This document shows positions 1 through 64,000 of a stretch of DNA of 64,000 bases, one piece after another (the stretch's first letter is position 1; the number at the start of each line of letters is the position of its first letter). The DNA is from Dehalococcoidales bacterium. GTDB taxonomy: Bacteria; Chloroflexota; Dehalococcoidia; Dehalococcoidales; Fen-1064. Location of the stretch: positions 1,496 to 65,495 of the forward strand of contig DATKWT010000122.1 in assembly GCA_035529395.1 (NCBI GenBank), in the 5' to 3' direction. The notes beneath the pieces were generated by a model, which had not been told where the DNA came from, made no database searches, and saw only the letters and a program-made list of their open reading frames with translations. Position numbers and translations under genes: made by a program.

Positions 1-7
1 GGCACCG

Positions 8-125
8 GCAGAATCTGGTTTCGGATTCTGCTAACGTCATTCTGCAAGAATGACACCCAGACACCCCTGCCATAAGGGGGCTTCGACCCCTCTCGGAAGA
101 GGGGTTTCGCCCCTTCTGAGGGGCG
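8..125. repeat. array of short GC-rich hairpins (REP-like) 3' of the SDR gene
   Basis: Inverted repeats read directly: gcagaatc/gattctgc (8-31), gtcattct/agaatgac (36-54), acccctct/agaggggt (86-105), cgcccct/aggggcg (108-125). Confidence 0.6.
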
Positions 126-157
126 CTCCCTCTGGACTCCCCTTTTTCATCACCCTG

Positions 158-982
158 CTAGACAAAGGACATGCCGCCATCGACGTTCATGGACTGACCG
201 GTGATGTTCTTTGCCTCCTCGGAGACGAAGAAGGCCACGGCATTGCCGATATCTTCTGCGGTCTGCTCCCGTCCCAGGGGAACTCCGGGTATCAGGGTTT
301 TCTCAAAGAACTCGCGGGGCGTCCAGTTCTCGGCTCCGGGGATATTCTTGGAGAGTTCAGTGCCGCCCCTCTCCCAGAGAGGAGTGTAGATTATGCCCGG
401 AAGGACGCAGTTGACGTTGATGTTGTCCCCGGCCAGGTCTCTGGACAGCATTCGGGAGTAGTGAACGATGCCCGCCTTCATGGTGGCATAGCAGACCAGA
501 GTCCCCGAAGGGCTGGTGGCACTCGCCGACGAAATATTGACGATTTTGCCGCTCTTTTGGGCGACCAGGTGAGGAATAACTGCGCGGCACATCAGAACGG
601 TGGTCTTCAAGTTGAGGTCATAGCAGCCGTCCCACTCGTCTTCACCCCGGTCTGCAATACGCAGGCCACGCTCTGACAGCGAGGACATTCCGGGGTAACC
701 ACCGGCATTGTTGACCAGGATATCTATCCTGCCGAAGAAATCCAGCACCTCCTTGACAGCCCTTTCCACCTGGTCGTTATCGGTGAGGTCAGCCTCCACT
801 GCCAGGGTTTTTCTACCCGTGGCTTTCACTTCGTCGGCTGCCTTTCGTGCGCCGTCCCTGTTGATATCGACGATTGCGATGTCGGCTCCGTCGCGGGCCA
901 GACAGTCAACAATACCCTTGCCCAGTCCCTGAGCGCCTCCGCTAACGATTGCTACCTTGTTATCCAGCGTGGTGAACTTCAT
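158..982 (-). CDS. SDR-family oxidoreductase (FabG-like)
   Basis: ORF 158..1084. The internal ATG at 982 is preceded by GGAGG. The protein then begins MKFTTLDNKVAIVSGGAQGLGKG (Rossmann TGxxxGxG type). NNAG and the catalytic YATMK (YxxxK) are present. Confidence 0.85.
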   Translation of the reverse strand: MKFTTLDNKVAIVSGGAQGLGKGIVDCLARDGADIAIVDINRDGARKAADEVKATGRKTLAVEADLTDNDQVERAVKEVLDFFGRIDILVNNAGGYPGMSSLSERGLRIADRGEDEWDGCYDLNLKTTVLMCRAVIPHLVAQKSGKIVNISSASATSPSGTLVCYATMKAGIVHYSRMLSRDLAGDNINVNCVLPGIIYTPLWERGGTELSKNIPGAENWTPREFFEKTLIPGVPLGREQTAEDIGNAVAFFVSEEAKNITGQSMNVDGGMSFV

Positions 983-1140
983 ATGGCCTCCTTCCTTCGT
1001 TCTTGACCTCTGTGCGGTATAGGTCTTCTGCCAGTATAGAGAGTATGCCAGTTTCCTGCAAGAAAAGAAAAGCGGCAGCCTCATTGAGGCTGCCGCCAGA
1101 GACGTACGGTATACCGATGAGTGGTCCGGACGTCGGTTGT

Positions 1141-2040
1141 CTACTCCTGGGGAAGGTAGGGATTCACCAGGCCGGATGCCAGTGAACCCGGCATAAACCG
1201 GAATAGGTCGTCAATCGTCCAGCCACCCTCCTTGAGTATGGACTTCTCGTAGACTGGCTCCGAATAGATGGCGACCAGTCCTGTCTGCACGTAGAAGGTA
1301 CGGCCGGTCACGCTGGCGGCATCATCAGAAGCCAGCCAGACCACGAGTGGCGCGATATCATCCGGCCTCAGGCTCTGCTCGAATCTCTCGATGGCCTCCT
1401 GAGACCAGGTCCTTCTCATCTCATCGCTGAGGGTGAGTCTCGTGCCGGCGTTGGGACGGATGGCATTGCATGTTACGCCATACCTGCCCATGTCCTGGGC
1501 TACCTTTCTCGTCAGGCCGACGATTCCTTCCTTGGCGGCACCATAGTTGGCCTGACCGAAGGTGCTGTTACCCAGTCCGGCCCCCGAAGACGTGTTTATT
1601 ATCCGGCCGCTTCTCTGCTGGCGGAAAACGACCGAGGCCGGCCTGATGGTGTTGAAGTGGCCGTAGAGGTGCACTTTGACAACGATGTCCCATTCCTCCG
1701 GGCTCATGTTGAAGAGCATCCGGTCACGGAGAATTCCGGCGTTGTTGACCAGGATATCCAGTTTGCCAAAGGTATCAATCGCAGTCCTGATGATGTTCTC
1801 GCCACCCTCGGTGGTTACCACTGAGTCGTGGTTGGCCGCCGCCTCTCCACCGGCTTTCTTGATTTCCGCCACGACCTCGTCGGCCGGTGAAGCTGAGGCA
1901 CCAGAGCCGTCAGGAGCACCACCGAGGTCATTGACTATAACCTTAGCGCCCTCCGACGCCAACGCCAGGGCTTCCCCTCTTCCAATACCTCTTCCAGCAC
2001 CAGTGACTACTGCTACTTTGTCTTTCAGTCTGTCTCCCAC
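1141..2040 (-). CDS. SDR-family oxidoreductase (MFE-2/hydroxyacyl-CoA dehydrogenase-like)
   Basis: VAVVTGAGRGIGRG, NNAG and YGAAK motifs. It is co-directional with, and 40 nt downstream of, the HdrD-like gene. Confidence 0.85.
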   Translation of the reverse strand: MGDRLKDKVAVVTGAGRGIGRGEALALASEGAKVIVNDLGGAPDGSGASASPADEVVAEIKKAGGEAAANHDSVVTTEGGENIIRTAIDTFGKLDILVNNAGILRDRMLFNMSPEEWDIVVKVHLYGHFNTIRPASVVFRQQRSGRIINTSSGAGLGNSTFGQANYGAAKEGIVGLTRKVAQDMGRYGVTCNAIRPNAGTRLTLSDEMRRTWSQEAIERFEQSLRPDDIAPLVVWLASDDAASVTGRTFYVQTGLVAIYSEPVYEKSILKEGGWTIDDLFRFMPGSLASGLVNPYLPQE

Positions 2041-2079
2041 TGTTGACCTCCTGAGCCGTCTGACATTGGAGAGGTTAGG

Positions 2080-3228
2080 CTAGAGTGCTTCCAGGACCAG
2101 TTCAGCGATGTCCTTACACTCGATGACTTCTTCCTTGTTCATGGTGACGATGCTATCTTTGAAGTTGGCGATACAATAAGGGCACACCGCAGCCAGGACA
2201 CTGGCACCGACATCTGCTGCCTGCTCCAGCCTGATATCGGAAAACCTTTCGCCTTTCTTGGTCTCCGCCCATATACGACCACCGCCACCCCCGCAGCACA
2301 GGCTATCCTCGTGGTGGTTGGCCATCTCTACCAGTTCCACGCCGGGGATGGCCTGCAGGACCTCCCTGGGCTCATCATAGATATCGTTATGCCGTCCCAG
2401 GTAGCAGGAGTCATGGTAGGTGATGGTCTTCTGAAGCTCCCTGGTAAACTCCAGCCTACCGTCTCTAATCAACTCGGCAAGAAACTGGACGAAGTGTACC
2501 ACCTCATACTTGCCGTCCAGTTCGGGGTACTCGTTCTTGAAGGTGTGGAAGCAGTGTGGCGAGGCGGTGATTATCCTGGTGACCCCGGCCTCATTGAACA
2601 GGCCGATGTTGCTCTGGGCCAGGCTCTGGAACAGGCTCTCGTTACCGGCCTTGCGGACACTCTCACCACAGCAGGACATCTCCGGGCCCAGTATGCCAAA
2701 GTCAACATTGGCCTTCTTCAGAATCTCCACAGTCGCTCGGGCTGCCGGCTGTAACTGCGGGTCGTAGGTATTGTAGCAGCACGGCACGTAGAGTATTTCC
2801 ATCCCCTTGGTGAAGGTCTTCACCCCGAGGTCTCTTGTCCAGTCGTTGCGCTTCTCCCGGTCTTCTCCCTGCGGATTGCCCACGCCGGAGATGTTCTTAG
2901 ACGTTATCCGCAGCGAGTCGGGAATACCACCGATACCGAGTTCGGTGATTGCCCTGCGGAAGGAGCGCCAGACGTCGATAATCTCCACGCCGCGGGGGCA
3001 CCGCTTGACACAAGCATTGCAGGTCACGCACAGCCACATGTCGTCGTCTTCGAAGTCGGGCAGACCCAACTGGGCCTGGTGCATTGCCTTGCGGACGGGG
3101 AAGCCTCTCACCAGGTTCCACGGGCAGGTACCGGTGCAGAGGCCGCACTGGTAGCACAGCTTGGCGATATCGCCGCCTTCTTCCTTGATGATGTCTACCG
3201 CTTCCTGGAACGGTGCTACTGCTTGCAT
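2080..3228 (-). CDS. HdrD-like Fe-S oxidoreductase (2x[4Fe-4S] ferredoxin domain plus two CCG domains)
   Basis: CYQCGLCTGTCP and CVTCNACVKRCP cluster motifs, followed by two CCG-type Cys motifs (MSCCGES, SLCCGGGGG). Confidence 0.8.
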   Translation of the reverse strand: MQAVAPFQEAVDIIKEEGGDIAKLCYQCGLCTGTCPWNLVRGFPVRKAMHQAQLGLPDFEDDDMWLCVTCNACVKRCPRGVEIIDVWRSFRRAITELGIGGIPDSLRITSKNISGVGNPQGEDREKRNDWTRDLGVKTFTKGMEILYVPCCYNTYDPQLQPAARATVEILKKANVDFGILGPEMSCCGESVRKAGNESLFQSLAQSNIGLFNEAGVTRIITASPHCFHTFKNEYPELDGKYEVVHFVQFLAELIRDGRLEFTRELQKTITYHDSCYLGRHNDIYDEPREVLQAIPGVELVEMANHHEDSLCCGGGGGRIWAETKKGERFSDIRLEQAADVGASVLAAVCPYCIANFKDSIVTMNKEEVIECKDIAELVLEAL

Positions 3229-3298
3229 CTTGGGTTCCCCCCTTGTCTATCAGTTTCACGGTCCTCGCTTGACGAATAACCGTGGCGGTATCAGGTTA

Positions 3299-4165
3299 TC
3301 AGATGAGGTTCTGCGCCTTCAGGACCGGTACCGGGTTCTGGATGTGGCACTTCCACCAACTCTTCATTTCCCCGGCACCGGCACCCAGGGCCAGCGCCAG
3401 CAGCTCACTGAAGTAAAAAGTGGGCACGCCGATAGTCTGTCGTAGTTCAAGGTTTGCCTGGCAGAGCGGGCAGGCGGTTACAATAGCTACTGCTCCGGCA
3501 TCAAGAGCTGCCTGGCAGATGTCATTGCAGAGTTTTACGACGATATCGGTTCGGGCCAGCAACAGGTTTCCGCCGCAGCATTCAACCTTGTGGGTCCAAT
3601 CCAGAGGCTCCGCGCCGATAGCAGTGAGCAGGTTGTCCATAATCATCGGGTTATTCGGGTCGTCTAACTGGGTAACCTCCGGAGGGCGTACCAGATAGCA
3701 CCCGTAATAAGCAGCCAGCTTCAGCCCCTTGAGCGGCTTTTTCACCCGGCGCTCGATTTCCTCCAGCCCTACTTCGCGGGCAAAAATATCAAGGACATGC
3801 CTCACCTCGGTTTCTGCCCGGTAGGGTGCGTCAATGACCTGCTCTATCCTCTGCCGGAGTGTATCATCGGCGCGAAGGTCATGATTGGTCTGTTTGAAAC
3901 GGAGGAAACAGGCAGCGCATGATACCGCGAGGTCATGGCCCTCTTTCTCGGCCAGGGCAAGGTTCCTCGCCGGCAGGGCCAGGGAAAGCTCGGGGTCGGT
4001 GCAGTGCCCGGAAGAGGCACCGCAGCAATTCCAGTCCTCAAGCTCCACCAGTTCCACGTCCAGTAGCCTGGCGGACGCCTGTACCGACTGGTTGTATTCC
4101 TTGGCCGTAGCCTCCAGCGAGCAACCCGGATAGTAGCAATACTTCGATGCTGTGGTATCAGCCAT
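3299..4165 (-). CDS. hdrB: heterodisulfide reductase subunit B-like (two CCG domains)
   Basis: YYPGCSL..., NCCGAS and ECCGGN motifs. It overlaps the hdrC stop by 8 nt. Confidence 0.8.
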   Translation of the reverse strand: MADTTASKYCYYPGCSLEATAKEYNQSVQASARLLDVELVELEDWNCCGASSGHCTDPELSLALPARNLALAEKEGHDLAVSCAACFLRFKQTNHDLRADDTLRQRIEQVIDAPYRAETEVRHVLDIFAREVGLEEIERRVKKPLKGLKLAAYYGCYLVRPPEVTQLDDPNNPMIMDNLLTAIGAEPLDWTHKVECCGGNLLLARTDIVVKLCNDICQAALDAGAVAIVTACPLCQANLELRQTIGVPTFYFSELLALALGAGAGEMKSWWKCHIQNPVPVLKAQNLI

Positions 4166-4745
4166 TCTTTTTCTCCGTCTGCTGGAAAATACGCTTGATG
4201 TTCGCCGTACCCTTTATCTTGGCGGGTAGTATTGCCAGCTTGCCCCTGGTGAACATATTGAGCCCCATCTTGATGTTACTGGGTAGCTCATTCAGCTTGA
4301 AGATATCGCGGCTGATGAGCATGTAGCGCAAGATGAGGAGCAATTCGTGCACCTTCCCATTGCTCTTGATAGTGCTGAGGAAGGTCCTGTGGAAAAGGGG
4401 CAGGCCGGTCTGCTGCGTGCGGCCTTCCCTGAGGGCAATGTGCCTCAGGGTATCCATTATCTGCACGATTTCAATGTCATTGGGGCACCTGGTAGCACAG
4501 GTCTCACAACTGGCACAGAGCCAGTAAGTCGTGCTGTCCAGCACCCGCTCCTTAAGCCCGAGTTGCACCATCCTCAGTAGCTGGTGTGGGGCGTAGTCAA
4601 ACGCATAGGCTACCGGACAACCGGAGCTACAGGCCTGGCACTGGTAGCACCGTTCCAGGTGCGCCATGCTGTTCCCCAGTACTTCGCGGGTGAAGGCCGG
4701 GTCAGCGCTTTCTGTGCCTTGCTGGCTGACAAGACGGACCGTCAT
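4158..4745 (-). CDS. hdrC: heterodisulfide reductase subunit C-like (2x[4Fe-4S])
   Basis: CYQCQACSSGCP and CASCETCATRCP. The preferred start is the ATG at 4745, which has an AGGAGA RBS and an ATGA overlap with the upstream stop. The longest ORF reaches 4760. Confidence 0.8.
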   Translation of the reverse strand: MTVRLVSQQGTESADPAFTREVLGNSMAHLERCYQCQACSSGCPVAYAFDYAPHQLLRMVQLGLKERVLDSTTYWLCASCETCATRCPNDIEIVQIMDTLRHIALREGRTQQTGLPLFHRTFLSTIKSNGKVHELLLILRYMLISRDIFKLNELPSNIKMGLNMFTRGKLAILPAKIKGTANIKRIFQQTEKKNG

Positions 4746-5872
4746 TTCTCTCCTATCCACTGAAGCTCATCTTCCCTGAAGGTGGTTAGCGGTAGCTCAT
4801 CCTCCAGGCTGCGTCCGGGGATGTAGTCAAAGAGCTTCTGTACGTTGCCGCCGGCTAGCTGGAATATCTTGAGCAGAGGGATACCGCTGGGGCAGGCCTC
4901 TTCGCAGGCCCCGCAGCCCACGCACGAGGCACCCATGTGGGTCATCCTGGTCAGGTGAAAGAGGAGGGTATCGACGGGCATCCTCACGGCCCCCTGTTTC
5001 TCGGCCACACCGAGGTACTTCTCTGCCTCAAGCTCAAAGGTGGGCGAATCGAAGAAACACTCGCGACAGTAGCAGACCGGGCAGACTGTCTGGCAATTGT
5101 GGCACAGGATGCAGGGTCCGAACACCTCGGCAAGTTTCTCGATACCGCCGACTTCTGCTTTTGTCTCCTCGAAGAACTTCTGGCGGATTCCCTTCATCTT
5201 CTCAAGGAGCTGAGTAACCGCTGCCTCCCGCTTTGTTGCTGCTTCGCCACCATCCTCGACGGTAAGCCCCAGGCCCTCAAGGAGTTCCTCTCCCTTCTCG
5301 CTGCTGGCAATCAGCACCAGCTTCTGCTTCAGGTCCACCCCCACCAGGCCGATGGTGAGGTCCGTCATCAGTGGGACGGGGTACTCGCAGACCCGGCAGC
5401 CGGCTCTCAGCCTGGGGTCGTCCTGTCCATTCCAGGCAGCCCCGGCGAATTCGTCCGAGGTCTTCTCCGCAACCAACTCAGGGTAATCACTCACGGAATA
5501 TGCTCCCGGGCAGTCGATTCCGATGAGATAGAGGTTGTCGAGCGATGCCTGTCGCAGTTTGACCAACTCGACCAGGGCACGCAGTTCACAGGGTTTCATC
5601 ACCACGGCCGTCTTCCGGTCGGCGGGTGTCAGTCGGGTGATTGACTGGATGATACGGGCCGCATTCACCGGCATCACCGGTGCGAGGACGTCTGCCCGGT
5701 CAAGGTAGTCAGGATTGGTTACCAGGGTCTGCACCACGTTATTTCCTGCCGGGTGAGTCAGAGGTACCAGGATTGCGTCGACCACTCCCTTGCTGAGCAG
5801 GTCCTTGAGCAGGGTGTTGATACTTGCCCGCAGTTGTCCGTCATTAACGGTCAGGGTCGTACTCTTCGCCAT
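4742..5872 (-). CDS. FrhB/FdhB-family flavoprotein with C-terminal 4Fe-4S motifs
   Basis: The N-terminal half resembles the coenzyme F420 hydrogenase/dehydrogenase beta family (VVMKPCELRALVELVK). The C-terminal half has CILCHNCQTVCP and CVGCGACEEACP. Confidence 0.65.
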   Translation of the reverse strand: MAKSTTLTVNDGQLRASINTLLKDLLSKGVVDAILVPLTHPAGNNVVQTLVTNPDYLDRADVLAPVMPVNAARIIQSITRLTPADRKTAVVMKPCELRALVELVKLRQASLDNLYLIGIDCPGAYSVSDYPELVAEKTSDEFAGAAWNGQDDPRLRAGCRVCEYPVPLMTDLTIGLVGVDLKQKLVLIASSEKGEELLEGLGLTVEDGGEAATKREAAVTQLLEKMKGIRQKFFEETKAEVGGIEKLAEVFGPCILCHNCQTVCPVCYCRECFFDSPTFELEAEKYLGVAEKQGAVRMPVDTLLFHLTRMTHMGASCVGCGACEEACPSGIPLLKIFQLAGGNVQKLFDYIPGRSLEDELPLTTFREDELQWIGEK

Positions 5873-5883
5873 TATCTTGCCTC

Positions 5884-6318
5884 CTAAAGAGCCCAGTCGG
5901 AGGCCAGGGGGTTGGGGCCTTTCTTCCTGGTCTCCTCAGTAATATCTCTTACGGCCTGAGCGAACTCCGGCCCCTCGCTGGCACTTATCCACCTTGTATA
6001 GATTCGGTCCGCATCCAGCCCCAGGGACTCGAAGATATTCTGCAGCATGGCCATTCTTCTTCTCGCTTTATAGTTGCCGGATACGTAGTGGCAGTCCCCG
6101 GGATGGCATCCACCCACCATAACGGAATCGGCACCGGAGAGTAGCGCCTTTATCAGGTACACCGGGTCGACCGTGCCGCTGCACATCACACGTATCGGGT
6201 GGAGATTGGCCGGGTATTGTGCCCTGGTTGTCCCTGCCAGGTCGGCGGCTGCACCGGTGCACCAGTTGCACAGAAAACCAATTATCTTCGGTTCGAATCC
6301 GCTATCGTCTTCAGCCAT
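5884..6318 (-). CDS. mvhD: MvhD/FlpD-type hydrogenase iron-sulfur subunit
   Basis: FLCNWCTGAAADLAG...VMCSGTVDP...GADSVMVGGCHPGDCHY is the characteristic MvhD pattern. Confidence 0.85.
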   Translation of the reverse strand: MAEDDSGFEPKIIGFLCNWCTGAAADLAGTTRAQYPANLHPIRVMCSGTVDPVYLIKALLSGADSVMVGGCHPGDCHYVSGNYKARRRMAMLQNIFESLGLDADRIYTRWISASEGPEFAQAVRDITEETRKKGPNPLASDWAL

Positions 6319-6367
6319 CTATCCAACTCCTTTGTTTCTTCACCCGCCTTGCCGGGACGGCAAGGCG

Positions 6368-9300
6368 CTACAGCACTGCTTCGAGCATGGAGAACATCTG
6401 CTTGTCCCGGAATCCTCTCAGCTTGGCGGCGCTATTCGGGCAATGCGCGACACACGCCCCGCAGCCCTGGCACAGGACTTCATCCACCACGGCTATCCTG
6501 TTGTCCTCGTCCATCCAACGGGCATTGAAGGGACAATCGTCAACACAAAGTCCGCAGCCGCTGCACCTTCTTGAGTCCACCATGGAGACAATTCTACCGG
6601 ATTCAATCTGCTGCCGGGACAGGATGTTGGCGGCTCTCTGTGCCGCTGCCTGGGCCTGGACGACCTCTTCATCGAGGTTCCTGGGAGCATTGGCCAGGCC
6701 ACAGATAAAGATACCGTCGATAACCGTGTCCACCGGCCGGAACTTGGTATCGACTTCCTTGAAGAATCCGTCTTCGGTCAGGTCAATGGAGAGTGTTTCT
6801 GCCAGTTGCCTGTTATCCGCAGCAACAATACCGGTGCTCAGCACCAGCAGGTCGGCATCGATTTCCAGTATACCGGGAAGCACCGGGTCATCAACCCGGA
6901 CGGTAAGGGTACCACCGTTCACGGATACATCCGGCTTGTTATCCGGCTCGTAGCGGATGAAGAGGACGCCGGCTTCTCGTGCCTTTGAGTAGTATTCCTC
7001 ACGGAATGCGTAGGTCATGATATCCCGGTTCAGGATAAAGACCTCTGTCTCCGGGTTCTGCTCTTTTATCTTGATGGCGTTGGCTATCGCTGTCGAGCAG
7101 CACGTCCGGCTGCAGTACGGGTGCTCTTCGTCCCGTGAACCGACACACTGTATCATGACCACGGCAGACGGTTTTTCCAGGGTGTCTTCGGCGAGTCGCT
7201 TCTGGAGCTCTTTCTGAGTGATTATGCGGTCATCCTGTCCGTAGCTGTACTCCGTAGGCTCGTAGTCCCTGGCACCGGTGGCAACAATCACCGCACCATG
7301 TCCTGTTTCTGTAATTGTGCCGTCAACTGCGCGTATCATGCTGTGGAAGTCACCGGCGCGGCCGGTTGTTTCAATAACCTCACTCTCCGGGTACAGGTGG
7401 ATTCTGGAGTTAGCGGCAACCTTCTCCCGAATACCACCGATAAAGGCCTGCGGGTCATCACTGCCCAGCGTATAGCGGATGTCGGTGGCGTGGCCTCCGG
7501 TTTCCGCGTTCTTCTCGACGAGGTGTACCTTGAATCCCTGCTCGGCGAGGTTGAGGGCGGAGACCAGTCCGGAAACTCCCCCGCCGATGACCAGTGCCTG
7601 GTGGTCGACCGGTCTCGTGGTAACGACGAGCGGTTCCTGGCTTCGCAGTTGGTCCACAGTCATGGCCAGGATGCGGCGGGCTTTCTCGGTGGCCTGCGGC
7701 TGGTTGTCGCGGTGTACCCAGGCAAGCTGCTCCCGGAAATTGACCAGTTGCCACAGCGAGGGGTCAATGCCAGCTTCCTGCATTGCTTTGCCGAACAGTC
7801 TCTGGTAGTGGTAGGGGGCACAGGCTGCCAGGATAACCCGGTTGACACCGGTGCCGGCCACTGCCTTCTTCACTTTTTCCAGGGTCTCCGGCAGGCAGAG
7901 GAAGTCAACTTCTTCAACATGTTTGACTGCGGGCAGACCTCGGGCGAATTCAGCAACCTGGGCGGTATCCACTACTGCCGTTATCTCCTCACCACACTGG
8001 CAGATGAAGACGGCTATTCCGGGCTCCTCCCCGCTGACTGCCGGTACTGCAGTGCCCGCGTCTTTGGCGACCGTTTCCCGTTCTACCGGTGAGAGGAGTG
8101 TGGCAGCCTCGCAGGCGGCGGCGCTGGCCTGGATAACCGAGTCCGAGATGTCGGCCGGTGCGCCTGCGGAACCGCAGACATAGATACCTTCCTTGCTTGT
8201 CCTGGTCTGCAACCAGTCCTGGGTCTGGATAAAGCCCCACTGGTTAGCATCTACTCCCAGCATCTCGCTTAGTTCTTCCATACGGGATGACGGGCACTGG
8301 GCGGCGGCGAGTATCACCAGGTCGAATTCGCTGCGGATGTCACTGCCATCCTCGGCTCGGGCCAGCAGGAGCAGGTCCTTCGTAGCCGGGTTCTCCCTCA
8401 TGGTGGAAACGCGGCACCGGATGAACTGAACTCCCAGTTCCTGTGCCTTGAGATGGTAGCGGTAGTAGTCCTTGCCGAAATCGCGCAGGTCCATGTAGTA
8501 GATGGTGACATCGGTCTCCGGGCTTTTTTCTTTAATCAGTATCGCCTCTTTCAGGGCGTACATGCAGCAGGCGGTGGAACAGTAATTCCGCTTCATATCC
8601 CGCGAGCCGACGCACTGAAGCAGGGCTACCTTCTTCGGTGCATCTCCGTTCGAGGGACGGAGGAGCCTGCCATCCGTCTTTCCGGTTGATGACAGCAGCC
8701 GTTCCGCCTGAAGGTTGGTCAGGACATTGGCGTAGCGGCCGAAACCATACTGGCTCATCTCGGCGGCGTCATACTCCTGAAAGCCCGCGGAGACGATGAT
8801 TGCTCCCACAGCCAGTTCCTGTGATTCGTCCTTAAGGTCGAGGTCAATCGCGTTTGTCGGGCATACTTCCAGGCATTTGCCACACCTGGTACATGCCTCG
8901 CGGTCGATGCAGTAGAAGTTGGGTATTGCCTGGGGGCTCTGGACGTATATCGCTTTCCGGCTCTGGAGGCCGTCATTGTATTCGTCGGGTACCTCAACCG
9001 GGCACACCTCAGCGCACAGTCCGCAGGCGGTACAACGCTCGGTCTTGACCCAGCGGGACAACGTCTTTACGGATATGCCGAAGTTGCCGGCTTCACCGGT
9101 TACCTTCTCCACTATGGTGTTGGGTAGCATTTCTATATTGGGGTGGGCGAGGTCACGGCGCAGGCAATATTGGGAGCATTCGTCGCGAGAGAATACGGGC
9201 AGCAGCTTGCACAGCTCACACTGGTTATCCGGGAACCACTTGTCCAGTTGGGGAACAGTGCCACCGATACCCGGGCTGGTATCGACAAGATAGGTCTGAA

Positions 9301-9385
9301 AGCCTGATTCAGCCAGGTCCAGGGCAGCTCTGATACCGCTTACTCCGGCACCGATGACTAAGACTGCACCAACCTTATCCTGCAT
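6368..9385 (-). CDS. tandem double HdrA-like flavoprotein (1005 aa)
   Basis: There are two FAD sites (VLVIGAGVSGIRAA; ALVIGGGVSGLVSA) and two CVGSRD...C...CC motifs. An internal MvhD-like/HdrA N-domain segment (VFICQCGEEI) and several CxxCxxCxxxCP motifs are also present. Confidence 0.8.
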   Translation of the reverse strand: MQDKVGAVLVIGAGVSGIRAALDLAESGFQTYLVDTSPGIGGTVPQLDKWFPDNQCELCKLLPVFSRDECSQYCLRRDLAHPNIEMLPNTIVEKVTGEAGNFGISVKTLSRWVKTERCTACGLCAEVCPVEVPDEYNDGLQSRKAIYVQSPQAIPNFYCIDREACTRCGKCLEVCPTNAIDLDLKDESQELAVGAIIVSAGFQEYDAAEMSQYGFGRYANVLTNLQAERLLSSTGKTDGRLLRPSNGDAPKKVALLQCVGSRDMKRNYCSTACCMYALKEAILIKEKSPETDVTIYYMDLRDFGKDYYRYHLKAQELGVQFIRCRVSTMRENPATKDLLLLARAEDGSDIRSEFDLVILAAAQCPSSRMEELSEMLGVDANQWGFIQTQDWLQTRTSKEGIYVCGSAGAPADISDSVIQASAAACEAATLLSPVERETVAKDAGTAVPAVSGEEPGIAVFICQCGEEITAVVDTAQVAEFARGLPAVKHVEEVDFLCLPETLEKVKKAVAGTGVNRVILAACAPYHYQRLFGKAMQEAGIDPSLWQLVNFREQLAWVHRDNQPQATEKARRILAMTVDQLRSQEPLVVTTRPVDHQALVIGGGVSGLVSALNLAEQGFKVHLVEKNAETGGHATDIRYTLGSDDPQAFIGGIREKVAANSRIHLYPESEVIETTGRAGDFHSMIRAVDGTITETGHGAVIVATGARDYEPTEYSYGQDDRIITQKELQKRLAEDTLEKPSAVVMIQCVGSRDEEHPYCSRTCCSTAIANAIKIKEQNPETEVFILNRDIMTYAFREEYYSKAREAGVLFIRYEPDNKPDVSVNGGTLTVRVDDPVLPGILEIDADLLVLSTGIVAADNRQLAETLSIDLTEDGFFKEVDTKFRPVDTVIDGIFICGLANAPRNLDEEVVQAQAAAQRAANILSRQQIESGRIVSMVDSRRCSGCGLCVDDCPFNARWMDEDNRIAVVDEVLCQGCGACVAHCPNSAAKLRGFRDKQMFSMLEAVL

Positions 9386-9412
9386 TCAAAGCTCCTATCC
9401 GGCTCAACTGGT

Positions 9413-11392
9413 CTAGCTTGCTAGACCGGCATATTCCCTGGTTGCCGTATTAATTACGTCAATCAACTGCTTTGGTGAAAAATTCTTGAGTTGCATTGCC
9501 TTGGAGGGACAGTTCACCGCACAGGCACCACAACCCTTGCAGATTGCCTCATTGACCTTGGCCTTCTTTGTCCTGGAGTCAACTTCGACGGCGCTGTAGG
9601 CACAGATAGCCTCGCATACGCCGCAGCCGCTGCACACCTCCTCGTCAACCATTGCGGTGGCTGCTTCCATCTCCACCTTGCCCTTGGCGATTAGTTCTAT
9701 CGCCCTGGCGGCGGCCCCGGTAGCCTGGGCAACAGTATCGGCAATGTCCTTGGGTCCCTGGCAACAGCCGACGGCGAATATGCCGTCCAGCATGGTGCCT
9801 ACCGGGTCAAGCTTGGGGTGCCGTTCCATGAAGAAGCCGTCCCTGCTCCGCCCGAGCAGCAGAGTCCGCGCCATCTCATCGGTGTCGGCACGCGCTTCCA
9901 TAGCCACACTGAGGATGACCATGTCTACCGGGACCCGAATCAGGGTGCCCAACAAGGTATCCTCGCAGACCACTATCAGCTTGCCCTTCTCCTCGTCCTC
10001 CTGGGTAATATTGGTAACCTGGGCTACCTTACCCCGGATGAAGTTCACCCCTTCATCTCCGGCCTGTTTGTAGAACTCCTCGTGCCCCTTGCCGAAGCAG
10101 CGCATATCGATGTACATCTGGTAGGCATCTATGCCCATCTCATTGAGGAAGCGAGCATACTTGAGGCCGTACATGCAGCATACGCGGGAACAATACTCGT
10201 GGTAATTCTCATCCCGGCTGCCTACACAATGAATAATGGCCACACTCTGCGGTGTTGAGCCGTCCTTGAGCGTGATATTACCACCGGTGGGCCCGCTGGA
10301 GTTGACCATCCTTTCGAACTCGGGGCTGGTCACCACGTTGTCGAATTTCCCGTAGCCATACTGTGTTATCGGGGATGGGTCGAAGGTATCATAACCGGTT
10401 GATACGATTACTGCGCCCACCTCGATTTCCACGTCTTCGTCCTTCTGCTCGTAGTCAATCGCGTCCTTCGGGCAGGCTTCCTGACAGATACGACAGTCGC
10501 CATTGGTAAAATGAAGGCAGTTCTCGCGGTCAATCATCGGGACATTGGGCACCGCTTCCGGGAATGGCCGGAAGATTGCCTTTCTCTTGCTCAGACCGCG
10601 GTCGAACTCACTGTCTACCTCTACCGGGCATTTCTCCCAGCAGGCACCACAGCCGTCACATTTATTCTCATCGACATACCGGGCCTTCTTCTTGACTGTC
10701 GCACGGAAATTGCCGATATAGCCGCTCAGCTCGCTCAGTTCGCTACAGGTCATCAGGTCAATGTACTCGCTGGATGCCACCTGCTCTAGCCTGGGAGCAA
10801 GGATGTCCATGGCGGGTTCGAGGTAGGGGAAGGTCTTGCCAAGCTGGGCCATACGACCGCCGATGCTGGGTTCCCTCTCCAACAGGTAGACATTGCGCTC
10901 CGAACCGGCGATTTCCAGGGCGGTCTGGATACCGGCGATGCCCGCCCCGATAATAAGGGTGTTGGGATTGACCGGGGCGAATTTAGTTTCCAACGGGTCA
11001 CGGTACAGAACACGTGCCACGCCAGCGGCTACCAGTGCCATAGCCTTCTCGGTAGCCTGTTGATTATCATGGCTGTGCACCCACGAGCAGTGTTCGCGGA
11101 TAGTGGCCATTTCGCAGAGGTGGGGGTTTAGTCCGGCGGTCTGGCAGGCTTCCCGGAAGGTGCGGAGGTGCAGGGTTGGTGAGCAGGAGCACACCAGTAC
11201 ACGGTTCAGCCCCAATTCCTGGATGTCATTCTTGATGAAGTCCTGTCCCGGGTCGGAACACATGAAGGAGTAATCGCGAGCAATGACTACAGAATCAAGG
11301 CTCTGAGCGAATTCAGTGACTTTCTTACAGTCAAGATAACCGGCAATATTAGACCCGCAGTGACATATATATACTCCGACTCTTTTCTCCAT
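9413..11392 (-). CDS. hdrA: heterodisulfide reductase subunit A (canonical architecture, 659 aa)
   Basis: N-domain VGVYICHCGSNIAGY, FAD site LIIGAGIAGIQTA, inserted ferredoxin CDGCGACWEKCP, HCVGSRDENYHEYCSRVCCMY, and C-terminal CSGCGVCEAIC / CKGCGACAVNCP. Confidence 0.88.
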   Translation of the reverse strand: MEKRVGVYICHCGSNIAGYLDCKKVTEFAQSLDSVVIARDYSFMCSDPGQDFIKNDIQELGLNRVLVCSCSPTLHLRTFREACQTAGLNPHLCEMATIREHCSWVHSHDNQQATEKAMALVAAGVARVLYRDPLETKFAPVNPNTLIIGAGIAGIQTALEIAGSERNVYLLEREPSIGGRMAQLGKTFPYLEPAMDILAPRLEQVASSEYIDLMTCSELSELSGYIGNFRATVKKKARYVDENKCDGCGACWEKCPVEVDSEFDRGLSKRKAIFRPFPEAVPNVPMIDRENCLHFTNGDCRICQEACPKDAIDYEQKDEDVEIEVGAVIVSTGYDTFDPSPITQYGYGKFDNVVTSPEFERMVNSSGPTGGNITLKDGSTPQSVAIIHCVGSRDENYHEYCSRVCCMYGLKYARFLNEMGIDAYQMYIDMRCFGKGHEEFYKQAGDEGVNFIRGKVAQVTNITQEDEEKGKLIVVCEDTLLGTLIRVPVDMVILSVAMEARADTDEMARTLLLGRSRDGFFMERHPKLDPVGTMLDGIFAVGCCQGPKDIADTVAQATGAAARAIELIAKGKVEMEAATAMVDEEVCSGCGVCEAICAYSAVEVDSRTKKAKVNEAICKGCGACAVNCPSKAMQLKNFSPKQLIDVINTATREYAGLAS

Positions 11393-11423
11393 ATATCTAT
11401 TCTATTCCTGCTTTCCCTCAGTC

Positions 11424-14165
11424 TCAGCCGACGGCCACGGTCTCGGTACCGACCTCGCCCTTGGTGACCAAGGCCAGGGCTTTGGCGGCAGCTCCTATCG
11501 CCTGTGACACTGTATCCGGGATATCCTTGGGTCCCTGGCAGCACCCGGCCATATAGATTCCGTCGGTCTGTGTTCCCATAATATCAAGCTTGTAGTGTTT
11601 CTCTTCAAAAAAGCCATCGCTATCCTGGTCCAGCCAGAAGAGCCTGGCGACATCACCGGCATCGGCGCGCGACTGGATAGCCACGTTGAGGACGACCATG
11701 TCCACCGGCACCCTTATCAGGCTCCCGAGCAGGGTGTCCTCGCATACCACAACCAGTTTCCCCTTCTCTTCGTCGGTCAGGGCAACATCGGTTACCTGGG
11801 CAACCTTGCCGCGGATGAAGTTGATGCCTTCCTCTGAAATACGTTTATAAAACTCCTCGTAACCCTTACCGAAGCAACGCATGTCAATGTACATCTGGTA
11901 GACATCTGCACCGGTCTTTTCCTTTAGCTGGTGGGCATGTTTGAGGCCATACATGCAGCATACGCGTGAGCAGTACAAGTGGTAATTCTCGTCACGGCTG
12001 CCTACACAGTGAATAATGGCGGCGCTCTTCGGGGTGGAACCGTCCTTGAGCATCACCTTACCCTCCGTCGGGCCGGTGGAGCTTATCATGCGTTCCATCT
12101 CGAGGCTGGTGAATACATTTTCAAATTTCCCGTACCCGTACTGCGTCATCGAGGTGGGGTCGAAGAGGTCATAGCCAGTGGTGACGATAATAGCACCGAC
12201 CTCCAGATTAACGAACTCGTCTTTCATATCGTGGTCGATGGCCTCCCGCTCACAGGCAGGGATACAGGCAAGACACTCGGAGCAGACACCGCAATTCAAA
12301 CACCGTTTTGCCTCTTCTATCGCATTCTCCTCGGAGAAGCCCAGTTCTACCTCAGGAAAACCACCCCGCTGGTCCTTTTCGAGCATAGGCATTTGCTGCC
12401 GTGCCTTTTTAACGACACCGGCTTTGTTGACGTTCTTAACTCTTTCTCTCGGTTCCGACCGGCCCTCTTTCAGGTCGACATTCCTGAGATAGCGGTCAAT
12501 TGAAATGGCCGCTTCTTTCCCGGTGGCAACCGCTCCGATGACGGTATCCGGACCGGAGACGGCATCACCACCGGCAAATACTCCGTCGATATTCGTATGC
12601 AGCGTCAAATCGTCGACGATAATCGTTCCAAACCGGGTGTACTCAAGTTTGTCCGGGAGCATTTCCTGGTTCACCCGCTGGCCGATTGCCATGATAACGG
12701 TATCGACTTCCATGGTGAACTCGGAGCCTGCTATTGGCACCGGTCGTCTTCGGCCGCTCTCATCGGGTTCACCCAGCTCCATACGAATGCACTCGATGCC
12801 GGTGACCTTCCCGTTCTGGGAGAGGACCTTGACCGGATTCACCAGTATATTGATTGCGATGCCTTCTACCTCCGCTTCATCCACCTCGGTCTTATCGGCG
12901 GGCATCTCAGTTCGTGAGCGGCGGTACACGATGGCAACTTCCTCAGCCCCGATGCGGTTGGCTACCCTGGCGGCGTCGATAGCGGCATTGCCACCGCCAA
13001 TCACAGCCACCCTGTTTCCTAACTTAACCTTTTCGCCGGAGTTTGCTCGCTGCAGGAAACTGAGGGCATTCAGCACGCCATTGGCATCTTCACCGGGAAT
13101 ACCCATCGTCTGGCCGATACCGGCCCCGGCAGCAATGAATACCGCCTTGTAGTCATCTTTGAACAGGTCTTCCAGCTTCGTGACGGTGGTATTGGTGCGT
13201 ATCTCGACGCCCAGTTCCTGGACGTAGCCAATCTCATCGTCCACTATGCTGTTGGGCAAGCGGTATTCGGGAATACCGTAGCGGAGGAGGCCGCCTACCT
13301 TCGGAGCAGCTTCGAACACCGTCACCGGGTAACCCATCCGTATAAGGTCATAGGCACAACCGATTCCGGCAGGTCCGGACCCGATGATGGCCACCTTCTC
13401 TTCATGGGTCAATTCGACGGGTGTTGCCTTTTCCCGCCCGTTTTGCATTTCATAGTCAGCCATGAAGCGCTTCAGGTAACGGATAGCGACTGACTCGTCT
13501 ACCTGACCACGCTCACATTCCGATTCGCAGGGGTGGGTGCAGACCCGGCCACAGACCCCGGCAAAGGGCATGGTGCGCCGTAGCACTCCAAGGGCTTCCT
13601 TGAACCGTCCCTGTGATATCAGGGCTATGTAACCCTGGGCGTTCACACCGGCAGGGCAAGCCACACGGCACGGGGGCAAACCTCGCTTGTCGATCGTATA
13701 TACGTTGGGGACCGCCTGGGGAAACGGGCGGTAAGCCGCCTGGCGATCTACCAGGCCCAGTTGCCACTCGCTTGGAAAGGAGACCGGACACACCTTGGCG
13801 CACTCCCCGCAGCCGGTGCATTTACTGATATCGATATAACCGGCTTTCTTCCTTACCTTGACATTGAAGTCGCCGGCATGGCCTGAGACCTCTTCTACCT
13901 CGCAGTAAGTCATCAGCTCAATGTTCTTATTCGAGCCTACCTGACTCATCTTGGGGGTACCGATACAGGAGGCGCAGTCCATGGTGGGGAAGGTCTTGTC
14001 AAGCTGCAGCATGCGCCCGCCCACGGTGGGTGACCTCTCCACCAGATACACACGATGGTCCGAGTCTGCAACCTCAAGGGCTGCCTGCATACCGGCGATA
14101 CCGGCACCAACAATCAGGACATCGGGTTTGCTACGGGCTTCACTCCTTGCAGCTCTTTCCGCCAA
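11424..14165 (-). CDS. HdrA-like flavoprotein with an inserted GltD/NfnB-like NAD(P)H-binding module (913 aa)
   Basis: TTG start at 14165 with a GGGAGG RBS. HdrA-type N-terminus (VLIVGAGIAGMQAA, CTGCGECAKVCP). A GltD-type region follows (CPAGVNAQGYIALI..., CGRVCTHPCESEC, VAIIGSGPAGIGCA, VAVIGGGNAAIDAA). The HdrA body then resumes (HCVGSRDENYHLYCSRVCCMY). Confidence 0.8.
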   Translation of the reverse strand: MAERAARSEARSKPDVLIVGAGIAGMQAALEVADSDHRVYLVERSPTVGGRMLQLDKTFPTMDCASCIGTPKMSQVGSNKNIELMTYCEVEEVSGHAGDFNVKVRKKAGYIDISKCTGCGECAKVCPVSFPSEWQLGLVDRQAAYRPFPQAVPNVYTIDKRGLPPCRVACPAGVNAQGYIALISQGRFKEALGVLRRTMPFAGVCGRVCTHPCESECERGQVDESVAIRYLKRFMADYEMQNGREKATPVELTHEEKVAIIGSGPAGIGCAYDLIRMGYPVTVFEAAPKVGGLLRYGIPEYRLPNSIVDDEIGYVQELGVEIRTNTTVTKLEDLFKDDYKAVFIAAGAGIGQTMGIPGEDANGVLNALSFLQRANSGEKVKLGNRVAVIGGGNAAIDAARVANRIGAEEVAIVYRRSRTEMPADKTEVDEAEVEGIAINILVNPVKVLSQNGKVTGIECIRMELGEPDESGRRRPVPIAGSEFTMEVDTVIMAIGQRVNQEMLPDKLEYTRFGTIIVDDLTLHTNIDGVFAGGDAVSGPDTVIGAVATGKEAAISIDRYLRNVDLKEGRSEPRERVKNVNKAGVVKKARQQMPMLEKDQRGGFPEVELGFSEENAIEEAKRCLNCGVCSECLACIPACEREAIDHDMKDEFVNLEVGAIIVTTGYDLFDPTSMTQYGYGKFENVFTSLEMERMISSTGPTEGKVMLKDGSTPKSAAIIHCVGSRDENYHLYCSRVCCMYGLKHAHQLKEKTGADVYQMYIDMRCFGKGYEEFYKRISEEGINFIRGKVAQVTDVALTDEEKGKLVVVCEDTLLGSLIRVPVDMVVLNVAIQSRADAGDVARLFWLDQDSDGFFEEKHYKLDIMGTQTDGIYMAGCCQGPKDIPDTVSQAIGAAAKALALVTKGEVGTETVAVG

Positions 14166-14195
14166 AGTCGAACCTCCCGGCCGAGTTCCGCACCT

Positions 14196-14224
14196 ATTCT
14201 ATACCAATCACTCCTGTGGTGCAA
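14196..14224 (-). promoter_or_regulatory. candidate sigma-70 promoter of the hdr operon (TTGCAC-N17-TAGAAT)
   Basis: On the minus strand, TTGCAC is at 14224-14219, a 17-nt spacer follows, and TAGAAT is at 14201-14196. It lies about 30 nt upstream of the TTG start. Confidence 0.4.
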
Positions 14225-14443
14225 TCCTGATAACAGGTTATTTCCCGGTTACTCAGGTGGTAACCGGACATAACGGAACTGTAATCACAGTAAAACAGGG
14301 TGGTCGCGTGATGCGAAACACCCTGTAATAGTAGTCTCCACAACACTATTATAGCTCAATTCTGTTTTTGATGCACGTGACTTTGATCACACAGCTTTTT
14401 CTGTGTGCGGGTGCCCTGATAAGGAGCGTTACCGGGGAAGTGA

Positions 14444-15412
14444 CTAATCGAGCCCGAGCATTCGGCACAGCTCGGTGGGGTTGTACTTTCCCGGAGTTTC
14501 ACCGCTGGCTGCCATCTCCTGTGCGATACGCAGCAGCATCTGGTTGACCGGAGCTTTGAGGCCCAATCGCTCTGCCTGGCGGACAATTTCGCCGTTGAGG
14601 AAGTCGGTCTCGACAGTACCCTGCCGGCGGGCCAGGCTCTGCCAGGTGGAGCTTTGAGCCTCGGTACGCAGGCTGTTACGCGGTCGTTCGGTGCTCTCCG
14701 GCCATACCTCGGCCAGCTCCTCGTTGGACACCCATCGGATGCCGGCCTGTGAGAGAATCTGCTGCGCTTCCTCAAAGGCTGCGCTGTAGATAGGGGCTGT
14801 CTCTCTGCCTCGGGCGTTGGTGATGGCACCGATGGCATTACCCAGGTTGGTCATCAGCTTACCCCATTTGAAGGGCATCACCTCCGGGGTGACCAGCACG
14901 AAGAACCCGGCGCGACGCAGCCTGTCAGCAACTTCCTCGGCGAGGTCATCCTTTCCTTCAGGATACTGTCCGATGATGAGCCATCCGGGAGGGTCGCGAC
15001 GGGCAATTGCCTCTCCATCGGTGACATAGACGCCACCGACCCTGACCATGACCCCATACACCCTGGGGAAATACCCTACGGCGATTTCCTCATTGCGGGT
15101 GCCGTTCTGGAGACAGAAGACGGGGATGTCGTTCACTACCTTGCGCAGGTCACCGAGAGCCTCATCCGTGTTCTGGCCTTTCACACAGAGTAGTACGACA
15201 TCCTCCGGGCCAAAATCAATCTGGTCAGGTGCGGTAACTGCGGGTAGCCGCAGGTTGTGTGTCTCCGTGGGCGTGACGAAGCGCAGGCCTTGTTCGTTGA
15301 TGGCGTTGACGTGGCCGGGTCGGCCAATCAGGACCACTTCCGTACCGGTCAGGTGAAGGTGACCGGCGACCACTCCTCCTATTGCTCCGGCTCCGTAAAT
15401 TATTATTCTCAT
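14444..15412 (-). CDS. 2-dehydropantoate 2-reductase family (PanE/ApbA-like)
   Basis: MRIIIYGAGAIGGVVAGHL N-terminal Rossmann fold; length and overall pattern fit the ketopantoate reductase family. Confidence 0.7.
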   Translation of the reverse strand: MRIIIYGAGAIGGVVAGHLHLTGTEVVLIGRPGHVNAINEQGLRFVTPTETHNLRLPAVTAPDQIDFGPEDVVLLCVKGQNTDEALGDLRKVVNDIPVFCLQNGTRNEEIAVGYFPRVYGVMVRVGGVYVTDGEAIARRDPPGWLIIGQYPEGKDDLAEEVADRLRRAGFFVLVTPEVMPFKWGKLMTNLGNAIGAITNARGRETAPIYSAAFEEAQQILSQAGIRWVSNEELAEVWPESTERPRNSLRTEAQSSTWQSLARRQGTVETDFLNGEIVRQAERLGLKAPVNQMLLRIAQEMAASGETPGKYNPTELCRMLGLD

Positions 15413-15450
15413 GTTGAAGCTACTCCTTCTGGTTTTTGGTTCTACGCCGC

Positions 15451-16272
15451 CTACTTCAGCACCATTCGGGCTACCAGTACCGGTGGGATATGCTGCATCC
15501 GGCTGTAGGCCATCGGACTGGCGGACTGGCTCTGGTATCCTTCGGGGAAAAGGGGTTCTTCCATGCCGTCAAGAACGAAGCCGTGCTTGAAGCAGATATT
15601 GAAGAGCAGGCTGACAGGGCGGTGGAAATAGTGCTGTGGAACAGGTTGGCCCGGGATGCCCACACCCATATGGTGGAAAGGCTCTGCGTAGTCGGTTACC
15701 GTAACGCCTGCCCTGAATACCAGCTTGTCACCTGTATCGAACTCCTCAGCGACCAGGCGCGTTGTTCCCGAGTTGAAGGCAGGGTGGAGCACACTGAATA
15801 CGAACCGCCCGCCGGTCTTTAGCAGCTTTGGTAACGTTGAAATCAGCGGCTCGATGGAAGACATGTCCATCAGGGCCATGGTGCAGACGGCGGCGTCAAA
15901 ACGCTTCTCACCGAGTGACAGCAGGGCTTCGGGGTCGGTGGCGCTGAGTACCCGGTAGGTTATGCGGTCCGCGTTCTCGGTGGTACGCTCCCGCGCCCGC
16001 CGGATGAACATCTCCGAATGGTCGATGGCGACAATCATTGCCCCGAGGGCTGCCATACGACGGGCGAAACGCCCCGCCCCGCAGGCAATATCCAGCACCA
16101 TCTCGTCGGGCTTGAGTGCCAGCAGTCTCTCTGTAGCCGGTTCGATGAGGTAGTCCTGGAACTCGTTGCCGTCGCCGATTTTATCGTCCCACCACCCGGC
16201 GAGAGTGTCCCAGACCTCGGCGGTCTGGCTGTCATATTCCGGGAAATCGGGAGAGAGTTCTTCTGCTGTCAT
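15451..16272 (-). CDS. class I SAM-dependent methyltransferase
   Basis: VLDIACGAGRF (motif I) and the downstream acidic motif IVAIDHS. Confidence 0.75.
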   Translation of the reverse strand: MTAEELSPDFPEYDSQTAEVWDTLAGWWDDKIGDGNEFQDYLIEPATERLLALKPDEMVLDIACGAGRFARRMAALGAMIVAIDHSEMFIRRARERTTENADRITYRVLSATDPEALLSLGEKRFDAAVCTMALMDMSSIEPLISTLPKLLKTGGRFVFSVLHPAFNSGTTRLVAEEFDTGDKLVFRAGVTVTDYAEPFHHMGVGIPGQPVPQHYFHRPVSLLFNICFKHGFVLDGMEEPLFPEGYQSQSASPMAYSRMQHIPPVLVARMVLK

Positions 16273-16302
16273 TCCGTGCTCCGATTAACACCAGTTCAAC
16301 CG

Positions 16303-16869
16303 TCAGGTGATTAACGCCATGCTTCGTAGCGCTGGCGCACTATATCCTCGGCAAGCTTCTGCCGTATACTGAAGGTACGCATTGTACCAAATGACTGCTG
16401 GGGTCTGTGTCGAGGGTTTGGTATCCGACGGTGGCGGCTTCAATTCTTCCTCAGGTTCGGGGCCCTTGATAGTGAACATCCCGGAAAGGCCCCCGATATT
16501 CACCGTGTAGTTGCCGCCAAGCTCCCTGATGATAGTAAAATCTACCTGTTCGCTGGTCCCGCCGGTAAGCGTTATTTGTTTGCTACCCTCACCCTTACCA
16601 TTCAATGTGAGTGTGACTTCGTGTTTGCCGGTCTCGTCTCCGGTGTTGCTTACCAGTACGCTTACGGTTACCTTCTCATTGCTCTGTACTTCAAGCGGCT
16701 CTAACCGCAGGTCCGATACGAAAAAGGCGGCTGGTTTCTTCGGTTCCTCCGTCATCTGAGCAACGGGTGTGGTGGGTGTTTCTCCTTTGCAGCCGACCAG
16801 CAGTACCGCGGTCAACAGGACACTGAGAACCAGAGACCACGCTACGTTTTGAAAATGACATCGACCCAT
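16303..16869 (-). CDS. secreted lipoprotein, hypothetical (beta-rich, CARDB-like)
   Basis: Signal peptide with lipobox LLVGC. The ATG at 16869 has an AAGGAG RBS. The longer start (16899) would lie upstream of the predicted -10 box. Confidence 0.6.
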   Translation of the reverse strand: MGRCHFQNVAWSLVLSVLLTAVLLVGCKGETPTTPVAQMTEEPKKPAAFFVSDLRLEPLEVQSNEKVTVSVLVSNTGDETGKHEVTLTLNGKGEGSKQITLTGGTSEQVDFTIIRELGGNYTVNIGGLSGMFTIKGPEPEEELKPPPSDTKPSTQTPAVIWYNAYLQYTAEACRGYSAPALRSMALIT

Positions 16870-16899
16870 CACATGCACTCCTTGCTTGTGCGATGTCAC

Positions 16900-16928
16900 A
16901 GTCTAGCAGGTGATGGTTATGATGACAA
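16900..16928 (-). promoter_or_regulatory. sigma-70 promoter TTGTCA-N17-TAGACT
   Basis: The minus strand reads ATTGTCATCATAACCATCACCTGCTAGACTG. The motif, including the spacer end CACCTGC, recurs at 17958..17986. Confidence 0.55.
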
Positions 16929-17016
16929 TAAGTGGGGTGGTGCCTTTTCTTTCGGACATAAGGATAGAAATACCCTGCGGATAGTGGAATCCTATTTCGA
17001 GTTGTGAGATCAGAGC

Positions 17017-17829
17017 CTACATAAAATTATCATTCAGAAAACTGAACACGGTGCGCCAGCAAGTCCTGTTCCACAAAACACTGCTATGACCGCTTTCGAA
17101 CACGATATGCTGATAGTAGTTCTCGAACCCCTTTTCTTCAAGCCTGTTTACTATCTGATTGCTCATAGCAGTTGATGGCCAGATCCGGTCCTTTTTCCCT
17201 GAAACCAGCAGTATAGCGCCCTCTGTTCTTTCCACGGGTATTACTGCTTCCGGGTGCCGTTCTACTTCTGCCAGGTCCTTTTCCATTATATTCCGCATTC
17301 GCATTGATAGCATGGCAAGAATATCACGTGATGATAGCGAACTGGGTAAATATGGTAGACCGGCTCCCCGGTACGACCATGACGACCTGGGTTGTTTCCC
17401 GGTAGCTAATATACTTCGGGGAATTCCCTGCCAGACAACCGAACTGGGCAGAAGTCCTACCACTGCCTTGATGTTCGCGAACATTGAACCTAGTAGCAGA
17501 CTTAGCTCACCCCCTTTGGAACCCCCGATAAGTGCGTACTTATTAGATACTACCTCTGGCTGGGCAGCTAACCATTCAAATGTCTTTTCGAAATATTCCA
17601 GCGGAATCTCTTCCAGCGAACCGGGCAAGCCATTTGCTTTAAAATAAGCCAGGGAGAGCACATTATAACCCCGCTCAACAAGTCGTGTTGTTACTATTGC
17701 CAGCGGCCACGCGCTCCAGCGTTTTCCTCCTTCGGAACCGCCCAGCAGGATAACTGCCTTACGTGGTTGCCCCGAGCCATCGTGGAAGAAATCAGCTACC
17801 AGACCATCTTTCGCAGTTCGTTTTTTCAC
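17017..17829 (-). CDS. alpha/beta hydrolase (BAAT/acyl-CoA thioesterase C-terminal or dienelactone-hydrolase-like)
   Basis: Nucleophile elbow IGGSKGGE (GxSxG). The C-terminal His is in ESGHSS. Confidence 0.65.
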   Translation of the reverse strand: MKKRTAKDGLVADFFHDGSGQPRKAVILLGGSEGGKRWSAWPLAIVTTRLVERGYNVLSLAYFKANGLPGSLEEIPLEYFEKTFEWLAAQPEVVSNKYALIGGSKGGELSLLLGSMFANIKAVVGLLPSSVVWQGIPRSILATGKQPRSSWSYRGAGLPYLPSSLSSRDILAMLSMRMRNIMEKDLAEVERHPEAVIPVERTEGAILLVSGKKDRIWPSTAMSNQIVNRLEEKGFENYYQHIVFESGHSSVLWNRTCWRTVFSFLNDNFM

Positions 17830-17957
17830 AATTCAATCACCCGGTCAGTAGTTAACCAGTATTTGTATGAACACTAATCCGTGCAGTATCGCGGACACTG
17901 CACTACAGGAGGTGACACTTTGCGTTCAAGTACAAACGCCCTTTCAGATAATGCCTC

Positions 17958-17986
17958 AGTCTAGCAGGTGATTGGTATCATGGCAA
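17958..17986 (-). promoter_or_regulatory. sigma-70 promoter TTGCCA-N17-TAGACT
   Basis: The minus strand reads ATTGCCATGATACCAATCACCTGCTAGACTG, about 130 nt upstream of the hydrolase start. Confidence 0.5.
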
Positions 17987-18035
17987 TCATGATATGGATG
18001 GGGAGGGACTGTTACGGTAAGTACAAACCCGGGTC

Positions 18036-19160
18036 TTACCCCTTCATTTCTCTCACCATCCCGGCCACGTACCTGCCGATGGCGATGGCACCGGTCAGCC
18101 CCGGCGATTCAATACCGACCATGTTTATCAGGCCAGGCAGTCCCCTGTGCTCTTCGTGAGCGATGACGAAGTCACGGAAGTCGTCCTCCGGTCCCTGGAG
18201 CTTGGGACGGATACCGGCCATCTCCGGTTCCAGGTCTTCCAGCCTGAGTCCCGGCAGGAACTTCCGGACGGACTGGTAGAATTCTTCTCTATCAGTCTCG
18301 TCCACGCCGTAGTCTATCTCGTCCACGTAGCGCGTGTTGGGGCCGAGTCTCATCCGGCCGTCCATGGTAGGGGTGACGTGAATGCCCTTGCCGGCATGCT
18401 CGGGGAGGGGATAGACCAACCGGTTCACCGGAGGCATATCCGGCGAATTGAGACTGAAATACTCGCCTTTGCAGTAGTGGAGTTGGTACCCGGCCTGTGG
18501 AAGGTCGATTCCGGCCAGCCCGGCAACACGGTCCGAGTTCAGCCCCGCCGAGTTGATTACAATATCAGCATGAATCGACGATGTACCTTCACGGTCACTT
18601 ATCTCGACCTCGTATCCTGCCCCCACCTTTTCCAGACCAACTACCTCAGTCTCGAATACGAAGTCGGTCCCTCTCTCCCTGGCGAGCCCGTACAGTGCCC
18701 TCATCAGGGAATAGGCATCAAGTATGCCCGTTGAGGGGGAGAGTATTGCGGCAACCGCCTTCACGTTCGGTTCTGTGTGCCTGACTTCATTCCGGGAGAT
18801 GAGCCTGAGGTCGGTAACGCCGTTTCTGTGCCCGAGTTCGAGAAGCTCTTCCAGCTTCTCGAACTCGACATCATCAGTGGCAACGATAATCTTACCCAGC
18901 CGGCGGTGGTCCACGCCGTACTTCTCACAGAACTCGTAGAGCAGGGGATTTCCTTCGATACAGAACCTGGCCTTGAGAGAGCCTTCGGGATAGTAGATAC
19001 CGGCGTGGATGACCTCGCTATTCCGGCTGCTGGTCTCCAGGCCGAAGGTCTGGTTCTTTTCGAGGACGAAGACCCCTTTTTGCTGTCGTGCCAGTTCGGC
19101 GGCTACCGCCAGACCGACAACACCGGCCCCGATGATGGCTACATCTACCTCAATCGACAT
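18036..19160 (-). CDS. FAD-dependent oxidoreductase (DAO family, L-2-hydroxyglutarate oxidase-like)
   Basis: VAIIGAGVVGLAVAAELA dinucleotide fold and SSRNSEVIHAGIYY, typical of the LhgO-like subgroup. Confidence 0.7.
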   Translation of the reverse strand: MSIEVDVAIIGAGVVGLAVAAELARQQKGVFVLEKNQTFGLETSSRNSEVIHAGIYYPEGSLKARFCIEGNPLLYEFCEKYGVDHRRLGKIIVATDDVEFEKLEELLELGHRNGVTDLRLISRNEVRHTEPNVKAVAAILSPSTGILDAYSLMRALYGLARERGTDFVFETEVVGLEKVGAGYEVEISDREGTSSIHADIVINSAGLNSDRVAGLAGIDLPQAGYQLHYCKGEYFSLNSPDMPPVNRLVYPLPEHAGKGIHVTPTMDGRMRLGPNTRYVDEIDYGVDETDREEFYQSVRKFLPGLRLEDLEPEMAGIRPKLQGPEDDFRDFVIAHEEHRGLPGLINMVGIESPGLTGAIAIGRYVAGMVREMKG

Positions 19161-19167
19161 GATGTCC

Positions 19168-19800
19168 TCAGAAATCGCTCAGGGCATTATTCCGGGTCTG
19201 CCCGAGGTGGGAGGTATCGTTGTGCCGGGTGAGTATGAACCGACCGTCCTCGTATTCGAAGATGGTCATTCCGGCCACATCCTGCCTGATATTCCAGAAG
19301 TTGGAGTTGTCCAGACCCAGCAGGCTGCATATCAGGACCTTGTTCACCACGCGATGAGATACCAGCACCAACGTGCCTTCGTGGCTGGCCACAACTGTTT
19401 CAACCACTTGCCTGGCTCTCTCCGCGACGTCGTCCAGGCTCTCGCCGTCCGGCATCGTCACCAGGTGCGGTTCTGCCAGCCAGCGGTGATAGAGTTCCGT
19501 GTGTCTCTCCTTGACCTCCTGGTGGGTCAGACCCTGCCATGTTCCGTAATTGAAGTCCACCAGACCCTGAGCAACACTGACATTAAGGCTATGGTGCGAG
19601 GCAACGGCACCGGCTGTATCCAGGGCGCGCTTCAGGGGGCTGGAGTAGACGGCTTCCACACTGAAATCTGCCAGGTGCTGCCCCAGGGCCTCTGCCTGGG
19701 CAAGGCCGGTTTCGTTTAAGCCGATATCCAGTCTGCCCCGGAACACCTCGCCCACGTTCCAGTCGGTCTCACCGTGGCGGGCAATGATTATACGGGTCAT
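19168..19800 (-). CDS. histidine phosphatase family protein (phosphoglycerate mutase-like)
   Basis: The N-terminal catalytic motif RHGETDWN. Confidence 0.8.
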   Translation of the reverse strand: MTRIIIARHGETDWNVGEVFRGRLDIGLNETGLAQAEALGQHLADFSVEAVYSSPLKRALDTAGAVASHHSLNVSVAQGLVDFNYGTWQGLTHQEVKERHTELYHRWLAEPHLVTMPDGESLDDVAERARQVVETVVASHEGTLVLVSHRVVNKVLICSLLGLDNSNFWNIRQDVAGMTIFEYEDGRFILTRHNDTSHLGQTRNNALSDF

Positions 19801-19906
19801 AGCACTATTCTGCCTTCAGAGGGTGAGTGAAGTCAATGGATGGAAGTAGATTAACAGGTAGTGAGACATTTATCTGTGCTCTCTATTCGTCCATTACATC
19901 AGTGGC

Positions 19907-19990
19907 ACTCCAGTCCACACCACGCTGCTTCCCACACCAGAAGAAAGCTCCCCCTGTATCAGCCTTCTGCCTGAACGAGACTGTACTCCA
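19907..19990. repeat. intergenic repeat family A, short copy
   Basis: It shares actccagt.ca.cc...ctgcttcccaca..agaagaaa..t.cccc...tgtatca.cc...ctgaacgaga...actc with 45354..45492. Confidence 0.6.
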
Positions 19991-20076
19991 TCCGCCGCGT
20001 GGCTTCCCTTGACAGCGGAAGAGCGTCGGGCTACTCTGAATGGCACTACCCTCCGAGGCAGGTGGGGTGTTGTACT

Positions 20077-20730
20077 GTGAACGAGAAAGAAGACACTACC
20101 GGAAGGACAGAGCATACCTATGACCACATCGCACCGGCCTATTCCTCCAGGGTGGAGGAGCTTCTAGCTGACTCCTGGATAGGGGAGCATGAGAAGGGGC
20201 TGCTTGACAGGTTCCTGCTGGCGGTACCGCGGTCCGGGGCCGGCATTCTCGATATCGGGTGCGGGAACGGGAAGGATACCGACTACTTCCGGCGGAAGGC
20301 GGCGTTTGCCGTAGGGATGGACGTTTCGCGAGGTATGCTGGCCGAGGCCAGGAAACGGGTACCGTGGGGTACATTCTGCCGTATGGATATGAGGGGCCTG
20401 GGCTTCTCCACGGGCGTATTTGACGGGGTGTGGGCCAACGGGTGCATTTATCATGTTCCGAAGGCAGACCTTCCCGCTGTGTTCCGAGAGGTCATTCGGG
20501 TACTGAGGCCTTCGGGGGTATTCTCCTTCAACTATAAGGCCGGTGCTGGTGAGGGGCTGGATGACGAGCCGAGGTCGTTCGGCGGTGGCCCCCGTTACTA
20601 TGCCTACTATCGGCGTGGGGAAATGAAGACCCTGCTCCGCCGGGCCGGTCTCCGCGCGCTCGAGCTCGAGTCCTATCCGGGAAGGGTGTTCGGGGAGGAA
20701 ATCGTCCAGGTCTGGGCGCAGAAACCCTGA
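20077..20730 (+). CDS. class I SAM-dependent methyltransferase
   Basis: ILDIGCGNGKD motif I. The in-frame GTG at 20077 is preferred over the 19999 start, which would run through the repeat element. The start is uncertain. Confidence 0.7.
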   Translation: MNEKEDTTGRTEHTYDHIAPAYSSRVEELLADSWIGEHEKGLLDRFLLAVPRSGAGILDIGCGNGKDTDYFRRKAAFAVGMDVSRGMLAEARKRVPWGTFCRMDMRGLGFSTGVFDGVWANGCIYHVPKADLPAVFREVIRVLRPSGVFSFNYKAGAGEGLDDEPRSFGGGPRYYAYYRRGEMKTLLRRAGLRALELESYPGRVFGEEIVQVWAQKP

Positions 20731-20778
20731 AGTTGCCGGGAAGCTGGTCTACACGTTTCCGATTGCTCACCATGACTG

Positions 20779-21426
20779 TTACCGTGTGAGTATGCCGGAA
20801 TGTGCCCGCACCGCTTCCATAACCTCGGTCTGCTTCTGCCCGGTCTGGCGCAGGCAGGTGGTGATTACGTGCCCTAGCAGGAGGTGTACGTCCTCCACCT
20901 GCTCCATGACGTGGTTGTTGACCACGATGGCAATGTCCACCAGCGATGGTAGTCTACCGCCGTCAAATCCGGAGAATCCAATTGTCGTGGCACCCCGTAT
21001 CCTGGCGGCCTTGACGCCGTTGAGCACATTGGGGGAGTTCCCGCTGCCGCTGATTGCGATGACGACATCACCGGGGTCGGTTATTCCAACTATCCGGGCG
21101 GAGAATATGTTTTCGTAATCGGTGTCATTTGCCCAGGCTGTGGTCAGTGGAATGCTATCGTTCAGTGAGAAGGCTCTTAAACCGGGTCTGTCATTACCAG
21201 CAGCCCCCTTTGCTAGGTCGCAGGCGATGTGTGAAGCTGTTGCCGCCGAGCCGCCGTTGCCGAATGTGAAAACCCGCTTGCCTTTTTCCCGGGCATCATT
21301 AAGGACCTCAACAACCCTGATTATACGGTCGACAGGGAGGTTGCCCAGTGTCAGGGTCATATCAAAGAGATAGGTGTGTATCGCATTAACGGTCCCTCGC
21401 TCCGTGTGCCGGTCCTGGTCTGTCAT
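20779..21426 (-). CDS. gmhA: SIS-domain phosphoheptose isomerase (GmhA-like)
   Basis: FGNGGSAATASHIACDL and ISGSGNSPNV SIS motifs, with GmhA-like length. Confidence 0.75.
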   Translation of the reverse strand: MTDQDRHTERGTVNAIHTYLFDMTLTLGNLPVDRIIRVVEVLNDAREKGKRVFTFGNGGSAATASHIACDLAKGAAGNDRPGLRAFSLNDSIPLTTAWANDTDYENIFSARIVGITDPGDVVIAISGSGNSPNVLNGVKAARIRGATTIGFSGFDGGRLPSLVDIAIVVNNHVMEQVEDVHLLLGHVITTCLRQTGQKQTEVMEAVRAHSGILTR

Positions 21427-22542
21427 TTACTTCACCGTCCTTACTACCTCAGTCTGCCTCATTACGCGAGAGGCGGCCGCATAAGACTGGTACGGGACCT
21501 CGGGCTGGGCCTGTGCCCATTCCACGTACTCCCGGATGATTCGTTCCAGCGGTGTATTCGATTCCCAGCCGAGGTCTGTGAGGCTTGAGCTGTCCGATAT
21601 CGTGTGGCGGCTGTCGCCAAAGCGGAACTGACCGGGAATCTCCGGGGGGATGTTCCTGCCGGTGATGCTGAGCAGTATCCGTGCGTATTCCAGTACAGTG
21701 ATGGGATTGCGCCCGCCGACGTTGAAGGCACGGTAGTCGGCGGCTTCATTCTCCATGACAAGCAGGTTTGCCCGAACAATATCACCGACATAGGCGTAGT
21801 CGCGCAACTGCCCGCCATCTTCATAGACGACTGGCGGCAGGTTCTCCAGCAGCCGGATGGTGAAGCTCCGCAAGATGCCGGAATAGGCGTTGTAGAAGCT
21901 CTGGCGCGGTCCCTGGGTGATACTGTAGCGCATGGCCACGGTGGGAATCCCATATTTCCTTCCCAGGGTCAGTGCGTATAGCTCCTGGCAACACTTAGAG
22001 ACTGCGTACTGGTTGTGGGGGTTGGTGTGCGACTCATCGAGGAGCTGGGGTATCATTGGTTCCCCGCAGACGGCGCATTTCACCTCCCAGTCGCTACATT
22101 CCAGTTGTTCCAGTGTGCGGGGTGGGGGGTACTGCACTCCGTGCTCTTCACAGGAGTACTTCCCTTCACCGTAGACCGCCTGCGAGCTGGCCAGTACCAC
22201 CTTCTGCACCGGCAGGTGCTGGTTGACTATAATCTCGTAAAGAAGCGCCGTACCAACGTCATTCACGGAGGCAAAGGTGCTGAAGTCGGTCAGGTAGTCC
22301 TGGTAGGCTGCCATGTGAAACACCGCGTCAATGCCCCGCAGCGCCGTCACCATGTCGTTCCGGTTGCGAACATCGCCCAGAATGAACTCCGCGTCGTCCG
22401 GTATGTAAGCAGGTTTGCGTCCGTCCGGATGGACGGGGGATGCCAGATTATCCAGGATACATACCCGGTGCCCTCTCTCCAGCAGGAGGTCAACGGTGTG
22501 AGAACCAATGAAGCCGGCACCACCGGTAACCAGTACTCTCAT
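21427..22542 (-). CDS. NAD-dependent sugar epimerase/dehydratase with a Cys-rich insertion
   Basis: VLVTGGAGFIGSH and YAVSK (YxxxK). There is an insertion C-x18-C...CAVC between the Rossmann and substrate halves. Confidence 0.8.
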   Translation of the reverse strand: MRVLVTGGAGFIGSHTVDLLLERGHRVCILDNLASPVHPDGRKPAYIPDDAEFILGDVRNRNDMVTALRGIDAVFHMAAYQDYLTDFSTFASVNDVGTALLYEIIVNQHLPVQKVVLASSQAVYGEGKYSCEEHGVQYPPPRTLEQLECSDWEVKCAVCGEPMIPQLLDESHTNPHNQYAVSKCCQELYALTLGRKYGIPTVAMRYSITQGPRQSFYNAYSGILRSFTIRLLENLPPVVYEDGGQLRDYAYVGDIVRANLLVMENEAADYRAFNVGGRNPITVLEYARILLSITGRNIPPEIPGQFRFGDSRHTISDSSSLTDLGWESNTPLERIIREYVEWAQAQPEVPYQSYAAASRVMRQTEVVRTVK

Positions 22543-22553
22543 ATCATTACCAC

Positions 22554-23531
22554 CTAGTTCCTGTAGTTGAAAATAACCTTGCTGCCGTCGTTGTGAAAAT
22601 GGAAGGGGAACTCGCGTAGTTGTCCCAGACTGGCGCGCACGTCATCTCGCTTTGCTACGGGGCAGTAGAGAAGGAGGAAGCCCCCACCGCCGGCACCGGC
22701 AACCTTGCCGCCAATAGCCCCGGCCTTTCTTGCCATCCGGTAGACGTCATCGATATCGCTGTTCGTAATCTTGCTGGATAGTTGCTTCTTGAGGGTCCAG
22801 CCTTCGTGCAGTAGCTCGCCGAACTCATTGAAGGCTCCGCTCATAAGGGTCTGCTTTGCCTGGAATGCGAGCCTGGTCAACTCCTTGAGTAAGTCCATTC
22901 TCTCGCTGATGTTCGCCTTCTGTTCGGTGAGGATTTCACTCGACTGCCGGGTGCGGCCGGTGTAGAAGAGGAGGAGGTTTTCATTCAGCTTCCGCTTGTA
23001 CTCCCGGCTGATGCCGACCCTGTCTGTCTTGACAATATCCTTAAGGAAGGAGATAAACCGCATGTTGCCGTATGCAGAGATGTACTGGTCTTGCTTGCCG
23101 ATGGGCTTGCCCAGGATGTCGATTTCAATTTGACAGGCCTGCCTGGCCAGGTCCTCGGCGGTTACGGAGTTGCCCCGGTAGGTGTGAAGCGCCTGTAGCA
23201 GTCCCACGGTAATGCTGCTGGACGAGCCTAGTCCGGTGCCTTCCGAGGGGATGTCGGCCATAGTGGTTATCTCGACGCCGCTCTCCACGCCGGTCATCCT
23301 CATTGCTTCCCGGATTAGCTCGTGCTCGATGTCATCCACGCGGCTGACGATTTCTTTTTTGGAGTAGTTGAGGTATATCATATCGTCAAACCGCTCTTTG
23401 ACGATGACGAAGGTGAACTTGTCTATTGCCGAACTGAGAACGGCACCGCCGCCGTTCACACTGTAGAAGTCCTCGAAATCGGTCCCGCCGCCAAGAAAGC
23501 TCAGTCGGAGTGGAGTCTGCGCAATTATCAT
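22554..23531 (-). CDS. GHMP kinase, D-glycero-D-manno-heptose 7-phosphate kinase-like (HddA-like)
   Basis: N-terminus MIIAQTPLRLSFLGGGTDFEDFY and GHMP motif PSEGTGLGSSSS. Confidence 0.75.
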   Translation of the reverse strand: MIIAQTPLRLSFLGGGTDFEDFYSVNGGGAVLSSAIDKFTFVIVKERFDDMIYLNYSKKEIVSRVDDIEHELIREAMRMTGVESGVEITTMADIPSEGTGLGSSSSITVGLLQALHTYRGNSVTAEDLARQACQIEIDILGKPIGKQDQYISAYGNMRFISFLKDIVKTDRVGISREYKRKLNENLLLFYTGRTRQSSEILTEQKANISERMDLLKELTRLAFQAKQTLMSGAFNEFGELLHEGWTLKKQLSSKITNSDIDDVYRMARKAGAIGGKVAGAGGGGFLLLYCPVAKRDDVRASLGQLREFPFHFHNDGSKVIFNYRN

Positions 23532-23842
23532 CTATGACCCCCGGTATGTTTCTGCGTTGTCGTCAGCATAAGGCTATGTCCCGCCATGTGAGACAAGACT
23601 ATTCTCACACGTTGGAAGGTCCTAAGTAAGAACCCACTGAACCAGAAGATGGGGCCATTAAGGCAAAGACAACACAGGCCAGATGGCTCGAATTGCATGG
23701 GTTCCGGTGAGTCGTAGGTATCAGGATAATGGTACCAGGGGGTCATGGTTGTGGTGATTTTGGCTCTCCCGGCGGCCTGCGGCGCCAGCCGGAAGCGTGG
23801 AATCCAGCCGGGCACGCGGATTCTGACGAGGCTCGGGCATTG

Positions 23843-24580
23843 ATGAGCAGTGACGAGAGTACTATAATCAGCAGAGAGCGATTCCTGATGGAGAATCCTA
23901 GCGTGGACATGTCAGTGAGGAAAGCGATAAAGATAGACCTGCACATCCATTCCAGGTATTCTTCCGATGGTTGCCTTGAACCTGTGGAGATAGTGAAGAT
24001 TGCCCGGAAGAAAGGGCTGGGCGGTATTGCCGTCACTGACCACAATACCATCAGGGGTGGAGTGGAAGCTAAGAAATATGAGACAGAGGATTTCAAGGTT
24101 ATCGTTGGCTCGGAAATAATGACCGGCCAGGGTGAAATAACAGGGCTGTTCCTTACTGATGAAATAAAGACGGGCACTGTCTCCGAAGTAATAGCTGAAA
24201 TCAGGAAGCAGGGGGGACTGGTCTGTGTACCTCATCCCTTTGATAAGCTCAGGCATTCAGCTTTTCGTATTACACCCGCTTACGTTGACCTGGTAGATGC
24301 CATAGAGTGTATGAACTCCAGGTGTGTGTTCCCGCGGTTCAACCGGGAAGCTCTTGAGTTCGCTACCAGGCATCATTTAGCACGCGTGGGTGGCAGTGAC
24401 GCTCATTACGCAAGTGAAATAGGGCTCGGCGGGATAATCACTCACTCTGACGACATTAGAGAAGCCATCATGCATGGTGAGGTCGAGTTGTTCGGTAAGC
24501 GCTCACCTTTGATGAGCCATGTTAGAACGAAAATCGGGAAATACCGCAGGAAACTAAGCTCTCGTATAGTGAGACCTTAA
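23843..24580 (+). CDS. PHP-domain metal-dependent phosphoesterase
   Basis: IDLHIHSRYSSDG and GGIAVTDHNT PHP motifs. The start is uncertain (the ORF opens at 23729; ATG 23843 was chosen). Confidence 0.7.
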   Translation: MSSDESTIISRERFLMENPSVDMSVRKAIKIDLHIHSRYSSDGCLEPVEIVKIARKKGLGGIAVTDHNTIRGGVEAKKYETEDFKVIVGSEIMTGQGEITGLFLTDEIKTGTVSEVIAEIRKQGGLVCVPHPFDKLRHSAFRITPAYVDLVDAIECMNSRCVFPRFNREALEFATRHHLARVGGSDAHYASEIGLGGIITHSDDIREAIMHGEVELFGKRSPLMSHVRTKIGKYRRKLSSRIVRP

Positions 24581-25632
24581 AATAAATGTTTCACCAGTTT
24601 CAATATGCCCTGGTCCCAGGCAACGCGGTGACTTACACCGGTTTCAATCCGGCGCGTCTTATATTCATCCAGGTACCAGCGGTAGGTGTCAATCCATACA
24701 TCGGCGGTAGTTTTACGAGCGGACCAGCCCAGCTGGCTTTGCAGTTTATCCACTGACACATAATGGTCTTTACCAGCGGTTTCATAGACCCATTCGTAGA
24801 GCGGCGAGAGATGGAAGCGCTCCAGCACTTTCAGGACCGGTATCACCAGCCACGAGGGAATAGGCTTAACGCGCTTGCCAAAGCCTGCAAAGTCCAGTAA
24901 TGCCTGCAAGTCTTCCCGCATTGTCTGGAACTGCGTGGCACCGACATTGTATGTATCATTGGCCTTGCTAACCGGTGCTGTGCTGACAAGGTAAATTGCC
25001 TCCACAAGGTCATCGATGTGCAGTAGCTGATATCGGTTACGTCCGGAGCCGATGATGGGGATGTTCCTGCCATCCCTGACCCAATCACATAAAATCTGGA
25101 AAACACCCAGGCGCTGCGGCCCGGCGAAAGTCTTGGGTCTCAAGACAGGGACACATAGTCCTTTCTCTCTAAAGCTGAAGCAGGTAGCCTCGGCGGCGAT
25201 TTTGCTTTCTCCGTAGGGCCCCACTCCCTGTACCGGATACTCCTCCGTTACCGGATGTTCTTCGGGAATCCCATAAACGGCGGTTGATGAGATGAAAACA
25301 ACCCGCGGCACGGCAAGGTCGAGTGCGGTTTGCAGAATCATGTCTGTACCGTCAACATTGATGGAATAAATCTCTTCTCTCGACCAGAGGGGGAGGGCGG
25401 CGGCGCTGTGGATGACGGTATCCACGCCTGCCATGGCTTTCGCCATCAGTTCCCGGTCCCGTATGTCTCCTTTGAGAAAGGTAATCTCTTCCTGCAAATC
25501 GGGGTAATCAAAGTCGGCAATATCGACACCGGTAACCGCGCAGCCTTTCTCTACAAGACACCTGCAGGTGTGATAGCCCAGAAAACCAGAGGCACCGGTA
25601 ACAAGATAACGTAATTTTTTACCTGTTTTCAG
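24577..25632 (-). CDS. NAD-dependent epimerase/dehydratase family protein (start codon unresolved)
   Basis: The ORF track starts at TTG 25497. The in-frame upstream sequence encodes the Rossmann motif LVTGASGFLGYH with no ATG/GTG/TTG before the upstream stop. The only candidate start is CTG at 25632, downstream of AAAGAGG. Confidence 0.6.
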   Translation of the reverse strand: MKTGKKLRYLVTGASGFLGYHTCRCLVEKGCAVTGVDIADFDYPDLQEEITFLKGDIRDRELMAKAMAGVDTVIHSAAALPLWSREEIYSINVDGTDMILQTALDLAVPRVVFISSTAVYGIPEEHPVTEEYPVQGVGPYGESKIAAEATCFSFREKGLCVPVLRPKTFAGPQRLGVFQILCDWVRDGRNIPIIGSGRNRYQLLHIDDLVEAIYLVSTAPVSKANDTYNVGATQFQTMREDLQALLDFAGFGKRVKPIPSWLVIPVLKVLERFHLSPLYEWVYETAGKDHYVSVDKLQSQLGWSARKTTADVWIDTYRWYLDEYKTRRIETGVSHRVAWDQGILKLVKHLF

Positions 25633-25826
25633 TCTACTAAGGCCTCTTTAATACTGGTGAAAACATGCACTCCGGACAGTATTCTGCTGGTATTATCGAG
25701 TAGCTTCACCAATGTCATTCTAAGGAAGGTGAGATATACTGTCAACTTCAAGGCTTGTTTGTAACCCTGCTTATACTGTGCTCGCCTGGCGGCCTGACTC
25801 ACACACCTTCTCCTCCATTAGCTTCA

Positions 25827-25854
25827 TGGACAGCCTGCCAGATTCATGTATAAT
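25827..25854 (+). promoter_or_regulatory. sigma-70 promoter TGGACA-N16-TG-n-TATAAT
   Basis: tggaca is at 25827-25832 and catgtataat ends at 25854 (extended -10). It lies 30 nt upstream of ATG 25885. Confidence 0.5.
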
Positions 25855-25884
25855 GGTAGCAATATCAGGTATTAAGGTGACAAG

Positions 25885-26754
25885 ATGGTTTTTGCTAGAG
25901 ATGTGTTGATTTCGCTGCGCCCCAAGCAGTGGTACAAAAACAGCCTTCTTTTTGTCTGTCTTGTTTTTGCCGGTCATCTTCAGAACGCCTCAATGTGGAC
26001 CACACTGCTGCTGTCAGCGGCATTTTTCTGTCTGCTCACCAGTTGTGAGTATATTATCAATGATATATTTGACAGGGAGAAAGACAGTAAGCACCCCGTG
26101 AAAAAGAACCGTCCGATTGCTGCCGGAAGAGTGGGTGTGCGGACGGGAATTCTCATTGCATCGGCACTCGGAACCATAGCGCTGGTCGGCTCTTATTTCA
26201 TGGTGAACTTCAACTTCTTTTGCATTGCCGCGGGTTATCTGGCGCTGCTTCTTCTCTATACCCTTGTCCTCAAGCACATAATTATTGCCGACGTGATAAC
26301 GATTGCCATGGGGTTTGTTATTCGCGCAGTGGCCGGGTGTCTGGCGATAGATGTGACTATTTCTCCCTGGCTGATTATTTGCACCTTCTTGCTGGCGATG
26401 TTTCTGGCGTTGGAGAAACGCTGGGATGAACTGGTACTGCTGGCCGACGATGCTGAAGACCACCGCCCGACATTGTCCCAGTACTCTACCACACTACTGG
26501 AGCACTTCACGACGATTACTGTCGCCGCTACCATCGTGGCTTACCTGATGTATACTACCCTGGCTCAGCACTACGCTACGATGCTGACCGCACCCTTTGC
26601 CATCTACGGTCTTCTCCGCTACATGTACCTGGTCCATTATAAAAAACAGGGTGGTGACCCGGTTGTCCTCTTCCGGGATAAAGCCCTGATGGTTAATCTG
26701 GCAATCTGGGGTCTGCTGATGTTGGTAATGAGCCTGCGGGGAATTCTGGTCTAG
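25885..26754 (+). CDS. UbiA-family decaprenyl-phosphate phosphoribosyltransferase-like (DPPR synthase-like)
   Basis: The N-terminus has LRPKQWYKNSLLF, typical of the Rv3806c-like subgroup. NDIFDREKD (NDxxDxxxD) is present, and the protein is polytopic. Confidence 0.7.
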   Translation: MVFARDVLISLRPKQWYKNSLLFVCLVFAGHLQNASMWTTLLLSAAFFCLLTSCEYIINDIFDREKDSKHPVKKNRPIAAGRVGVRTGILIASALGTIALVGSYFMVNFNFFCIAAGYLALLLLYTLVLKHIIIADVITIAMGFVIRAVAGCLAIDVTISPWLIICTFLLAMFLALEKRWDELVLLADDAEDHRPTLSQYSTTLLEHFTTITVAATIVAYLMYTTLAQHYATMLTAPFAIYGLLRYMYLVHYKKQGGDPVVLFRDKALMVNLAIWGLLMLVMSLRGILV

Positions 26755-26769
26755 TATCATACCGGTAAT

Positions 26770-27774
26770 ATGCACCGGGCAAAGCCAAAAAGTATGACCG
26801 AATTGAAATCCGACATAGCTGAGGAGAATCCTCCCGGCAAGTTCTGGCGCAGGATTGTCATCACAGTTCTGGGCGGTATCATCGTCTACGTTGCCCTGTC
26901 TTTCTATGCAGACTTTTCCGCCGTGGTCAATACGCTGGCCGGTTTTCGCTGGCACCTGGTTCCCGTCGTGCTGGCCCTGACCCTGCTGAATTACCTGCTC
27001 AGGTTCGTGAAATGGCACTATTACCTGCATGTAATCGACGTATCTATCGGTGCCAGGGAAAGCCTGGTGATTTTTTTGAGCGGGCTGTCAATGTCGGTGA
27101 CGCCGGCAAAAATGGGGGAAGTATTCAAGTCCTATCTGCTGAAACGCCGTACAGGCACGGAGATAAGCCGCACGTTTCCCGTAGTCCTGGCGGAGAGGAT
27201 TACTGATGTACTCGGTCTGCTGATCCTGGCATCAATCTCCTTTTCTTTCTTCCAGTACGGCATAGAGGTCCTGCTGGCAGTGCTGGCGGTGCTGCTGATG
27301 CTGATAGTAACCCTGCAATCGCGGCGTATCTGCTTGAGACTGATTTCCCTCTCGCAGGGGTTGCCGCTGCTGCGAAAGCTGTCTGGCAGCCTGAAGACCG
27401 GCTATGAGAGCGCTTACAGTCTTTTTCGGTGGCAACCTCTGCTGACAGCACTGGTAATCAGCGTTGTCTCGTGGGGGTTTGAATGCCTGGCACTCTACTT
27501 CGTGCTGGAGGGTTTTGGCATCAGCGCCTCGGTGCTGATGAGCACCTTCGTCTTCTCCTTTTCTTCGCTGGCAGGAGCCGTATCCCTGATACCGGGGGGG
27601 ATGCTGGTAGCGGAAGGGAGTATTACCGGCTTACTCGTTCTAAACGATATCACCAGGGATATTGCCGCCGGGGCTACCATCATTATCCGCTTCAGCACGC
27701 TGTGGTTCGGTGTCATACTGGGTATCTTCACACTGCTCTATAGTGGATTCAAAGCCAGAATCAGGAGTACATGA
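26770..27774 (+). CDS. flippase-like membrane protein (LPG-synthase TM / UPF0104 family)
   Basis: About 8 TM segments with the pattern LNYLLRFVKWHYYL...MGEVFKSYLLK. Confidence 0.6.
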   Translation: MHRAKPKSMTELKSDIAEENPPGKFWRRIVITVLGGIIVYVALSFYADFSAVVNTLAGFRWHLVPVVLALTLLNYLLRFVKWHYYLHVIDVSIGARESLVIFLSGLSMSVTPAKMGEVFKSYLLKRRTGTEISRTFPVVLAERITDVLGLLILASISFSFFQYGIEVLLAVLAVLLMLIVTLQSRRICLRLISLSQGLPLLRKLSGSLKTGYESAYSLFRWQPLLTALVISVVSWGFECLALYFVLEGFGISASVLMSTFVFSFSSLAGAVSLIPGGMLVAEGSITGLLVLNDITRDIAAGATIIIRFSTLWFGVILGIFTLLYSGFKARIRST

Positions 27775-27843
27775 CCTCGATATCCCGCCGTTACCATCCG
27801 GACCATCTCAGGGATGTGGCTCCCACAAGAAGACTACCCGGAA

Positions 27844-27869
27844 CCCCGGGATACCGAACGGGGATTTTT
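27844..27869 (+). terminator. weak rho-independent terminator candidate
   Basis: ccccg...cgggg stem followed by ATTTTTAT. Confidence 0.35.
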
Positions 27870-28005
27870 ATGAAAGCTTTACGATATCTTTACGCAATGT
27901 TTATATTCTTTATGGTTAATTTTCACCCTGGTATGTTCTAATAAAGGTGGGAGAGTATACTTATTATGTTCGAGGATACACCACGCGTTCGTTAGAAGTG
28001 CATGT

Positions 28006-29436
28006 ATGGATGGAAATGTTGGCCACCTGGTGGATAGCGTGAAGTCCGTTATCAGGCATGGTATGACGTCGGTCTTTAAGCATAGAGGACTGACTGCAAA
28101 CTGGCGCCTGTGGCTGCTGGCGTGCGTGATGATAGCCTTTATCGTTGTCATGACAATCGACCTCGCCAATGCTGAAGTCAACTCTGCTCGCACCTTCGCC
28201 CAGATACTCCTGTTCTTCGTTACTGCCCTGCTCGTCACGGCGCAATACGGCTTCTGGTGGGGCCTGTTCACTTCATCCGTGCTCGGAATCTTCATCGTTT
28301 GGCGCATACTTGGCAGTGATAATCCGGGTGACTACCTGCCCCTTTTCGCCGGGCTGATGGTAATACTTTTTACCATTTGCTGGTTGCTTGACCAAACGGA
28401 CAGGGCGCGGAAGCAAATGGGGGATAGCACTGATATCCTCAAACAGCAGGCAGACAGGCTTGTCGAACTGCTAGATGGCCGCTCGCAGGTAGAAACAGCC
28501 ATGATGTTCTCGGAAGGCAGGTTACGGGTGATACTGAAAGCGCTTGAGGGTTGGCAGCAACAGTGGGCACAGGTAAAAGATACTGAGGCCCTGAGCTCTA
28601 TCCTGACACAGTCCATGGTCATGCTGCGGAAGGTGGTTACCGATATCGATGAGCAGGGCAAAGCAGGCCCAGTGGCAGTAGAGCCGATGCCTGATGAATC
28701 TACCAGCACACTGGTCGTATCGCCGTTTCACAGCCTGGCGCTTGTGGAGCTATATAGCCGGCTACTTGAAGAACTGCCGAATATCAGGCACTGCGTTCTG
28801 GACACCTTTGCAGAGGTCACAGCAACCTTTCGAATTTACGGCCCGGATGCCGCTCAGTTGTCCAAAGCACTGTTGATAATGAGATACCCCCAGGCGGACA
28901 GCATCAGCATGCGTGACGACCAGGTGCAGGTGGTGCTCAAAGAGGGTCTGGTGCCATCGGCGGTCACTACCGGTGACAGGGGAACCGGTGCTGTACCGGG
29001 TGTACGGGCACCTTCGGAGGAGCTTCCGTACGAACTCGGTGTAGACGTGTTTTTCAACGCACGGCACTACGTGATGACGAGTGGGAATCGTGGTCCGGTG
29101 CATTCTCATAGCTGGCGGGTACAGGCGAGACTGGTCAGTCGTGATGTTACCAGTGAGGGTATCACGATTGGTTTCGCCGAAGCCAAGGAAGTGGTCCAGC
29201 AGCAGGTCAGCCGGTTCGATGGGGATATCCTGAATGAAATGGAACAGTTTCGAGAGATACAGCCCACTACGGAGAATGTCGCCATGGTCCTGTATGACGG
29301 CATCAAAGAAGCAGTCAGGCCGCTCACGGTCAGGCTGACCTCGGTGTGTGTATGGGAGAGCCCTACTAATTATGTGGTGTATTCGGGGAGCAGGGATGTC
29401 ACGCCTGTGGAATCGGCTGCAAGCCATACTGAATAG
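28006..29436 (+). CDS. membrane / coiled-coil / C-terminal PTPS(QueD)-like domain fusion protein
   Basis: About 4 N-terminal TM helices. The last ~125 aa align by eye to E. coli QueD: ARH...HSHSW vs AAH...HGHSF; GITIGFAEAK vs GWIIDFAELK; PTTENVA vs PTSEVLA; VWESPTNYVVY vs VKETCTAGCIY. Confidence 0.7.
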   Translation: MDGNVGHLVDSVKSVIRHGMTSVFKHRGLTANWRLWLLACVMIAFIVVMTIDLANAEVNSARTFAQILLFFVTALLVTAQYGFWWGLFTSSVLGIFIVWRILGSDNPGDYLPLFAGLMVILFTICWLLDQTDRARKQMGDSTDILKQQADRLVELLDGRSQVETAMMFSEGRLRVILKALEGWQQQWAQVKDTEALSSILTQSMVMLRKVVTDIDEQGKAGPVAVEPMPDESTSTLVVSPFHSLALVELYSRLLEELPNIRHCVLDTFAEVTATFRIYGPDAAQLSKALLIMRYPQADSISMRDDQVQVVLKEGLVPSAVTTGDRGTGAVPGVRAPSEELPYELGVDVFFNARHYVMTSGNRGPVHSHSWRVQARLVSRDVTSEGITIGFAEAKEVVQQQVSRFDGDILNEMEQFREIQPTTENVAMVLYDGIKEAVRPLTVRLTSVCVWESPTNYVVYSGSRDVTPVESAASHTE

Positions 29437-31927
29437 GCCAGGCGTTCGCTTTTTTCTTGCTCTTCTGTTAATGGTGGGGGTGGCGTTAAGTGTCTACCAT
29501 AACCTGCTTTTCCCTGCCGATGCTTTAGAGAAATATCCCTGGTCTTCAGACGGGTGGGGTCACCTGATGAAGGCCGACTTCCTCAGCCAGCAAATTGAAA
29601 TGGGAAACGCTTATCCTGAACTTTTCCCTGGCTGGTATAACGGTGTTCAGCTATTAAGATACTATGCCCCGCTGCCATATTATGCACTCGTCGGTGTCTT
29701 CAGGATTACGGGGGACATCTTTATTGCCGGGAACTGGTTTCTTTTTCTCTGCGGTCTTTTCGGTGCTGCTTCCTTCCTGCTCTACCGTAAGTGGATGGGG
29801 TGGCTGCCTGCTTTCCTCGGTGGAGTACTGTTTCTGCTCCTGCCCGATAATCTGCGAGTCGCCTTTGCCGAGGGTAATATCCCCCGGGTAGTGGCCACGG
29901 CACTACTGCCGCTGACGGTCTATTTCCTGCTCAGCGTATTGCAGAACGAAAAACGTGTTTACCATTTGCTCTGTTTGACACTACTGGTAGCACTGATAAC
30001 GCTGTCCCACGCCATGATGGCGGCTATCTTCGCGGTCTGCATGGGTCTCTTCGTCATTATCTACTGGTTCATGGCGCGCACCACCCCGGCAGTAGCAGGT
30101 AAATCCCTGGGTGGCATAGCCTGCGGGGTGCTTCTGGCCAGCTGGTGGCTTATTCCCAGTCTGGTGGGCGGCATTGCCGAGATTGACCAGGCTGCCGCCA
30201 GTGAATCCGTGGCCCGGATTCCGCTTATCATGTCTCTCAATCCCCTGACCCGCCTTGCCAATAAGGAAGCCTTCTATCTTGGCGTGTCGCTTATTATCGG
30301 TATTGGCGTGTTTCTCTACTTCTGGCGCCGCATTACGCCGATGGTAAAAAGCTGGATGCTGGTTGGTATCTTTGCCACACTGCTGGGTTCCACACTGGTA
30401 TCCGGTATCTATCAATTCATGCCGATGTCACATCTCCTCTGGCCCATCCGCTTTATAAGTTTTGGTGGGTTCGCTCTGGTACTGGGGCTGGCATTCTTCG
30501 GTGCCTGGCTCCTGGAAACGATGCGGCCCCGGGTCTGGTACCTGCGGCATGTTGCCTTTGCCGCCCTGGCAGTGATACTGATTTTAGATTTTGCTCCTTC
30601 CACGATTCTGGCGGTGGGACGTACCGTTCCCGACGACCTGCTGGAGGTCTCCGGGCAACTCAGCGAACTGGAGGGGTGGCGCGAGGCTACCCTTGACCTG
30701 AGTCGGTTCGGTTCGGCCCCTTCCTACCTGGTGACGGCGGTCGGGGGCCGGGAGCAGGTATTCGGCTGGGCCTACCAGGGCTGTGCCACCGTGCCGATTA
30801 TCGCCAGCATTAATTCCGCCTTTGAGGAAGGCTATGACGCCTACGCAGTTGATCGTCTGGACCGTCTGGGTGTGGATGACGTCATTCTGCTGAAGGGAAT
30901 CAGCATATCGGAGACTGTCCAGACCAGCTTGCCCAACCATGGCTATCAGCTGGTGTATGATGGCTCCAGGGTGAGTCTATACCACAAGGATGGTGTGCCG
31001 CGGGCTTCCGAACTGGGACATGGTATTCTGGGGATTGGAGATGGGACTTACAACCTGGCACTACTATTCCCGCAGACGGAAGCGGGTAAATCGGCCTATG
31101 TAGATGATTACGAGCTTGATTTCCTGAAGCAATATGACTGCGTTGTCCTTTCTCGATTTAACTGGCACAATAAGTCCAGGGCAGAAGCATTAGTGACCGC
31201 CTATGCCGGGCAGGGTGGCAAGCTCGTAATTGACCTGACCGGTTCGCCTCTGGATATCCTGGCAAAGGAACCGCGTTTCCTCGGTGTCTACGGGGAGCCG
31301 GTTAGTATACTCTATCAGGCTATACTGCATACAGACGGCAGGGAAGAACCGCTGCTGCCTTTCCGCGCCGATTGTCTACCCTGGCACTCCTTCACGCCGC
31401 AGGGTCTTGATGAGGTGATGGTAACCTTCCCGTATGCCGGTGTCGATGGTATTGCCCTGGGTTACAAGACGATAAATGGTGGCCGCGTGACTTTTCTGGG
31501 GCTGAATCTTATCTATCATGCGATTCTAACGGACGACCCTGTGGCCATCCGCCTTTTGGAAGATGAGCTCGGTATGGCTACCGAATCCGTCGTGGAACGC
31601 CGGTCAATTATCCTGGAAGATTACCGTGCGGCTGAGGATGGCTACCGTTTCAGTATCGAGCTGGCGAAGGAGACCGATATTGTCGTCCCGGTAGCTCACC
31701 ATGACGGCACCGTAGTAGAGATAGACGGTGTGGCAGTGCCTACGGTATCTATTGACCACATGGTGTCTTTCACGGCGCCGGAAGGCCAGCACAGCATCTA
31801 TATCACCGTTATGGGCGTACCAGCGGAGACCATTGGTAAAGTAATCACCGGTGTGGGTATACTTGGTTTGGTACCCCTCCTGGCTGGTAGGAGACGCCTG
31901 CAGCGTTTCCTGGGGAGGCGAAGCTAA
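29396..31927 (+). CDS. large polytopic membrane protein, GT-C-like / 'PTPS-related membrane protein' family candidate
   Basis: About 13 TM helices in the first ~430 aa, followed by a ~400-aa soluble domain and a C-terminal TM. ATG 29396 overlaps the upstream gene by 41 nt. Confidence 0.6.
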   Translation: MSRLWNRLQAILNRPGVRFFLALLLMVGVALSVYHNLLFPADALEKYPWSSDGWGHLMKADFLSQQIEMGNAYPELFPGWYNGVQLLRYYAPLPYYALVGVFRITGDIFIAGNWFLFLCGLFGAASFLLYRKWMGWLPAFLGGVLFLLLPDNLRVAFAEGNIPRVVATALLPLTVYFLLSVLQNEKRVYHLLCLTLLVALITLSHAMMAAIFAVCMGLFVIIYWFMARTTPAVAGKSLGGIACGVLLASWWLIPSLVGGIAEIDQAAASESVARIPLIMSLNPLTRLANKEAFYLGVSLIIGIGVFLYFWRRITPMVKSWMLVGIFATLLGSTLVSGIYQFMPMSHLLWPIRFISFGGFALVLGLAFFGAWLLETMRPRVWYLRHVAFAALAVILILDFAPSTILAVGRTVPDDLLEVSGQLSELEGWREATLDLSRFGSAPSYLVTAVGGREQVFGWAYQGCATVPIIASINSAFEEGYDAYAVDRLDRLGVDDVILLKGISISETVQTSLPNHGYQLVYDGSRVSLYHKDGVPRASELGHGILGIGDGTYNLALLFPQTEAGKSAYVDDYELDFLKQYDCVVLSRFNWHNKSRAEALVTAYAGQGGKLVIDLTGSPLDILAKEPRFLGVYGEPVSILYQAILHTDGREEPLLPFRADCLPWHSFTPQGLDEVMVTFPYAGVDGIALGYKTINGGRVTFLGLNLIYHAILTDDPVAIRLLEDELGMATESVVERRSIILEDYRAAEDGYRFSIELAKETDIVVPVAHHDGTVVEIDGVAVPTVSIDHMVSFTAPEGQHSIYITVMGVPAETIGKVITGVGILGLVPLLAGRRRLQRFLGRRS

Positions 31928-32754
31928 TGAGAAAGGGAATACCGGGCGTTTGCCGGATACTACTGGCCACCATCCTTACCGTGGCTCTTATCACGACGAT
32001 GTTTGGCATCACCCCGGGTGCTGCCTATGCAGCTGCGCCGGTGATTACGCTTGATAGCGATTTCTCTGACTGGACCGGGCAGATGTACATCACCGACCCA
32101 ACAGGTGATGCCACTGATGGTGACAAGGATATCACCGCTTTCTACTGGGCGAACAACCCTGATGACGAGATGTGTTACTGGATGATAGCCCGGGTAAATT
32201 CAACAAAAAATGTGAACTATCAGGTGCAATTTGATGCCAACAACGATGGTGATTTTGCTGATCATGTTGACCGGTTGGTAGAAGTGGATTACAAACCGAT
32301 GAATGACGATAGCAAGGTGACCGTAACCGTGCTATATGCGGACAACGGTAGGAAGATAAGCGAGACCAATAACAATGACTGGGGTGAATCCAAGAATGAA
32401 GGTGCCAGCAAAGTGGAGTTTGGCGCAAGCTTTGAAGACCTCGGCATCAGCATCGGGCAGACGATAAGGATGTACGGTATCAGCTATATCGGCAAGTGCT
32501 ACGGCGGGGATGTATACAGGAATGACGGAGATGAGGGAGATGAGGGAGATGAGGATGATGAGGATGAGGACGACCCAGGTCTTCGGGGGGAGAGCAAGAA
32601 TAGCTGCCACATCAGTGACCGCGTACCGGATAGCGGAGATGTCCAGTGGGCACCTGTTCCCGTACTGGGATACCCGCTACTGGTGGCGGTGATGATGCTG
32701 GGAGGAACGGCTATCTGGTATTTCACCGGGAGGCGCAGGTGGAGCTCTCTGTAA
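31927..32754 (+). CDS. secreted protein with C-terminal exosortase-type sorting signal
   Basis: Signal peptide ...PGAAYA/AAP. Acidic run DGDEGDEGDEDDEDEDD. The C-terminus is PVPVLGYPLLVAVMMLGGTAIWYFTGRRRW (motif, then TM, then a basic cluster). Confidence 0.7.
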   Translation: MRKGIPGVCRILLATILTVALITTMFGITPGAAYAAAPVITLDSDFSDWTGQMYITDPTGDATDGDKDITAFYWANNPDDEMCYWMIARVNSTKNVNYQVQFDANNDGDFADHVDRLVEVDYKPMNDDSKVTVTVLYADNGRKISETNNNDWGESKNEGASKVEFGASFEDLGISIGQTIRMYGISYIGKCYGGDVYRNDGDEGDEGDEDDEDEDDPGLRGESKNSCHISDRVPDSGDVQWAPVPVLGYPLLVAVMMLGGTAIWYFTGRRRWSSL

Positions 32755-33350
32755 TAGTCTCTCTGGCGGCAGTCTGGTTGCTGGTAGTATACTTCTTCTA
32801 CCGGAACCGTATCTGGCTGCTATACTACCTCGTCGGGGCTATCGGCCTTGCTTTCATCATCATTTTCGTGGGCAGGGCTTTCTTCCTGGAAGCGGCCATG
32901 GAGCAGGTCGTGGCGCAGACAGTGCACCAGATATGCAAGCTGGCGGGCATCCCGACAAAGATATTCGAGTCGGCACCGGGGGCATTGCTGGTGATGGTTA
33001 TTGCGCAGGACATTGGCTGGACGGTAATACAGATAGGCATTGAGTGCTCCGGGTTGCTGGAGACCTCCGCCATGCTGGGTATGGTGCTCTTCTACCCCGG
33101 ATGGTCATGGGGTAAACGGTTAATCCTGACAGCTATCGGCGTTATTGCCATTTACTTCGCCAACATCATACGCCTTTTCTTCATCGTGGAAATACTCCAT
33201 CACGGCGGGAAGGATACCATTTTCATTTCCCATACCATTGCCGGAAGGGCAATATTCTTCATTATTGTGGTCGGTATTTACTGGTTTGTCATCACGCGTC
33301 CAACTCTGAGTACAATACGCAACAAACTCCGCAAGGAGATGGCAGTATGA
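32739..33350 (+). CDS. exosortase/archaeosortase-family transpeptidase (XrtG-like)
   Basis: GTG 32739 has a GGGAGG RBS. The protein is polytopic, with conserved Cys in IGIECSGL, Arg in FANIIRLF and His in ISHTIAGR. Confidence 0.75.
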   Translation: MELSVIVSLAAVWLLVVYFFYRNRIWLLYYLVGAIGLAFIIIFVGRAFFLEAAMEQVVAQTVHQICKLAGIPTKIFESAPGALLVMVIAQDIGWTVIQIGIECSGLLETSAMLGMVLFYPGWSWGKRLILTAIGVIAIYFANIIRLFFIVEILHHGGKDTIFISHTIAGRAIFFIIVVGIYWFVITRPTLSTIRNKLRKEMAV

Positions 33351-34681
33351 CCGATACCCTGCTTTCCTTTTTGCTGTTCTGGGCGATATGGTTACTTGTG
33401 CCGCTTGCGATTGACGGCACCACAGCGCTGGCCTATTTTATCAGCGTCTGGCGGTCAGAGCGTCACAAACTGCGGCAGCGCCTGGCTGTCGAGCAGACTT
33501 ACTTCCCGCTGGTGAGTATACTAATACCGGTACATAATGGCGCACCCTATCTGCAGAAGTGTATTGAATCAATCAGGCTGCAGTCCTATCCCCATGAAAA
33601 GCTGGAGATTTTCGTGGTGGATAATATGAGCGATGACGGCAGCTTCGATGTTTTTAAGGTGGAGCAAGACAAGCCTTTCAAAGGCAGCCTGCAGTGGGTC
33701 TCCATACCCAGGCGCGGTAAGGCATATGCACTAAATGCCGGCATACATATGACTCGCGGGGAGTATATCGCCAATATTGACTGCGATATCAGGATGCACA
33801 CGGACGCGGTGCTGAATATGGTAAAGGCTTTCACCGCCGACCCTGAGCTTGCTGCTGCTACCGGCAGCGTGGAAATACTACCACATAACGGTAATGGCTC
33901 TGACCCCTTCCGGCACCTGCTCGCCGAATGCGAATTCATGGAGTATTTCACCAGCTTTCACGTTGGGCGCCAATACCAGAGCAATGTGAACAGTCTGTTC
34001 ACGCTGGCGGGGGCGTATTCCATGTTTCGCCGCGATATATTGCTGCGAACATTCCTTTATGATAAACAGACGGTATCCGAGGATACCAAGATGACCTTTG
34101 ACCTGCATAAAATCTTCAGTAAAATGAAAAAGAAGTGTGTGGGAGAAGCAGTGGTCTATTCGGAACCTACACCCTCGCTATCCGCATTCTATTCGCAGAG
34201 AGTCCGCTGGCAGCGGGGGCAACTCGAAGTAGTCTCGCTTTTCCCTGAATTTGTGCACACTCCCTTTCATCTCCATGGGCTGGCGTCATCAAAATCGATG
34301 GTCGTAGACCATACGCTCGCTTTTGCCCGCGCGGTATGGACATTCCTCCTGCCTATGTTGTATTTCCTCGGGTACTCGATGGGCATGGTATTCACCGCCA
34401 ATGTAGTAATGTACGTCTGTTACATAGGTGTGGAGGTAGCTTACTACATTACTGCCCTTATGCTTGCCGATAATGTCGTCAGAAAGCGGTTGCGGCACAA
34501 CTGGTGGCTCTGCGCCGTGCTGCCCATGTACCGGTTTATCCTCTTCTGGTTCCGCTTCGGCGGTTTCCTTTCCGTCCTTACCGAGCCTGCGGAATGGAAA
34601 GTGAAAGACCCTGTCGCCCAGGTACGTGAGGGCTTACACCAGTTGCGTCAGGACCTGGGCCGATGGCGGTTTATACGGTAG
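33347..34681 (+). CDS. processive family-2 glycosyltransferase (PgaC/BcsA/NodC-like)
   Basis: NIDCD (DxD), SEDTK (ED) and QRVRWQRGQ (QxxRW), with N- and C-terminal TM helices. There is an ATGA overlap with the exosortase gene. Confidence 0.8.
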   Translation: MTDTLLSFLLFWAIWLLVPLAIDGTTALAYFISVWRSERHKLRQRLAVEQTYFPLVSILIPVHNGAPYLQKCIESIRLQSYPHEKLEIFVVDNMSDDGSFDVFKVEQDKPFKGSLQWVSIPRRGKAYALNAGIHMTRGEYIANIDCDIRMHTDAVLNMVKAFTADPELAAATGSVEILPHNGNGSDPFRHLLAECEFMEYFTSFHVGRQYQSNVNSLFTLAGAYSMFRRDILLRTFLYDKQTVSEDTKMTFDLHKIFSKMKKKCVGEAVVYSEPTPSLSAFYSQRVRWQRGQLEVVSLFPEFVHTPFHLHGLASSKSMVVDHTLAFARAVWTFLLPMLYFLGYSMGMVFTANVVMYVCYIGVEVAYYITALMLADNVVRKRLRHNWWLCAVLPMYRFILFWFRFGGFLSVLTEPAEWKVKDPVAQVREGLHQLRQDLGRWRFIR

Positions 34682-34788
34682 TGTGAGATAATCAACCGGC
34701 TTTTGCGATAAGGGGACTCTGCCTGGTACGCCCGTCACACAAGGCGAGAGGGGACAGAGCAGTGCTTGTTGCGACTGGGACGACGTCA

Positions 34789-36657
34789 CTATGAGGATTG
34801 GGGTGGCACTACGGTAGTTACCGGTGAGGTTGCCAGGCACACCCGATTCTTGCCGGCTCTCTTGGCTTCGTACATGGCTTCGTCTGCCTTCTTGAGCAGA
34901 CCTTCGGCACTGGCAGCATGGGACGGATATGAAGCTATCCCGATACAAACACTGAATCCCACCTCCCGGTCGTCCATCCGTATCCGGGAAAGGTGCGCTT
35001 CTGACCATAGCCTTTGCCCGACTTCGCTAGCGCCAACCAGGTCTGTGTCGGGCGTTAGCACCACAAACTCATCGCCCCCCAGGCGGGCGGCTACATCCGC
35101 AGCTCTGGCCCTGGTTTTGATAATCCTGGCCAGTTCCTTCAGCAGGACGTCACCCTGGTCATGGCCAAAACGGTCGTTGACAGTCTTCAGGTCATCCACG
35201 TCAATCATTATCAGCGATACAGCGGTCTTATTCCTCTTCGCACGGGCCAGTTCCCGCCGTATTTGCTCCATCAGGTACCTGCGGTTATAAAGACCGGTGA
35301 GACTGTCGGTGAAGGCAACTTCCACAGCCCTCTCATACATCTGTGCGTTCTCAATGGCGACGCCTATCTGACTGGCAATTGAACCAAGTAGCCGCAGGTC
35401 TCGCTCTACAAAGTCTCGTGAATCATGGCTGCCCATGCAGATTGTCCCCAGTATCTTCTCTCTCGCTATTATAGGTACAGAATAGAGTGAACGAAGCCCC
35501 ATACTCTGCAGCACTATCAGGTCAGACTTCATGCCGGCCGAGGTATCGCTCAATATGACCGCTTTCCCCGAAAGTGCCGCCCGACCTGCAAAGCCCTTGC
35601 CGAGTTTCATTCTCGCCATCTTGTACACAGAGTTGGCAGAGAACCCGTGGTGAGCTTCCAGCACCAGTTCATTGGTCTGTTCATCAAGCAGGTGTATCCC
35701 TGCCGCTCTTACCTGGATGGCTTCGGTTATACTCTCCAGCACACCCTGTAGCAGTTCGGCCAGATTGAGGCTCTGCCCCAGCTTGGTGCTAATCTCCAGC
35801 AGTGTCTCGATTTGGTCGGTGTATTCCCGGGACGTGGCCTCGGCAATCTTTCGTGTAGTGATGTCCATCAATGTGCCCAGCACTGCCCTATTCCCGCCGT
35901 ATTCGATTGATGTGACTCGTTCCGAGACCCAGAGAGTTTCCGTGTCCTTCTTAAGCACCCTGAACTCGTAGGGAAGATTGCTATGGCCCTTCAGGGACGC
36001 TATCGCCTTCGCTCTGGCCTCCTCTTTATCCTCGGGATGAATGAGGTCGGTAGAGCGCATCCCTAGCAACTCATCGTTCGTATAGCCCGATATCTCTACC
36101 ATGACACGATTGACGTATGTGAAACGTCCATCCTGCACAAGGTATATCACTGTGGCCGCCGACTCTGTCATCCCTCTTAATAATTCCTCGCCCTGCCGCA
36201 GTGCTTGTTCCGCTTTCTTTCTCTCTGTTACGTTGGCGATTACGCCTATCGAACCGGTCACCTCTCCATCCGGCCCCTTGAATACGCTCAGCGAGAGGTC
36301 AACATCGATGATTCCCCCGTCCTTCCTGATAACTCTGGTCTCCATGTGGTGCTGCATACCTTTTCGCCTGGCATTCTGCGACCCTATTCTCCGCCACTCT
36401 TTCTCCGGGTAAAGAGACCGGACAGGCCGCATGTGCAGGTCAGCGGCATCCATCACCAGCAGGGACTCGGCAAATTTGTTCCAGAAGACTATGTTCTCAT
36501 TCTCATCAGTTACTATTATGGCCACCGTCGAGTTCTCAAAGATAGTCCGGTAGTTTTCCTCGGTTAGCAGCGGGTGTCCACTCGGTCTCTTGCTGCCGGT
36601 GGATTCACCGGCCGCTGCCTGCGTCTTGCCTCGCACTAACCTGGATTTATTTGCCAT
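34789..36657 (-). CDS. PAS-PAS-GAF-GGDEF diguanylate cyclase
   Basis: C-terminal RLGGDEFVVL active site with an upstream RxxD-type region. Two PAS-like segments and a GAF segment lie N-terminal to it. Confidence 0.85.
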   Translation of the reverse strand: MANKSRLVRGKTQAAAGESTGSKRPSGHPLLTEENYRTIFENSTVAIIVTDENENIVFWNKFAESLLVMDAADLHMRPVRSLYPEKEWRRIGSQNARRKGMQHHMETRVIRKDGGIIDVDLSLSVFKGPDGEVTGSIGVIANVTERKKAEQALRQGEELLRGMTESAATVIYLVQDGRFTYVNRVMVEISGYTNDELLGMRSTDLIHPEDKEEARAKAIASLKGHSNLPYEFRVLKKDTETLWVSERVTSIEYGGNRAVLGTLMDITTRKIAEATSREYTDQIETLLEISTKLGQSLNLAELLQGVLESITEAIQVRAAGIHLLDEQTNELVLEAHHGFSANSVYKMARMKLGKGFAGRAALSGKAVILSDTSAGMKSDLIVLQSMGLRSLYSVPIIAREKILGTICMGSHDSRDFVERDLRLLGSIASQIGVAIENAQMYERAVEVAFTDSLTGLYNRRYLMEQIRRELARAKRNKTAVSLIMIDVDDLKTVNDRFGHDQGDVLLKELARIIKTRARAADVAARLGGDEFVVLTPDTDLVGASEVGQRLWSEAHLSRIRMDDREVGFSVCIGIASYPSHAASAEGLLKKADEAMYEAKRAGKNRVCLATSPVTTVVPPQSS

Positions 36658-37265
36658 ACCTCATTCCCTCAATGTGCAGCCAGCGTGTTACCCTGATACG
36701 CCTGTAAATTGTCGCCCAGAATTGCCCCGGCTTACCACATGACAAACCCACTCCGGGCAAGAACCAAACTACCACATACCAGGCATTTCTTCAACCTCCT
36801 TGTCACCAAAGAGCGTTATCGGTCGTCAGGTACGAATAATCAACAGCACACGAGCAGTCATAATATAATGAAAATTGCCAACCTCTGGAGCGGCGCGAGT
36901 CTTCCCTCCCGAAATGACACCTGACAGACGTCCTCAGGATTCTATTACCGACTGGCTGTCGGGTGCAATGTTGACCTGGTTCAGAGAAAATATCCATTTG
37001 GCTCTCGTTTGTTGCCTCTCTACGCCTTATAGCCAGTGTAGATTGTAAGATAGTATGAGTTTAGAGTCTGCCGGGATGACTGGTTTATTGCACGTTGGGA
37101 AAGTGAAACGTGGTAGCCAAAGTCGGGTCGGCGTGAAGCAATATGCAAGCGGCAACTGATGAATCGAGATGGGGAATGTTGGGTTGACATTTTCCCATAG
37201 CGCTTGCTTTTAGGGTTTTAATTGGCACCACTGCCGTATAATGAGCGAAGGACTGCAGCTTAGAC

Positions 37266-37955
37266 GTGTTCGGGTATGCAGTGAAATTTACGAGCCCGGC
37301 GCAGGTAACGGAGGATAACGTGAGAAGCGCCCTTGCCTATGAAAGCATCCGGCAGAAACACGGTGAACTGCTAGGGGCTATGGACGGAATCATCCATGCC
37401 ATGTCAGTGGTGGTGGAAACACGAGACCCATATACCGCCGGCCACCAGAAGCGGGTAGCCGTTATTGCCTGCGCCATCGGGAGAGTGATGGAGCTCTCCG
37501 AGTGGGATATAGAAGGCATACGTATTGCCGGACTGCTCCACGATATCGGCAAGCTGGCAGTACCCGCCGAGATCCTCACCAAGCCGGGCAAGATCAACAC
37601 CACCGAGTTGAGCATCATCAAGAGCCACTCACAGGTGAGCTACGACATCCTCGAACTGATAGAATTCCCCTGGCCGGTGAAACAGGCCGTTCTCCAGCAC
37701 CACGAAAGACTGGACGGTTCAGGCTATCCTGATGGCCTGTCCGGTGACGACATCATTATCGAGGCAAAGATATTGAGCGTGGCCGACGTCGTGGAGGCAA
37801 TCTCATCTCACCGGCCCTACCGTCCCGCTCTCGGTCTGGAGTACGCCATGAGAGAAATTATCAAGCAGCGCGGTATCCTCTTCGACCCGAGGGTGGTTGA
37901 TGCCTGCCTGAAGCTCTATGAAGAGAAGGACGCTGACCTGGAGCAGCTCCAATAA
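37266..37955 (+). CDS. stand-alone HD-GYP domain protein (probable c-di-GMP phosphodiesterase)
   Basis: HQKRV...LHDIGK...HHERLDGSGYPDGL. GTG start at 37266; the frame is closed by TGA at 37242. Confidence 0.8.
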   Translation: MFGYAVKFTSPAQVTEDNVRSALAYESIRQKHGELLGAMDGIIHAMSVVVETRDPYTAGHQKRVAVIACAIGRVMELSEWDIEGIRIAGLLHDIGKLAVPAEILTKPGKINTTELSIIKSHSQVSYDILELIEFPWPVKQAVLQHHERLDGSGYPDGLSGDDIIIEAKILSVADVVEAISSHRPYRPALGLEYAMREIIKQRGILFDPRVVDACLKLYEEKDADLEQLQ

Positions 37956-38176
37956 CCTACCACAGTTGGTAAACAGACTGCGGGAAAGCTGGCCTGAGAG
38001 ATACCAGAATTCGTGACCTGCAGCACAACCACCACCAATCCCTCCCTGGTAATAACCATCCCGCTCGGGTCTGCCTCCGGGACAACTCGCCCTATCTTGA
38101 TTACGTCTGGAGCAAGTTCTCCATCTTTTCCTCGGGGCTTTTTAGCTTCCTCTATTATGTCTGTGTTCTGAATCAC
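37916..38176 (-). CDS. small hypothetical protein
   Basis: A strong GAGGAGG RBS lies immediately upstream of tandem GTG codons. No recognisable family. The 3' end overlaps the convergent HD-GYP gene by 40 nt. Confidence 0.3.
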   Translation of the reverse strand: MIQNTDIIEEAKKPRGKDGELAPDVIKIGRVVPEADPSGMVITREGLVVVVLQVTNSGISQASFPAVCLPTVVGYWSCSRSASFSS

Positions 38177-38236
38177 CACAAGCCTCCTCGCGGTGTCCGT
38201 CAGAGGTTAGCGATTATTATTAGGGTGATAATAATA

Positions 38237-38265
38237 TTGACAACACCTCACAACAATTGTAAAAT
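38237..38265 (+). promoter_or_regulatory. sigma-70 promoter TTGACA-N17-TAAAAT upstream of the rpoN-like gene
   Basis: ttgaca at 38237-38242, a 17-nt spacer, then taaaat at 38260-38265. Confidence 0.6.
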
Positions 38266-38274
38266 AATTATACG

Positions 38275-39393
38275 ATGCCTGGCTTGAAAATAACACAAGT
38301 GCAATCCCAGCAAATGCGGCAGGAATTAAGACAGATCCTCCGCATAGAGCAGGCCAACCTGCTGCAAATGTCTGAGGGAGACTTTCATAAGATTCTCAAC
38401 GAGATAGAAAAGGCACCTCTTTTTATAAGGCTCTGTCAGAGAGATAAGATAATCCGACAACAGAAAATTCCCAGAACCGATATTTCGACCCGCTTTTTTC
38501 AGCCCAAAGATGAGTTAGTAGCCGATGGAGGTTCTCTTGATGCTGAGTCCCTGGTACAGAACAAGGAACAAATCGTTCGTCTGATAGAAAAGCTGGGAAT
38601 AGAAAAATTCAAGCGCTACTTCCTGTTTCCTGAATCAGGAATGACCCCGGAAGAGATTGCTGAGGAATGCAGTCTGAATATCTCGGAAGTCCAGGAGATT
38701 AACAGCCTTATCGATGACTTCTCTATACTAAGCGAGTTTTACCACCCTTCCGCTTTAAGCTCAAAGGTAATTCATTATTCAAAGATTGCCTCGATAGAGA
38801 GGCAGGGTGATAGCTTCATAATCGGGTACTACAATGCATCTTCTGCCCGAGGACGGTATTTGATTGATTATGAGAGCTTTGAAGAGTTGAAGACTAAAGG
38901 GGCTCTTACCAGGGATGAGGCCAGGGAAGCTAAGCAGCTATTCAAGAGGCTGGAACTAATCAATAGCCGCCAGGACACGGTAAATCAGATACTGCAAGGC
39001 ATTATTGATAAGCAGGCACTCTACCTGGACTGTGGTGCTCCGAACTCGCTCTTACCCTTCAGCCAGAAGGAACTGGCTGAAAAAATCGGTATTGCTCCCA
39101 GCTCTATTAGTCGCGCTATAAACAGTAGAAGCCTGGAAACACCCTGGGGTGCAGAGATTCCCCTCAAGGATTTTTTCCCCAGGCCGAAGAAGTTTAAAAA
39201 GGAATTAATCAGAAAGGTCCTTGAAACTGAGGAGGGGCTTTCTTCAGATGAGGCAATCAGGGCTAAGCTCCAGGAGAAATATGGTGTGGTTCTTTCTCGC
39301 CGCTCAGTGGCTAATCTGAGGAAAGAGTTGAAAGTCCCCGCCACCCGGAGCAAGAATAAGTATCTTCCCTATGAAAGCGAGGGGGTTAAATGA
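38275..39393 (+). CDS. rpoN: RNA polymerase sigma-54 factor, short divergent form (372 aa)
   Basis: Region I-like, Q/L-rich N-terminus (QSQQMRQELRQILRIEQANLLQM). HTH segment ELAEKIGIAPSSISRAINSRSLETPWGAEIPLKDFF. RpoN-box-like SRRSVANLRKEL. Confidence 0.75.
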   Translation: MPGLKITQVQSQQMRQELRQILRIEQANLLQMSEGDFHKILNEIEKAPLFIRLCQRDKIIRQQKIPRTDISTRFFQPKDELVADGGSLDAESLVQNKEQIVRLIEKLGIEKFKRYFLFPESGMTPEEIAEECSLNISEVQEINSLIDDFSILSEFYHPSALSSKVIHYSKIASIERQGDSFIIGYYNASSARGRYLIDYESFEELKTKGALTRDEAREAKQLFKRLELINSRQDTVNQILQGIIDKQALYLDCGAPNSLLPFSQKELAEKIGIAPSSISRAINSRSLETPWGAEIPLKDFFPRPKKFKKELIRKVLETEEGLSSDEAIRAKLQEKYGVVLSRRSVANLRKELKVPATRSKNKYLPYESEGVK

Positions 39394-41339
39394 GTATAGT
39401 TCATACCGACCGGGCAAAGTGCCAGGGTTGCTATGTATGTGTACGCAACTGTCCGGCCAAGGCAATCAAGATAAGAGACGGTCTGGCTGAGGTAGTAAGG
39501 GAACGTTGTATTGACTGCGGTCTCTGTATACGTGTCTGTGTCACGAATGCAAAGCAGGCGAAGAGCGACGTGGAAGAGGTCCGGCAATTATTAGCCCATC
39601 ATCCTGATGTGATAGCTGTGGTTTCATCCTCCTTCCCTGCTGCAATACTCGATTGTACACCCGGACAGCTTGTAACCTCTCTTAAAAAATTGGGATTTAC
39701 TGATGTGATGGAGGCAGCCTTCGGCGCTGAGCTCATTAGCAGGGAATACATCCGCATCATTAATGAAAGTGAAGGTAAACCTGTCATCTCGTCTAACTGC
39801 CCGGCGGTGGTATCCTACATCGAGAAGTACTACCCCTCAATACTCGGTAATTTAGCACCCATTGTTTCGCCCACTATTGCCATGGGTAGAATAATCAAAC
39901 AACGCTATAATGCGCAGGCTAAAGTGGTCTACATTGGTGCTTGTATCGCCAAAAAAACGGAAACCACAGATGATAATATTGACGGTGTGGTAGATGCCGT
40001 ACTGACCTTTATGGAATTAGAGCGTATGTTTGCTGACGGGGGAATTAACCCGGGCGGTGAGGAGGAACAGGAATTCTCCGGTCCCAAATCTAACCTTGGC
40101 CGGCTGTTCGCCATATCAGGGGGTCTGCTTAAGGTGATGGGGCTTAATGATGACATATTGAAAAATGATGTTATCAGTGTTCATGGCAGGGAGTATGTCC
40201 TCAAGATTCTTGGGGAGATTGCTCGAGGTGACATCACTGCCAGATTTGCCAACCTGTATTTTTGCCATGGGTGTATTGATGGACCATTTATTAATAATGA
40301 GCTCAGCGGTTTCAGCCGGAAGGGACTCATTGCCAGATATACCAGAAATAACGCAGACCCGATTCAAACCGAGAAAGATATCGAACAATATGCCGATATC
40401 GACCTCAGCCGTAAATTTAGCGGGCAAAATATCTATCTACCTACTCCCAGCGAGGAGGAAGTTCAGAATGTCCTGGAGGTGATGGATAGGGCAGACCCCA
40501 GTGTCCAGATGGATTGCGGCTCTTGTGGTTACGCCTCCTGTCGGGAGTTGGCTGTCGCCGTTTGCCAGGGTCTGGCAGAGGTTACTATGTGCTGGCCTTA
40601 TCTGCTGCAACAATTGGAGGGGACTCAGGAAGACCTTATCCAGGCGGAGAAGCTTACCTCTCTGGGTCAGATGGCAGCTTCTATTGCTCACGAGGTCAAT
40701 AATCCTCTCGCTGGTGTCCTTATCTATACCAAGTTGCTGGCTAAGAATATATCCGCTGAGAATATCGGTAAGGAAAAATCGCTGGACTACCTGAATAAAA
40801 TGGATACGGAACTCACGCGCAGTTCCAAGCTAATCCGTAATCTCCTGGATTTTGCGCGCCAGTCGGCGCCGACCCTCAGGCTGGTAGATATTAACCAGAT
40901 TATCGAGCAGACCTTTAGCGTCGCTGGTCACCAGGCTGATTTGCAGAATATTAAGGTGATAAGAGAACTGAGCCCTGACATACCTGAGGTTATGGCTGAT
41001 TTCGACCAGCTTCAGCAGGTTTTCACTAACCTTATCATGAACGCTATCCAGGCAATGCCAGAGGGAGGGGAATTAACCATTCGCACCTCGATAGGTAATA
41101 GCGGCCAGCTCAAGATGGAAGTTGAAGATACGGGTAGTGGTATTTCTCAGGAGAACATGCGTAAGCTCTATACCCCCTTCTTCACGACCAAAGAGAAAGG
41201 GAAAGGCGTAGGTCTGGGACTGGCTGTGGCCCATGGAATCATCCAGCGACATCACGGAAGGATTGAGGTACAAAGTAAGCAGGGAAAGGGAACCACCTTT
41301 ACTGTTTACATGGAGGCTAACCATGCAGGAAAAGGCTAA
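39390..41339 (+). CDS. sensor histidine kinase with N-terminal 2x[4Fe-4S] and an [FeFe]-hydrogenase H-cluster-like domain
   Basis: CQGCYVCVRNCP and CIDCGLCIRVC. H-domain-like motifs SSNCPAVV, GACIAKKTE and FCHGCIDGP. Cys motif CGSCGYASC...C. HisKA SIAHEVNNPL and HATPase N/G1/G2 boxes. Confidence 0.75.
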   Translation: MSIVHTDRAKCQGCYVCVRNCPAKAIKIRDGLAEVVRERCIDCGLCIRVCVTNAKQAKSDVEEVRQLLAHHPDVIAVVSSSFPAAILDCTPGQLVTSLKKLGFTDVMEAAFGAELISREYIRIINESEGKPVISSNCPAVVSYIEKYYPSILGNLAPIVSPTIAMGRIIKQRYNAQAKVVYIGACIAKKTETTDDNIDGVVDAVLTFMELERMFADGGINPGGEEEQEFSGPKSNLGRLFAISGGLLKVMGLNDDILKNDVISVHGREYVLKILGEIARGDITARFANLYFCHGCIDGPFINNELSGFSRKGLIARYTRNNADPIQTEKDIEQYADIDLSRKFSGQNIYLPTPSEEEVQNVLEVMDRADPSVQMDCGSCGYASCRELAVAVCQGLAEVTMCWPYLLQQLEGTQEDLIQAEKLTSLGQMAASIAHEVNNPLAGVLIYTKLLAKNISAENIGKEKSLDYLNKMDTELTRSSKLIRNLLDFARQSAPTLRLVDINQIIEQTFSVAGHQADLQNIKVIRELSPDIPEVMADFDQLQQVFTNLIMNAIQAMPEGGELTIRTSIGNSGQLKMEVEDTGSGISQENMRKLYTPFFTTKEKGKGVGLGLAVAHGIIQRHHGRIEVQSKQGKGTTFTVYMEANHAGKG

Positions 41340-42684
41340 AATCCTCGTTGTTGATGATGAGACTATTGTCCGCGAATCACTTAGTGACTGGCTAAACGAT
41401 ATCGATTATCGGGTATTCGCTGCAGAGAGTGGTTCTCAGGCCCTGGAAATCCTGGAAAAGGAAAGAATGAGCATTATCATTGCTGATTTAATGATGCCGG
41501 GGATGGACGGGATAGAGCTCATGAAGAGAGCCAAGGAAATCGTCCCTACTGTAGAGGTAATCATTATTACCGCTTTCGGGAGTATCCCCACTGCCATCAA
41601 TGCTATGAGGGAAGGTGCCTATGACTATGTCGAGAAGCCCTTCTGCCCGGAGAGGGTATCGCTGCTGGTTGAGAAACTGGTGGAGCATCAAGGGCTAATC
41701 GAGGAGAATATTTCCCTGAACAAGAAGCTGGAGCAGCGCTACGAGTTTGAGAATATCACTGCTAAAAGCCCCAAGATGCAACAGGTGATAGAGCTAATAA
41801 AAGTTGTAGCCCAGAGTAATGCCACTGTATTGATTACGGGTGAAAGCGGTACCGGCAAGGAGCTGGTGGCCCGTTCCATTCACTCTCAGAGCTATCGTCG
41901 GAAAAAGCCCTTTATCGCTGTCAATTGTGCCGCTTTACCTGAGAGTTTGCTGGAGAGTGAGCTGTTTGGGCATGAGAAGGGTTCCTTTACCGGGGCTTAT
42001 GCTCAGAAGAAGGGGAAATTTGAGGTGGCTAATAGAGGGACCCTTTTTCTGGATGAGGTTGGCGATATGAGTACCAACATTCAGGTCCACCTGCTCAGGG
42101 TACTGGAGGAGAAGGAGTTCACAAGGGTTGGTGGTAATGAGCTGGTCAAGACCGATGTCAGGGTTGTTACAGCAACCAATAGGGATATTAAGAAGGCGGT
42201 GACCAGTGGGGCATTCCGTGAAGACCTCTATTATCGATTAAACGTAGTCACTATTGAATTACCTCCATTAAGGGAAAGAAAAGAGGACATACCTCTCCTG
42301 GCCCAGCATTTTCTGGAGCAGTTTACCGTGGAGAACCAGAAGAAAACTATCGGGTTTTCCCCTGAGGCTACCGATTTTCTTTTGAAATACGAGTGGCCTG
42401 GCAATGTTCGGGAACTGGAGAATGCTGTTGAGAGGGCAGTCATACTAACAAAGAATTCCTATATCGAAGTGGGAGACCTGGCTCAGGACAATCCGATGTT
42501 AGTTCATTCCGCGCTGTCAGGAAAAAGCCTGAACGAGGTTGAGAAGAACCATATTCTGGATGTACTTACTAGAACTAACGGGAATAATAGCGAAGCTGCC
42601 AGAATCCTGGGGATTACCAGGATGACTCTGTATAATAAAATCAAGACATTTGGGCTGACTGTAAAGAAATTAGACAACGGCTGA
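41323..42684 (+). CDS. sigma-54-dependent response regulator (NtrC family: REC-AAA+-Fis HTH)
   Basis: ATG 41323 has a GGAGG RBS and overlaps the kinase gene by 17 nt. Walker A GESGTGKE, GSFTGA (GAFTGA variant), and a C-terminal HTH AARILGITRMTLYNK. Confidence 0.88.
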   Translation: MQEKAKILVVDDETIVRESLSDWLNDIDYRVFAAESGSQALEILEKERMSIIIADLMMPGMDGIELMKRAKEIVPTVEVIIITAFGSIPTAINAMREGAYDYVEKPFCPERVSLLVEKLVEHQGLIEENISLNKKLEQRYEFENITAKSPKMQQVIELIKVVAQSNATVLITGESGTGKELVARSIHSQSYRRKKPFIAVNCAALPESLLESELFGHEKGSFTGAYAQKKGKFEVANRGTLFLDEVGDMSTNIQVHLLRVLEEKEFTRVGGNELVKTDVRVVTATNRDIKKAVTSGAFREDLYYRLNVVTIELPPLRERKEDIPLLAQHFLEQFTVENQKKTIGFSPEATDFLLKYEWPGNVRELENAVERAVILTKNSYIEVGDLAQDNPMLVHSALSGKSLNEVEKNHILDVLTRTNGNNSEAARILGITRMTLYNKIKTFGLTVKKLDNG

Positions 42685-42728
42685 TTAATTCTTTTACATA
42701 TAGATAGTCTGCTTCAAGCAAAGAGTAA

Positions 42729-42762
42729 GGCTGTCCGGGATATCCTGGGCAGCCTTTTTATT
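42729..42762 (+). terminator. rho-independent terminator of the rpoN-HK-RR operon
   Basis: An 11-bp stem ggctgtccggg/cctgggcagcc (two G-U pairs) with loop atat, followed by TTTTTATTT. Confidence 0.75.
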
Positions 42763-42778
42763 TGGCAAGATAATTGCA
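42763..42778 (+). promoter_or_regulatory. sigma-54 (-24/-12) promoter TGGCAA-N5-TTGCA
   Basis: tggcaagataattgca has GG and GC at the canonical spacing. It lies 79 nt upstream of ATG 42857, immediately after the terminator. Confidence 0.7.
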
Positions 42779-42856
42779 CCTTATTAGTGTAGAGGTAGTG
42801 AAATGGTCGAGCCAGCAATCTTAAAGAGTCAAGTAATAAATGAAGGAGGTCGGAAC

Positions 42857-44128
42857 ATGAAACCCATACTGATTGTCGAAGACGAGGCTATTATGAGGGA
42901 GTCTCTGGAAGACTGGCTTAAGAATAGTGGCTATCAAGTGGAAACCGCAAAGGAAGGGGACGAAGCACTAAGAGTTCTCGGGGAACGGGACTTTGGTATC
43001 GCCGTCCTTGACCTGAAGTTGCCGGGTAAGGATGGACTTGAGGTGCTACGTGAGGCAAAAGAGAGAAATCCAAAGATTAAGGGAATCATCATTACCGCTT
43101 ATCCTTCAGTGGAGACAGCCGTAGAGGCAATGAAAATGGGGGCTATCGATTACCTGCCCAAGCCTTTTGACCTTAATGAACTGGAGGAGCTAATCAGTAA
43201 GACTCTGGGGCCGATCCAGGTTGAGATAAGACCCAAGGTAGCCGTTGAAGAAACTGTAGCTGAGCCGGTTGAATTAGAGATGGTTGAAGTTGAGGAGGTT
43301 GAGGTAGAGGAGGATATTACCATTGCTCAAGGGGAAGCCCCGGTTCACTTCAAGCAGGGCAAAGCTCATTTTGAGGCCGGTAGGTATGCCCAGGCACTCA
43401 GAGAATTTCAGGCTGTTCTGGAAATTACACCGGAGGATATCGAGAACAGGGTATGGGTCCAGAAGGCGAAAAAGGCGTTAGTTGAACCGCAGGGTGAAGC
43501 TGCAGTACAGGGAGCAGTGAAAACCAGGAATTGTGTCTGGGTGGGCATGGGGATGGTGTCACATCGTATCTGCACCAACAACTTTAATTGCGTAACCTGT
43601 GAGTTCGACCAGGAGATGCAGGACAAGCTGGCTCGTGGCGAAACTTCAGAGGCTGGGACTTCAGATGTTGATGCCGCCATGGAAAAGCTTCTGTCATTAC
43701 CCGGTAATAAGAGACTCTGCCGTTATGCTCTTAAGGGTGACGTCTCTTTCCGGCTATGCTCCCGTCTATACGCTTGTGATACCTGTGAATTCGGTCAGAT
43801 GATGGAAGATATCCAGCAGCAGAAGCTGGAACAAAAAGCAATTGCGCTGGCTGCCCGAAAAAAGGTACTGGTATCTTACTACATAGACCCGGAGAAGTGC
43901 CAGGGGTGCATGATTTGTCTCCGGAAATGCCCGGTGGAGGCTATCATCGGTGACAAAAAACTGGTCCATGTTATTGACCAGGAGAAATGCACCAAATGCG
44001 GGACATGCCTTGAAGTTTGCCCACCACGCTTTGGTGCCGTTACGATGTTATCTGGCGTGAAAGTGCCCGAAACCATTTCGGGTGGGCCCGAAACCGTTCC
44101 GGAGGGGACAGAAGCAGTACGCAGCTGA
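42857..44128 (+). CDS. response-regulator receiver fused to a TPR-like segment, two Cys4 motifs and a 2x[4Fe-4S] ferredoxin domain
   Basis: ATG 42857 has a GAAGGAGG RBS. REC (ILIVEDE...VLDLKLPGKDG). The motif C..C.....C..CEF.Q.M occurs twice. C-terminal CQGCMICLRKCP and CTKCGTCLEVCP. Confidence 0.75.
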   Translation: MKPILIVEDEAIMRESLEDWLKNSGYQVETAKEGDEALRVLGERDFGIAVLDLKLPGKDGLEVLREAKERNPKIKGIIITAYPSVETAVEAMKMGAIDYLPKPFDLNELEELISKTLGPIQVEIRPKVAVEETVAEPVELEMVEVEEVEVEEDITIAQGEAPVHFKQGKAHFEAGRYAQALREFQAVLEITPEDIENRVWVQKAKKALVEPQGEAAVQGAVKTRNCVWVGMGMVSHRICTNNFNCVTCEFDQEMQDKLARGETSEAGTSDVDAAMEKLLSLPGNKRLCRYALKGDVSFRLCSRLYACDTCEFGQMMEDIQQQKLEQKAIALAARKKVLVSYYIDPEKCQGCMICLRKCPVEAIIGDKKLVHVIDQEKCTKCGTCLEVCPPRFGAVTMLSGVKVPETISGGPETVPEGTEAVRS

Positions 44129-44168
44129 TTTGATGAAGAAATAAGGGAACAAGGCACCGATAGTAATC

Positions 44169-44205
44169 GAGGAGCAGGTCTCTGGCCTGCTCCTCCTCTA
44201 TTTAT
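44169..44205 (+). terminator. hairpin terminator candidate
   Basis: Perfect 10-bp stem gaggagcagg/cctgctcctc with a 7-nt loop. The downstream tract is T-poor (ctctatttat). Confidence 0.45.
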
Positions 44206-44219
44206 AATTACCGGGAGAC

Positions 44220-44300
44220 GATTGGCTTAACGTATTACGTGAGGCAATGAAAGAGGGCATTATCGATTACCTGCCCGAACCCTTTGCTCCGGGTAAGTTC
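44220..44300 (+). pseudogene. receiver-domain gene fragment (internally deleted copy related to 43031..43190)
   Basis: It encodes DWLNVLREAMKEGIIDYLPEPF with no upstream start. It shares the identical runs gaggcaatgaaa and atcgattacctgccc with the REC gene at 43124-43170. Confidence 0.6.
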
Positions 44301-44398
44301 AGGGAAGGCACACATTTGATGCCTGTCGTGGGGAGCATTGCCCGGCCGGTCTTTGTCCGGAGCGAAGTGGGCAGGGTTCTACCTCCTTGCTGGTGGCC

Positions 44399-45181
44399 TC
44401 AACGGTAATCGACGAATACGCGCTCTTTCGCCAGAAACGTGGTAGACCGGGCGAAGTCGATAAACTTGCTTTCATCCTCCGCCGCAAGCTGTCCACTTCG
44501 GATTCTCTCCGGAGTAGGTACCGAGGTACCGACCCGATCGAGCCAGAGCTCGGCGTGGCCGGTGTAGGGCTCGACAACGGTGCCCCGGGCCTCGCGCAGT
44601 GTGTCTTCGAGCTCGTCCTCATAGCGGTGCACCTGGATGTAGCGCTTGATGTGACCCGCCGCGGCAGTCCGGCGGATGAGGGGTCCGTGGGAAGTACGCC
44701 AGTAGAGCTGGGCTTCCTCCAGGGACAGGTTCGCCAGGTGTCGAAGAGGATAGTATAGCTTCACCAGGGAGCTCATTTCTGTGGCGACCAGATTCTCCGG
44801 TGAAGGGTTTACCTGAGGGTACTCGTAAGCGAACCACAACGGCGACTTGGGGAGGTCGATGAACTTTGCTTCGTCCTCGAGTAGTTCCTTGCCAGCCGCC
44901 TGACCCCGTGGGGATTCGTTGGCGGCAACCATTTCCTCGCGGCGGTTCCACCACAGCTCGGCCACGCCGTCGTACGGCTCCTCCATCTTACCGCGTGGCC
45001 CCCAGCGTTGCGTTGCGCTCGCTTCGTCATCTTCCAGGGTATGGACCTGGACGTAGCGGAGCATGTTGAGGCGTTGGGCGTGGCTGGCCACCAGCGGTCC
45101 GTGGTTCTCCCGCCAGTACTTCTGGAACTCGGCCAGTGACATCTCCGGCTTGCGCCGTAGAAGATAGGTAAGACGAATCAT
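44399..45181 (-). CDS. tandem EthD-domain protein
   Basis: MIRLTYLLRRKPEMSLAEFQKYWRENHGPL, and a second copy LVKLYYPLRHLANLSLEEAQLYWRTSHGPL. ATG 45181 has an AAGGAG RBS. Confidence 0.7.
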   Translation of the reverse strand: MIRLTYLLRRKPEMSLAEFQKYWRENHGPLVASHAQRLNMLRYVQVHTLEDDEASATQRWGPRGKMEEPYDGVAELWWNRREEMVAANESPRGQAAGKELLEDEAKFIDLPKSPLWFAYEYPQVNPSPENLVATEMSSLVKLYYPLRHLANLSLEEAQLYWRTSHGPLIRRTAAAGHIKRYIQVHRYEDELEDTLREARGTVVEPYTGHAELWLDRVGTSVPTPERIRSGQLAAEDESKFIDFARSTTFLAKERVFVDYR

Positions 45182-45353
45182 GTTCAAGCTCCTTTCGAGG
45201 AGGATAACCTCTCTCATTGTGATATTCGTGGACGGGAGCCCGGCGGTTGACAGTAGAATGAGCCTACCGGGGAGCCCCGCATGGTTGTCTCTTACAGTAC
45301 CTTAATCGTATAGGAAATGTAAACACCCTGCACTCGTCCGGTAGGTTAGTGAT

Positions 45354-45492
45354 ACTCCAGTACAGCCGATGCTGCTCGCTACCGGATATGTATACGTGTG
45401 GGAAGCAGGCAAAGCCTGCTTCCCACATAAGAAGAAAACTTCCCCTTCGCAGGGAGTTGTATCACCCTTCTATCTGAACGAGAGCATACTCA
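45354..45492. repeat. intergenic repeat family A, long copy with a perfect 13-bp hairpin
   Basis: gtgggaagcaggc-aaa-gcctgcttcccac at 45398-45426. The flanks match 19907..19990 and, partly, 50368..50465. Confidence 0.65.
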
Positions 45493-45570
45493 AGCAGTAC
45501 CCGAATTGACGATGTAGTCGGAGGAGAGCAGTCTAATAGATACGGTTACAGCCACTTTATAAGTATCACC

Positions 45571-45599
45571 TTGACAAAAACATCTCACCGGACTAGATT
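45571..45599 (+). promoter_or_regulatory. sigma-70 promoter TTGACA-N17-TAGATT
   Basis: Read directly from the sequence. It lies about 70 nt upstream of ATG 45671, which has a GGGAGGAGGAG RBS. Confidence 0.5.
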
Positions 45600-45670
45600 A
45601 TCCACTATCCAGTGGGTAATATTGCTATTTGTAGTAGCGCACACCAACCTAACCGGGAGGAGGAGATAGT

Positions 45671-46951
45671 ATGGCTGCCGTTCTTGAGGGTATAAAAGTG
45701 ATTGACCTTTCTCAGGTGGCCGCCGTGCCGCTGTGTGCCCGGCACCTGGCTGACTTCGGAGCGGACGTGCTCCACATCGAAAACCCCGTGACAGGGGACT
45801 CCTTCCGTGGCTACCAACTCTCCCAGGAGGAACTACGTGCTGCTGCGCCATCGGAGTTTGGCTACAACTGGGAGAACTACAACCGTAACAAACGCAGCGT
45901 TACCGTCGATGTGGCACAGGAGACCGGCCGGGATATTATTTATCGGTTCGTAGAGCAGGCAGATGTACTCGTCACGAATTTCAGACCGTCCGAACTGGAG
46001 CGCTACCGGATGGACTACAAGACGCTAAGCATGCAAAACCCCCGGCTCGTCTGGGGTTGCGTAACCGGTTACGGAAGAGAAGGGCCGGAGAAGGATGCAC
46101 CGGCCTATGACGCCACTGCTCTCTGGTACCGTTCGGGTATAGCCCACATGCTGACGATGCCGGGTTCTGTCGGGGCTGCGATGCGCCCGGCCTTCGGGGA
46201 CAACATTGCCGCGCTGGTCCTGGCTTATGGCGTTATGCTTGCCCTTTTCCAGCGTGAGAGAACCGGCGTCGGGCAGGAGGTGGATGTTTCCCTGCTGCAT
46301 ACCGGGTTATACCAGCTTGGTTTCGACATTGCCGGGGCCCTGGTCACAGGGCTGGACTACGCTGACTGGCGGGCCGAGCCTCCGGCGGAGCTGGTTGAAC
46401 AGGCCCGGGCAGCCATGGTGCCAATAGCTGCCTTCCACCGCAGCAGGTCGAATAATCCGCTCGTTGGCGCCTATATAACCAGCGATGCGCGGGTGATTGT
46501 TATCGTCGCTTTACAGCCGGACCGCTACTGGGGGCGTGTCTGCCGTGCCATCGGCCGCGAGGATATGGTCGATGATTCACGATATAGCACCTTCGAAGGA
46601 CGTGCCGAACACTGCAGCGAGCTACAGCAGCTACTTGCCGATGCCTTCATAAACAAGACGCTCGAAGAGTGGAAGGTGCTTCTGGCAGGAGTGCCTTTCG
46701 CTGCTTACCAGAGCCTCAGGGAGGCGGTAAACGACCCTCAGGCTCGTGCCAATGGATTCTTCATTCCCTGCGAGCATCCCACCCAGGGGTCTATCGACGT
46801 TATCGCCAGTCCAGTCAAGCTTGGTAAGTCTCCGGCAACCTACAGGATGCCGGCGCCCGAGTTTGGCCAGCATACTGAGGAAGTCCTCCTTGAGTACGGT
46901 TATGACTGGGATGACATCATCCGTTTCAAGGAGCAAGGCATTATCGCCTAG
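45671..46951 (+). CDS. family III CoA-transferase (CaiB/BaiF)
   Basis: The N-terminus LEGIKVIDLSQVAAVPLCARHLADFGADVLHIENP is typical of the family. Confidence 0.8.
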   Translation: MAAVLEGIKVIDLSQVAAVPLCARHLADFGADVLHIENPVTGDSFRGYQLSQEELRAAAPSEFGYNWENYNRNKRSVTVDVAQETGRDIIYRFVEQADVLVTNFRPSELERYRMDYKTLSMQNPRLVWGCVTGYGREGPEKDAPAYDATALWYRSGIAHMLTMPGSVGAAMRPAFGDNIAALVLAYGVMLALFQRERTGVGQEVDVSLLHTGLYQLGFDIAGALVTGLDYADWRAEPPAELVEQARAAMVPIAAFHRSRSNNPLVGAYITSDARVIVIVALQPDRYWGRVCRAIGREDMVDDSRYSTFEGRAEHCSELQQLLADAFINKTLEEWKVLLAGVPFAAYQSLREAVNDPQARANGFFIPCEHPTQGSIDVIASPVKLGKSPATYRMPAPEFGQHTEEVLLEYGYDWDDIIRFKEQGIIA

Positions 46952-47040
46952 TACGCAGTTGTAGAAAGACCAGCCAGTATGTTCCGCGGGGTGAGACCCT
47001 TCAGCTTCGGCCTGCTGGCAAAGCCAGCAGGTAATCTCAG

Positions 47041-47136
47041 GGTGACACGCTGTTGACATGTCATTCTGAGCCGGGGCTCCGAGCGTAGCGAGGAGACACA
47101 GAATCCGAATGTTGTGCGGATTTGTGCAACTGAGTA
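47041..47136. repeat. REP-like element abutting the gdh stop codon
   Basis: It contains gtcattctgagc and a hairpin (cacagaatccg...cggatttgtg), and ends tgcaactgagtac. The same terminal motif follows the stop codon at 58131. Confidence 0.55.
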
Positions 47137-48393
47137 CTAGACCCAGCCGCGGAGCTTCATTGCTTCTACCACGCGTTCCACAGCCCGCACGTATGCTGCT
47201 TGTCGCATATTTATCTTGTATTCACGGCTGGTATTCAGCACAGAGTGATACGCCGCGGTCATTCTCTTATCAAGTCGTTCGCGGACTTCAGATTCCTCCC
47301 AGGAGTACATGGAGAAGTTCTGGACCATCTCGAAATACGAAACTGTCACACCACCGGCGTTGCACAGGAAATCAGGTATGACATGAATGCCATTACGGAA
47401 TAGAATCTCATCCGCCTCCGGTGTAGTTGGGCCGTTGGCCAGCTCAGCAACAATCCTGGCCTTGATATTTGGAGCGTTCTTTTCGGTTATGACGTTTTCT
47501 ATTGCGGCTGGAATAAGAATATCCACGTCAAGTTCCAGGAGTTCTTCAGCGGAAATCGATTCCATATTCGGCAGGTTACAAACTGTGCTGGTTGTGGTCT
47601 TAATTGAATAAGCGGCTTCAGGGTCAATACCATCTTCTTCAACCTTGCAGCATACGCCGCCTTTGCTGTCACATACAGCGATTATCCTGGACCCGAAGAG
47701 CTCATTGCATAGCCTGGCAGCATGATATCCGGCATTACCGTAGCCATGCACTGCGACTGTAGCCTTGCTCAGGTCAATACCAAGTGTGCTGGCAGCTTCG
47801 CGGATAGTAAACATCCCACCACGAGCTGTAGCGTCACCCCGTCCGGGAGAACCACCAATTGACAGGGGTTTTCCTGTAATAACGCCGAATTGCGGTTTCC
47901 CTGCAATTGCAGAGTATTCATCCATCATCCAGGCCATGATTTGCGGGGTGGTATAGACGTCAGGGGCAGGTACATCTTTTTCGGGGCCAATAAAATTAAA
48001 CATGCTCCGTGCGTAGGCCCTGCTCAAACGTTCCAGTTCGCCCGGGGACATTTCCTTGGGGTTACAGATGATGCCGCCTTTTGCTCCTCCAAGCGGTAGA
48101 CCAAGTAAAGAACACTTCCATGTCATCCAGGCAGCCAGTGCTCGAACAGTGTCGATTGTCTCGTCAGGGTGAAATCTAATACCTCCCTTTGTAACGCCCA
48201 GGGCGTCATTATAGTGGACCCTGAATCCCTGGAATACTCTGATGGAACCGTCGTCCATGCGGACCGGTAGCGCTACGTGGAGTTCCCGCATAGGGGTTTT
48301 GAGCATTGCGGTTACATCCGGGGGTAGATTCATAATCTCGGCGCACTTGTCCATCTGTCGCTTTGTGATTTCAAACGGATTTATTTCGTCCAC
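47137..48393 (-). CDS. gdhA: glutamate dehydrogenase (Glu/Leu/Phe/Val dehydrogenase family)
   Basis: LPLGGAKGGI catalytic Lys motif and the HGYGNAGYH NAD(P) fold. Length 418 aa. Confidence 0.88.
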   Translation of the reverse strand: MDEINPFEITKRQMDKCAEIMNLPPDVTAMLKTPMRELHVALPVRMDDGSIRVFQGFRVHYNDALGVTKGGIRFHPDETIDTVRALAAWMTWKCSLLGLPLGGAKGGIICNPKEMSPGELERLSRAYARSMFNFIGPEKDVPAPDVYTTPQIMAWMMDEYSAIAGKPQFGVITGKPLSIGGSPGRGDATARGGMFTIREAASTLGIDLSKATVAVHGYGNAGYHAARLCNELFGSRIIAVCDSKGGVCCKVEEDGIDPEAAYSIKTTTSTVCNLPNMESISAEELLELDVDILIPAAIENVITEKNAPNIKARIVAELANGPTTPEADEILFRNGIHVIPDFLCNAGGVTVSYFEMVQNFSMYSWEESEVRERLDKRMTAAYHSVLNTSREYKINMRQAAYVRAVERVVEAMKLRGWV

Positions 48394-48498
48394 TTTTATT
48401 CTCCCACTACTTATTTTCCGGATGTTTCTTCTGACCCAGCAACTTCATCTGTTGGTAGATTACCTTCTAGCCTGATGGCAAGATGGATAATACCACAG

Positions 48499-49269
48499 CT
48501 AGCTTTTCATCTCTATTCCTTTCTCTTTCAGGTATTTCCTCGCTTCAGGTATGGATATCTCCCCGAAATGGAAGATGGATGCTGCCAGCACCGCGGATGC
48601 TTTGCCGATTGCCACAGCATCATAAAGGTGCTCCAGCTTGCCGGCACCACCGGAGGCAGTAACCGGAATACTGACGGCTTCGGCCACAGCCTTAGTCATC
48701 TCCAGGTCGTATCCTTCCCTGGTCCCGTCGGCATCCTTGCTGGTGAGCAGAATCTCACCGGCACCCAGCCCTTCCACCCGCTTCGCCCATTCGACGATGT
48801 CGATACCGGTACCCTCATTGCCGCTCTTGACGACCACCTCCAGACGGTGGAGTCCGCTGTCAGGCGAGTTCTTCCTGCCGTCAATGGCAACAACCAGCCT
48901 TTCTTTACCGAACTCCCTGGCTGTCCTCTCAATAAGCTCCGGGTTCATGACTGCGGCCGTGTTTATGGATACTTTATCAACCCCCATATCAAACAGGGCT
49001 TTCATGTCCTCCATACTGGCTATACCACCGCCCACGGCGAAGGGTATAGTCACCACGTCGCAGACTCTCTTCACCCACTCGAGTCTTGTCTTCCTGCTCT
49101 CGACGGTAGCAAAGATGTCGAGGAAAACAAGCTCATCAGCCCCTTCCCTGCAGTAGGCCTCTGCCGCTTCCACCGGGTCTCGGGCATCCTGCAGGTTGAC
49201 AAACCTGACTCCCTTGACCACCCGCCCCTCTTTCACGTCCAGACAGGGAATGATTTTGACCTCGTTCAT
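48499..49269 (-). CDS. hisF: imidazole glycerol phosphate synthase cyclase subunit
   Basis: IIPCLDVKEGRVVKG...VGGGI...ASGGAG pattern. Length 256 aa. Confidence 0.9.
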   Translation of the reverse strand: MNEVKIIPCLDVKEGRVVKGVRFVNLQDARDPVEAAEAYCREGADELVFLDIFATVESRKTRLEWVKRVCDVVTIPFAVGGGIASMEDMKALFDMGVDKVSINTAAVMNPELIERTAREFGKERLVVAIDGRKNSPDSGLHRLEVVVKSGNEGTGIDIVEWAKRVEGLGAGEILLTSKDADGTREGYDLEMTKAVAEAVSIPVTASGGAGKLEHLYDAVAIGKASAVLAASIFHFGEISIPEARKYLKEKGIEMKS

Positions 49270-49272
49270 GCT

Positions 49273-50268
49273 CTACAACTCCTGGAATTTAATTAGCTGT
49301 TGGTAGTCCATGACAGTGCTCATGCCCTGGTTCTCGACATCCAGACCAGCTTCCATAGCAGCGGCCACCGGATTCAGACCATTAACCAGGATTAAGCCAA
49401 TTCGATTAAGTTCCACCGGGACTTCACATACCGTCTCGCTGGCATTCCCCATCACCAATACACCACCTAATCCGGCTTCCCTCATTTTGGCCACCACATC
49501 TTCCACTATCGGTCGGCAGAGCGCTGGTATCTCACGGTAGGTGGCCAGTATTTTACCTTCCCCCGTTCTTATTACCTGTGTTACCGAGGTCATCCTGGCC
49601 CTGATGAACACCTCGGAAGGGTCAAGGGAACAACCGGCATACTGAATGAGCTCCACGAAACGGATAGGCTTATTATTTCGAACCTGAAGGATGCCGGAGA
49701 ATCCGGAGGCCATAGGGACACCAGCCTTGAGTGAGGTGCCATTGAACACAATGCTGCAAACCGTAGCCAGTCCTACCTTGCCATTGGGAACTACTAAATC
49801 ACCAAGTCTCTCACCCTCTTGAGCTATCGCTACCAGGTCGCTAACGCAAATCTCTCTGGCGAAAGCAGGTCTCATTGCCTGGAGTGCCTTTTGGAACTGT
49901 CCCTTCGGAAAGAGTGAGATATTGACCGGGACAGAACCGGTGCGATTCTGTGGATTGAAATCAGTGCGGAAGGCAAGTAGCTCAATTCTGGAGATGGCGT
50001 AGCCTACCTTGTCCTTGACCAGAGCGGTCCTTACCTCTTCAATTCCCTGTTCAGTGAGCACCCGACCATCCCGACGCCCCAAAAGCCTGGTCAACCCGCG
50101 CTCGTCCATTAGCTTGAGGTGGTATCTGACAGCTCTTTCTCCGAGTTCAACCCCGTAGTCTTTCAAGCGGCGAGAAATGACTCTGGCTCCAACCGATTCC
50201 TGAGAGTCACTCAAGACCTTCAATATGGCAAGCATCTTTCGCTCGACATTCTGCGTTTCAAAGCCCAT
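49273..50268 (-). CDS. NrpR-family (winged-HTH + DUF128) nitrogen-type repressor homologue
   Basis: N-terminus ILKVLSDSQESVGARVISRRLKDYGVELGERAVRYHLKLMDERGLT matches the archaeal NrpR wHTH pattern as I recall it. It sits 3 nt upstream of hisF. The ATG at 50268 follows GGAG. Confidence 0.65.
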   Translation of the reverse strand: MGFETQNVERKMLAILKVLSDSQESVGARVISRRLKDYGVELGERAVRYHLKLMDERGLTRLLGRRDGRVLTEQGIEEVRTALVKDKVGYAISRIELLAFRTDFNPQNRTGSVPVNISLFPKGQFQKALQAMRPAFAREICVSDLVAIAQEGERLGDLVVPNGKVGLATVCSIVFNGTSLKAGVPMASGFSGILQVRNNKPIRFVELIQYAGCSLDPSEVFIRARMTSVTQVIRTGEGKILATYREIPALCRPIVEDVVAKMREAGLGGVLVMGNASETVCEVPVELNRIGLILVNGLNPVAAAMEAGLDVENQGMSTVMDYQQLIKFQEL

Positions 50269-50367
50269 CACAATACTCCGTCAGTCACCAGATTATAAGG
50301 CTAGAGGAGACCGTGTTCCGTATTATATCTTTATTAAGGCAGCCTGTCAATCCGGTGCTGTGCGGGG

Positions 50368-50465
50368 TCCAGTACAGCCGATGCCGGTTACCACCGGAGA
50401 GTGCCTGCAAGAGTGCTTGCAAGAGTGCTTGCACAAGAAGAGGACTACTCCTCCCTTATCTGTAT
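50368..50465. repeat. intergenic repeat family A, variant copy containing a 3 x 12-nt tandem repeat
   Basis: tccagtacagccgatgc is shared with 45356-45372. The tandem gagtgcctgcaa/gagtgcttgcaa/gagtgcttgcac is at 50399-50434. Confidence 0.6.
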
Positions 50466-50610
50466 TGCCCGGTTTACACCGCCTTCGTCCTGCTATGGAA
50501 CAGAGAATTATAGACCGACAAGTGGTACAATCTCTGGAAGAGGTCGTACCTTTCGTCAGGTTAACAGTATACCACGAGAGAGGTAGTCGCCTTCAGGTAC
50601 TTTTGGTTTA

Positions 50611-53600
50611 GTGATGTCTACATTTGCTCAGCATGGAAACAGAAGTGGAGATTGGGGCCTCGCACGGGTCGAGAAGGAACTCAGGCTATCATCAGAGCAA
50701 CTACTGAGTCAATTCCGGACTGCCTGTGCACGAGCAAGCCTCCTGCTATCGCCTGATGAATTGGGCAGATGGGCAAACGAGGGTCTTGCTATGTCCCGCC
50801 ATTCCCCACCCCTCTCGTTGGAAGCAACAGAGGAGTATTTTCGGGTCACGCCCGAAGTCCTGGGTATTCTCCCATTCCCGCGTTTTCTCGATTGGGTCAG
50901 TAGAGGGAAGATGCTCTGCCGCGATAGTCCCGGTCTTGCTGCTGCCTACTTTCGAGCCAGCCCAAAGGCTCTGGCTATGCTTCCCGGGAGACAAATCGAG
51001 GTCTGGCTGGCAATGGGGCCGGGTCTCTATAAGAGAAACTCAGAATCAATGGAGCTGGCCTGCCGTTTCTTCGACGCCACCCCCGCTCTCCTGCAGAGTC
51101 TGAGCCTGATTAAAATGGAGCGATTTGCTCTGTTCCTTGAACGTCTGGCAGGGACCTCCTACGACCTGGCTGCCGAATGTCTGGGCTCAGCTCATCGGGT
51201 CCTGTCCACGTTAGGAGAGGAAGAGCGTGGGCCTTTCCTGGCTGTGGCCCTGGCCCTTGTTCGTCTGAATCCGAGGGCATCTGCTACCTTCTTTCAGAGA
51301 GGTACCGGGACCTTGGCCGGTATCGCTGGTGGGCAAAGGAGAAGGTTCCTTACACTAATGGGGAGAATAGCCCGATACAGCGGTCAGCTTGCTCTCTCTT
51401 TTTGTACCGATTGCTCGCAGGCCTTCGGTAGAATCGATAGCAGTCTGCATTCCCGCCTCCTGGACCGGGGTGAGGCCGTACTGGCAATATCAACCATTGC
51501 CGGGATAGAGTTTCTCAAGAGCTGTCCTGCCGTACTGGCAGAGATTGGCATTCCCGGACTGGAACGCTGGTTTAGAGAAGGGGTCAGGCTGCTGGGAAAG
51601 GATGAAAAAACGGGCCTTGCCTACTTCCGCCTTGAGTTTGCGGAAGAAAGGGCTCTGGAACGATTGCTGGTTACAGTCGAGCTTGACCAGGTCAGGGCAG
51701 TGCTGCTCATGTACGGCCAAGCTCTGGGAGGAACCGAGATAGAGATTCGGCCCAGTGAGAGCCTGGCGGTATGGAGTATGGGAGCCATACACCCGGGCAC
51801 ACCGACTACAGATGGGACCACTATCTTCCTGCCATCGTTAATGGACCAGTACGATTCGAATGAGGAGAACTTCACCTGGTACAAGGTGGCTGTCACCCAT
51901 CAGGCCGGTCATATCGAGTTCGGCACCTTCGACTTCTGCTTTGAAAAGGAAGCGGTACTGTTCCCTGACCGGCGACACCGGTTGCGGTCAACAGATGGAG
52001 CTGGCCTGACCGATATGGAGAGGTTCCTCAGCCTCTTCGACGATAGGAGGCTCGCTTCCGATATATACTCCCTGGTGGAGGACGTCAGGGTTGACTATCT
52101 GGTGAAGTATGGATACGCGGGAATAAGGGCCGGGTACAAGTCGGTCCAGCAGGAAACGGTGTGGAGACGTCCTTCTCCGGACCATCTTCCGCTGAGGGAA
52201 GCATTCCTCGAAATACTCATCCGGCTTAGCCTGGATGGCGAGCTTCCCATAATCCCTGATATCCTGCGTAGTCCAGTTGAATCAGCGGTGAAGCTCTTGC
52301 AGCGTTTACAGGCGTCGCGGGCAACCGTCGAGGATTCCGCTGAGGCTGCTCTTCGACTGTACGAGATTGCCGGCACCATCGCCAATACCTATGGACCGGA
52401 GTGGGAATGGGAAATAGCTAATCCTGGTGAAAGTGGGCCTGACATGGCAGTGAAAGCCTATCGCCGTTCTGATAGTGACAACGTCACCCTTGAACCGGGC
52501 GTGGAGGTACCATACCAGTCCCCGACAGATGTAGAATATCGTGGTGATTCCCATCCCGACACACTTCACATACTGCCAAAGGCTGAGGATGATTCCGACC
52601 AGGGGTTTCCGTCTCCCGTATCGCCTCCCGGCACTGAAGTGCAACTCAACGGGATTATGCAGGCAAGGAACGTCCTGTCCGGTCAGTACACGACAGACCT
52701 TCCCGGTGAAATCCGTGCCGAGGAGACTGTCTCTACCGGACAGGACGGAAACACAGGGCTGTCTGATACCGATTACCCAGGGGAGGGTGCTCTCCTGAGA
52801 GAAGACGGACAATCGTACCTCTATGATGAGTGGGATTTCCATGCCGGCTGCTATCGACCAAAGTGGTGCCGTGTGAGGGAGAAGCTGCTGCCTGAAGTTA
52901 GTACCGATTTCTTCGAGGAAACCCTGGCCCGTAGTCACCTGCTGGCCGCCCAGGTCAGGAAGCAGTTCGAGATGATAACCCCGGAACTTCTCAGGAAGGC
53001 GGACAGACTCTATGACGGTGAAGAACTGGACCTGGATGCTGTGGTCAGAGCCGTTGTGGATAGGAAGGCAGGGTGCATCTCTGACGAGAGGATATACTGG
53101 AAGAGGAGGAGGGTACAAAGGGACGTGGCGGCAATCCTGCTTCTTGATATGAGTGCCTCCACCAGTAACATAATCAAGGATACCGATGATGAATACCCTG
53201 AGTGGTACCTCGACCTGGTGGAAGGCTCCCCCAGAATGAGAGCGCAGGGGGGTGAAGTGCTGATAGGAGCATCACGGCGCGTGATTGATGTGATGAAGGA
53301 AAGCGTGGTGTTGATGATGAACGCCCTGGAAGGTGTCGGGGATTGTTACGGTGTCTATGGCTTCTCCGGTCACGGTCGGGATAATGTGGAGATACTGGTT
53401 ATCAAGGGAATAGACGAAGGATTCTCCGGCACTGTCAAGAGCAGGGTAGGCAGCATCGCACCGTTACACGGTACCAGAATGGGTTCGGCTATAAGACATG
53501 CCATCTCGAAGCTGGACACACATGATGCGAAGACAAAGCTACTCTTCCTGGTCAGTGATGGCTATCCTCAGGACGAGGATTATGGCCAGGACGATGGCGA

Positions 53601-53802
53601 TGAAGAATATGCCCTCCAGGATACCAGAATGGCCTTCCTTGAGGCCGAGCGAAAGAGCATTATGCCCTTCTGCCTTACGGTTGACATAGCCGGATACGAT
53701 TACCTGAGGAGAATCTGCCACGACATCAACTACGAAGTAGTCAATAACATCGAATCTCTACCGCAGCGTTTGCCCATCCTCTACAAGAGGCTGACATCCT
53801 GA
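50611..53802 (+). CDS. NorD/CbbO-like protein with C-terminal von Willebrand A domain (1063 aa)
   Basis: C-terminal VWA domain with MIDAS LLLDMSASTS (DxSxS), and later VSDGYPQD. The mid-region HQAGHIEFGT is reminiscent of NorD/CobT-type proteins. Start is GTG 50611 or ATG 50614. Confidence 0.65.
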   Translation: MMSTFAQHGNRSGDWGLARVEKELRLSSEQLLSQFRTACARASLLLSPDELGRWANEGLAMSRHSPPLSLEATEEYFRVTPEVLGILPFPRFLDWVSRGKMLCRDSPGLAAAYFRASPKALAMLPGRQIEVWLAMGPGLYKRNSESMELACRFFDATPALLQSLSLIKMERFALFLERLAGTSYDLAAECLGSAHRVLSTLGEEERGPFLAVALALVRLNPRASATFFQRGTGTLAGIAGGQRRRFLTLMGRIARYSGQLALSFCTDCSQAFGRIDSSLHSRLLDRGEAVLAISTIAGIEFLKSCPAVLAEIGIPGLERWFREGVRLLGKDEKTGLAYFRLEFAEERALERLLVTVELDQVRAVLLMYGQALGGTEIEIRPSESLAVWSMGAIHPGTPTTDGTTIFLPSLMDQYDSNEENFTWYKVAVTHQAGHIEFGTFDFCFEKEAVLFPDRRHRLRSTDGAGLTDMERFLSLFDDRRLASDIYSLVEDVRVDYLVKYGYAGIRAGYKSVQQETVWRRPSPDHLPLREAFLEILIRLSLDGELPIIPDILRSPVESAVKLLQRLQASRATVEDSAEAALRLYEIAGTIANTYGPEWEWEIANPGESGPDMAVKAYRRSDSDNVTLEPGVEVPYQSPTDVEYRGDSHPDTLHILPKAEDDSDQGFPSPVSPPGTEVQLNGIMQARNVLSGQYTTDLPGEIRAEETVSTGQDGNTGLSDTDYPGEGALLREDGQSYLYDEWDFHAGCYRPKWCRVREKLLPEVSTDFFEETLARSHLLAAQVRKQFEMITPELLRKADRLYDGEELDLDAVVRAVVDRKAGCISDERIYWKRRRVQRDVAAILLLDMSASTSNIIKDTDDEYPEWYLDLVEGSPRMRAQGGEVLIGASRRVIDVMKESVVLMMNALEGVGDCYGVYGFSGHGRDNVEILVIKGIDEGFSGTVKSRVGSIAPLHGTRMGSAIRHAISKLDTHDAKTKLLFLVSDGYPQDEDYGQDDGDEEYALQDTRMAFLEAERKSIMPFCLTVDIAGYDYLRRICHDINYEVVNNIESLPQRLPILYKRLTS

Positions 53803-54131
53803 GCATTGGCTTCTAGCGGAGGCTATCAGCAGCCTCCCTCGGAATCAGCCGCATGAGTGACCAGGTTGTTCTGCCTATCGTCGCCAGATGTGCTGTCTGC
53901 CGGGCCTTCCAGGTAGCTTGCCGTCAGCACCATTGGGAGGTTGTCAGCAACAGGGGGGCCCTGTATACTCGTAGTTACAGGCAGGAGTTGTCGGTCGAGG
54001 CGAGAATCCGGTATAATCACTGTTGCAGAGGCCTTTGAACACAGATACCCTGCGTTTGCATGCAAACCACGAGAGGTATCCCGAACCCCTGCCCGACCGG
54101 AAAAGGATGGGTGTTTCCACCCGGACTGGAG

Positions 54132-55001
54132 ATGATGCTGGTACGATTGAGCACAGTTAGAGACTACCTGGGAGTCCTGAAACCTCGCGAGAGCATTCTG
54201 CTGACTTTTATCGGCGTTTGCGCGGCAGTCGTAGCCGGAGCAGGGCATCCACCACTCGGCAGGCTCATGATTGTCCTCATTGCGGTCCTGCTTGCCAGTG
54301 GTGGCTTAAACGGACTCACCAACTACCTCGACCGTCATATCGATGCCCGAATGCAGCGTACCAGAAACCGGGCTTTGCCCTCGGGACGGATAGTGCCTGC
54401 GGAGAAGGTGCTACCACTGACTATCACCCTGGTTCTCACCGGTATGGTGCTGGCCTGGATTATGCATCCCCTGTGCTTCTGGGCTGGTCTGGTGGGTGTA
54501 ATAGCAGCCCTGGTATGGCGGAAGAGGTGGACATGTGTCTTCCCCCAGGGCATTCTGGCCAGTTGTGCACCGGTCCTGATCGGCTGGCTGGCCATTGACC
54601 CCTCTTTTAGCTGGGAGCTGTTGTTCCTCTGCCTGCTTATTGCCATCTGGCTTCCTATCCATCTATGGAGTGTCATGATTGCGCGGCGAGATGACTACCT
54701 TGGAGCCGGCATCAGCTACTTTCCTCTGAGCCGAACTCCCCGCGAGGCGGTCAAGCTACTGGTGGTACTCAGTCTGCTGCTCTATGCAGCGTCCCTGACC
54801 TTCTACTTCGTGGCTAGCTTTCACTGGGTATACCTGACACTGGCCAACCTTCTTGGGGGTGTCCTGGTATATACCAGCATTCGCCTGGCCATATCTAACT
54901 CTTCAGAGCAATCCTGGCGACTCTACAGGATGTCTGCGTTTCCCTACCTCGGTCTGGTATTCGCGGCAATGTGCCTGGATATGTTTGTACTGGGCGGGTG
55001 A
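54132..55001 (+). CDS. UbiA-family prenyltransferase, protoheme IX farnesyltransferase (CtaB/CyoE)-like
   Basis: LKPRESILL..., NYLDRHIDARMQRTRNRALPSGRI (NxxDxxxD...RT..RP..G pattern). Polytopic. Confidence 0.6.
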   Translation: MMLVRLSTVRDYLGVLKPRESILLTFIGVCAAVVAGAGHPPLGRLMIVLIAVLLASGGLNGLTNYLDRHIDARMQRTRNRALPSGRIVPAEKVLPLTITLVLTGMVLAWIMHPLCFWAGLVGVIAALVWRKRWTCVFPQGILASCAPVLIGWLAIDPSFSWELLFLCLLIAIWLPIHLWSVMIARRDDYLGAGISYFPLSRTPREAVKLLVVLSLLLYAASLTFYFVASFHWVYLTLANLLGGVLVYTSIRLAISNSSEQSWRLYRMSAFPYLGLVFAAMCLDMFVLGG

Positions 55002-55225
55002 CACTTACAGCTATCTCCAGCTCGGGTAACCTGGCTGCACGAGTGACAACGGCTGTAGTCTGGTTGTGTTCCTGATACTAATAGCCCGTGGGTATCTAAG
55101 AAGTCAATAAGAAACCAGATGGTGATGTGGAAGGTGCCCTCCATACCTTCGGCAAAGAATACGCCCAGCGTCATTGCCGGGGCGGCAATCAATTCATTAG
55201 ACCGTTGCCGGCGGACGCCGGGCTC

Positions 55226-56065
55226 CTATACCCCCAGCGTTCCCTTCATCACCTGCTCATACATCGCGGCGACGGTAGATGCCACCTGTTGTCTCACTGT
55301 CTCGTCCGTTGGTACCGGCAAGCACGCGGTCAGATCCGTTTCGCTCACGACTTCCTCTCTGGTTGCGCCGGCACCAATCAGACTGCTCACACGGTCACGC
55401 ATTGCTGCAAAGTAGAGGCGGGTGTTCGTCACTGTCTCCATGCCACAAACCGGCCCGTGTCCCGGCGCGATGATGTCGACCTCCATCACCTCGACGCGGT
55501 GCAAGAAGTCTATCCACTCACCGAACAGCGAATTCGGTGTCACCAGAGGCATACCACTCACGATGTTGTCTCCCGCGAAGAGTACTCTTTCCTCGGGCAG
55601 GTACACAGCCAATGAGTCCGCAGAGTGTCCGCCCGCGTAGAACAGTACCAGTGTCCTGTCCCCCATACAGAGCTTCAGCTCCCTGTCAAAGACCACCTGT
55701 GGCAGAGCAATCTCGGCATTGTCGAAGGCTTCTTTGTACTGTTGATAGATGTCCGGGACGTAGCGACTGACTTCTGCGGGTAGATTCTCCTTGAGGTATG
55801 CGATCTCATCTGCCGCCCCCCGGTGCGCTATTGTCCGGCCGGTCAAGTGGGCGCCGCCAATCAGATGGTCGAAATGGCCATGCGTGTAGACCAGATACGC
55901 GATATCGAGTGGGGACAGCCGGCGGAGTTCATTGCGCAGGTCGCTTACTTCGTGGGGAAGAGTTGGTGCATCTATCAGCACCGGGCCTTTCTCTGTGACC
56001 ACGCAGCCGATATTGCAGCCAAGATACTCCGTCTCGATGAATACGCCATCCGTAATCTCTTTCAT
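55226..56065 (-). CDS. MBL-fold metallo-hydrolase
   Basis: The YTHGHFDH metal-binding motif, with downstream His and Asp residues. Confidence 0.8.
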   Translation of the reverse strand: MKEITDGVFIETEYLGCNIGCVVTEKGPVLIDAPTLPHEVSDLRNELRRLSPLDIAYLVYTHGHFDHLIGGAHLTGRTIAHRGAADEIAYLKENLPAEVSRYVPDIYQQYKEAFDNAEIALPQVVFDRELKLCMGDRTLVLFYAGGHSADSLAVYLPEERVLFAGDNIVSGMPLVTPNSLFGEWIDFLHRVEVMEVDIIAPGHGPVCGMETVTNTRLYFAAMRDRVSSLIGAGATREEVVSETDLTACLPVPTDETVRQQVASTVAAMYEQVMKGTLGV

Positions 56066-56160
56066 TACTCCTTCTCATGTGAATCTCCTGACGTTGGCTA
56101 CGGTGATACATGGTGTCTGCATTGACGGAAATACGCCAATGGAATCACCGATGTGCACCG

Positions 56161-56562
56161 TCAGGGGTCCTGCCTTGATAACCGTGAAGAGATAAGGAGC
56201 AGTATACTGGCAACAAGATAGGGCAGGCCAACCATTAGCCAGGCAAGGAAATGGTTGCGGCCAGCATACACGGCTATATGAATACCCAGTCCGATGGAAG
56301 CTGCGGCCAGCAGAACACTGGCAAGTCGCTCTCGCCACCAGGATACAATAGTGCCAAGCAATGCCAGACCCAGAAGCACACCCAGTAGAATGCCTGCCGC
56401 TTCCATTGCTTCCCTGCCTTCGTCCAGAAATTCACTGACAGCTTCACCAATGAGGAAGACAAGGCAGAATACTCCCATGACCAGCCCGATTATGCGTGCC
56501 GCCCACTTCATTCTTCTTGCCAGACGGTGTCGTTTGCTCTCTAACATTGGCTGGTTTCTCAC
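56161..56562 (-). CDS. small integral membrane protein, hypothetical
   Basis: Four predicted TM segments. The start is uncertain (Met at 56511 is also possible). Confidence 0.45.
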   Translation of the reverse strand: MRNQPMLESKRHRLARRMKWAARIIGLVMGVFCLVFLIGEAVSEFLDEGREAMEAAGILLGVLLGLALLGTIVSWWRERLASVLLAAASIGLGIHIAVYAGRNHFLAWLMVGLPYLVASILLLISSRLSRQDP

Positions 56563-56678
56563 ATCAAATCAGTAACTAGTGGATATGCTACGCTTTTGCT
56601 CATTGGACGTCAAGACCCCGAATTGAAGAATCCGGGGCAGAATAACGGATTGGGGAGCTAAAACACGGTGATTATGGC

Positions 56679-57449
56679 TCAGGTCTGAGCCTTCTGTTCC
56701 CGCAGGGTGTCCAGCCAGCCGGCAGATTTCAAGTCGCGCTCGAGGAGGTGCTTGAGATAGCTCCTCATTATTGTCTCCAGTTCGCGGGAAAGTTGAGCGT
56801 TAAGCTTGAGGCGGTTGGCGGTATCGTAGTCACTACCCTGGAGCAGGCGCAGCACCTTGAGGGCATTGACGGAAATCGGGTAGGTGAATGGCTGGGTCTG
56901 GCGACAGTCCGGACAGAGGACACCGCCGGTAGAGGGGCTGAAATAGTTGGTCACCGGTTCCAGTGGCTGGTGGCAGGCAACGCACTGCTGTAGCTGGGGG
57001 CGGTAGCCGACCTCGTGGAGGAGCTTGAGCTCGAAGTAGCGCAGGGTGAGCTCCCGGTCCACATCCTGGCAGAGGTTGTGCATGGTATCGAGCAGAAGTT
57101 GAAAGAGGGCAGGATTCTCAACGTGCTCGGGGGTGAACTGGTTGACCAGCTCGATGAGATAGAGTCCGTAAGAGGTGAGCCAGAGATCAGTCTTCAGGAG
57201 GAGGAAGCCGTTGATAGTCTGGCTGCCGGTGATGGTATCCAGGTTCCGTCCCCGCGCCAGGGAGACCTGGCTGTGAGTGAGCATCTCCAGGTGGCCGGCG
57301 AGCTTGCTCTTAGGGCGGCGTACGCCCCTGGCCACACCCTGAATCTTGCCCAGACCGGGAGTGTAGAGGGTGAGAATATGGTCCGCCTCCCTCAGTTTGG
57401 TCTTTCTGATGATGATAGCTTCGGTCTGGTAGTTACGCGGTCTGGTCAT
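56679..57449 (-). CDS. recO: DNA repair protein RecO
   Basis: OB-fold N-terminus (EAIIIRKTKLREADHILTLYT) and zinc motif CVACH...CPDC. Confidence 0.88.
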   Translation of the reverse strand: MTRPRNYQTEAIIIRKTKLREADHILTLYTPGLGKIQGVARGVRRPKSKLAGHLEMLTHSQVSLARGRNLDTITGSQTINGFLLLKTDLWLTSYGLYLIELVNQFTPEHVENPALFQLLLDTMHNLCQDVDRELTLRYFELKLLHEVGYRPQLQQCVACHQPLEPVTNYFSPSTGGVLCPDCRQTQPFTYPISVNALKVLRLLQGSDYDTANRLKLNAQLSRELETIMRSYLKHLLERDLKSAGWLDTLREQKAQT

Positions 57450-57544
57450 TTCAGGATATACATCAACTCCTGGAGGGATTCAATCTCATAATCCGGTATT
57501 ACGCCGGTGAGCTTGCTCATGAATCCCGTCCCGCTCCAGTACCG

Positions 57545-57949
57545 CTACCTGACGACAAACGGCACGACAAGGGCAATCACTCCGGTGCATACGGCGGCGA
57601 GGATGAAGAGGTTGTACCGGGTATTGTAGTTGGCCAGCAGCGATTCATCATAGTAGCCGGATACACCTTGGTCCTGGTACATCTTGAGAAGGCCATGGAT
57701 GAGCTTGGTCCTGGTCTGCTTGCCCTTCTGCAGACCTATTATCACAACGGCATTGACCACGACGAGCAGGGCGACAAAGAGTATCATGACTATTGTCCAG
57801 GTGACATCATCACGAGACTCTCCGGCGATTCCGGTGTTGATGCCGAGGGTCAGCAGGTTGAGGAGAATGGCGGTGATGACGAATATCGTATCCGTGCGTG
57901 CGTTCTGCTGGAGTTCCGAGATTATGTGTTCGTGAACCCGTTCAATCAT
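57545..57949 (-). CDS. small membrane protein, hypothetical
   Basis: Three hydrophobic segments. No family recognised. Confidence 0.45.
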   Translation of the reverse strand: MIERVHEHIISELQQNARTDTIFVITAILLNLLTLGINTGIAGESRDDVTWTIVMILFVALLVVVNAVVIIGLQKGKQTRTKLIHGLLKMYQDQGVSGYYDESLLANYNTRYNLFILAAVCTGVIALVVPFVVR

Positions 57950-58078
57950 GTTTTACCTCCACTACTGGAATTCTACCGAGCACCATGATGTGTGTCAAGG
58001 AAGTATATTCGCTGGATATGCGACGGTTTGCGCGGAGTAGTCCCGATGTCTCGTCACGGCGTCCGGAGATTCGGCTCA

Positions 58079-58129
58079 GGGTGACACCCCGCGGAACATA
58101 CCAGCTGGTGTTTCTGCAACTGAGTACTA
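58079..58129. repeat. REP-like element abutting a stop codon (short copy)
   Basis: It starts ggtgacac and ends tgcaactgagtac, as at 47041..47136. Confidence 0.5.
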
Positions 58130-58130
58130 C

Positions 58131-58682
58131 CTATCTGCCGAATACCAGTTCGTTCGGTTCCCGGGACCCTCTCTTCAGTAGAATATCCCGTTCCTTGAGA
58201 AGGCAGGCCCGATTGTGGGCAATGGCAGTATCATACTGACCGCTTTCCCAGGCGTGCATGCACAGGATACCCTTGTCATAGAATGGGTCGTCGTAGTTGG
58301 GTATACTCAGATTACGGACGGCCTTGGCCTTAGCCTCAAACTTTTCGTCCTGCAGTTCGCCGTCGAAGTACAGCTCTTCACCAAGTCCGAAGTAGAGTAC
58401 TCCCGTTTCGAAGGAGGTGTTGAAGGCATAGAACGGCCGGAGCAGGCTGTCAATGACAGTGGCAACCCGCTCATTAAGCTCCGTTATCTCGCTCGTGTCC
58501 CGTACGTAGAGTATCCGAAGGGCGTGCCGGTCGATTGACCCGAAGATGACCTGTTGAATGTACTCGTACTCCCGGACATCATTAGTGTAGCGGTAGAGCT
58601 GGTTGAATCGGCCGATTGTCTCGATATCAATTATGGTGCCTTCGAAATCCGATTGGATCTCTTCCTGGTATTCCTGTATCAA
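58131..58682 (-). CDS. RNase H-fold 3'-5' exonuclease-like protein (DEDD-type motifs)
   Basis: TTG 58682 has a GGAAGGA RBS just after the recR stop. Motifs IIDIETIG (DxE), YAFNTSFE and AIAHNRACLLKERD. The longer ORF to 59000 overlaps recR out of frame. Confidence 0.5.
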   Translation of the reverse strand: MIQEYQEEIQSDFEGTIIDIETIGRFNQLYRYTNDVREYEYIQQVIFGSIDRHALRILYVRDTSEITELNERVATVIDSLLRPFYAFNTSFETGVLYFGLGEELYFDGELQDEKFEAKAKAVRNLSIPNYDDPFYDKGILCMHAWESGQYDTAIAHNRACLLKERDILLKRGSREPNELVFGR

Positions 58683-58728
58683 TGTCGTCCTTCCCAGTTG
58701 CGATAATATGGAGAAGTGGGTGGGGTGG

Positions 58729-59340
58729 CTAAAGCTTCTGCCTTCCTTCGATTGCCCGGGTGAGCGTGGTATCGTCGGCGTATTCCAACTCAGTACCGAA
58801 GGGGAGCCCATGGGCAAGTCGGGTAACCCTGACACCGATGGGGGAAATAACGTGGTTGAGGTAGAGGGCGGTCTGTTCACCTTCAAGGTTGGTATTGGTG
58901 GCCAGGATGACTTCCTGTATGGTACCTTCCTGCAGACGGTCGGTAAGCTCCCTGATTCTAACATCACCGGAGCCAACGCCTTCGGTCGGGGAGATGGCAC
59001 CGTGGAGTACGTGATAGAGGCCGTGGTAGACGCCGGTATGCTCTATTGCCAGGATGTCCTGGGGTTGCTCAACGACGCAGACCGTGCTGCGGTCGCGCTG
59101 CTCGCTGAGGCAGAGTGGGCAGGGGTCGACGTCAGTTACGTTGTAGCAGACGGAGCAGAGCGTTATCTTCTGCTTGACCTCCCGTATGGTGTCGGCGAGG
59201 AGGCCGGTCTGTTCGCGGGGAGCGCGTAGCAGATAGTAGGTGATGCGCTGAGCACTCTTGGGCCCGATGCCGGGCAACTTGCTCAGTTCCTGGACGAGCC
59301 GGTTGATGGCATCAGCGGCCGGTATGCGACCCTGATTCAA
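58729..59340 (-). CDS. recR: recombination protein RecR
   Basis: Hh[12 protein letters not shown], Cys4 zinc finger CSVC...CPLC, and a Toprim region. Confidence 0.92.
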
Positions 59341-59365
59341 TGTAAATCCTCCAGAACCTTAGTGA

Positions 59366-59671
59366 TTAAGTCAGCCCCGGTATCTTGAGGCCGCCGGTCA
59401 GCCCCTTCATGCGCTTGGCGGCTGCCTTTTCTGATTTCGCCTGGGCGTCACGTACCGCTTTCAGTACCAGTTGCTCTAGCTGCTCCGGCTTCTCCGGGTC
59501 CATGGCGTCGGGAGAGATAGATATCGATACTATCTTCTGCTGACCGTTTGCGGTGACCTTGACGGCGCCCTTTCCGGCCTCGGCCTGCACTTCTGTCTTT
59601 TCGAGTTCCTTCTGGGCCTCTTCAAGTTTGGCCTTGAGTTGCCGTGCCTGGTTTATCATGGAAAGGTTCAT
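59366..59671 (-). CDS. ybaB: YbaB/EbfC nucleoid-associated protein
   Basis: 101 aa with the pattern AGKGAVKVTANGQQKIVSISI. It sits in the conserved dnaX-ybaB-recR order. Confidence 0.88.
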   Translation of the reverse strand: MNLSMINQARQLKAKLEEAQKELEKTEVQAEAGKGAVKVTANGQQKIVSISISPDAMDPEKPEQLEQLVLKAVRDAQAKSEKAAAKRMKGLTGGLKIPGLT

Positions 59672-61257
59672 ACTTCCTCCGTATCTTCAATCTGGGCACC
59701 GAGCTTCAGCGCTTCTTTCACGAGATGGTTGTCTTCAGCGACGCATTGTACGCGGCACGGGTGCCCGAGAAAGCTGCTTATAATGCTATCGACTACTCTC
59801 TGGTTTTCCGGGTCTTCGAGCTTCTCTTTGAATACCGGATATTTGAAGGAGAGGATTACCTTGTCATTCTCGACAGAGACCGGCTGAACGCCGGCGCTTC
59901 TCAGGATGGCCAGGGCGGGAGTTTTCCTGGTCTCCAGTGGGGCTTCCTCGATGACCTTCCTCCAGTCCTGCCGTAGTCGTTCCGTTTCGCTTCCCGGTGC
60001 TGCTGCCGGGCTGCTGGTGGCGACTGCGGGCTGCGGTGTTTCAGAGGGCGCGGGTTTTCTTTCCGGTGGCCTGGTGGTTGGCGCAGTGGTTACCGGTGGA
60101 GGTGTGGTCTTCTGCACCGGACGGGGTGCTGGTTCAGGTCGTCTGGCGGGCTTTTCTTCTTCGGCCGGTGGTGCCAGGCTGCAATCGACAATAGCCAGCT
60201 CCAGGGGGAGCGCGGAGTGGTTCTCAAGACCGATGTCAAGCTGGCCGAAGGTCTTGACCACCTTCAGTACATGGGCCAGCGAGGCTTTGGTGGCCAGGCC
60301 TTTAAGCTCAGCGAGGTCTTCGGTGGTGAGGTCGACCGATTCATCGGCACCGGTCTTGACCAGTAGTAGCGCCCTGAGATATTCGACCAGCTCACGGTTA
60401 AACTGACGCAGGTTAAGGCCGTCATTGTTGACGTTGTTTATCGTGGCCACCCCGGCGGGGATGTCACCATTGATGATGTGTCTGGCCAGCTCTATGGTAC
60501 GCCGGTCTCCTGTAATGCCCAGGACCTCCTGGACCTGGCGGAATCCGATATCGGAACCGTAGTAGGTGGTCATCTGCTGGAGAAGGTTCTCGGCATCGCG
60601 CAGGCTTCCGGTAGCGCTCCTGGCAATAAGGCGGACCGCCTCCGGCTCGGCGGTGATGCCTTCGCTCTCACAGATTCGGGTCAGTTTGGTGATGATGTCC
60701 TGCTGGGAGAGACGGCGGAAATCGAAACGCTGGCAGCGTGAGATGATTGTGGGGAGTATCTTGTGGGACTCGGTGGTAGCGAGGATGAAGATGACGTGTG
60801 CCGGCGGCTCCTCCAGTGTCTTGAGCAGGGCATTGGAGGCCGCAGTGCTCAGCATGTGGACTTCATCGATGATGTAGACCTTGTAGCGGGCTTCGTTGGG
60901 GGCGTAGTTGACCTTTTCGCGGAGACTGCGGATATCGTCGACTCCGGTGTTGCTGGCGGCGTCAATCTCGATGACATCCAGGGCACGCCCTTCTGTTATT
61001 GCCTGACACATGTCGCAGGTGTTGCACGCCTCACCCTGGCCGTTAGTCAGGCAGTTAACTGCCTTGGCGAGGGCCCGTGCAGTGCTGGTTTTGCCGGTGC
61101 CACGCGGACCGCAGAAGAGATAGGCGTGGGAAATGCGACCACTGGCAAGGGCATTGAGCAGGGTCTGCGTTATCGGTTCCTGACCGACCACCTCAGCCAG
61201 TGTTCCGGGTCGCCACTTACGGTAAAAGACCTGTGAAGTCATGTTTTTCGTCACCAT
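59668..61257 (-). CDS. dnaX: DNA polymerase III subunit gamma/tau
   Basis: FYRKWRP, Walker A GPRGTGKTS, zinc module C..C..C, DEVHML, SRC motif, and a Pro-rich linker. Confidence 0.92.
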   Translation of the reverse strand: MVTKNMTSQVFYRKWRPGTLAEVVGQEPITQTLLNALASGRISHAYLFCGPRGTGKTSTARALAKAVNCLTNGQGEACNTCDMCQAITEGRALDVIEIDAASNTGVDDIRSLREKVNYAPNEARYKVYIIDEVHMLSTAASNALLKTLEEPPAHVIFILATTESHKILPTIISRCQRFDFRRLSQQDIITKLTRICESEGITAEPEAVRLIARSATGSLRDAENLLQQMTTYYGSDIGFRQVQEVLGITGDRRTIELARHIINGDIPAGVATINNVNNDGLNLRQFNRELVEYLRALLLVKTGADESVDLTTEDLAELKGLATKASLAHVLKVVKTFGQLDIGLENHSALPLELAIVDCSLAPPAEEEKPARRPEPAPRPVQKTTPPPVTTAPTTRPPERKPAPSETPQPAVATSSPAAAPGSETERLRQDWRKVIEEAPLETRKTPALAILRSAGVQPVSVENDKVILSFKYPVFKEKLEDPENQRVVDSIISSFLGHPCRVQCVAEDNHLVKEALKLGAQIEDTEEV

Positions 61258-61380
61258 TATACCCTATTACGGCGGCTTTCTAAAGGTTTTGCGGGCGTTG
61301 GTATGGTTGGTGACAGGCCATTCTCTCCCGGCATTAAGAGTTGTATATTTGAGGAGAATCAAAATTTCACGCCACTGTCC

Positions 61381-61512
61381 TCAGTGGCGTGTCGCTCAGA
61401 ATGACATTGGTGGGTCAGATTGCTTCGTCGCTGGTGCTCCTCGCAATGACAGTAGGGGTAGGGTTGGATTCTGCGTCACTGCGGACAGTGCGCCACTGCG
61501 GACAGTGGTGGT
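61381..61512. repeat. REP-like cluster (gctcagaatgac, gctcctcgcaatgac, 2 x cactgcggacagtg)
   Basis: gctcctcgcaatgac recurs at 63976-63990. The direct repeat cactgcggacagtg is at 61477-61490 and 61494-61507, and each copy is itself a hairpin. Confidence 0.6.
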
Positions 61513-61557
61513 AAAGAAAGGAAAACAGCCCCGGCAGAATCCACCACGAGGGCTGTT
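61511..61557 (-). terminator. rho-independent terminator of the cetZ-like gene
   Basis: On the minus strand, aacagccc...gggctgtt forms an 8-bp stem followed by TTTTCCTTTCTTT. Confidence 0.5.
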
Positions 61558-61594
61558 CGGAAGGCGATACCGTGTCCTGAAACTTCAGGACATG

Positions 61595-62773
61595 TCAGTT
61601 CAGCAAGGACGGTACATCCTTGGCGTACTCGTCTATTTCCTTGAGCTTGCTCTCCACCTGCTTCTGCCGTTTCTTTATCGTGGAGACAACTCCAGCGGCC
61701 TCAATGTAGTACTTTCGGATTTTCTCCACATTCCTCAGTTCGGAGAGGATTACGGAGACCTCGAGGGAGCCCCTGTCCCTGGGATAATCACCGTTCCTGA
61801 TGATGGCTTCCGGAGTCAGGCTCTTGAGGTATTCGCCGAGTTCTTTGATGACACTGAGGCTCATCTCTTTGCCCGGTGCCGAGACCAGATAGAGTGCCCT
61901 GGTGGCGTCTTGAGTGTCGCACTTGAACGATAGCTCACTGATAGCTTCGTCCATTGCCTCTATTCCCCGGTGCATCTCGGTGCTCTTATCCCTGAAGTTG
62001 CGGGTTGTCTTAAAAGGCAGCCGGATGGATGGTAGCGCGGACTTCCCGTAGCCGATAACCGACCATCCGACTATGCTCTGGATAATATCCCCGGCATCGA
62101 GTAACCGGGCACCGACGTACTTGGCCTTCTTCTCCTCACCGGCACAGAGGATATTATAGAAAGGTTCAACAATCATATCATTAATCTGGGAAAGGTTGTT
62201 CCTCAGGGAAGCGTTCTTTCTGACGTACCTCTGGTTGTCAACCAGGAAGATGGCATCGGCTACGGAACTGGCCGACTTAAGGCATGTCGCCGAATTGTAG
62301 ATGGTCCTTTCTTCGGTACGCTCTTCGTGCTCAAAGGGAAGGATGAGCAGATTGTAGATTGGCTTGTCTACGTAGCGTTCCTTGATGACCTGTGTCATTA
62401 TGGATATCGCGCCGGAACCGGTGCCACCGGCGGTACCGGCAACCATCAGGAAGGCGTCTGACTCAAAGAAACGCGGGGTCCCTCTTATGGCGTCAATGAC
62501 CTTGTCGGCGTCCTCTCTGGCAATCTCGGCGCCGAGTTCGTTAATCTTGCCAACGCCGTGACCACCGGACTTGCGTCCCCCGATGAGAATTCTATGTTGG
62601 TAGTCAGGCTTGATATAAGACAGCCCGCTGAGGTCGGCAAGGTCAGTATTGACCGCAAAGGCGCCGGTGACTATCTCAATCCTGCGTTGTGCTCGTGACC
62701 TCCTGTTCAGTCGGGCAAATCCGTCGGCAATATTCGACCCACACTGGCCGAATCCAATTACTAGAAGCTTCAC
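61595..62773 (-). CDS. tubulin/FtsZ-superfamily GTPase, CetZ-like
   Basis: GTG start with a GAGGTG RBS. MKLLVIGFGQCGSNIADGF, GHGVGKINELGAEIA, the tubulin signature AGGTGSG, LVDNQRY and GDYP. By eye it is collinear with archaeal CetZ1 as I recall it. Confidence 0.8.
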   Translation of the reverse strand: MKLLVIGFGQCGSNIADGFARLNRRSRAQRRIEIVTGAFAVNTDLADLSGLSYIKPDYQHRILIGGRKSGGHGVGKINELGAEIAREDADKVIDAIRGTPRFFESDAFLMVAGTAGGTGSGAISIMTQVIKERYVDKPIYNLLILPFEHEERTEERTIYNSATCLKSASSVADAIFLVDNQRYVRKNASLRNNLSQINDMIVEPFYNILCAGEEKKAKYVGARLLDAGDIIQSIVGWSVIGYGKSALPSIRLPFKTTRNFRDKSTEMHRGIEAMDEAISELSFKCDTQDATRALYLVSAPGKEMSLSVIKELGEYLKSLTPEAIIRNGDYPRDRGSLEVSVILSELRNVEKIRKYYIEAAGVVSTIKKRQKQVESKLKEIDEYAKDVPSLLN

Positions 62774-62808
62774 CTTACCACCTCAAAACAAAACCGGATA
62801 TTGTGGTT

Positions 62809-62837
62809 ATTGTAAACTCACCAGCTTATATTGTCAA
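62809..62837 (-). promoter_or_regulatory. sigma-70 promoter TTGACA-N17-TACAAT for the cetZ-like gene
   Basis: The minus strand reads TTGACAatataagctggtgagttTACAAT in the gap-cetZ spacer. Confidence 0.6.
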
Positions 62838-62843
62838 ACCTGG

Positions 62844-63857
62844 CTACAATCCCCTGTCGGTAATGAAGGCGGCGAGGTCGGCCAGACGGCAACTGTAACC
62901 CCATTCATTGTCGTACCATGCGAGGACCTTGGTCATATTGCCCCCGATGACCATGGTATTGAGCGCATCGACAATAGAGCTCGCAGGATTCCCTTTGAAA
63001 TCCGTGCTGACGAGCTCGTCGGCACAGTACTCCAGTATCCCCGCCAGTGGACCCTCAGCGGCCTGCTTGAAGGCCTGGTTGACCTGCTCAACGGTGACTT
63101 CGGTATTGAGTTCGGCGACGAGGTCCACCAGCGAAACGGTGGACACAGGGACGCGCAAAGCCATACCGTGAAGCCTGCCTTCAAGCTCCGGGATGACACG
63201 TGCCACTGCGTAGGCGGCGCCGGTGCTGGTGGGGATGATGTTCAGGGCGGCGGCGCGGGCACGGCGCAGGTCTTTGTGGACCACGTCCATCACCTTCTGG
63301 TCATTGGTGTAGGCGTGGATGGTGGTCATCAGTCCTTTATTAAGTCCGAATTCATCATTCAGCACCTTGACCAGTGGGGCGATACAGTTGGTAGTGCAGG
63401 AGGCATTGGATATGATGTGGTGTTTCTCAGGGACGTACTGGTCCTGGTTGACGCCGAGGACGATGGTGATGTCTTCATTGCGTGCCGGGGCGGAGATGAG
63501 TACCTTCTTGACACTGTCCCCAAGGTGAGCGGAGGCTTTGGTGCCGTCGGTGAACAGGCCGGTCGACTCTATCACGATGTCTACCCCGTAGTCCTTCCAG
63601 GGAATCTCGGCCGGGTCACGCTCGGTAAGGGCTCTTATCTCTTTACCGTTGACAATGATAGAGTTGCCGTCTTTACCCGGTTCACAGGGGAAATGACCGT
63701 AGTTAGTATCCCATTTTAGAAGATGTGCGTTGGTCCTGGTGTCGGCAATGTCGTTGATGGCGACCACTTCCAGTTTGTCGGAGTGGTACTGAATAATGGT
63801 GCGGAGGGTAAGCCTGCCGATTCGACCGAAGCCGTTGATTCCGAGCCTGGTTGCCAT
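62844..63857 (-). CDS. gap: type I glyceraldehyde-3-phosphate dehydrogenase
   Basis: LGINGFGRIGR and the active site SNASCTTNC. Confidence 0.93.
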   Translation of the reverse strand: MATRLGINGFGRIGRLTLRTIIQYHSDKLEVVAINDIADTRTNAHLLKWDTNYGHFPCEPGKDGNSIIVNGKEIRALTERDPAEIPWKDYGVDIVIESTGLFTDGTKASAHLGDSVKKVLISAPARNEDITIVLGVNQDQYVPEKHHIISNASCTTNCIAPLVKVLNDEFGLNKGLMTTIHAYTNDQKVMDVVHKDLRRARAAALNIIPTSTGAAYAVARVIPELEGRLHGMALRVPVSTVSLVDLVAELNTEVTVEQVNQAFKQAAEGPLAGILEYCADELVSTDFKGNPASSIVDALNTMVIGGNMTKVLAWYDNEWGYSCRLADLAAFITDRGL

Positions 63858-63940
63858 ACTGCACCTCCTTGCTATGTGTGTGCCCGTGTAATTTTAACAG
63901 AAAGGCCGGTGGCAGTACCAGTGCTGGTGGGTGAGCTTGC

Positions 63941-64000
63941 TTCGTTGCCATCTCTTCGCTTTGCTCGGACTTCTGGCTCCTCGCAATGACAACCTTCTCT
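63941..64000. repeat. REP-like element (truncated by the window end)
   Basis: It contains gctcctcgcaatgac, identical to 61436-61450. Confidence 0.5.

Follow-up and report, generated by a model that had tools for sequence, protein, structure and literature searches.

We confirmed ten open reading frames (G1–G10), all on the minus strand and with the boundaries originally predicted, in a 64-kb stretch of DNA from a Dehalococcoidales bacterium (64,000 nt; hereafter the window; Table 1). The predicted row of eight co-directional Hdr-type genes was borne out, running from 14165 to 2080 (−) with overlaps or with gaps of at most 70 nt. Intergenic gaps were 31 nt (G1–G2), 27 nt (G2–G3), 49 nt (G3–G4), 11 nt (G4–G5) and 70 nt (G7–G8). 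G5 and G6 overlap by 4 nt, where the likely ATG start of G6 meets the G5 stop codon (ATGA), or by 19 nt with a GTG start; the L001 orthologue of G6 was called at 195 aa. G6 and G7 overlap by 8 nt.

Table 1. Genes and other features of the Hdr-type cluster, with positions in the window.
Feature	Position	Strand	Evidence or remark
Sigma-70-type proximal promoter	14196..14224	−	TTGCAC (14224-14219), 17-nt spacer, TAGAAT (14201-14196)
G1, truncated HdrL-type subunit, 913 aa, A-type HdrA unit	11424..14165	−	Pfam, NCBIfam, ligand tables
NfnB/GltD-like insert of G1, aa 151-625	12291..13715	−	PDB sequence matches, Pfam, NCBIfam
G2, full-length HdrA, 659 aa, B-type partner	9413..11392	−	5odc_A, E = 2.5e-209
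G3, fused asymmetric HdrA dimer, 1005 aa	6368..9385	−	5odc_A, E = 1.2e-166 in three stretches
G4, MvhD-type [2Fe-2S] adaptor, 144 aa, 5 Cys	5884..6318	−	FlpD, E = 3.6e-49
G5, FdhB/ElpB-like flavo-iron-sulfur subunit, 376 aa, 15 conserved Cys	4742..5872	−	Family profile, Foldseek
G6, HdrC-like, two [4Fe-4S] motifs, 8 Cys	4158..4760	−	Likely start ATG 4745
G7, HdrB-like, two complete CCG motifs, 10 Cys	3299..4165	−	CCG domain twice, E = 2.1e-20
G8, soluble HdrD-like protein, 382 aa	2080..3228	−	CCG, E = 7e-34
G9, SDR	1141..2040	−	39 nt after G8, then terminator
Intrinsic-terminator-like hairpin	1061..1097	−	12 bp, 9 G-C, GC-rich, T-rich tail
G10, SDR	158..982	−	Behind terminator

G1 starts with TTG at 14165 and is preceded by a ribosome-binding site (GGGAGG, 14178–14173). 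A generic sigma-70 scan upstream of G1 returned no promoter because the −35 hexamer matches only 3/6 positions. The same element (TTGCA[C/T] or TTGCGC, 17–18 nt, TAnAAT) was observed at the same distance 5′ of the G1 orthologues in L001, L008, L009 and L014–L017. With at least seven orthologous clusters sharing it, the candidate promoter predicted before G1 is supported. The only strong terminator of the region is the hairpin 43 nt past the stop codon of G9, the first SDR gene; it lies 5′ of G10 and separates the two SDR genes. From the spacing, the conserved promoter and the sole strong terminator, G1–G8 look like the single transcription unit that had been proposed, and G9 is probably co-transcribed with G8 in this genome. 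The SDR genes had also been taken as a possible pointer to an organic substrate. That reading did not hold: SDRs adjoin the orthologous cluster only in L004, a near-identical relative, the other ~13 genomes that share the eight genes lack them, and the second SDR lies behind the terminator. G9 is a lineage-specific passenger and no conserved part of the system. Our best explanation includes one operon that spans promoter, G1–G8, the passenger SDR in this lineage, and terminator. No hydrogenase or formate dehydrogenase catalytic subunit was present among the larger window ORFs scanned, in agreement with the original prediction, and neither enzyme was encoded beside the orthologous cluster in one complete genome. 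We found no conserved ETF, ferredoxin, DsrC-like or other carrier gene adjoining the cluster.

The three tandem HdrA paralogues of the original prediction were confirmed as genes, but the number of HdrA units in them is four. These units are of two complementary types and make up two asymmetric pairs. In G1, a GltD/NfnB module (Pfam Fer4_20 and Pyr_redox_2 over aa 164–549) is inserted into an HdrA, and the flanking regions match the NCBIfam HdrA2 model. The module splits the inserted ferredoxin domain of G1, which lacks both the N-terminal domain and the ferredoxin domain at the C-terminus. The thioredoxin-reductase-like (TrxR) FAD domain carries Cys64/Cys67, equivalent to 5ODC Cys194/197, and G1 retains Lys742 and four HA4 cysteines. 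This ligand and domain pattern was identical in 11 orthologues; P0001, annotated as Dehalococcoidales bacterium, was 100% identical to G1. Besides two [4Fe-4S] motifs, the insert contains one dinucleotide fold for FAD and another for NAD(P)H (VAVIGGGNAAIDAAR ... VYRRSRTEMPA). It matched the PDB sequences 9bov_A (5.8e-131), NfnB 4ylf_B (3.3e-103) and 5jca_L (3.4e-94), and NCBIfam PRK12771 scored above its cut-off. The presence of this NAD(P)H site supports the proposal of NAD(P)H as a possible input.

G2 is collinear with 5odc_A across residues 2–649; N-terminal cluster domain, inserted ferredoxin, HA4, Lys411 and C-terminal ferredoxin are all present. It is full-length but, contrary to the original prediction, not fully canonical: YLEPAMD replaces Cys194 and Cys197. 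Both cysteines were absent in 16/16 orthologous G2 ORFs (15 genomes with G1-containing clusters, namely the Dehalococcoidia clusters and Caldithrix L029), and both are retained in HdrAs of other cluster types. G3 combines two unlike halves. Half A (aa 1 to ~440) comprises the TrxR domain, an inserted ferredoxin, Cys56/Cys59 and Lys279, with no terminal domains. Half B (aa ~454–1005) comprises the N-terminal domain with its cysteines, a TrxR domain with HA4 but without the CxxC pair (Cys194/197), and the C-terminal ferredoxin; it has no inserted ferredoxin, and Ala768 stands where the flavin lysine would be. This pattern was kept in 15 orthologues, archaeal ones included, with the lysine of half B absent in the bacterial members.

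All elements located around the bifurcating flavin in published structures, namely FAD fold, flavin lysine (Lys409 equivalent), CxxC pair and HA4 cluster, are present in the A-type units (G1 and G3 half A). The B-type units (G2 and G3 half B) have the N-terminal cluster domain and the C-terminal ferredoxin, and miss the CxxC pair. In the solved HdrA, the N-terminal cluster domain requires Cys197 from the partner, and MvhD-type arms dock at the C-terminal ferredoxin domain. The same complementarity between N-terminal domain and Cys197 in ANME tandem and fused HdrAs has been read as heterodimer formation (PMC9012536). G3 is also collinear with BamE, a fused HdrA dimer in the BCRII cryo-EM structure, with a bifurcating flavin at Lys280 and Cys59–Cys62 (Lys279 and Cys56/59 in G3) and a second, non-bifurcating flavin at Gln768 (Ala768 in G3). 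In their cores, G1 and G2 (69% identity) are each other's closest relatives and together form the sister group of full-length HdrL. The two are recent paralogues, and HdrA symmetry was therefore broken a second time, independently. Fusion proteins of 1490–1590 aa are not G1+G2 fusions and so provide no Rosetta-stone proof of G1–G2 contact.

G4 matched 5odc_D over its full length (E = 3.1e-45), and an FdhB-like gene lies directly 3′ of MvhD in 75/81 homologous loci. In Pfam, G5 gave a weak FrhB_FdhB_C match and nothing else. Its family profile A1 matched 9t1s_M (1.3e-47), 8rvu_E (9.9e-39) and 7bkb_E (1.5e-36) over residues 10–362, which are full-length FdhB/ElpB subunits of Hdr complexes; Foldseek also ranked 7bkb_E and 8rvu_E top (AF2 model, mean pLDDT 76). 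G5 and FdhB have the motifs CxxCxxCxxxCPxCxCxxC and CxxCxxCxxxCP in common, whereas ~20 residues between the flavin-domain cysteines of FdhB are missing from G5 in the alignment. G5 has no FdhA or ElpA partner gene. Structures have established FdhB/ElpB with MvhD/ElpC as a donor arm of Hdr, and Elp-Hdr is a precedent for deazaflavin input via an FdhB-like subunit (PMC12350162).

The two CCG-type modules differ. G7 (7bkb_B, E = 1.9e-37; 5odc_B, E = 1.9e-31) has cysteines at 15/47/48/83/86 and 156/196/197/232/235. G8 has an HdrC-like N-terminus (2×[4Fe-4S]) followed by two CCG domains, the first with five cysteines (150, 151, 186, 187, 226) and a histidine, the second canonical (275, 311, 312, 349, 352). 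G8 showed no hydrophobic stretch of the kind seen in membrane helices, and no membrane segments were predicted in the cluster proteins. The best solved relative of G8 is mycobacterial EtfD (9ojn_A, 5.4e-64, residues 405–744). G8 also resembles BamD, which hands electrons to ETF and not to a disulfide (preprint 10.64898/2026.04.10.717634); EtfD likewise exchanges electrons with ETF instead of reducing disulfides. Two exit modules are present as predicted, but their description as alternative disulfide reductases is doubtful for G8. Overall, the genes are genuine HdrA, MvhD, FdhB, HdrBC and HdrD homologues with intact flavin and Fe-S signatures.

The eight-gene order was invariant in ~14 Dehalococcoidia genomes; CP070842.1 is a complete genome carrying the cluster. 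The MvhD/FdhB-like pair occurred with HdrL and the fused HdrA dimer in >369 species-level genomes. A related Desulfobacterota cluster, Sfum_0819–0824 of Syntrophobacter fumaroxidans, has been named HdrABC/HdrL and its set detected together by proteomics (PMC5947623), and every HdrA architecture of the present cluster was previously described in ANME-1 (PMC9012536). The locus is thus not an unprecedented supercluster. Rather, it represents the HdrL / MvhD / FdhB-like / fused-HdrA-dimer / HdrCB cluster in its Dehalococcoidales form.

We lean towards an operon encoding a soluble cytoplasmic HdrA-type flavin-based electron-bifurcating/confurcating system of this kind. We infer stoichiometry, substrates and direction of electron flow for the cluster family. 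G1 and G2 would be obligate partners in a heterodimer whose one bifurcation site lies in G1; G3 would be a pseudo-heterodimer by itself, bifurcating at one site in half A, as BamE does. At the NfnB-like module, which is connected to the inserted ferredoxin domain of G1, NADPH would be oxidised or NADP+ reduced; because the module belongs to the low-potential (ferredoxin) branch of HdrA, NADP(H) could instead accept low-potential electrons and not donate. The B-type units would be the docking place of the MvhD and FdhB-like arm. Because this arm has no FdhA or hydrogenase, its flavin may trade a hydride with some soluble cofactor, or the arm may link the two HdrA modules. High-potential electrons would have two exits, HdrC–HdrB towards a disulfide and the EtfD/BamD-like HdrD protein towards a non-thiol carrier, for example ETF. 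The inserted ferredoxin domains of G2 and of G3 half A, both intact, would be the exit for low-potential electrons, with ferredoxin as the acceptor. Under physiological conditions the flow may run the other way (confurcation). Since the flavin lysine is present in G2 and its inserted ferredoxin is intact, the G2 flavin may still be active. The two B-type units face one MvhD/FdhB-like gene pair, a count that speaks against this explanation, as do the possible activity of the G2 flavin, the lack of a conserved carrier gene beside the cluster and the sub-modules that stand alone in other genomes.

A less probable reading is that two independent enzymes share one operon and have regulation alone in common: an NADPH-linked G1/G2 with one CCG module, probably the HdrD-like protein, and G3/MvhD/FdhB-like with HdrCB. 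The numbers of A-type units and CCG modules (two each) agree with it. Sub-modules also occur alone, as HdrL-HdrC-HdrB in L002/L003, as G3-MvhD-FdhB-like-HdrC-HdrB without the rest of the cluster in L027 (a Dehalococcoidales genome), and as G3-MvhD-FdhB-like in L024–L026 (Thermoplasmata, Methanomassiliicoccales), a distribution equally compatible with two separate enzymes and a single supercomplex. The HdrD-like gene of L018 and L022 adjoins the NfnB-bearing HdrA, and HdrCB lies 3′ of the FdhB-like gene, which also speaks for two enzymes. However, at least 23 Desulfobacterota loci always keep HdrL, MvhD, FdhB-like and fused dimer together, with the MvhD/FdhB-like pair between HdrL and the dimer and one CCG-type module for both. 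The joint detection in S. fumaroxidans, the unchanged eight-gene order and the FdhB-like subunit, which without its usual upstream partner has a free docking face, also argue against two enzymes.

We consider it improbable that the system is an F420H2-dependent Hdr like Elp-Hdr or Methanosarcina HdrA2B2C2, with reduced deazaflavin, oxidised at the FdhB-like flavin, as the true donor and NADPH as one product, made by the NfnB-like module. In its favour, G5 is homologous over its full length to ElpB/FdhB, in which the flavin oxidises F420H2 and supplies Hdr via MvhD/ElpC, no FdhA or hydrogenase accompanies the cluster, and the low-potential output branch carries the NfnB module. Yet no sign of F420 biosynthesis or other F420 enzymes was observed within the window, G5 misses the flavin-domain residues noted above, FrhB-family proteins can have other partners (e.g. 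HCAR), and the same family is abundant in Desulfobacterota. To our knowledge, Desulfobacterota are not known as F420 producers. Least probable is a BamDEF-like low-potential supply, in which G3, MvhD and the HdrD-like protein would serve an unlinked catalytic enzyme (e.g. a dearomatising reductase of the AOR type or some other reductase working at very low potential), in the manner of class II benzoyl-CoA reductase. The topology and landmark residues of G3 agree with BamE, G8 is similar to BamD and EtfD, and MvhD is the counterpart of the BamF adaptor. G4, however, is a short Cys-type MvhD without the ~100 extra residues and selenocysteine that BamF is reported to have, no BamB/C (AOR) or BamGHI (NuoEFG-like) genes were found in the window or beside orthologous clusters, and the cluster has canonical HdrBC and an NADPH module, both absent from BCRII.

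New in detail are the four HdrA units in two asymmetric pairs, the second symmetry break and the EtfD/BamD-like HdrD. In the Dehalococcoidales lineage, the core HdrA subunit has duplicated, giving two halves that probably depend on each other. The machine probably divides electron pairs among low- and high-energy acceptors, with the use of NADPH.

The ten open reading frames of the original prediction were all recovered on the minus strand at their predicted positions, and domain and family searches bore out the label given to each gene. G5, the FdhB/ElpB-like subunit, returned a weak, partial FrhB_FdhB_C match in Pfam. A profile of 29 family members matched FdhB/ElpB of solved Hdr complexes over residues 10-362 (1.3e-47, 9.9e-39 and 1.5e-36), and the same chains were the top structural matches to an AlphaFold model of G5 (pLDDT 76). 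G5 has 15 invariant or near-invariant Cys in FdhB-type motifs, and its sequence and fold similarity to FdhB/ElpB/FrhB is full-length. HdrC (G6) contains both cubane motifs (8 Cys in two CxxCxxCxxxCP), and HdrB (G7) has both CCG motifs complete (10 Cys: 15/47/48/83/86 and 156/196/197/232/235). The HdrD-like protein (G8) aligned over residues 60-381 with the cytoplasmic CCG region of EtfD (9ojn_A, E=5.4e-64), its closest solved relative, and its first CCG site consists of five Cys and a His, as described for BamD. Hydrophobic segments were absent from all products of the operon. Compared with EtfD/ETF:menaquinone oxidoreductase (9OJN; PMC13083937), G8 matches the cytoplasmic CCG region only; it lacks the membrane/di-haem domain and has 382 aa with no hydrophobic segment.

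Features of the Hdr operon in the window, with loci of the HdrD-like replacement protein in other genomes
Feature	Coordinates	Strand	Size and evidence
G1, HdrA with GltD/NfnB-type module	14165-11424	-	913 aa; domain and family searches
G2, HdrA	11392-9413	-	659 aa; collinear with crystallised 5odc_A (E=2.5e-209)
G3, two HdrA units	9385-6368	-	1005 aa; family and PDB searches
G4, MvhD		-	5odc_D (E=3.1e-45)
G6, HdrC, and G7, HdrB		-	domain and family searches, PDB match
G8, HdrD-like		-	382 aa; domain search, PDB match
Two SDR genes, 3' of G8		-	domain search
Candidate promoter	TTGCAC 14224-14219, TAGAAT 14201-14196	-	conservation across orthologues
Terminator-like hairpin	1097-1071	-	12 bp, 9 G-C, T-tail; sole strong one on coding strand
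HdrD-like replacement protein	L043 3733-6054, L078 3395-5695		also in L053, L059, L074 and L076

Residues 151-625 of G1 matched NfnB over its whole length (4ylf_B, 3.3e-103; 5jca_L, 3.4e-94), both dinucleotide folds and the N-terminal cluster region included. G1 has the GltD/NfnB-like NAD(P)H-FAD module fused into HdrA that characterizes HdrL, and the insert sits within the inserted ferredoxin domain, as it does in HdrL proteins of 1113-1140 aa. The sequence VYRRS after the second dinucleotide fold is typical of NADPH-binding GltD/NfnB proteins. HdrL is also a full-length HdrA with mvhD immediately after it; here G2 and G3 lie between G1 and mvhD. Compared with NfnAB of Thermotoga maritima (4YLF) and Pyrococcus furiosus (5JCA), the module is a whole NfnB inside an HdrA ferredoxin domain, not a free subunit, and NfnA is missing.

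We observed no catalytic hydrogenase or formate dehydrogenase among the larger scanned ORFs of the 64-kb window. No FdhA/ElpA/FrhAG partner for G5 was found in the window or in the gene-listed orthologous clusters and their flanks, and F420-related genes were absent from the window. A gene for a thiol/disulfide carrier (DsrC, LbpA and similar) was found neither in the window nor among the conserved neighbours of the cluster. AOR-type BamBC and NuoEFG-like BamGHI domains were found neither in the scanned window ORFs nor beside orthologous clusters, and metF and metV of the Moorella-type MetFV-HdrABC-MvhD system were absent from the operon and its flanks. Dehalococcoidales would not be expected to have CoM/CoB. 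Looked up by exact sequence, G3 had no matching record.

We mapped the HdrA proteins onto 5ODC_A numbering, with the reference sequence rebuilt from the G2-5odc_A alignment. The HdrA signature held: the FAD domain and the HA4 Cys (386, 399, 403 and 404 in 5ODC numbering) were present in all four HdrA units, and the flavin-adjacent lysine (Lys409) in three of them (G1, G2 and G3A, the first half of G3; not G3B, the second half). G1 has Cys64/Cys67 (equivalent to Cys194/197) and Lys742 (equivalent to Lys409) but neither an N-terminal cluster domain nor a C-terminal ferredoxin domain, and the NfnB-like module interrupts its inserted ferredoxin domain. In G2 all HdrA domains are present, with Cys194 and Cys197 replaced (YLEPAMD) and Lys411 kept. 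G3A resembles G1 minus the insert (Cys56/59, Lys279). G3B contains the N-terminal domain, HA4 plus a C-terminal ferredoxin domain; it lacks the CxxC and the inserted ferredoxin domain, and Ala768 replaces the flavin lysine. G2 has both ferredoxin domains, G1 and G3A the inserted one only and G3B the C-terminal one only; it is the pair, not the unit, that has the full set. These ligand and domain patterns were kept in 11-16 orthologues each, and Cys194/197 were retained by HdrAs from other cluster types.

No single unit combines the N-terminal domain with Cys194/197, the combination expected of a homodimer, and completion of the N-terminal cluster can only take place in trans, via asymmetric pairing. 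In the solved HdrA, Cys197 of one unit completes the N-terminal cluster of its partner, and complementary losses in tandem and fused HdrAs of ANME have been interpreted as enforced heterodimers (PMC9012536). BamE, as seen by cryo-EM of class II benzoyl-CoA reductase (BCRII) in a 2026 preprint, is a fused HdrA dimer with a bifurcating flavin (Lys280, Cys59-Cys62) and a second, structural flavin (Gln768) (10.64898/2026.04.10.717634). G3 was collinear with these landmarks in a comparison with the published residue positions (BamE Cys59/62, Lys280 and Gln768; G3 Cys56/59, Lys279 and Ala768). The reciprocal losses, with the ANME and BamE precedents, lead us to propose that the operon specifies two asymmetric HdrA pairs, a putative G1·G2 heterodimer and a G3 pseudo-dimer, each predicted to have one complete bifurcation site.

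A core-domain identity matrix and NJ tree supplied the phylogeny of the HdrA copies that the original prediction had called for. The G1 and G2 cores were mutually closest (69%) and sister to full-length HdrL (62-63%); G3A and G3B fell in old clades shared with Desulfobacterota and Methanomassiliicoccales. These relationships argue that G1 and G2 are products of a duplication specific to this lineage and of reciprocal losses after it, and that the asymmetry already in G3 was apparently re-invented in G1/G2. We considered 1490-1590 aa "HdrL-fused" proteins of other lineages as a Rosetta stone for G1-G2 contact. They have an A(+NfnB)/B layout, an A-type unit (as G1 and G3A) before a B-type unit (as G2 and G3B), yet their halves lie in the G3A/G3B clades. 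We rejected this use; the proteins are analogous to G1 and G2 rather than a fusion of the two.

The gaps between successive genes are 31, 27, 49 and 11 nt, two overlaps, and 70 and 39 nt. A generic promoter scan upstream of G1 returned no match. Comparison of orthologous upstream regions showed TTGCA[C/T]-17/18-TAnAAT ~30-60 nt before the start codon, conserved in at least seven clusters, and the promoter proposed earlier before the first gene gains support from this conservation. The terminator-like hairpin sits between the first and second SDR genes; since it is the sole strong one and lies 3' of the first SDR gene, the transcription unit is probably G1-G8 plus one SDR gene in this lineage. 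Among the orthologous clusters examined, SDR genes accompany the cluster only in L004, a near-identical relative (a MAG from 750 m in the Black Sea) whose cluster shares 93-97% identity. The original interpretation stood for the Hdr-type identities, the single transcription unit and the NAD(P)H module; its use of the SDRs as a clue to the substrate fell, with the SDRs not conserved with the cluster and a terminator between the two.

Further upstream, TGTGATCAAAGTCAC at 14377-14391 (minus strand) resembles a Rex operator; it is the sole TGTGA-N6-TCAC match in the 64 kb (0.49 expected), with a perfect TATAAT (14353-14348) ~25 nt downstream. L004 has a perfect palindrome at the same position, and a canonical-looking Rex-type box lies upstream of HdrL in a Desulfobacteraceae locus (L081). 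We did not retain Rex-type regulation: the box is kept only in L004 and is missing upstream of the other orthologous clusters. A riboswitch or other known RNA was also rejected, since the 278 nt upstream of the cluster gave no Rfam match, not even at E<=1, and the leader folds only marginally better than shuffles (z=-2.0). The segment 14292-14353 (minus strand) holds the distal TATAAT, then a hairpin (CAGGGTG...CACCCTG) and a TTTT run, an attenuator-like layout within a ~190-nt leader; it is kept in the window, in L004 and in the 80%-identical locus L001 of a complete genome, with a varying loop sequence.

In a homologue scan with one genome per species, G5 relatives were encoded at more than 369 loci; metagenomic proteins matching this bacterial cluster family number in the thousands. 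We examined synteny in the best 80 of these loci, seeking homologues of the ten window proteins. MvhD was encoded directly upstream of the G5 relative in 75/81 cases among these best 80 loci. The eight-gene order, whose occurrence in other genomes had been proposed as a check, was identical in ~14 Dehalococcoidia genomes among them, and a Caldithrix MAG had seven of the eight genes. Full-length HdrL, MvhD, FdhB-like protein, fused dimer, HdrC and HdrB followed one another in 17 Desulfobacterota loci of the best 80; full-length HdrL with only HdrCB also occurs, as does a minimal G3-MvhD-FdhB-like trio in Thermoplasmata and Methanomassiliicoccales. Beside orthologous clusters we found no conserved ETF, ferredoxin, DsrC, hydrogenase or FdhA partner; the only recurrent neighbour, read from sequence by eye, is presumably an SmpB-like gene.

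In six of the 80 loci, mostly with Desulfobacterales or Deltaproteobacteria in their titles, the place of HdrCB is taken by a ~770-800 aa HdrD-like protein whose gene lies upstream of HdrL. Its N-terminus is HdrC-like (2x[4Fe-4S]) and its C-terminus HdrD-like, and it contains several hydrophobic helices. Such a membrane-anchored variant points to an exit of the same core complex to the membrane or to quinones. In the archaeal trios (L020 and L024-L026; Thermoplasmata/Methanomassiliicoccales MAGs), G5 had ~50-53% identity to the Dehalococcoidia proteins, above the Desulfobacterota relatives (~40-44%), which hints at cross-domain transfer of the G3-MvhD-FdhB-like core module.

The Desulfobacterota form corresponds to the "HdrABC/HdrL" of Syntrophobacter fumaroxidans (Sfum_0819-0824), detected in the proteome only with sulfate and of speculative function (PMC5947623); HdrL was first named in Desulfobacterium autotrophicum HRM2 (Strittmatter 2009). 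This form and the window both encode an HdrA that bears a glutamate-synthase/NfnB-like NAD(P)H module and a further large HdrA that is fused, together with MvhD, HdrC, HdrB and an FdhB-like Fe-S protein that lacks an FdhA partner. Both lack a hydrogenase or formate dehydrogenase catalytic subunit, and G5 homologues occur in this context in dozens of Desulfobacterota genomes. Protein identities are 37-54%, and the gene order differs (HdrL-MvhD-FdhB-like-dimer-HdrCB). Desulfobacterota HdrL is full length (~1125-1140 aa), with N- and C-terminal domains and Cys197, and can therefore homodimerise, whereas the window's HdrL is cut down to 913 aa and has an HdrA without Cys197 as its putative partner. 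In the window, MvhD comes after the fused dimer, the dimer lacks the ~130-aa insertion of the Desulfobacterota form, and the soluble HdrD-like gene is additional. The system is a lineage-specific version of a widespread, already recognised kind of cluster. In the literature, we found Dehalococcoidia MAG papers that list "hdrABC" as hydrogen/bifurcation potential and none describing this arrangement.

The separate architectures have parallels in ANME-1 (PMC9012536), which has HdrA9-11 with an NfnB insertion, fused HdrA3/4, tandem HdrA5/6 and 12/13, and FrhB/FdhB-only partners. Shared features are the ~500-aa NfnB-like insertion in the inserted ferredoxin domain, the fused double HdrA, complementary loss of the N-terminal domain and Cys197 in tandem copies, FdhB homologues without FdhA and, occasionally, HdrD-like genes. 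Unlike ANME-1, the window host is bacterial, presumably without methane metabolism or CoM/CoB, and all three HdrA architectures stand together in one operon. The N-terminal half of ANME HdrA3/4 has the N-terminal domain, whereas G3 is reversed, with the A-type half first. The operon may resemble BamDEF of Geobacter metallireducens BCRII (10.64898/2026.04.10.717634) in its fused HdrA dimer with a putative bifurcating and a putative non-bifurcating flavin, its MvhD-type adaptor and its HdrD-like high-potential exit with five Cys and a His at the first CCG site. In contrast to BCRII, it lacks the BamBC catalytic and BamGHI input modules; G4 is short and without the selenocysteine of BamF, G8 retains all five Cys of the distal CCG site, unlike BamD, and HdrBC, HdrL and the FdhB-like protein are additional. 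BamD passes high-potential electrons to ETF, and its heterodisulfide pocket is blocked (10.64898/2026.04.10.717634).

Methanogen Fdh-Hdr and Elp-Hdr (7BKB, 8RVU; PMC12350162) contain homologues of HdrA, HdrB, HdrC, MvhD and FdhB/ElpB (E 1e-31 to 1e-209). There, MvhD and FdhB/ElpB form the structurally established input arm, and the FdhB/ElpB flavin can oxidise F420H2 (PMC12350162). By comparison, the window lacks FdhA and ElpA, has an NADPH module inserted and would have an asymmetric, not C2-symmetric, HdrA dimer; the CoM-S-S-CoB substrate is not expected in a bacterium.

In the mechanism we propose, NADP(H) would react at the NfnB-like module of G1, as donor or product; either direction is allowed because this module would lie on the low-potential branch. 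G1 and G3A would hold the bifurcating flavins, and G2 and G3B would supply N-terminal clusters along with domains that serve the MvhD/FdhB-like arm for docking and entry. The FdhB-like flavin may use a soluble cofactor, and the subunits may make up either a single supercomplex or two enzymes. High-potential electrons would be taken by HdrCB, which may pass them to a disulfide, and by the HdrD-like protein, whose acceptor may be a protein carrier, for example ETF. Low-potential electrons would reach ferredoxin through those inserted ferredoxin domains that are intact. An elaboration that we consider unlikely is a two-stage "electron transformer", in which G1/G2 would be a second, independent asymmetric HdrA dimer, and an NADPH-linked G1/G2 and a BamE-like G3 would be joined in series by the orphan MvhD/FdhB-like arm. 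If true, the arrangement would be similar to the modules coupled in class II benzoyl-CoA reductase, and the quinone-poor Dehalococcoidia would gain a soluble, membrane-free equilibration of NADPH, ferredoxin, a thiol/disulfide couple and ETF (beta-oxidation electrons).

Elsewhere in the window, a low-GC block (38275-44128, plus strand; ~0.47 against ~0.56 elsewhere) has genes for four proteins. One is sigma-54-like, with the DNA-binding domain only; the others are a sigma-54-dependent response regulator, a histidine kinase that has an [FeFe]-hydrogenase large-subunit-like domain with Fe-S motifs as its sensor part, and a fusion of a response regulator with 2x[4Fe-4S]. The block has the look of a regulatory cassette that senses H2 or redox state and not of a catalytic hydrogenase. 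An NrpR-type regulator lies near a glutamate dehydrogenase gene (49273-50271 and 47137-48393, both minus strand); the NrpR family is known as an archaeal nitrogen repressor and here stands on a bacterial contig. A CetZ-like tubulin homologue with Tubulin and CetZ_C domains is encoded at 61595-62773 (minus strand), and the complete Dehalococcoidales genome CP070842.1 has a similar gene (L001 1651-2817) ~7 kb upstream of its orthologous Hdr cluster. A 1063-aa ORF (50611-53802, plus strand) had no Pfam match at E<=1e-6. The gene group at 28006-34681 (plus strand) probably relates to the cell envelope: its products are a protein with a PTPS domain, a PTPS-related membrane protein of 859 aa, an exosortase-like protein and a glycosyltransferase of family 2.

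Only for methanogen complexes and, very recently, for benzoyl-CoA reductase is HdrA-based bifurcation understood in structural terms. Bacterial HdrL/FdhB-like/fused-HdrA clusters are very common (more than 369 species-level genomes) and abundant in sulfate-reducer proteomes. Such genes in Dehalococcoidia MAGs are now annotated as "hydrogen utilisation (hdrABC)", which calls for caution. The subunit logic of the Dehalococcoidales version is unusually legible: reciprocal ligand and domain loss predicts the pairing, the bifurcating flavins and the docking of the entry arm and two exit modules. The interest of the system lies mainly here, because the reciprocal losses give testable predictions of assembly.

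Follow-up and report, generated by a model that had tools for sequence, protein, structure and literature searches.

A hydrogenase-like Fe-S sensor fused to a histidine kinase in a conserved sigma-54 cassette of Dehalococcoidia

Regulatory [NiFe]-hydrogenases of group 2b are low-activity H2 sensors, and the HoxA-type system of Ralstonia eutropha acts on sigma-54 promoters. Proposals of sensory [FeFe]-hydrogenases go back to about 2010. HydDB enters [FeFe] group C1 as 'histidine kinase-linked (putative)' and [NiFe] group 2b as 'histidine kinase-linked' (PMC5037454). The HydS enzymes TmHydS (group C/M2f) and TamHydS (group D/M2e) carry the motif Cx2Cx4Cx16C; TamHydS has been found experimentally to bind an H-cluster, and the activity of the characterised HydS enzymes is low (PMC8163306). 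A 2019 list for Clostridiales includes sigma-54 activators whose regulatory domains are Fer4/Fe_hyd_lg_C/FeS (PMC6615313), and HATPase_c-fused C1 proteins of Hydrogenedentota, in which the P1-P3 motifs are hardly recognisable, were reported in 2024 (PMC11406978). A 2026 study of TamHydS closes by calling the identification of interaction partners critical (PMC13104023).

The window analysed here is a 64-kb stretch (64,000 nucleotides) of Dehalococcoidales DNA, and all features described lie on its plus strand. The central finding is a hydrogenase-like sensor histidine kinase encoded at 39390..41339, a soluble, cytoplasmic protein of 649 aa; an identical protein from a Dehalococcoidales MAG is present in NCBI (HUV44735.1). 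At its N-terminus, Pfam Fer4 families mark a 2x[4Fe-4S] ferredoxin domain (aa 3-57, 39396..39560). The HMM search that the initial annotation had named as a check places an H-domain next (Fe_hyd_lg_C, PF02906; aa 72-299, 39603..40286), with 164 bits against a cut-off of 22.1 (E 5.5e-48). This is followed by a C-terminal cluster motif of HydS type (40515..40592; Pfam FeS domain PF04060, aa 373-402), by a signalling helix and DHp domain in the full-length AlphaFold model (40593..40865; Pfam HisKA, aa 425-492) and by a catalytic ATP-binding HATPase_c domain with N, G1, F and G2 boxes (40998..41315; Pfam, aa 537-642). The two ferredoxin-type motifs and the complete HisKA/HATPase_c module noted initially are thus both present, and the view of the protein as an Fe-S sensor of hydrogenase descent fused straight to a competent histidine kinase holds.

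The H-domain was modelled with a pLDDT of 94.3, and all 50 of its top 50 PDB fold matches are [FeFe]-hydrogenases, with TM values up to 0.75. Its sequence and fold matches are all bacterial hydrogenases, the comparison set being one without a Nar1 reference. By its PF02906 match and hydrogenase fold the protein belongs to the [FeFe]-hydrogenase superfamily. Assignment as a catalytic hydrogenase of group A or B was rejected: L1 reads SSNCP and not TSCCP, and the scores fall below both NCBIfam cut-offs (TIGR02512, group A, 104 vs 406; TIGR04105, monomeric B1, 182 vs 450).

Conservation was assessed in 121 sequences, comprising the query and 120 relatives at 62-92% identity. The ferredoxin cysteines (C11, C14, C17, C21, C40, C43, C46 and C50) are each kept in at least 120 of the 121, as are C137, C185, C292, C295, C376, C379, C384 and C401, most of which are invariant; this conservation is far beyond chance. 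Within the H-domain, C137 is found in 120/121 and the other three, C185, C292 and C295, in every sequence. Cubane ligands are numbered here after CpI as C300, C355, C499 and C503, one of them bridging. Alignment to solved hydrogenases locates L1 SSNCP at aa 134-138 (39789..39803; ISSNCPA/FTSCCPS), L2 GACIAKKTE at aa 183-191 (39936..39962; GACIAKKTE/MPCIGKKFE) and L3 FCHGCIDGP at aa 291-299 (40260..40286; FC.HGCIDG/TCpEGCISG). Counterparts of all three H-cluster signatures had been claimed; L1 and L2 align as proposed, but L3 is Cx2C instead of the canonical Cx3C. It reads C-H-G-C, one residue shorter than CxxGC, and is free of insertions throughout the family. When compared with CCxGC relatives, F291 occupies the canonical C499 column and C292 lies one position later, while the canonical G-C503 is matched by G294-C295 in the bridging-Cys column. 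G294-C295, the L2 Lys and the L2 Glu are invariant; the L2 Lys of true hydrogenases touches a cyanide ligand. The proton-relay position of L1 (CpI C299) is never Cys in the 121 sequences, being Asn in 109, Thr in 7, His in 4 and Ser in 1. Near the diiron site, the APS motif is SSS in the Dehalococcoidia subfamily. To our knowledge, no characterised protein has Cx2C spacing in L3, which raises the question of whether an H-cluster is compatible with a cubane ligand moved by one position.

Compared with the HydS type, the kinase has the two N-terminal [4Fe-4S] clusters common to both, an H-domain lacking C299 and the Cx2Cx4Cx16C cluster, but not the PAS domain. Where group C M2f proteins carry PAS after the C-terminal cluster, a histidine-kinase helix is found here, and a Pfam search of the ORF gave no PAS domain after the cluster. 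L1 is without the proton-relay Cys in both TamHydS (SSACP) and the Dehalococcoidia kinase (SSNCP), and M353 is replaced by Gly as in TmHydS (PMC8163306). L3 differs, being ACIGGC (Cx3C) in TamHydS and Cx2C in the kinase. The C-terminal cluster, C376-x2-C379-x4-C384-x16-C401, occupies the same positions as in TamHydS, where C379 is a ligand (PMC8163306; PMC13104023). Three of these cysteines (C379, C384 and C401) never vary, and the fourth, C376, is kept in 120/121. A further Cys cluster had been recognised from the start as CGSCGYASC-x7-C; the cluster is there, but its fourth ligand is the invariant C401 (x16) and not C392 (x7), which is only 90% conserved.

Just past C401 the AlphaFold model predicts one continuous helix (aa 402-455) that runs through His434 and enters the DHp domain directly, and a second helix at aa 461-489. 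The phospho-acceptor H434 is invariant among relatives, as are N547, N551, D580, G582, G584, F597 and G606-L611 of the kinase core. The protein is a HisKA-class two-component histidine kinase.

The kinase gene overlaps its upstream neighbour by an ATGA at 39390. This neighbour (38275..39393) encodes a short, divergent sigma-54 of 372 aa, or 359 aa from the start at 38314 chosen by gene callers. It contains a DNA-binding domain (Pfam Sigma54_DBD, E 4e-21) with the RpoN box SRRSVANLRKEL, and aa 86-360 align with Aquifex RpoN (5ui5, E 1e-11); TIGR02395 gives 84 bits, under its cut-off, and region I is faint (Sigma54_AID, E 0.76). A sigma-70-type promoter-like site, TTGACA-17-TAAAAT (38237..38265), matches the consensus at 11/12 positions, a consensus match only; since it ends 9 nt ahead of the ATG, the sigma-54 mRNA may be leaderless. 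On the other side, the kinase gene overlaps by 17 nt, at 41323, an NtrC-type response regulator/sigma-54 activator gene (41323..42684) with a GGAGG ribosome-binding site. Its product has REC, AAA+ and HTH_8 domains, scores 252 bits with Pfam Sigma54_activat and matches the AtoC, NtrC and ZraR models; GSFTGA is visible in the AAA+ translation. An inverted repeat, TGTAAAGAA...TTCTTTTACA (42660..42698), spans the NtrC stop codon. It recurs in 6/8 loci, its left arm is coding sequence, and it may be regarded, with low confidence, as a candidate activator-binding site. An intrinsic terminator hairpin with a 13-bp stem and T-run (42727..42756) ends the sigma-54/kinase/NtrC operon, and its counterpart is visible in most related loci.

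Between this terminator and the gene at 42857 lies a sigma-54 -24/-12 promoter, TTGGCAAGATAATTGCA (42762..42778). The near-invariant form in the Dehalococcoidia subfamily is TTGGCAAGAAAATTGCA, kept in 8/8 loci. The site is the sole one of its kind in the window and in each locus, and shuffled sequence averaged 0.37 hits under a more permissive threshold. The putatively sigma-54-dependent gene (42857..44128, 423 aa) has the RBS GAAGGAGG ahead of its ATG, and its product contains REC, a TPR-like region, 2x(C-x13-C-x5-C-x2-C-E-F-x-Q) and 2x[4Fe-4S]. The receiver domains of this protein and of NtrC share 49% identity. A terminator hairpin with a 12-bp stem (44169..44195) closes the cassette. Gene order is the same in 8/8 Dehalococcoidia loci: short sigma-54, immediately 5' of the kinase, then sensor kinase, NtrC-type activator, promoter and receiver-domain protein, with the terminator ahead of the promoter. 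The proposed sigma-54 wiring, through the NtrC-type regulator to the gene at 42857, is well supported, since the 8/8 loci share the cassette with its near-invariant promoter and since the genes overlap. Judged by the activator with GSFTGA, the sigma-54 with RpoN box and the -24/-12 promoter, the system is predicted to be sigma-54-dependent.

Sensor kinases of this type are widely distributed and by no means rare. Proteins in which the same module is fused to a kinase, a sigma-54 activator or a GGDEF domain occur in many anaerobic phyla, with direct HisKA + HATPase_c fusion in 58/75 related loci. Direct sensor-sigma-54 activator fusions occur in 14/67 Cx2C representatives and 9/75 loci, and also in Geobacter and relatives; L3 of the Geobacter-type fusions is Cx3C. 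In a neighbour-joining tree, drawn without support values, signalling fusions with Cx2C or CCxGC branch separately from the PAS-type clade. True HydA is encoded within seven genes of Cx2C or CCxGC relatives in 41/63 loci, and near these relatives HydC was found in 37, HydB in 33, HydG in 22, HydE in 15 and HydF in 13 of the 63 loci (HydA/B/C/E/F/G assignments checked by Pfam). hydE, hydF, hydG and true hydA are absent from the 64-kb window and within 10 kb in seven sister loci. In several sister loci the cassette is flanked by Mvh-type [NiFe] hydrogenase or Hdr-like genes. Genes downstream in sister loci are NuoE/NuoF-like and ferredoxin-like, not hydrogenase. In L005, L085 and L089, NuoF-like genes are flanked by genes for REC fusions, one kind with a NuoE-like protein and another with a HydA-N-terminal-like protein that has no H-domain.

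By sequence, the kinase appears to match the putative group C/C1 histidine-kinase-linked sensory hydrogenases. It shares the histidine-kinase link of HydDB C1, here as a single polypeptide, and has HATPase_c, which the best HydDB C1 reference reportedly lacks. HydDB C1 genes often adjoin those of group A3 bifurcating hydrogenases, whereas no hydABC adjoins the Dehalococcoidia cassette, which includes a sigma-54 and an NtrC-type regulator in addition. A Hydrogenedentales relative (L071), 37% identical, agrees with the published C1 description, including HATPase_c (PMC11406978). The HoxBC-HoxJ-HoxA and HupUV-HupT-HupR systems of group 2b follow the same logic of hydrogenase sensor, histidine kinase and NtrC-family regulator, although their metal site and fold are unrelated to the [FeFe] H-domain, their sensor and kinase are separate proteins, and their targets are hydrogenase operons rather than a receiver/Fe-S protein. 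The Clostridiales/Geobacter-type activators link the same sensor module to sigma-54-dependent transcription (PMC6615313) as one-component fusions, whereas the Dehalococcoidia route takes a kinase, a receiver and its own sigma factor.

We put at about 60% the probability that the protein is a two-component kinase with a non-catalytic [FeFe]-hydrogenase homologue of HydS type as its input, operating as follows. The input module would comprise the two N-terminal [4Fe-4S] clusters, an H-domain retaining the four cubane-ligand Cys and the L2 Lys and Glu without the proton-relay Cys, and the C-terminal cluster. The H-domain and N-terminal clusters would be reduced most likely by H2, or else by the low-potential reductant pool. 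As the model suggests, a conformational change might pass from the C-terminal cluster domain through helix 402-455, with His434, and alter autophosphorylation; since H2 does not reduce the C-terminal cluster of TamHydS (PMC13104023), a mere change in the redox state of that cluster cannot account for the coupling. The NtrC-type activator, which is translationally coupled to the kinase, would accept the phosphate, as probably would the paralogous receiver of the downstream protein. Activator and short sigma-54 would then open the single promoter, to which its conservation points, yielding the receiver/Fe-S protein and, in sister genomes, also NuoE/NuoF-like electron-transfer subunits. The overall logic would parallel HoxBC-HoxJ-HoxA, rebuilt on an [FeFe] scaffold. 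Arguing for this explanation are the domain architecture, the invariant ligands, the hydrogenase fold (pLDDT 94) and the TamHydS-like L1 and C-terminal motif; the HydA neighbours of Cx2C/CCxGC relatives and the direct sensor-activator fusions; the continuous C401-His434 helix, invariant kinase motifs and gene overlaps; and the 8/8 gene order, unique conserved promoter, 49% identical receivers and Mvh/Hdr-like flanking genes. Counted against it were the Cx2C L3, the SSS motif, the missing maturases, the NCBIfam scores below cut-off and the unconvincing activator-binding site. Sensing of H2 through a true H-cluster is no more than putative, given the deviating L3, SSS for APS and the lack of hydE/F/G in the window and within 10 kb in seven sister loci.

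These same deviations lend some weight to a cubane-only sensor of redox state, O2 or NO, possible but clearly less probable, in which the H-domain would hold a [4Fe-4S] cluster without the diiron subsite and the output wiring would be unchanged. The kinase would report the reduction or integrity of four Fe-S clusters, that is ferredoxin/NADH poise, oxidants or Fe-S supply, and not H2. The shifted first L3 Cys, the SSS motif and the absence of maturase genes fit such a sensor, as do the hardly recognisable P1-P3 motifs of Hydrogenedentota C1 proteins (PMC11406978), the NuoE/NuoF-like and ferredoxin-like rather than hydrogenase genes downstream in sister loci, and the [NiFe] type of the hydrogenase beside one sister cassette, for which HydEFG is not needed. 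However, G294-C295 never varies, nor do the Lys and Glu of L2, hydE/G/F genes surround relatives that share this L3 type, and the genome may encode maturases at another site.

It is a good deal more doubtful that the main kinase targets are receivers fused to Fe-S proteins, so that a NuoE/F-type (HydBC-like) redox complex would be gated post-translationally and NtrC/sigma-54 would set the expression level only; the kinase H-domain might even be the missing hydrogenase-like partner of the complex. The 49% identity between the REC-TPR-Cys-Fer4 receiver and that of NtrC is consistent with this, as are the REC-NuoE-like and H-domain-free REC-HydA-N-terminal-like proteins beside NuoF-like genes. 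Its basis is gene order and domain fusions, though, and no NuoE/F genes follow the REC gene in the window. Complex formation is a proposal, and such electron transfer would be compatible with the HydS-type sensor kinase preferred above and not exclusive of it. A working metabolic hydrogenase merely bearing a kinase-like tail is very improbable. Fold and cubane ligands are hydrogenase-like, and such a role has been raised for some C1 enzymes in bifurcating clusters (PMC8542988), but the proton-relay Cys occurs in 0/121 sequences (Asn in 109/121), characterised HydS activity is low (PMC8163306), all curated hydrogenase cut-offs are missed, and the domain shares its polypeptide with a complete kinase core, invariant among relatives, and is coupled to a response regulator.

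The initial statement that the wiring of a hydrogenase-like sensor to sigma-54 was undescribed is overstated, because sigma-54 activators with the same sensor were catalogued in 2019 (PMC6615313); C1 is also in HydDB, and HATPase_c-fused C1 proteins date from 2024. What is the Dehalococcoidia subfamily's own is the short sigma-54, sensor kinase, NtrC-type activator and single promoter as a cassette. A bolder and rather unlikely reading is that of a self-contained, transferable module with a private mini sigma-54 and one promoter, in which an H-domain with a lost or altered diiron site would be re-used as a redox sensor and phosphorylation would control both transcription and receiver-fused NuoE/NuoF-type bifurcating subunits. 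If true, this would be phospho-gated electron transfer, which is not known to have been described. The signalling partner is here fused to the sensor, with C401, the last cluster ligand, at the start of the His434 helix, so one protein would suffice for a direct test of the sensory hypothesis. The cassette also gives the uncultured, environmentally important Dehalococcoidia a compact putative sigma-54 regulon with a readable promoter, and it draws attention to the Fe-S proteins with fused receivers in this group, an unstudied set. In sister genomes, these fusions include REC-NuoE and REC-[2Fe-2S]/[4Fe-4S].

The 649-aa sensor kinase (window 39390–41339, + strand) carries, according to Pfam, two Fer4 motifs (aa 3–57), Fe_hyd_lg_C (aa 72–299; E 5.5e-48), a FeS domain (PF04060, aa 373–402), HisKA (aa 425–492) and HATPase_c (aa 537–642). 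The two ferredoxin motifs, the hydrogenase-like H-domain and the complete kinase module read from this ORF in the initial annotation were thus all borne out, and the Fe_hyd_lg_C search proposed there matched at 164 bits against a cut-off of 22. With the NCBIfam [FeFe]-hydrogenase models, the protein remains under the cut-offs (182 versus 450 for B1; 104 versus 406 for group A). On solved hydrogenases, the three H-cluster signatures L1, L2 and L3 align as ISSNCPA on FTSCCPS, GACIAKKTE on MPCIGKKFE and FC.HGCIDG on TCpEGCISG respectively. The sensor part (aa 1–410) was modelled by AlphaFold with a pLDDT of 94.3 and a pTM of 0.91, and the top Foldseek matches of this model in the PDB are all genuine [FeFe]-hydrogenases (TM up to 0.75). 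The protein is identical to HUV44735.1 from a Dehalococcoidales MAG, which is annotated in NCBI with a generic domain name only, and five metagenome contigs carry it unchanged in sequence and gene order. Because the ORF is intact and identical on five contigs, a frame or annotation artefact was ruled out. A membrane sensor is unlikely, since both AlphaFold models consist of soluble domains throughout and no long hydrophobic stretch was seen on inspection of the sequence.

Cluster ligands were compared in an alignment of 120 relatives with the same architecture (62–92% identity, all 640–660 aa; 121 sequences with the query), in which most of the ferredoxin, H-domain and C-terminal cysteines are invariant. 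The eight ferredoxin cysteines, C137 (L1), C185 (L2), C292/C295 (L3) and C376/C379/C384/C401 are each kept in at least 120 of the 121 sequences, and the signatures read SSNCP, GPCVAKKAE and NL[YH]FCHGCIDGP. As had been noticed from the window alone (SSNCP for TSCCP), the first cysteine of L1 is missing; this proton-relay residue occurs in 0 of the 121 sequences. Glycine takes the place of M353 in the family, as it likewise does in TmHydS, a putative sensory hydrogenase (PMC8163306), and the lysine and glutamate of L2 are invariant. The proposed L3 counterpart, FCHGCIDGP, is present, but has the Cx2C form in all of the family instead of CxxGC (Cx3C). Many more distant relatives have CCxGC in L3; aligned on these, F291 occupies the canonical first-cysteine column, C292 lies one column on, and G294-C295 match the canonical glycine and bridging cysteine. 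The additional cysteine cluster also exists, but its fourth member had been misassigned: C392 (at x7) is 90% conserved, and the conserved fourth cysteine is C401. The resulting motif, Cx2Cx4Cx16C, has been described in TmHydS and in TamHydS, another protein of the HydS type (PMC8163306). In a local tblastn search on the TamHydS coding sequence (supplement of PMC13104023), VISSACPAVV in its L1 aligned with VISSNCPAVV of the sensor kinase, and its CGSCGSPTC-x16-C with C376...C401. In contrast, L3 of TamHydS is canonical (ACIGGC), whereas that of the sensor kinase is Cx2C.

The full-length AlphaFold model (pLDDT 85.5) contains one helix, aa 402–455, that begins directly after C401 and holds His434; neither a PAS nor a HAMP domain lies between the two residues. 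The kinase boxes are invariant. Coupling of the sensor to this helix is more likely to be conformational than to depend on a redox change of the C-terminal cluster, because H2 does not reduce the C-terminal cluster of TamHydS (PMC13104023). H2 sensing through a true H-cluster is assigned a probability of a little under one half. The closest relative outside Dehalococcoidia, the Clostridia locus L006 (kinase 51% identity), is arranged hydG-hydE-hydF-sensor kinase, followed by a 175-aa M54 peptidase-like gene, NtrC, a 121-aa gene without a Pfam match, NuoE, NuoF and an Fe-S/GCV_H protein. In Dehalococcoidia, tblastn detected no hydE, hydF or hydG in the window or the eight loci compared, a Pfam inventory found none among the 20 other window ORFs, and the searchable literature is silent on maturases or [FeFe] groups. 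A redox sensor holding cubane clusters only, in place of an H2 sensor with an H-cluster, is considered rather unlikely; the output wiring is identical in either case.

This wiring was examined in eight Dehalococcoidia loci, one of them in the window, one on the complete chromosome CP070842.1 and the other six on metagenome contigs (kinases 62–67% identity). All eight share the gene order short sigma-54 (341–372 aa), sensor kinase, NtrC-type activator and a gene starting with a receiver domain, which in the window is the REC-X gene (42857–44128). The window sigma-54 possesses the DNA-binding domain and RpoN box and aligns to Aquifex RpoN (E 1e-11); Region I is only faint (E 0.76). Its gene overlaps that of the kinase by ATGA at 39390, and the NtrC gene, which has a GGAGG site, overlaps the kinase gene by 17 nt at 41323. 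A sigma-70-like promoter, TTGACA-17-TAAAAT (38237–38265), ends 9 nt short of the ATG of the sigma-54 gene at 38275; the transcript may be leaderless, or the true start may be the ATG at 38314 chosen by gene callers. The three regulatory genes are followed by a 13-bp terminator hairpin (42727–42756), the sigma-54 promoter element TTGGCAAGATAATTGCA (42762–42778) and the ribosome-binding site GAAGGAGG before the ATG at 42857. A generic scan of the window (TGGCAC-N5-TTGC, up to two mismatches) returned 69 matches versus about 63 expected and is not informative alone; all the weight lies with the site at 42763, which has a single mismatch, and with the conservation of that site. The sigma-54 wiring proposed initially is well supported, because the element (consensus TTGGCAAGAAAATTGCA) is kept in 8/8 loci although the surrounding spacers diverged, is the only such site in the 64-kb window and in each locus (L090 has two copies), and is rare in shuffled sequence (0.37 matches at a looser threshold). 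The cassette sigma factor therefore looks dedicated to this one promoter. The two copies in L090 (13417–13500) are in tandem, 66 nt apart, 5' of a small Cys-motif ORF and the REC-X gene.

Besides the promoter, no 8-mer that could mark an activator-binding site is common to six or more of the eight loci. An inverted repeat, TGTAAAGAA...TTCTTTTACA (window 42660–42698), spans the stop codon of the NtrC-type gene 65–100 nt upstream of the -24 element and recurs in six of the eight loci. As a possible activator-binding site it is a lead only, because it is partly coding, the left arm being coding sequence. In L087 (12101–14272) the NtrC-type gene is broken up into ORFs of 281 and 124 aa, and a frameshift removes the Cys motifs of REC-X, reflecting either cassette decay or an assembly error.

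A receiver, a TPR-like region and two C-x13-C-x5-C-x2-C-E-F-x-Q repeats make up the REC-X type of protein in six of the eight Dehalococcoidia loci and in L009 (Clostridia); the repeat pair was located in the window, L005, L086, L088, L090 and L009. Window REC-X (423 aa) has its repeats at aa 226–252 and 288–314, between the TPR-like region and an additional 2x[4Fe-4S] ferredoxin domain. The repeat matches no Pfam or NCBIfam family and gave only a weak zf-CHY hit (E 0.002). L090 encodes an additional 90-aa ORF with one copy. The receivers of REC-X and NtrC are 49% identical, and thus the sensor kinase may serve both. REC is fused to NuoE in the product of the first gene 3' of the promoter in L085 and L089; the next genes there and in L005 encode NuoE/NuoF-like proteins and a HydA-N-terminal-like [2Fe-2S]/[4Fe-4S] protein that is fused to REC and lacks an H-domain. 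REC-NuoE-like and REC-HydA-N-terminal-like proteins flank the NuoF-like gene in all three (L085:13429–17281, L089:13424–17271, L005:13445–18014). Because REC domains are fused to them, these electron-transfer subunits might be under phosphorylation control.

When 1.84 billion representatives were searched exhaustively with the sensor kinase, 836 clusters matched at E < 1e-30. The best 150 of these fall into two classes: Cx3C, with 60 representatives (median 576 aa, about 33 with PAS, the HydS type), and Cx2C/CCxGC, with 67 (median 681 aa; 39 with HATPase_c, 14 with sigma-54 activator AAA+ and 6 with GGDEF). An NJ tree with true HydA as the root, which lacks support values and is taken as an indication only, has the PAS-type clade at its base and the window's sensor kinase nested among kinase fusions. 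Scanning one genome per species gave at least 571 relatives. Direct kinase fusions account for 58 of 75 loci analysed and are spread over many phyla; direct sigma-54-activator fusions (9/75) are mainly of Geobacter and Desulfuromonas types.

Gene context was counted in the 63 loci whose sensor has Cx2C or CCxGC in L3. No more than seven genes away from the sensor lie true HydA (41 loci), HydC (37), HydB (33), HydG (22), Rex (18), HydE (15) and HydF (13), and a single-domain receiver directly follows the sensor in 46. The Pfam-checked Kuenenia locus reads Rex-HydC-HydB-HydA-sensor kinase-REC-hybrid kinase-HydE-HydG-lyase-HydF. This context agrees with what has been published on group C1, named 'histidine kinase-linked (putative)' in HydDB (PMC5037454); among Hydrogenedentota C1 proteins, HATPase_c is present, the P1–P3 motifs are hardly recognisable and 21/53 adjoin group A3 genes (PMC11406978). 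An aspartate-ammonia-lyase-like gene lies amid hydE/G/F in L030 (11159–12580), and an Fe-S protein encoded close to these genes in L006 (16762–18042) carries a fused glycine-cleavage H-protein domain. Both fit recent reports that aspartate-ammonia-lyase and glycine-cleavage H-protein contribute to synthesis of the dithiomethylamine ligand (PMC11736057, PMC12752695).

This kind of sensor is known already from surveys (group C/C1). To our knowledge, none of these sensor-module proteins has been studied experimentally. The initial annotation held a hydrogenase-like sensor wired to sigma-54 to be undescribed; the link between module and sigma-54 had already been catalogued in the domain architecture of Clostridiales activators (PMC6615313), but the combination seen in Dehalococcoidia, a short sigma-54 private to the cassette together with a single conserved promoter, was found to be undescribed in the searchable literature. 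The same applies to the Cx2C L3 throughout the family and to the receiver-fused Fe-S targets. The main value of the system is that its kinase is fused to the sensor, so the long-standing 'sensory hydrogenase' hypothesis can be tested directly.

The cassette has a lower GC content than its flanks (0.476 versus 0.536 and 0.545; GC3 about 0.52 versus 0.63–0.73), as in six of seven sister loci. Its flanks vary from genome to genome, and a recombinase or transposase fragment adjoins it in two loci. Base composition and context are suggestive of acquisition by transfer, not proof. HdrA/CCG-type genes directly adjoin the cassette in L086–L090, and in L088 a Mvh-type [NiFe] hydrogenase does so as well. 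The window itself contains a heterodisulfide-reductase-like cluster (2080–14165, -) of two CCG-domain proteins, an FrhB-like protein and three large HdrA/GltD-like Fe-S flavoproteins. Immediately upstream of the cassette are a PAS-PAS-GAF-GGDEF diguanylate cyclase (34789–36657, -) and an HD-GYP-like (HD_5) protein (37266–37955, +). A 1063-aa ORF (50611–53802, +) has no Pfam match at E 1e-6. CetZ-type tubulins are known from archaea; in this Dehalococcoidales genome, 61595–62773 (-) encodes a member of the tubulin family whose C-terminal domain is of the CetZ type (Pfam Tubulin and CetZ_C).

Follow-up and report, generated by a model that had tools for sequence, protein, structure and literature searches.

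Within the window, by which the whole 64-kb stretch of DNA analysed is meant, a gene for a 392-residue protein of the tubulin/FtsZ superfamily lies on the minus strand between gap and dnaX-ybaB-recR (Table 1). This placement, given in the initial annotation, was confirmed by the recognition of all four neighbours with Pfam, and the context of the window is bacterial (dnaX, recR, recO, sigma-54, and GGDEF genes). The motifs quoted for the protein were all recovered in its translation, namely GFGQCGSNIA (residues 7-16), GHGVGKINELGAEIA (residues 71-85), AGGTGSG (residues 115-121), LVDNQRY (residues 177-183), and GDYP (residues 328-331). Against four orthologues, dN/dS values of 0.06-0.11 were obtained, denoting strong purifying selection on the open reading frame.

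Table 1. Positions of the CetZ-like gene, its expression signals, and its neighbours in the window
Feature	Position	Strand	Basis or remark
gap	62844..63857	minus	Pfam
Sigma-70-type promoter (-35 TTGACA, 17-nt spacer, -10 TACAAT)	62809..62837	minus	11/12 consensus positions
Shine-Dalgarno site GAGGTGG, 4 nt 5' of the GTG start	62778..62784	minus	Read from the sequence
CDS, CetZ-like tubulin/FtsZ-superfamily GTPase (predicted), 392 aa	61595..62773	minus	GTG start; TGA stop (61595-61597) included in the end coordinate
Codons for the C-terminal peptide KDVPSLLN, residues 385-392	61598..61618	minus	Conserved ending
First hairpin directly 3' of the stop, GUCCUGAA-GUUU-UUCAGGAC	61573..61592	minus	Minimum-free-energy fold of 61515-61597
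Intrinsic-terminator-like element, stem-loop AACAGCCCUC...GGGGCUGUU, then UUUUCCUUUCUUU	61510..61558	minus	Fold -19.6 kcal/mol, z = -3.5
dnaX	59668..61257	minus	Pfam
ybaB	59366..59671	minus	Pfam
recR	58729..59340	minus	Pfam

The promoter falls within the 70-bp interval that separates the stop codon of gap from the start codon of the cetZ-like gene, three promoter-like sites being observed in the promoter region against 1.1 expected, and its TTGACA-N17-TA[CA]AAT pattern is kept in orthologous loci (L001-L008, L014, and L059) despite the divergence of the flanking intergenic sequence. Similarly, GAGGTG recurs at an identical distance from the start in orthologous loci, with diverged intergenic sequence around it. 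On the 3' side of the gene, the first hairpin is also found in the orthologous loci L001 and L002. The terminator-like hairpin proper, part of which was caught by a separate scan (61546..61532), occupies 61558..61523 ahead of UUUUCCUUUCUUU, and in the orthologous loci L004, L006, and L014 a hairpin of unrelated sequence followed by a U tract is present at the corresponding position. The earlier proposal of a promoter of its own and a hairpin/T-tract terminator thus holds, both elements being kept in orthologues; judged from these signals, the CetZ-like gene is transcribed alone, starting at the conserved sigma-70 promoter and ending at the likewise conserved predicted terminator. No Rfam match was found in the window, the 337-bp cetZ-like/dnaX spacer included. 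A 33-nt element, GTCATTGCGAGG...GAAGCAATC, occurs as a single copy in the window and was absent from the fetched loci when searched for with a degenerate pattern.

Family assignment and fold

The attribution of the protein to CetZ in the initial annotation was corroborated by domain, profile, and structural comparisons. The protein matches the Pfam Tubulin domain (PF00091) at 6.6e-31 and, over residues 189-355, CetZ_C (PF21011) at 2.6e-16, with 60 bits against a gathering cut-off of 21.6, the two matches each exceeding their thresholds, while no Pfam match to FtsZ_C or Tubulin_C was obtained at E <= 1. The FtsZ equivalog TIGR00065 was failed, with 65.2 bits against a cut-off of 295.2. The best PDB matches were Haloferax CetZ1 (4b46; 1.9e-43) and CetZ2 (5e-27), compared with 5e-9 for the best FtsZ, and the matches to CetZ1 (residues 1-379) and CetZ2 run over the full length, in agreement with the collinearity with CetZ1 previously claimed by eye. 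A CetZ profile, built from 42 non-Chloroflexota CetZ representatives of which only some carry a confirmed archaeal name, gave the protein 303 bits as opposed to 65-67 for FtsZ and 42 for beta-tubulin. The residues that separate the CetZ consensus from FtsZ cluster around the nucleotide pocket, as reported by Brown et al. (2023, PMC9856176); at 27 columns discriminating CetZ from FtsZ, for which only two FtsZ sequences were used, the protein carries the CetZ consensus in 17 and the FtsZ residue in none. An AlphaFold2 model (pLDDT 85.9) places a C-terminal helix at residues 350-384, and its top Foldseek matches were 4b46 (TM 0.92), 4b45, and 3zid, so that the predicted structure, too, is closest to CetZ1. 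As modelled, its two domains are folded as in CetZ, and the long C-terminal helix is present as well. By sequence and model alike, the gene product is a CetZ-like GTPase of the tubulin/FtsZ superfamily and not FtsZ.

In comparison with CetZ1 (4b46) and CetZ2 (4b45) of Haloferax volcanii, the same fold (TM 0.92 and 0.90, respectively; rmsd 2.5-2.7 Å) and the CetZ_C domain are found at about 30-33% identity, together with the common motifs GHGVGxxNELGAE (T3), GGTGSG, LP...E (T5), DN (T6), R-x-GDYP, and a T7 loop with two acidic residues. A long C-terminal helix is followed in both this protein and CetZ1 by a short hydrophobic tail, DVPSLL here and LESLF in CetZ1. The differences comprise the bacterial host, the T1 loop (tubulin-like GQCG here, GQAG there), the first T4 glycine, which is Ala here, and the long M-loop of CetZ1 with its LLSRL tip, which is missing from the 392-residue protein, where residues 246-259 are short and of low confidence in the model. 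Unlike the CetZ proteins of halophiles, the protein is not acidic. The CetZ-like protein of Methanosaeta thermophila (3zid), a non-canonical CetZ, has GQCG (T1), LPF (T5), and LVDNQ (T6) in common with it and a fold match of TM 0.81, with a weaker sequence match (3e-14) confined to the N-terminal two-thirds at about 22-28% identity.

A sister bacterial family of the same supergroup is found in SAR202/Chloroflexi (418-424 aa; for example, P0147, P0409, and P0423), the members of which likewise combine Tubulin with CetZ_C, carry identical invariant nucleotide-binding and T7 residues, and end in hydrophobic-P-x-L. At about 38% identity to the protein described here, they differ in T1 (GQGG, GEGG, or GDGG), in the tail (LP[ND]L), and in gene context, with ABC-transporter genes and an unknown ORF of 221-290 aa downstream. 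With the bacterial FtsZ of E. coli, B. subtilis, and others, the protein shares the superfamily fold (TMq about 0.66), the GTPase domain, and, at the C-terminus, a short conserved peptide similar to D-[IV]-P-x-[FL]-L, but T1 is GQCG instead of GGGG, T4 contains GSG instead of GTG, FtsZ_C and the long disordered linker are lacking, an extra C-terminal helix is present, and the gene lies outside any dcw/ftsA context. GQCG (T1), GGTGSG (T4), and the C-terminal helical extension are shared with tubulin and BtubA/B. Identity as BtubAB or tubulin was ruled out by the lack of Tubulin_C, the 17% identity to beta-tubulin over aligned columns, and PDB matches to tubulin/BtubB that were partial and reached only about 1e-5.

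Active site, C-terminal tail, and candidate function

The nucleotide-binding loops of the protein are conserved (T1 GQCG, T3 GHGVGKIN, T4 AGGTGSG, and T6 VDNQ), and in the T7 loop, LDAGD, D226 and D229 correspond in the PDB alignment to CetZ1 D215 and E218, the latter catalytic. Across 74 sequences from the Dehalococcoidales and SAR202 families, which are only about 38% identical to each other, the residues G9, Q10, G12, G71, G73, G75, K76, and N78 of T1/T3 are invariant, as are G116-S120, D179, N180, N198, D226, and D229. The T4 signature has Ala in place of its first Gly, the equivalent of CetZ1 G108, which speaks somewhat against the cytoskeletal reading given below, although with this initial Ala it presumably still fits the tubulin signature pattern. 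A study of CetZ1 places G108 among the residues needed for function and E218 as catalytic (bioRxiv 10.1101/2024.04.08.588506). Following the long C-terminal helix is the peptide KD[IV]PSL[LI]; in the form [KR]D[IV]P[ST]L[LI], it terminates almost every one of the 76 family members that are complete in the fetched loci, and P388 and L390 are invariant in both the Dehalococcoidales and SAR202 families. In the case of CetZ1, rod formation depends on the LESLF tail (bioRxiv 10.1101/2024.04.08.588506).

The best reading of the gene product, with a probability of roughly 0.6, is that of a GTP-dependent polymerising cytoskeletal protein of the CetZ type, with a putative role in the shape of wall-less cells. 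Such a protein would bind GTP and assemble head-to-tail into protofilaments, as do CetZ1, CetZ2, and FtsZ, with acidic T7 residues from one subunit completing the GTPase site of the next to give dynamic polymers, and its hydrophobic C-terminal peptide may dock the polymer, whether on a partner or membrane anchor or on adjacent subunits. Such filaments could then organise the envelope and cell shape in wall-less, S-layer-type cells devoid of a peptidoglycan elongation machinery, the CetZ-like system presumably running beside the canonical FtsA-FtsZ divisome that is reportedly retained in Dehalococcoidales. Polymerisation, GTPase activity, and the shape role are extrapolated from Haloferax CetZ1/CetZ2 and FtsZ, Haloferax CetZ1 being known to govern the plate-to-rod transition (bioRxiv 10.1101/2024.04.08.588506). 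Closer to the present host, D. mccartyi BTF08 was shown to express FtsZ (btf_0595) alongside a second protein, an "FtsZ/tubulin GTPase" (btf_0551); in the barrel-shaped cells of a co-culture, the levels of the two proteins were below those in the disc-shaped cells of the pure culture (PMC8163811). Only a candidate member of the CetZ-like family, btf_0551 offers through these proteomes an indirect hint of a link to shape.

It is possible, albeit unlikely, that the protein is instead an accessory or alternative divisome component and not a shape determinant, in which case the polymer, by virtue of a KDVPSLL ending that mimics the D-[IV]-P-x-[FL]-L peptide at the C-terminus of FtsZ, would be held to the membrane by the tether that FtsZ uses (FtsA or SepF) and would function where the cell divides, in the manner of the many archaea that use two FtsZ paralogues. 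The peptide, which forms the very end of the protein and is shared by almost all members of the family, resembles the DIPAFL/DIPTFL tails of the E. coli and B. subtilis FtsZ proteins. It also resembles DDLDVPSFLQ, the SepF-binding C-terminal domain of C. glutamicum FtsZ (PMC7118173). Furthermore, ftsA is retained in Dehalococcoidales (PMC10608941), and the abundance of the D. mccartyi tubulin-like protein shifted together with that of FtsZ (PMC8163811). However, CetZ1, whose function lies in cell shape and not in division, also has a conserved hydrophobic tail (bioRxiv 10.1101/2024.04.08.588506); the tail is therefore a feature of the superfamily and no proof of FtsA or SepF binding. In addition, the CetZ-like gene is unlinked to ftsA or ftsZ in the window and the fetched loci.

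Much less probable is the notion that the protein is the divergent cell-division FtsZ of the organism. Many NCBI and JGI records do name it "cell division protein FtsZ", and no other ftsZ lies within the 64-kb window. Searched by tblastn with E. coli FtsZ, the window and all 68 genome loci yielded no canonical ftsZ, only cetZ-like genes being matched, and weakly; hence, the presence of FtsZ in the source genome rests on the literature. Likewise, no ftsA was found within the 64-kb window or the fetched loci. Against this identity stand the TIGR00065 score far below its cut-off, the occurrence of CetZ_C in place of FtsZ_C, the lack of FtsZ residues at all discriminating columns, and the location of the gene between gap and dnaX, not adjacent to ftsA or mraZ/mraW. 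Related genomes hold two or three paralogues of the CetZ-like family each, and the two proteins of D. mccartyi are distinct (PMC8163811). Moreover, a canonical ftsA-ftsZ pair was reported in all high-quality Dehalococcoidales genomes examined, mraZ-mraW-ftsA-ftsZ being kept in Dehalococcoidales and SAR202 in the absence of the peptidoglycan dcw genes (PMC10608941). Should the source genome be without canonical ftsZ and ftsA, the CetZ-like protein could be its division protein.

Family extent, inheritance, and origin

A search for CetZ-like proteins returned thousands of database entries, with 73 clusters at 50% identity matching at E < 1e-30, and points to a large CetZ-like radiation within Chloroflexota. 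Named members belong to Dehalococcoidales and SAR202, the intermediate clusters consist mostly of unnamed metagenome proteins, and a profile of the intermediate group (A3) named no new taxa, its matches being dominated by the core family. In trees built by neighbour-joining only, from a set without identified Thermococcales sequences, the Dehalococcoidales family, the unnamed intermediates, and the SAR202/Chloroflexi family form a single group (83.5% bootstrap) that falls outside the group holding CetZ1 and CetZ2. The protein does not branch within bacterial FtsZ in these trees, which was a competing placement named in the initial annotation. The boundary of the canonical CetZ clade has been placed at the Thermococcales CetZs (PMC9856176). 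Because the protein branches outside the group containing CetZ1 and CetZ2, "CetZ-like, non-canonical" is the safer label, and its functions may differ from theirs. Beta-tubulin lands within the archaeal group in the neighbour-joining tree, a position taken as long-branch attraction from which nothing was concluded.

CetZ proteins are still described in reviews as archaea-specific cell-shape cytoskeletal proteins (PMC9856176, PMC11621097); the host of the 392-residue protein is bacterial, and not archaeal as that definition of CetZ would have it. CetZ-like proteins of Chloroflexota-Dehalococcoidia were already listed by Santana-Molina et al. in 2023 (PMC9871819), and some JGI and NCBI members already bear the label "tubulin-like protein CetZ". 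The bacterial clade surmised earlier does exist, then, but it is not an unknown one: the Dehalococcoidales gene belongs to a large bacterial family that is uncharacterised and has been mentioned in the literature only in passing.

The gene order gap-cetZ-like-dnaX-ybaB-recR-recO was found in about 40 loci, from dozens of Dehalococcoidales MAGs and at identities as low as about 60%, and two complete chromosomes are among the loci sharing the gap/dnaX placement. The closest relatives of the protein also come from Dehalococcoidales MAGs. Given that this synteny is kept across Dehalococcoidales, the CetZ-like gene is a stable, vertically inherited component of their genomes, the ultimate origin of which is likely to be an ancient transfer from archaea to bacteria at the base of the clade. 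Of the two explanations offered at the outset, conserved synteny and vertical inheritance favour an under-appreciated bacterial CetZ-like clade, and a recent transfer was not upheld.

Such a recent inter-domain transfer, or the mis-assembly or mis-binning of an archaeal contig or segment into a bacterial genome, is largely refuted and carries very little probability. In its favour, the members of the CetZ family are otherwise archaeal; Nitrososphaerales, Bathyarchaeia, and Haloferax supply the nearest relatives with names beyond Chloroflexota, and one match (L063) is labelled Woesearchaeota. On the other hand, the gap and dnaX flanks are bacterial, in an order repeated in dozens of independent MAGs and in the two complete chromosomes; the GC content of the gene resembles that of the neighbouring genes, its divergence parallels theirs across loci, and the bacterial sigma-70 promoter and Shine-Dalgarno site are conserved. 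As for L063, it is probably a mis-binned bacterial contig since it contains a Dehalococcoidales-type cassette (cetZ-like, 174-aa gene, repeat gene, and cetZ-like). Last and least probable, a TubZ/PhuZ-like DNA-segregation tubulin of plasmids or phages, or a member of the FtsZl/Tubulin_2 membrane-remodelling family, may be dismissed, for the weak Pfam Tubulin_2 match (E = 0.0097) reaches 15.6 bits against a cut-off of 27, the nearness of TubZ to CetZ in Santana-Molina et al. is countered by CetZ_C matching the 392-residue protein when a published CetZ_C-type HMM does not match TubZ (PMC9871819), and the gene lies in a chromosomal housekeeping context of conserved synteny, where no TubR/tubC-like or phage context and no centromere-binding partner gene were seen.

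In many other Dehalococcoidales, a pair of coiled-coil genes (about 174 aa and about 640-765 aa) accompanies the CetZ-like gene, located in many lineages between two CetZ-like copies; the lineage of the window is without the pair, which counts against the cytoskeletal reading. The coiled-coil proteins gave no convincing Pfam match, that to Phasin_2 at 3.8e-7 being probably compositional.

A joint reading, tentative as a whole, would be that the wall-less Dehalococcoidia (Dehalococcoidales and SAR202) gained a cytoskeleton of CetZ type from archaea, at or near their base and around the loss of the peptidoglycan and elongasome genes, that it later diversified into several paralogues, and that these, together with the coiled-coil pair, form the main shape system of these S-layer-type, disc-shaped bacteria. 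If so, the system would be to bacteria what plate/rod morphogenesis is to haloarchaea, and CetZ would not be archaea-specific. The lineages of the named members, Dehalococcoidales and SAR202, are those reported to lack peptidoglycan synthesis yet possess FtsA and FtsZ. A role in shaping wall-less bacteria would provide a second, bacterial system for the study of CetZ, including cultured Dehalococcoides with a tubulin-like protein in their proteomes, and a tangible example of a cytoskeleton of archaeal type that has become part of the biology of bacterial cells, for which the conserved coiled-coil gene pair and the C-terminal docking peptide would point to candidate partners. Independently of function, the label "cell division protein FtsZ" carried by many records can mislead surveys of the divisome, especially those that employ the FtsZ HMM without its cut-off.

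Identity and signals of the CetZ-like gene

The 392-residue protein encoded between gap and dnaX had been read by eye in the initial annotation as tubulin-like, collinear with Haloferax CetZ1 and distinct from FtsZ, a reading upheld by profile and structure comparisons alike. In Pfam, it carries a Tubulin/FtsZ GTPase domain (6.6e-31) and a CetZ C-terminal domain (PF21011, 60 bits; cut-off 21.6), while FtsZ_C and Tubulin_C were not found and Tubulin_2 fell below threshold; the score on the NCBIfam FtsZ equivalog model was 65 bits, well short of its cut-off of 295. Among all PDB sequences, the best match was Haloferax volcanii CetZ1 (4b46; 1.9e-43, residues 1-379), followed by CetZ2 (4b45; 5e-27) and a Methanosaeta CetZ-like protein (3zid; 3e-14), with true FtsZs reaching 5e-9 at best and over the N-terminal domain only. 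The AlphaFold2 model (pLDDT 85.9, pTM 0.85) displayed a two-domain fold with a long C-terminal helix (350-384) and was closest to 4b46 (TM 0.92), 4b45 (0.90), and 3zid (0.81); every FtsZ ranked lower (query-normalised TM about 0.66). A CetZ profile built solely from 42 representatives outside the Chloroflexota group scored the protein at 303 bits, compared with 65-67 for E. coli and B. subtilis FtsZ and 42 for beta-tubulin, these outgroup sequences having been verified against the PDB. At the 27 columns separating the consensus of these representatives from two FtsZ sequences, it bears the CetZ residue in 17 and the FtsZ residue in none.

The motifs, flanking genes, promoter, and terminator noted from the sequence were all recovered (see table), the neighbours being confirmed by Pfam. 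Orthologous loci keep the Shine-Dalgarno site and both promoter hexamers (-35/-10) in spacers that have otherwise diverged, so chance alone does not account for these signals. Two hairpins lie 3' of the stop codon, and orthologues possess a hairpin of unrelated sequence with a U tract at the same terminator position. Given these conserved signals and a separate conserved dnaX promoter (TTTRGA-N17-TATAAT), the gene is very probably monocistronic, as originally proposed. Its dN/dS was 0.06-0.11 against four orthologues.

The spacer towards dnaX is unusually long and contains a tandem direct repeat, CACTGTCCGCAGTG, in two copies, a strong hairpin, and a 33-nt element of which similar pieces exist in the homologous loci L001 and L059. 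These insertions are missing from most orthologous spacers, and Rfam returned no match to the spacer.

Features of the cetZ-like locus, homologous loci (L-numbers), and the remaining window
Feature	Position	Strand	Remarks
cetZ-like ORF	61595..62773	minus	392 aa, GTG start
GFGQCGSNIA	residues 7-16
GHGVGKINELGAEIA	residues 71-85
AGGTGSG	residues 115-121
LVDNQRY	residues 177-183
GDYP	residues 328-331
Promoter TTGACA-17-TACAAT	62837..62809	minus	11/12 consensus positions; in 70-bp spacer after gap
Shine-Dalgarno GAGGTGG	4 nt ahead of start codon	minus
Second hairpin, then UUUUCCUUUCUUU	61558..61523		-19.6 kcal/mol, z = -3.5
gap	62844..63857	minus	Pfam
dnaX	59668..61257	minus	Pfam
ybaB	59366..59671	minus	Pfam
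recR	58729..59340	minus	Pfam
recO	56679..57449	minus	Pfam
cetZ-like/dnaX spacer	61258-61594		337 bp
33-nt element GTCATTGCGAGGAGCACCAGCGACGAAGCAATC	61418-61450
Strong spacer hairpin	61391..61368
Convergent gene pair	L013 4980-7747
Convergent gene pair	L019 5189-7710
Convergent gene pair	L072 4749-7768
Convergent gene pair	L073 5122-7818
SAR202/Chloroflexi cetZ-like gene	L069-L071 8001-9269		ABC-transporter context
Conserved ORF downstream	9374-10248 (L069-L071)		221-290 aa, no Pfam match
UbiA prenyltransferase and LPG_synthase_TM protein	25885-27774
Envelope-related cluster	28006-34681	+
Regulatory cluster	38275-44128	+
NrpR homologue	49273-50271	-	PF01995 1.5e-79, HTH_12
ORF with marginal C-terminal VWA match	50611-53802	+	1063 aa; 23.1 bits (cut-off 23.8)

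A neglected bacterial CetZ-like family

Relatives were sought exhaustively among 1.84 billion cluster representatives, of which 985 matched at E <= 1e-3, 273 at <= 1e-10, and 73 at <= 1e-30. The database proteins nearest to the window protein, at 73-99% identity, belong to MAGs of Dehalococcoidales and Dehalococcoidia, most of them annotated as “cell division protein FtsZ” or “tubulin/FtsZ family protein”; “cell division GTPase FtsZ”, “hypothetical protein”, and “tubulin-like protein CetZ” also occur as labels, and FtsZ HMM surveys disregarding the model's cut-off would score family members as FtsZ. In neighbour-joining trees of a modest sample with many unnamed representatives, one group (83.5% bootstrap) united the Dehalococcoidales core, an intermediate set with a single named member (Dehalococcoidia), and a family of 418-424 aa that has “Chloroflexi”, “Dehalococcoidia”, and “SAR202 cluster” bacteria as its named members. 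The sequences named Nitrososphaerales and Bathyarchaeia fell into a separate group with CetZ1 and CetZ2, and FtsZ lay far outside. In these simple trees, whose sample lacked the identified Thermococcales CetZs that mark the family boundary in the literature (PMC9856176), the bacterial proteins are thus CetZ-like but not part of the CetZ1/CetZ2-containing group.

CetZ is still called archaea-specific in reviews and recent papers (PMC9856176, PMC11621097). Santana-Molina et al. (PMC9871819) reported Chloroflexota-Dehalococcoidia CetZ-like proteins, matched by their own CetZ C-terminal HMM at about 1e-10, and some JGI and NCBI records already bear the CetZ name; the clade's existence is thus known, though neglected and uncharacterised, and the present gene is an additional member. 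In a limited literature search, no account was found of how large this radiation is, of its own promoter and conserved synteny with housekeeping genes, of the multiple paralogues and coiled-coil cassette, of the conserved tail peptide, or of the origin of every named member from the peptidoglycan-less Dehalococcoidales and SAR202 lineages.

The initial annotation had offered inter-domain transfer or an under-appreciated bacterial clade, and it is the latter that stands, although the clade itself probably goes back to an ancient transfer from archaea to bacteria at its base. Scanning one genome per GTDB species gave 68 loci, nearly all Dehalococcoidales and including two complete MAG chromosomes; about 40 share the order gap - cetZ-like - dnaX - ybaB - recR - recO down to about 60% protein identity, an order reproduced by independent gene calls, and the neighbouring genes diverge in parallel with the cetZ-like gene. 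Elsewhere the window holds genes usual for an anaerobic bacterium (glycosyltransferases, Hdr-like CCG/Fe-S proteins, a GGDEF protein, sigma-54 with its activator), with no division or shape genes, and its GC content is uniform. Contamination or recent transfer is therefore excluded. A 3.6-kb contig labelled Candidatus Woesearchaeota (L063, CAZWNN010000058.1) carries a cetZ-like 3' end, the 174-aa gene, the repeat gene, and a cetZ-like 5' end; because this cassette is of Dehalococcoidales type, the contig is probably a mis-binned bacterial one rather than a sign of an archaeal donor.

Several paralogues occur per related genome (L007 and L009 in CP070842.1; L006, L043, and L060 in MAG W156). 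In many Dehalococcoidales, a four-gene cassette lies between gap and dnaX, comprising cetZ-like A, two convergent genes, and cetZ-like B. The convergent pair, which immediately follows a cetZ-like gene in about 31 loci of Dehalococcoidales and is usually flanked by two paralogues, encodes Ala/Glu/Lys-rich, predicted helical proteins of about 174 aa and about 640-765 aa, the larger being repetitive, with no convincing Pfam match; both are candidate partner proteins. The window lineage (L001-L008 and relatives) has a single cetZ-like copy between gap and dnaX, and the cassette genes are absent from the 64-kb window. The SAR202/Chloroflexi gene occupies a different context, where the conserved downstream ORF may encode a partner.

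Active site, C-terminal tail, and possible role

Comparison of 74 sequences from the Dehalococcoidales and SAR202 families, which share only about 38% identity with each other, shows T1 (G-x-G-Q-x-G), T3 (G-x-G-x-G-K-x-N), T4 (A-G-G-T-G-S), T6 (D-N), N198, and the T7 loop (L-D-A-x-D) to be invariant; D226 and D229 correspond to D215 and E218 of CetZ1. Both E218 and G108, a T4 residue, are needed for the dynamics of CetZ1 and for rods to form (bioRxiv 10.1101/2024.04.08.588506). Conservation of this kind is expected of proteins that assemble head to tail and hydrolyse GTP where two subunits meet, as the present protein is predicted to do.

The long helix is followed by the terminal peptide [KR]-D-[IV]-P-[ST]-L-[LI] in almost all family members and by hydrophobic-P-[ND]-L in the SAR202 family, with P388 and L390 invariant in both. 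An analogous hydrophobic motif, LESLF, closes CetZ1; it may contact the neighbouring subunit, and its mutation abolishes rod development (bioRxiv 10.1101/2024.04.08.588506). The tail also resembles the SepF/FtsA-binding C-terminal peptide of FtsZ, such as DDLDVPSFLQ of C. glutamicum (PMC7118173). From these likenesses, we expect it to act as a docking element, for which FtsA or SepF, the coiled-coil proteins, the membrane, and adjacent subunits are candidate targets.

Dehalococcoidales and SAR202 lack peptidoglycan (dcw) genes and keep the adjacent mraZ-mraW-ftsA-ftsZ, and D. mccartyi has an S-layer-like wall (PMC10608941). The proteome of D. mccartyi BTF08 includes FtsZ (btf_0595) and, as a distinct protein, an “FtsZ/tubulin GTPase” (btf_0551); these two and the nearby hypothetical btf_0548 were reduced or missing in co-culture cells, which were unusually barrel-shaped instead of discs (PMC8163811). 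btf_0551 is a candidate member of the present family. Haloferax CetZ1 drives the plate-to-rod transition (bioRxiv 10.1101/2024.04.08.588506). A cytoskeleton that would organise shape and envelope beside the FtsA-FtsZ divisome reported for the order is the most economical reading, its main rival being an accessory role within the divisome.

Other observations in the window

The NrpR homologue is full-length; this nitrogen repressor is best known from methanogenic Euryarchaeota, and it would be another archaeal-type gene in a bacterial window. The 1063-aa ORF is otherwise unannotatable. The envelope-related cluster encodes a PTPS-domain protein, an 859-aa PTPS_related membrane protein, an exosortase-like membrane protein, and a family-2 glycosyltransferase, with the UbiA and LPG_synthase_TM genes just upstream. 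The regulatory cluster comprises a sigma-54-like protein (DNA-binding domain alone detected), a 649-aa fusion of a histidine kinase with an [FeFe]-hydrogenase large-subunit-like domain (Fe_hyd_lg_C, HisKA, HATPase_c), a response regulator of the sigma-54 activator type, and a receiver-TPR-ferredoxin protein, all on the plus strand, and may constitute an H2- or redox-sensing two-component system.
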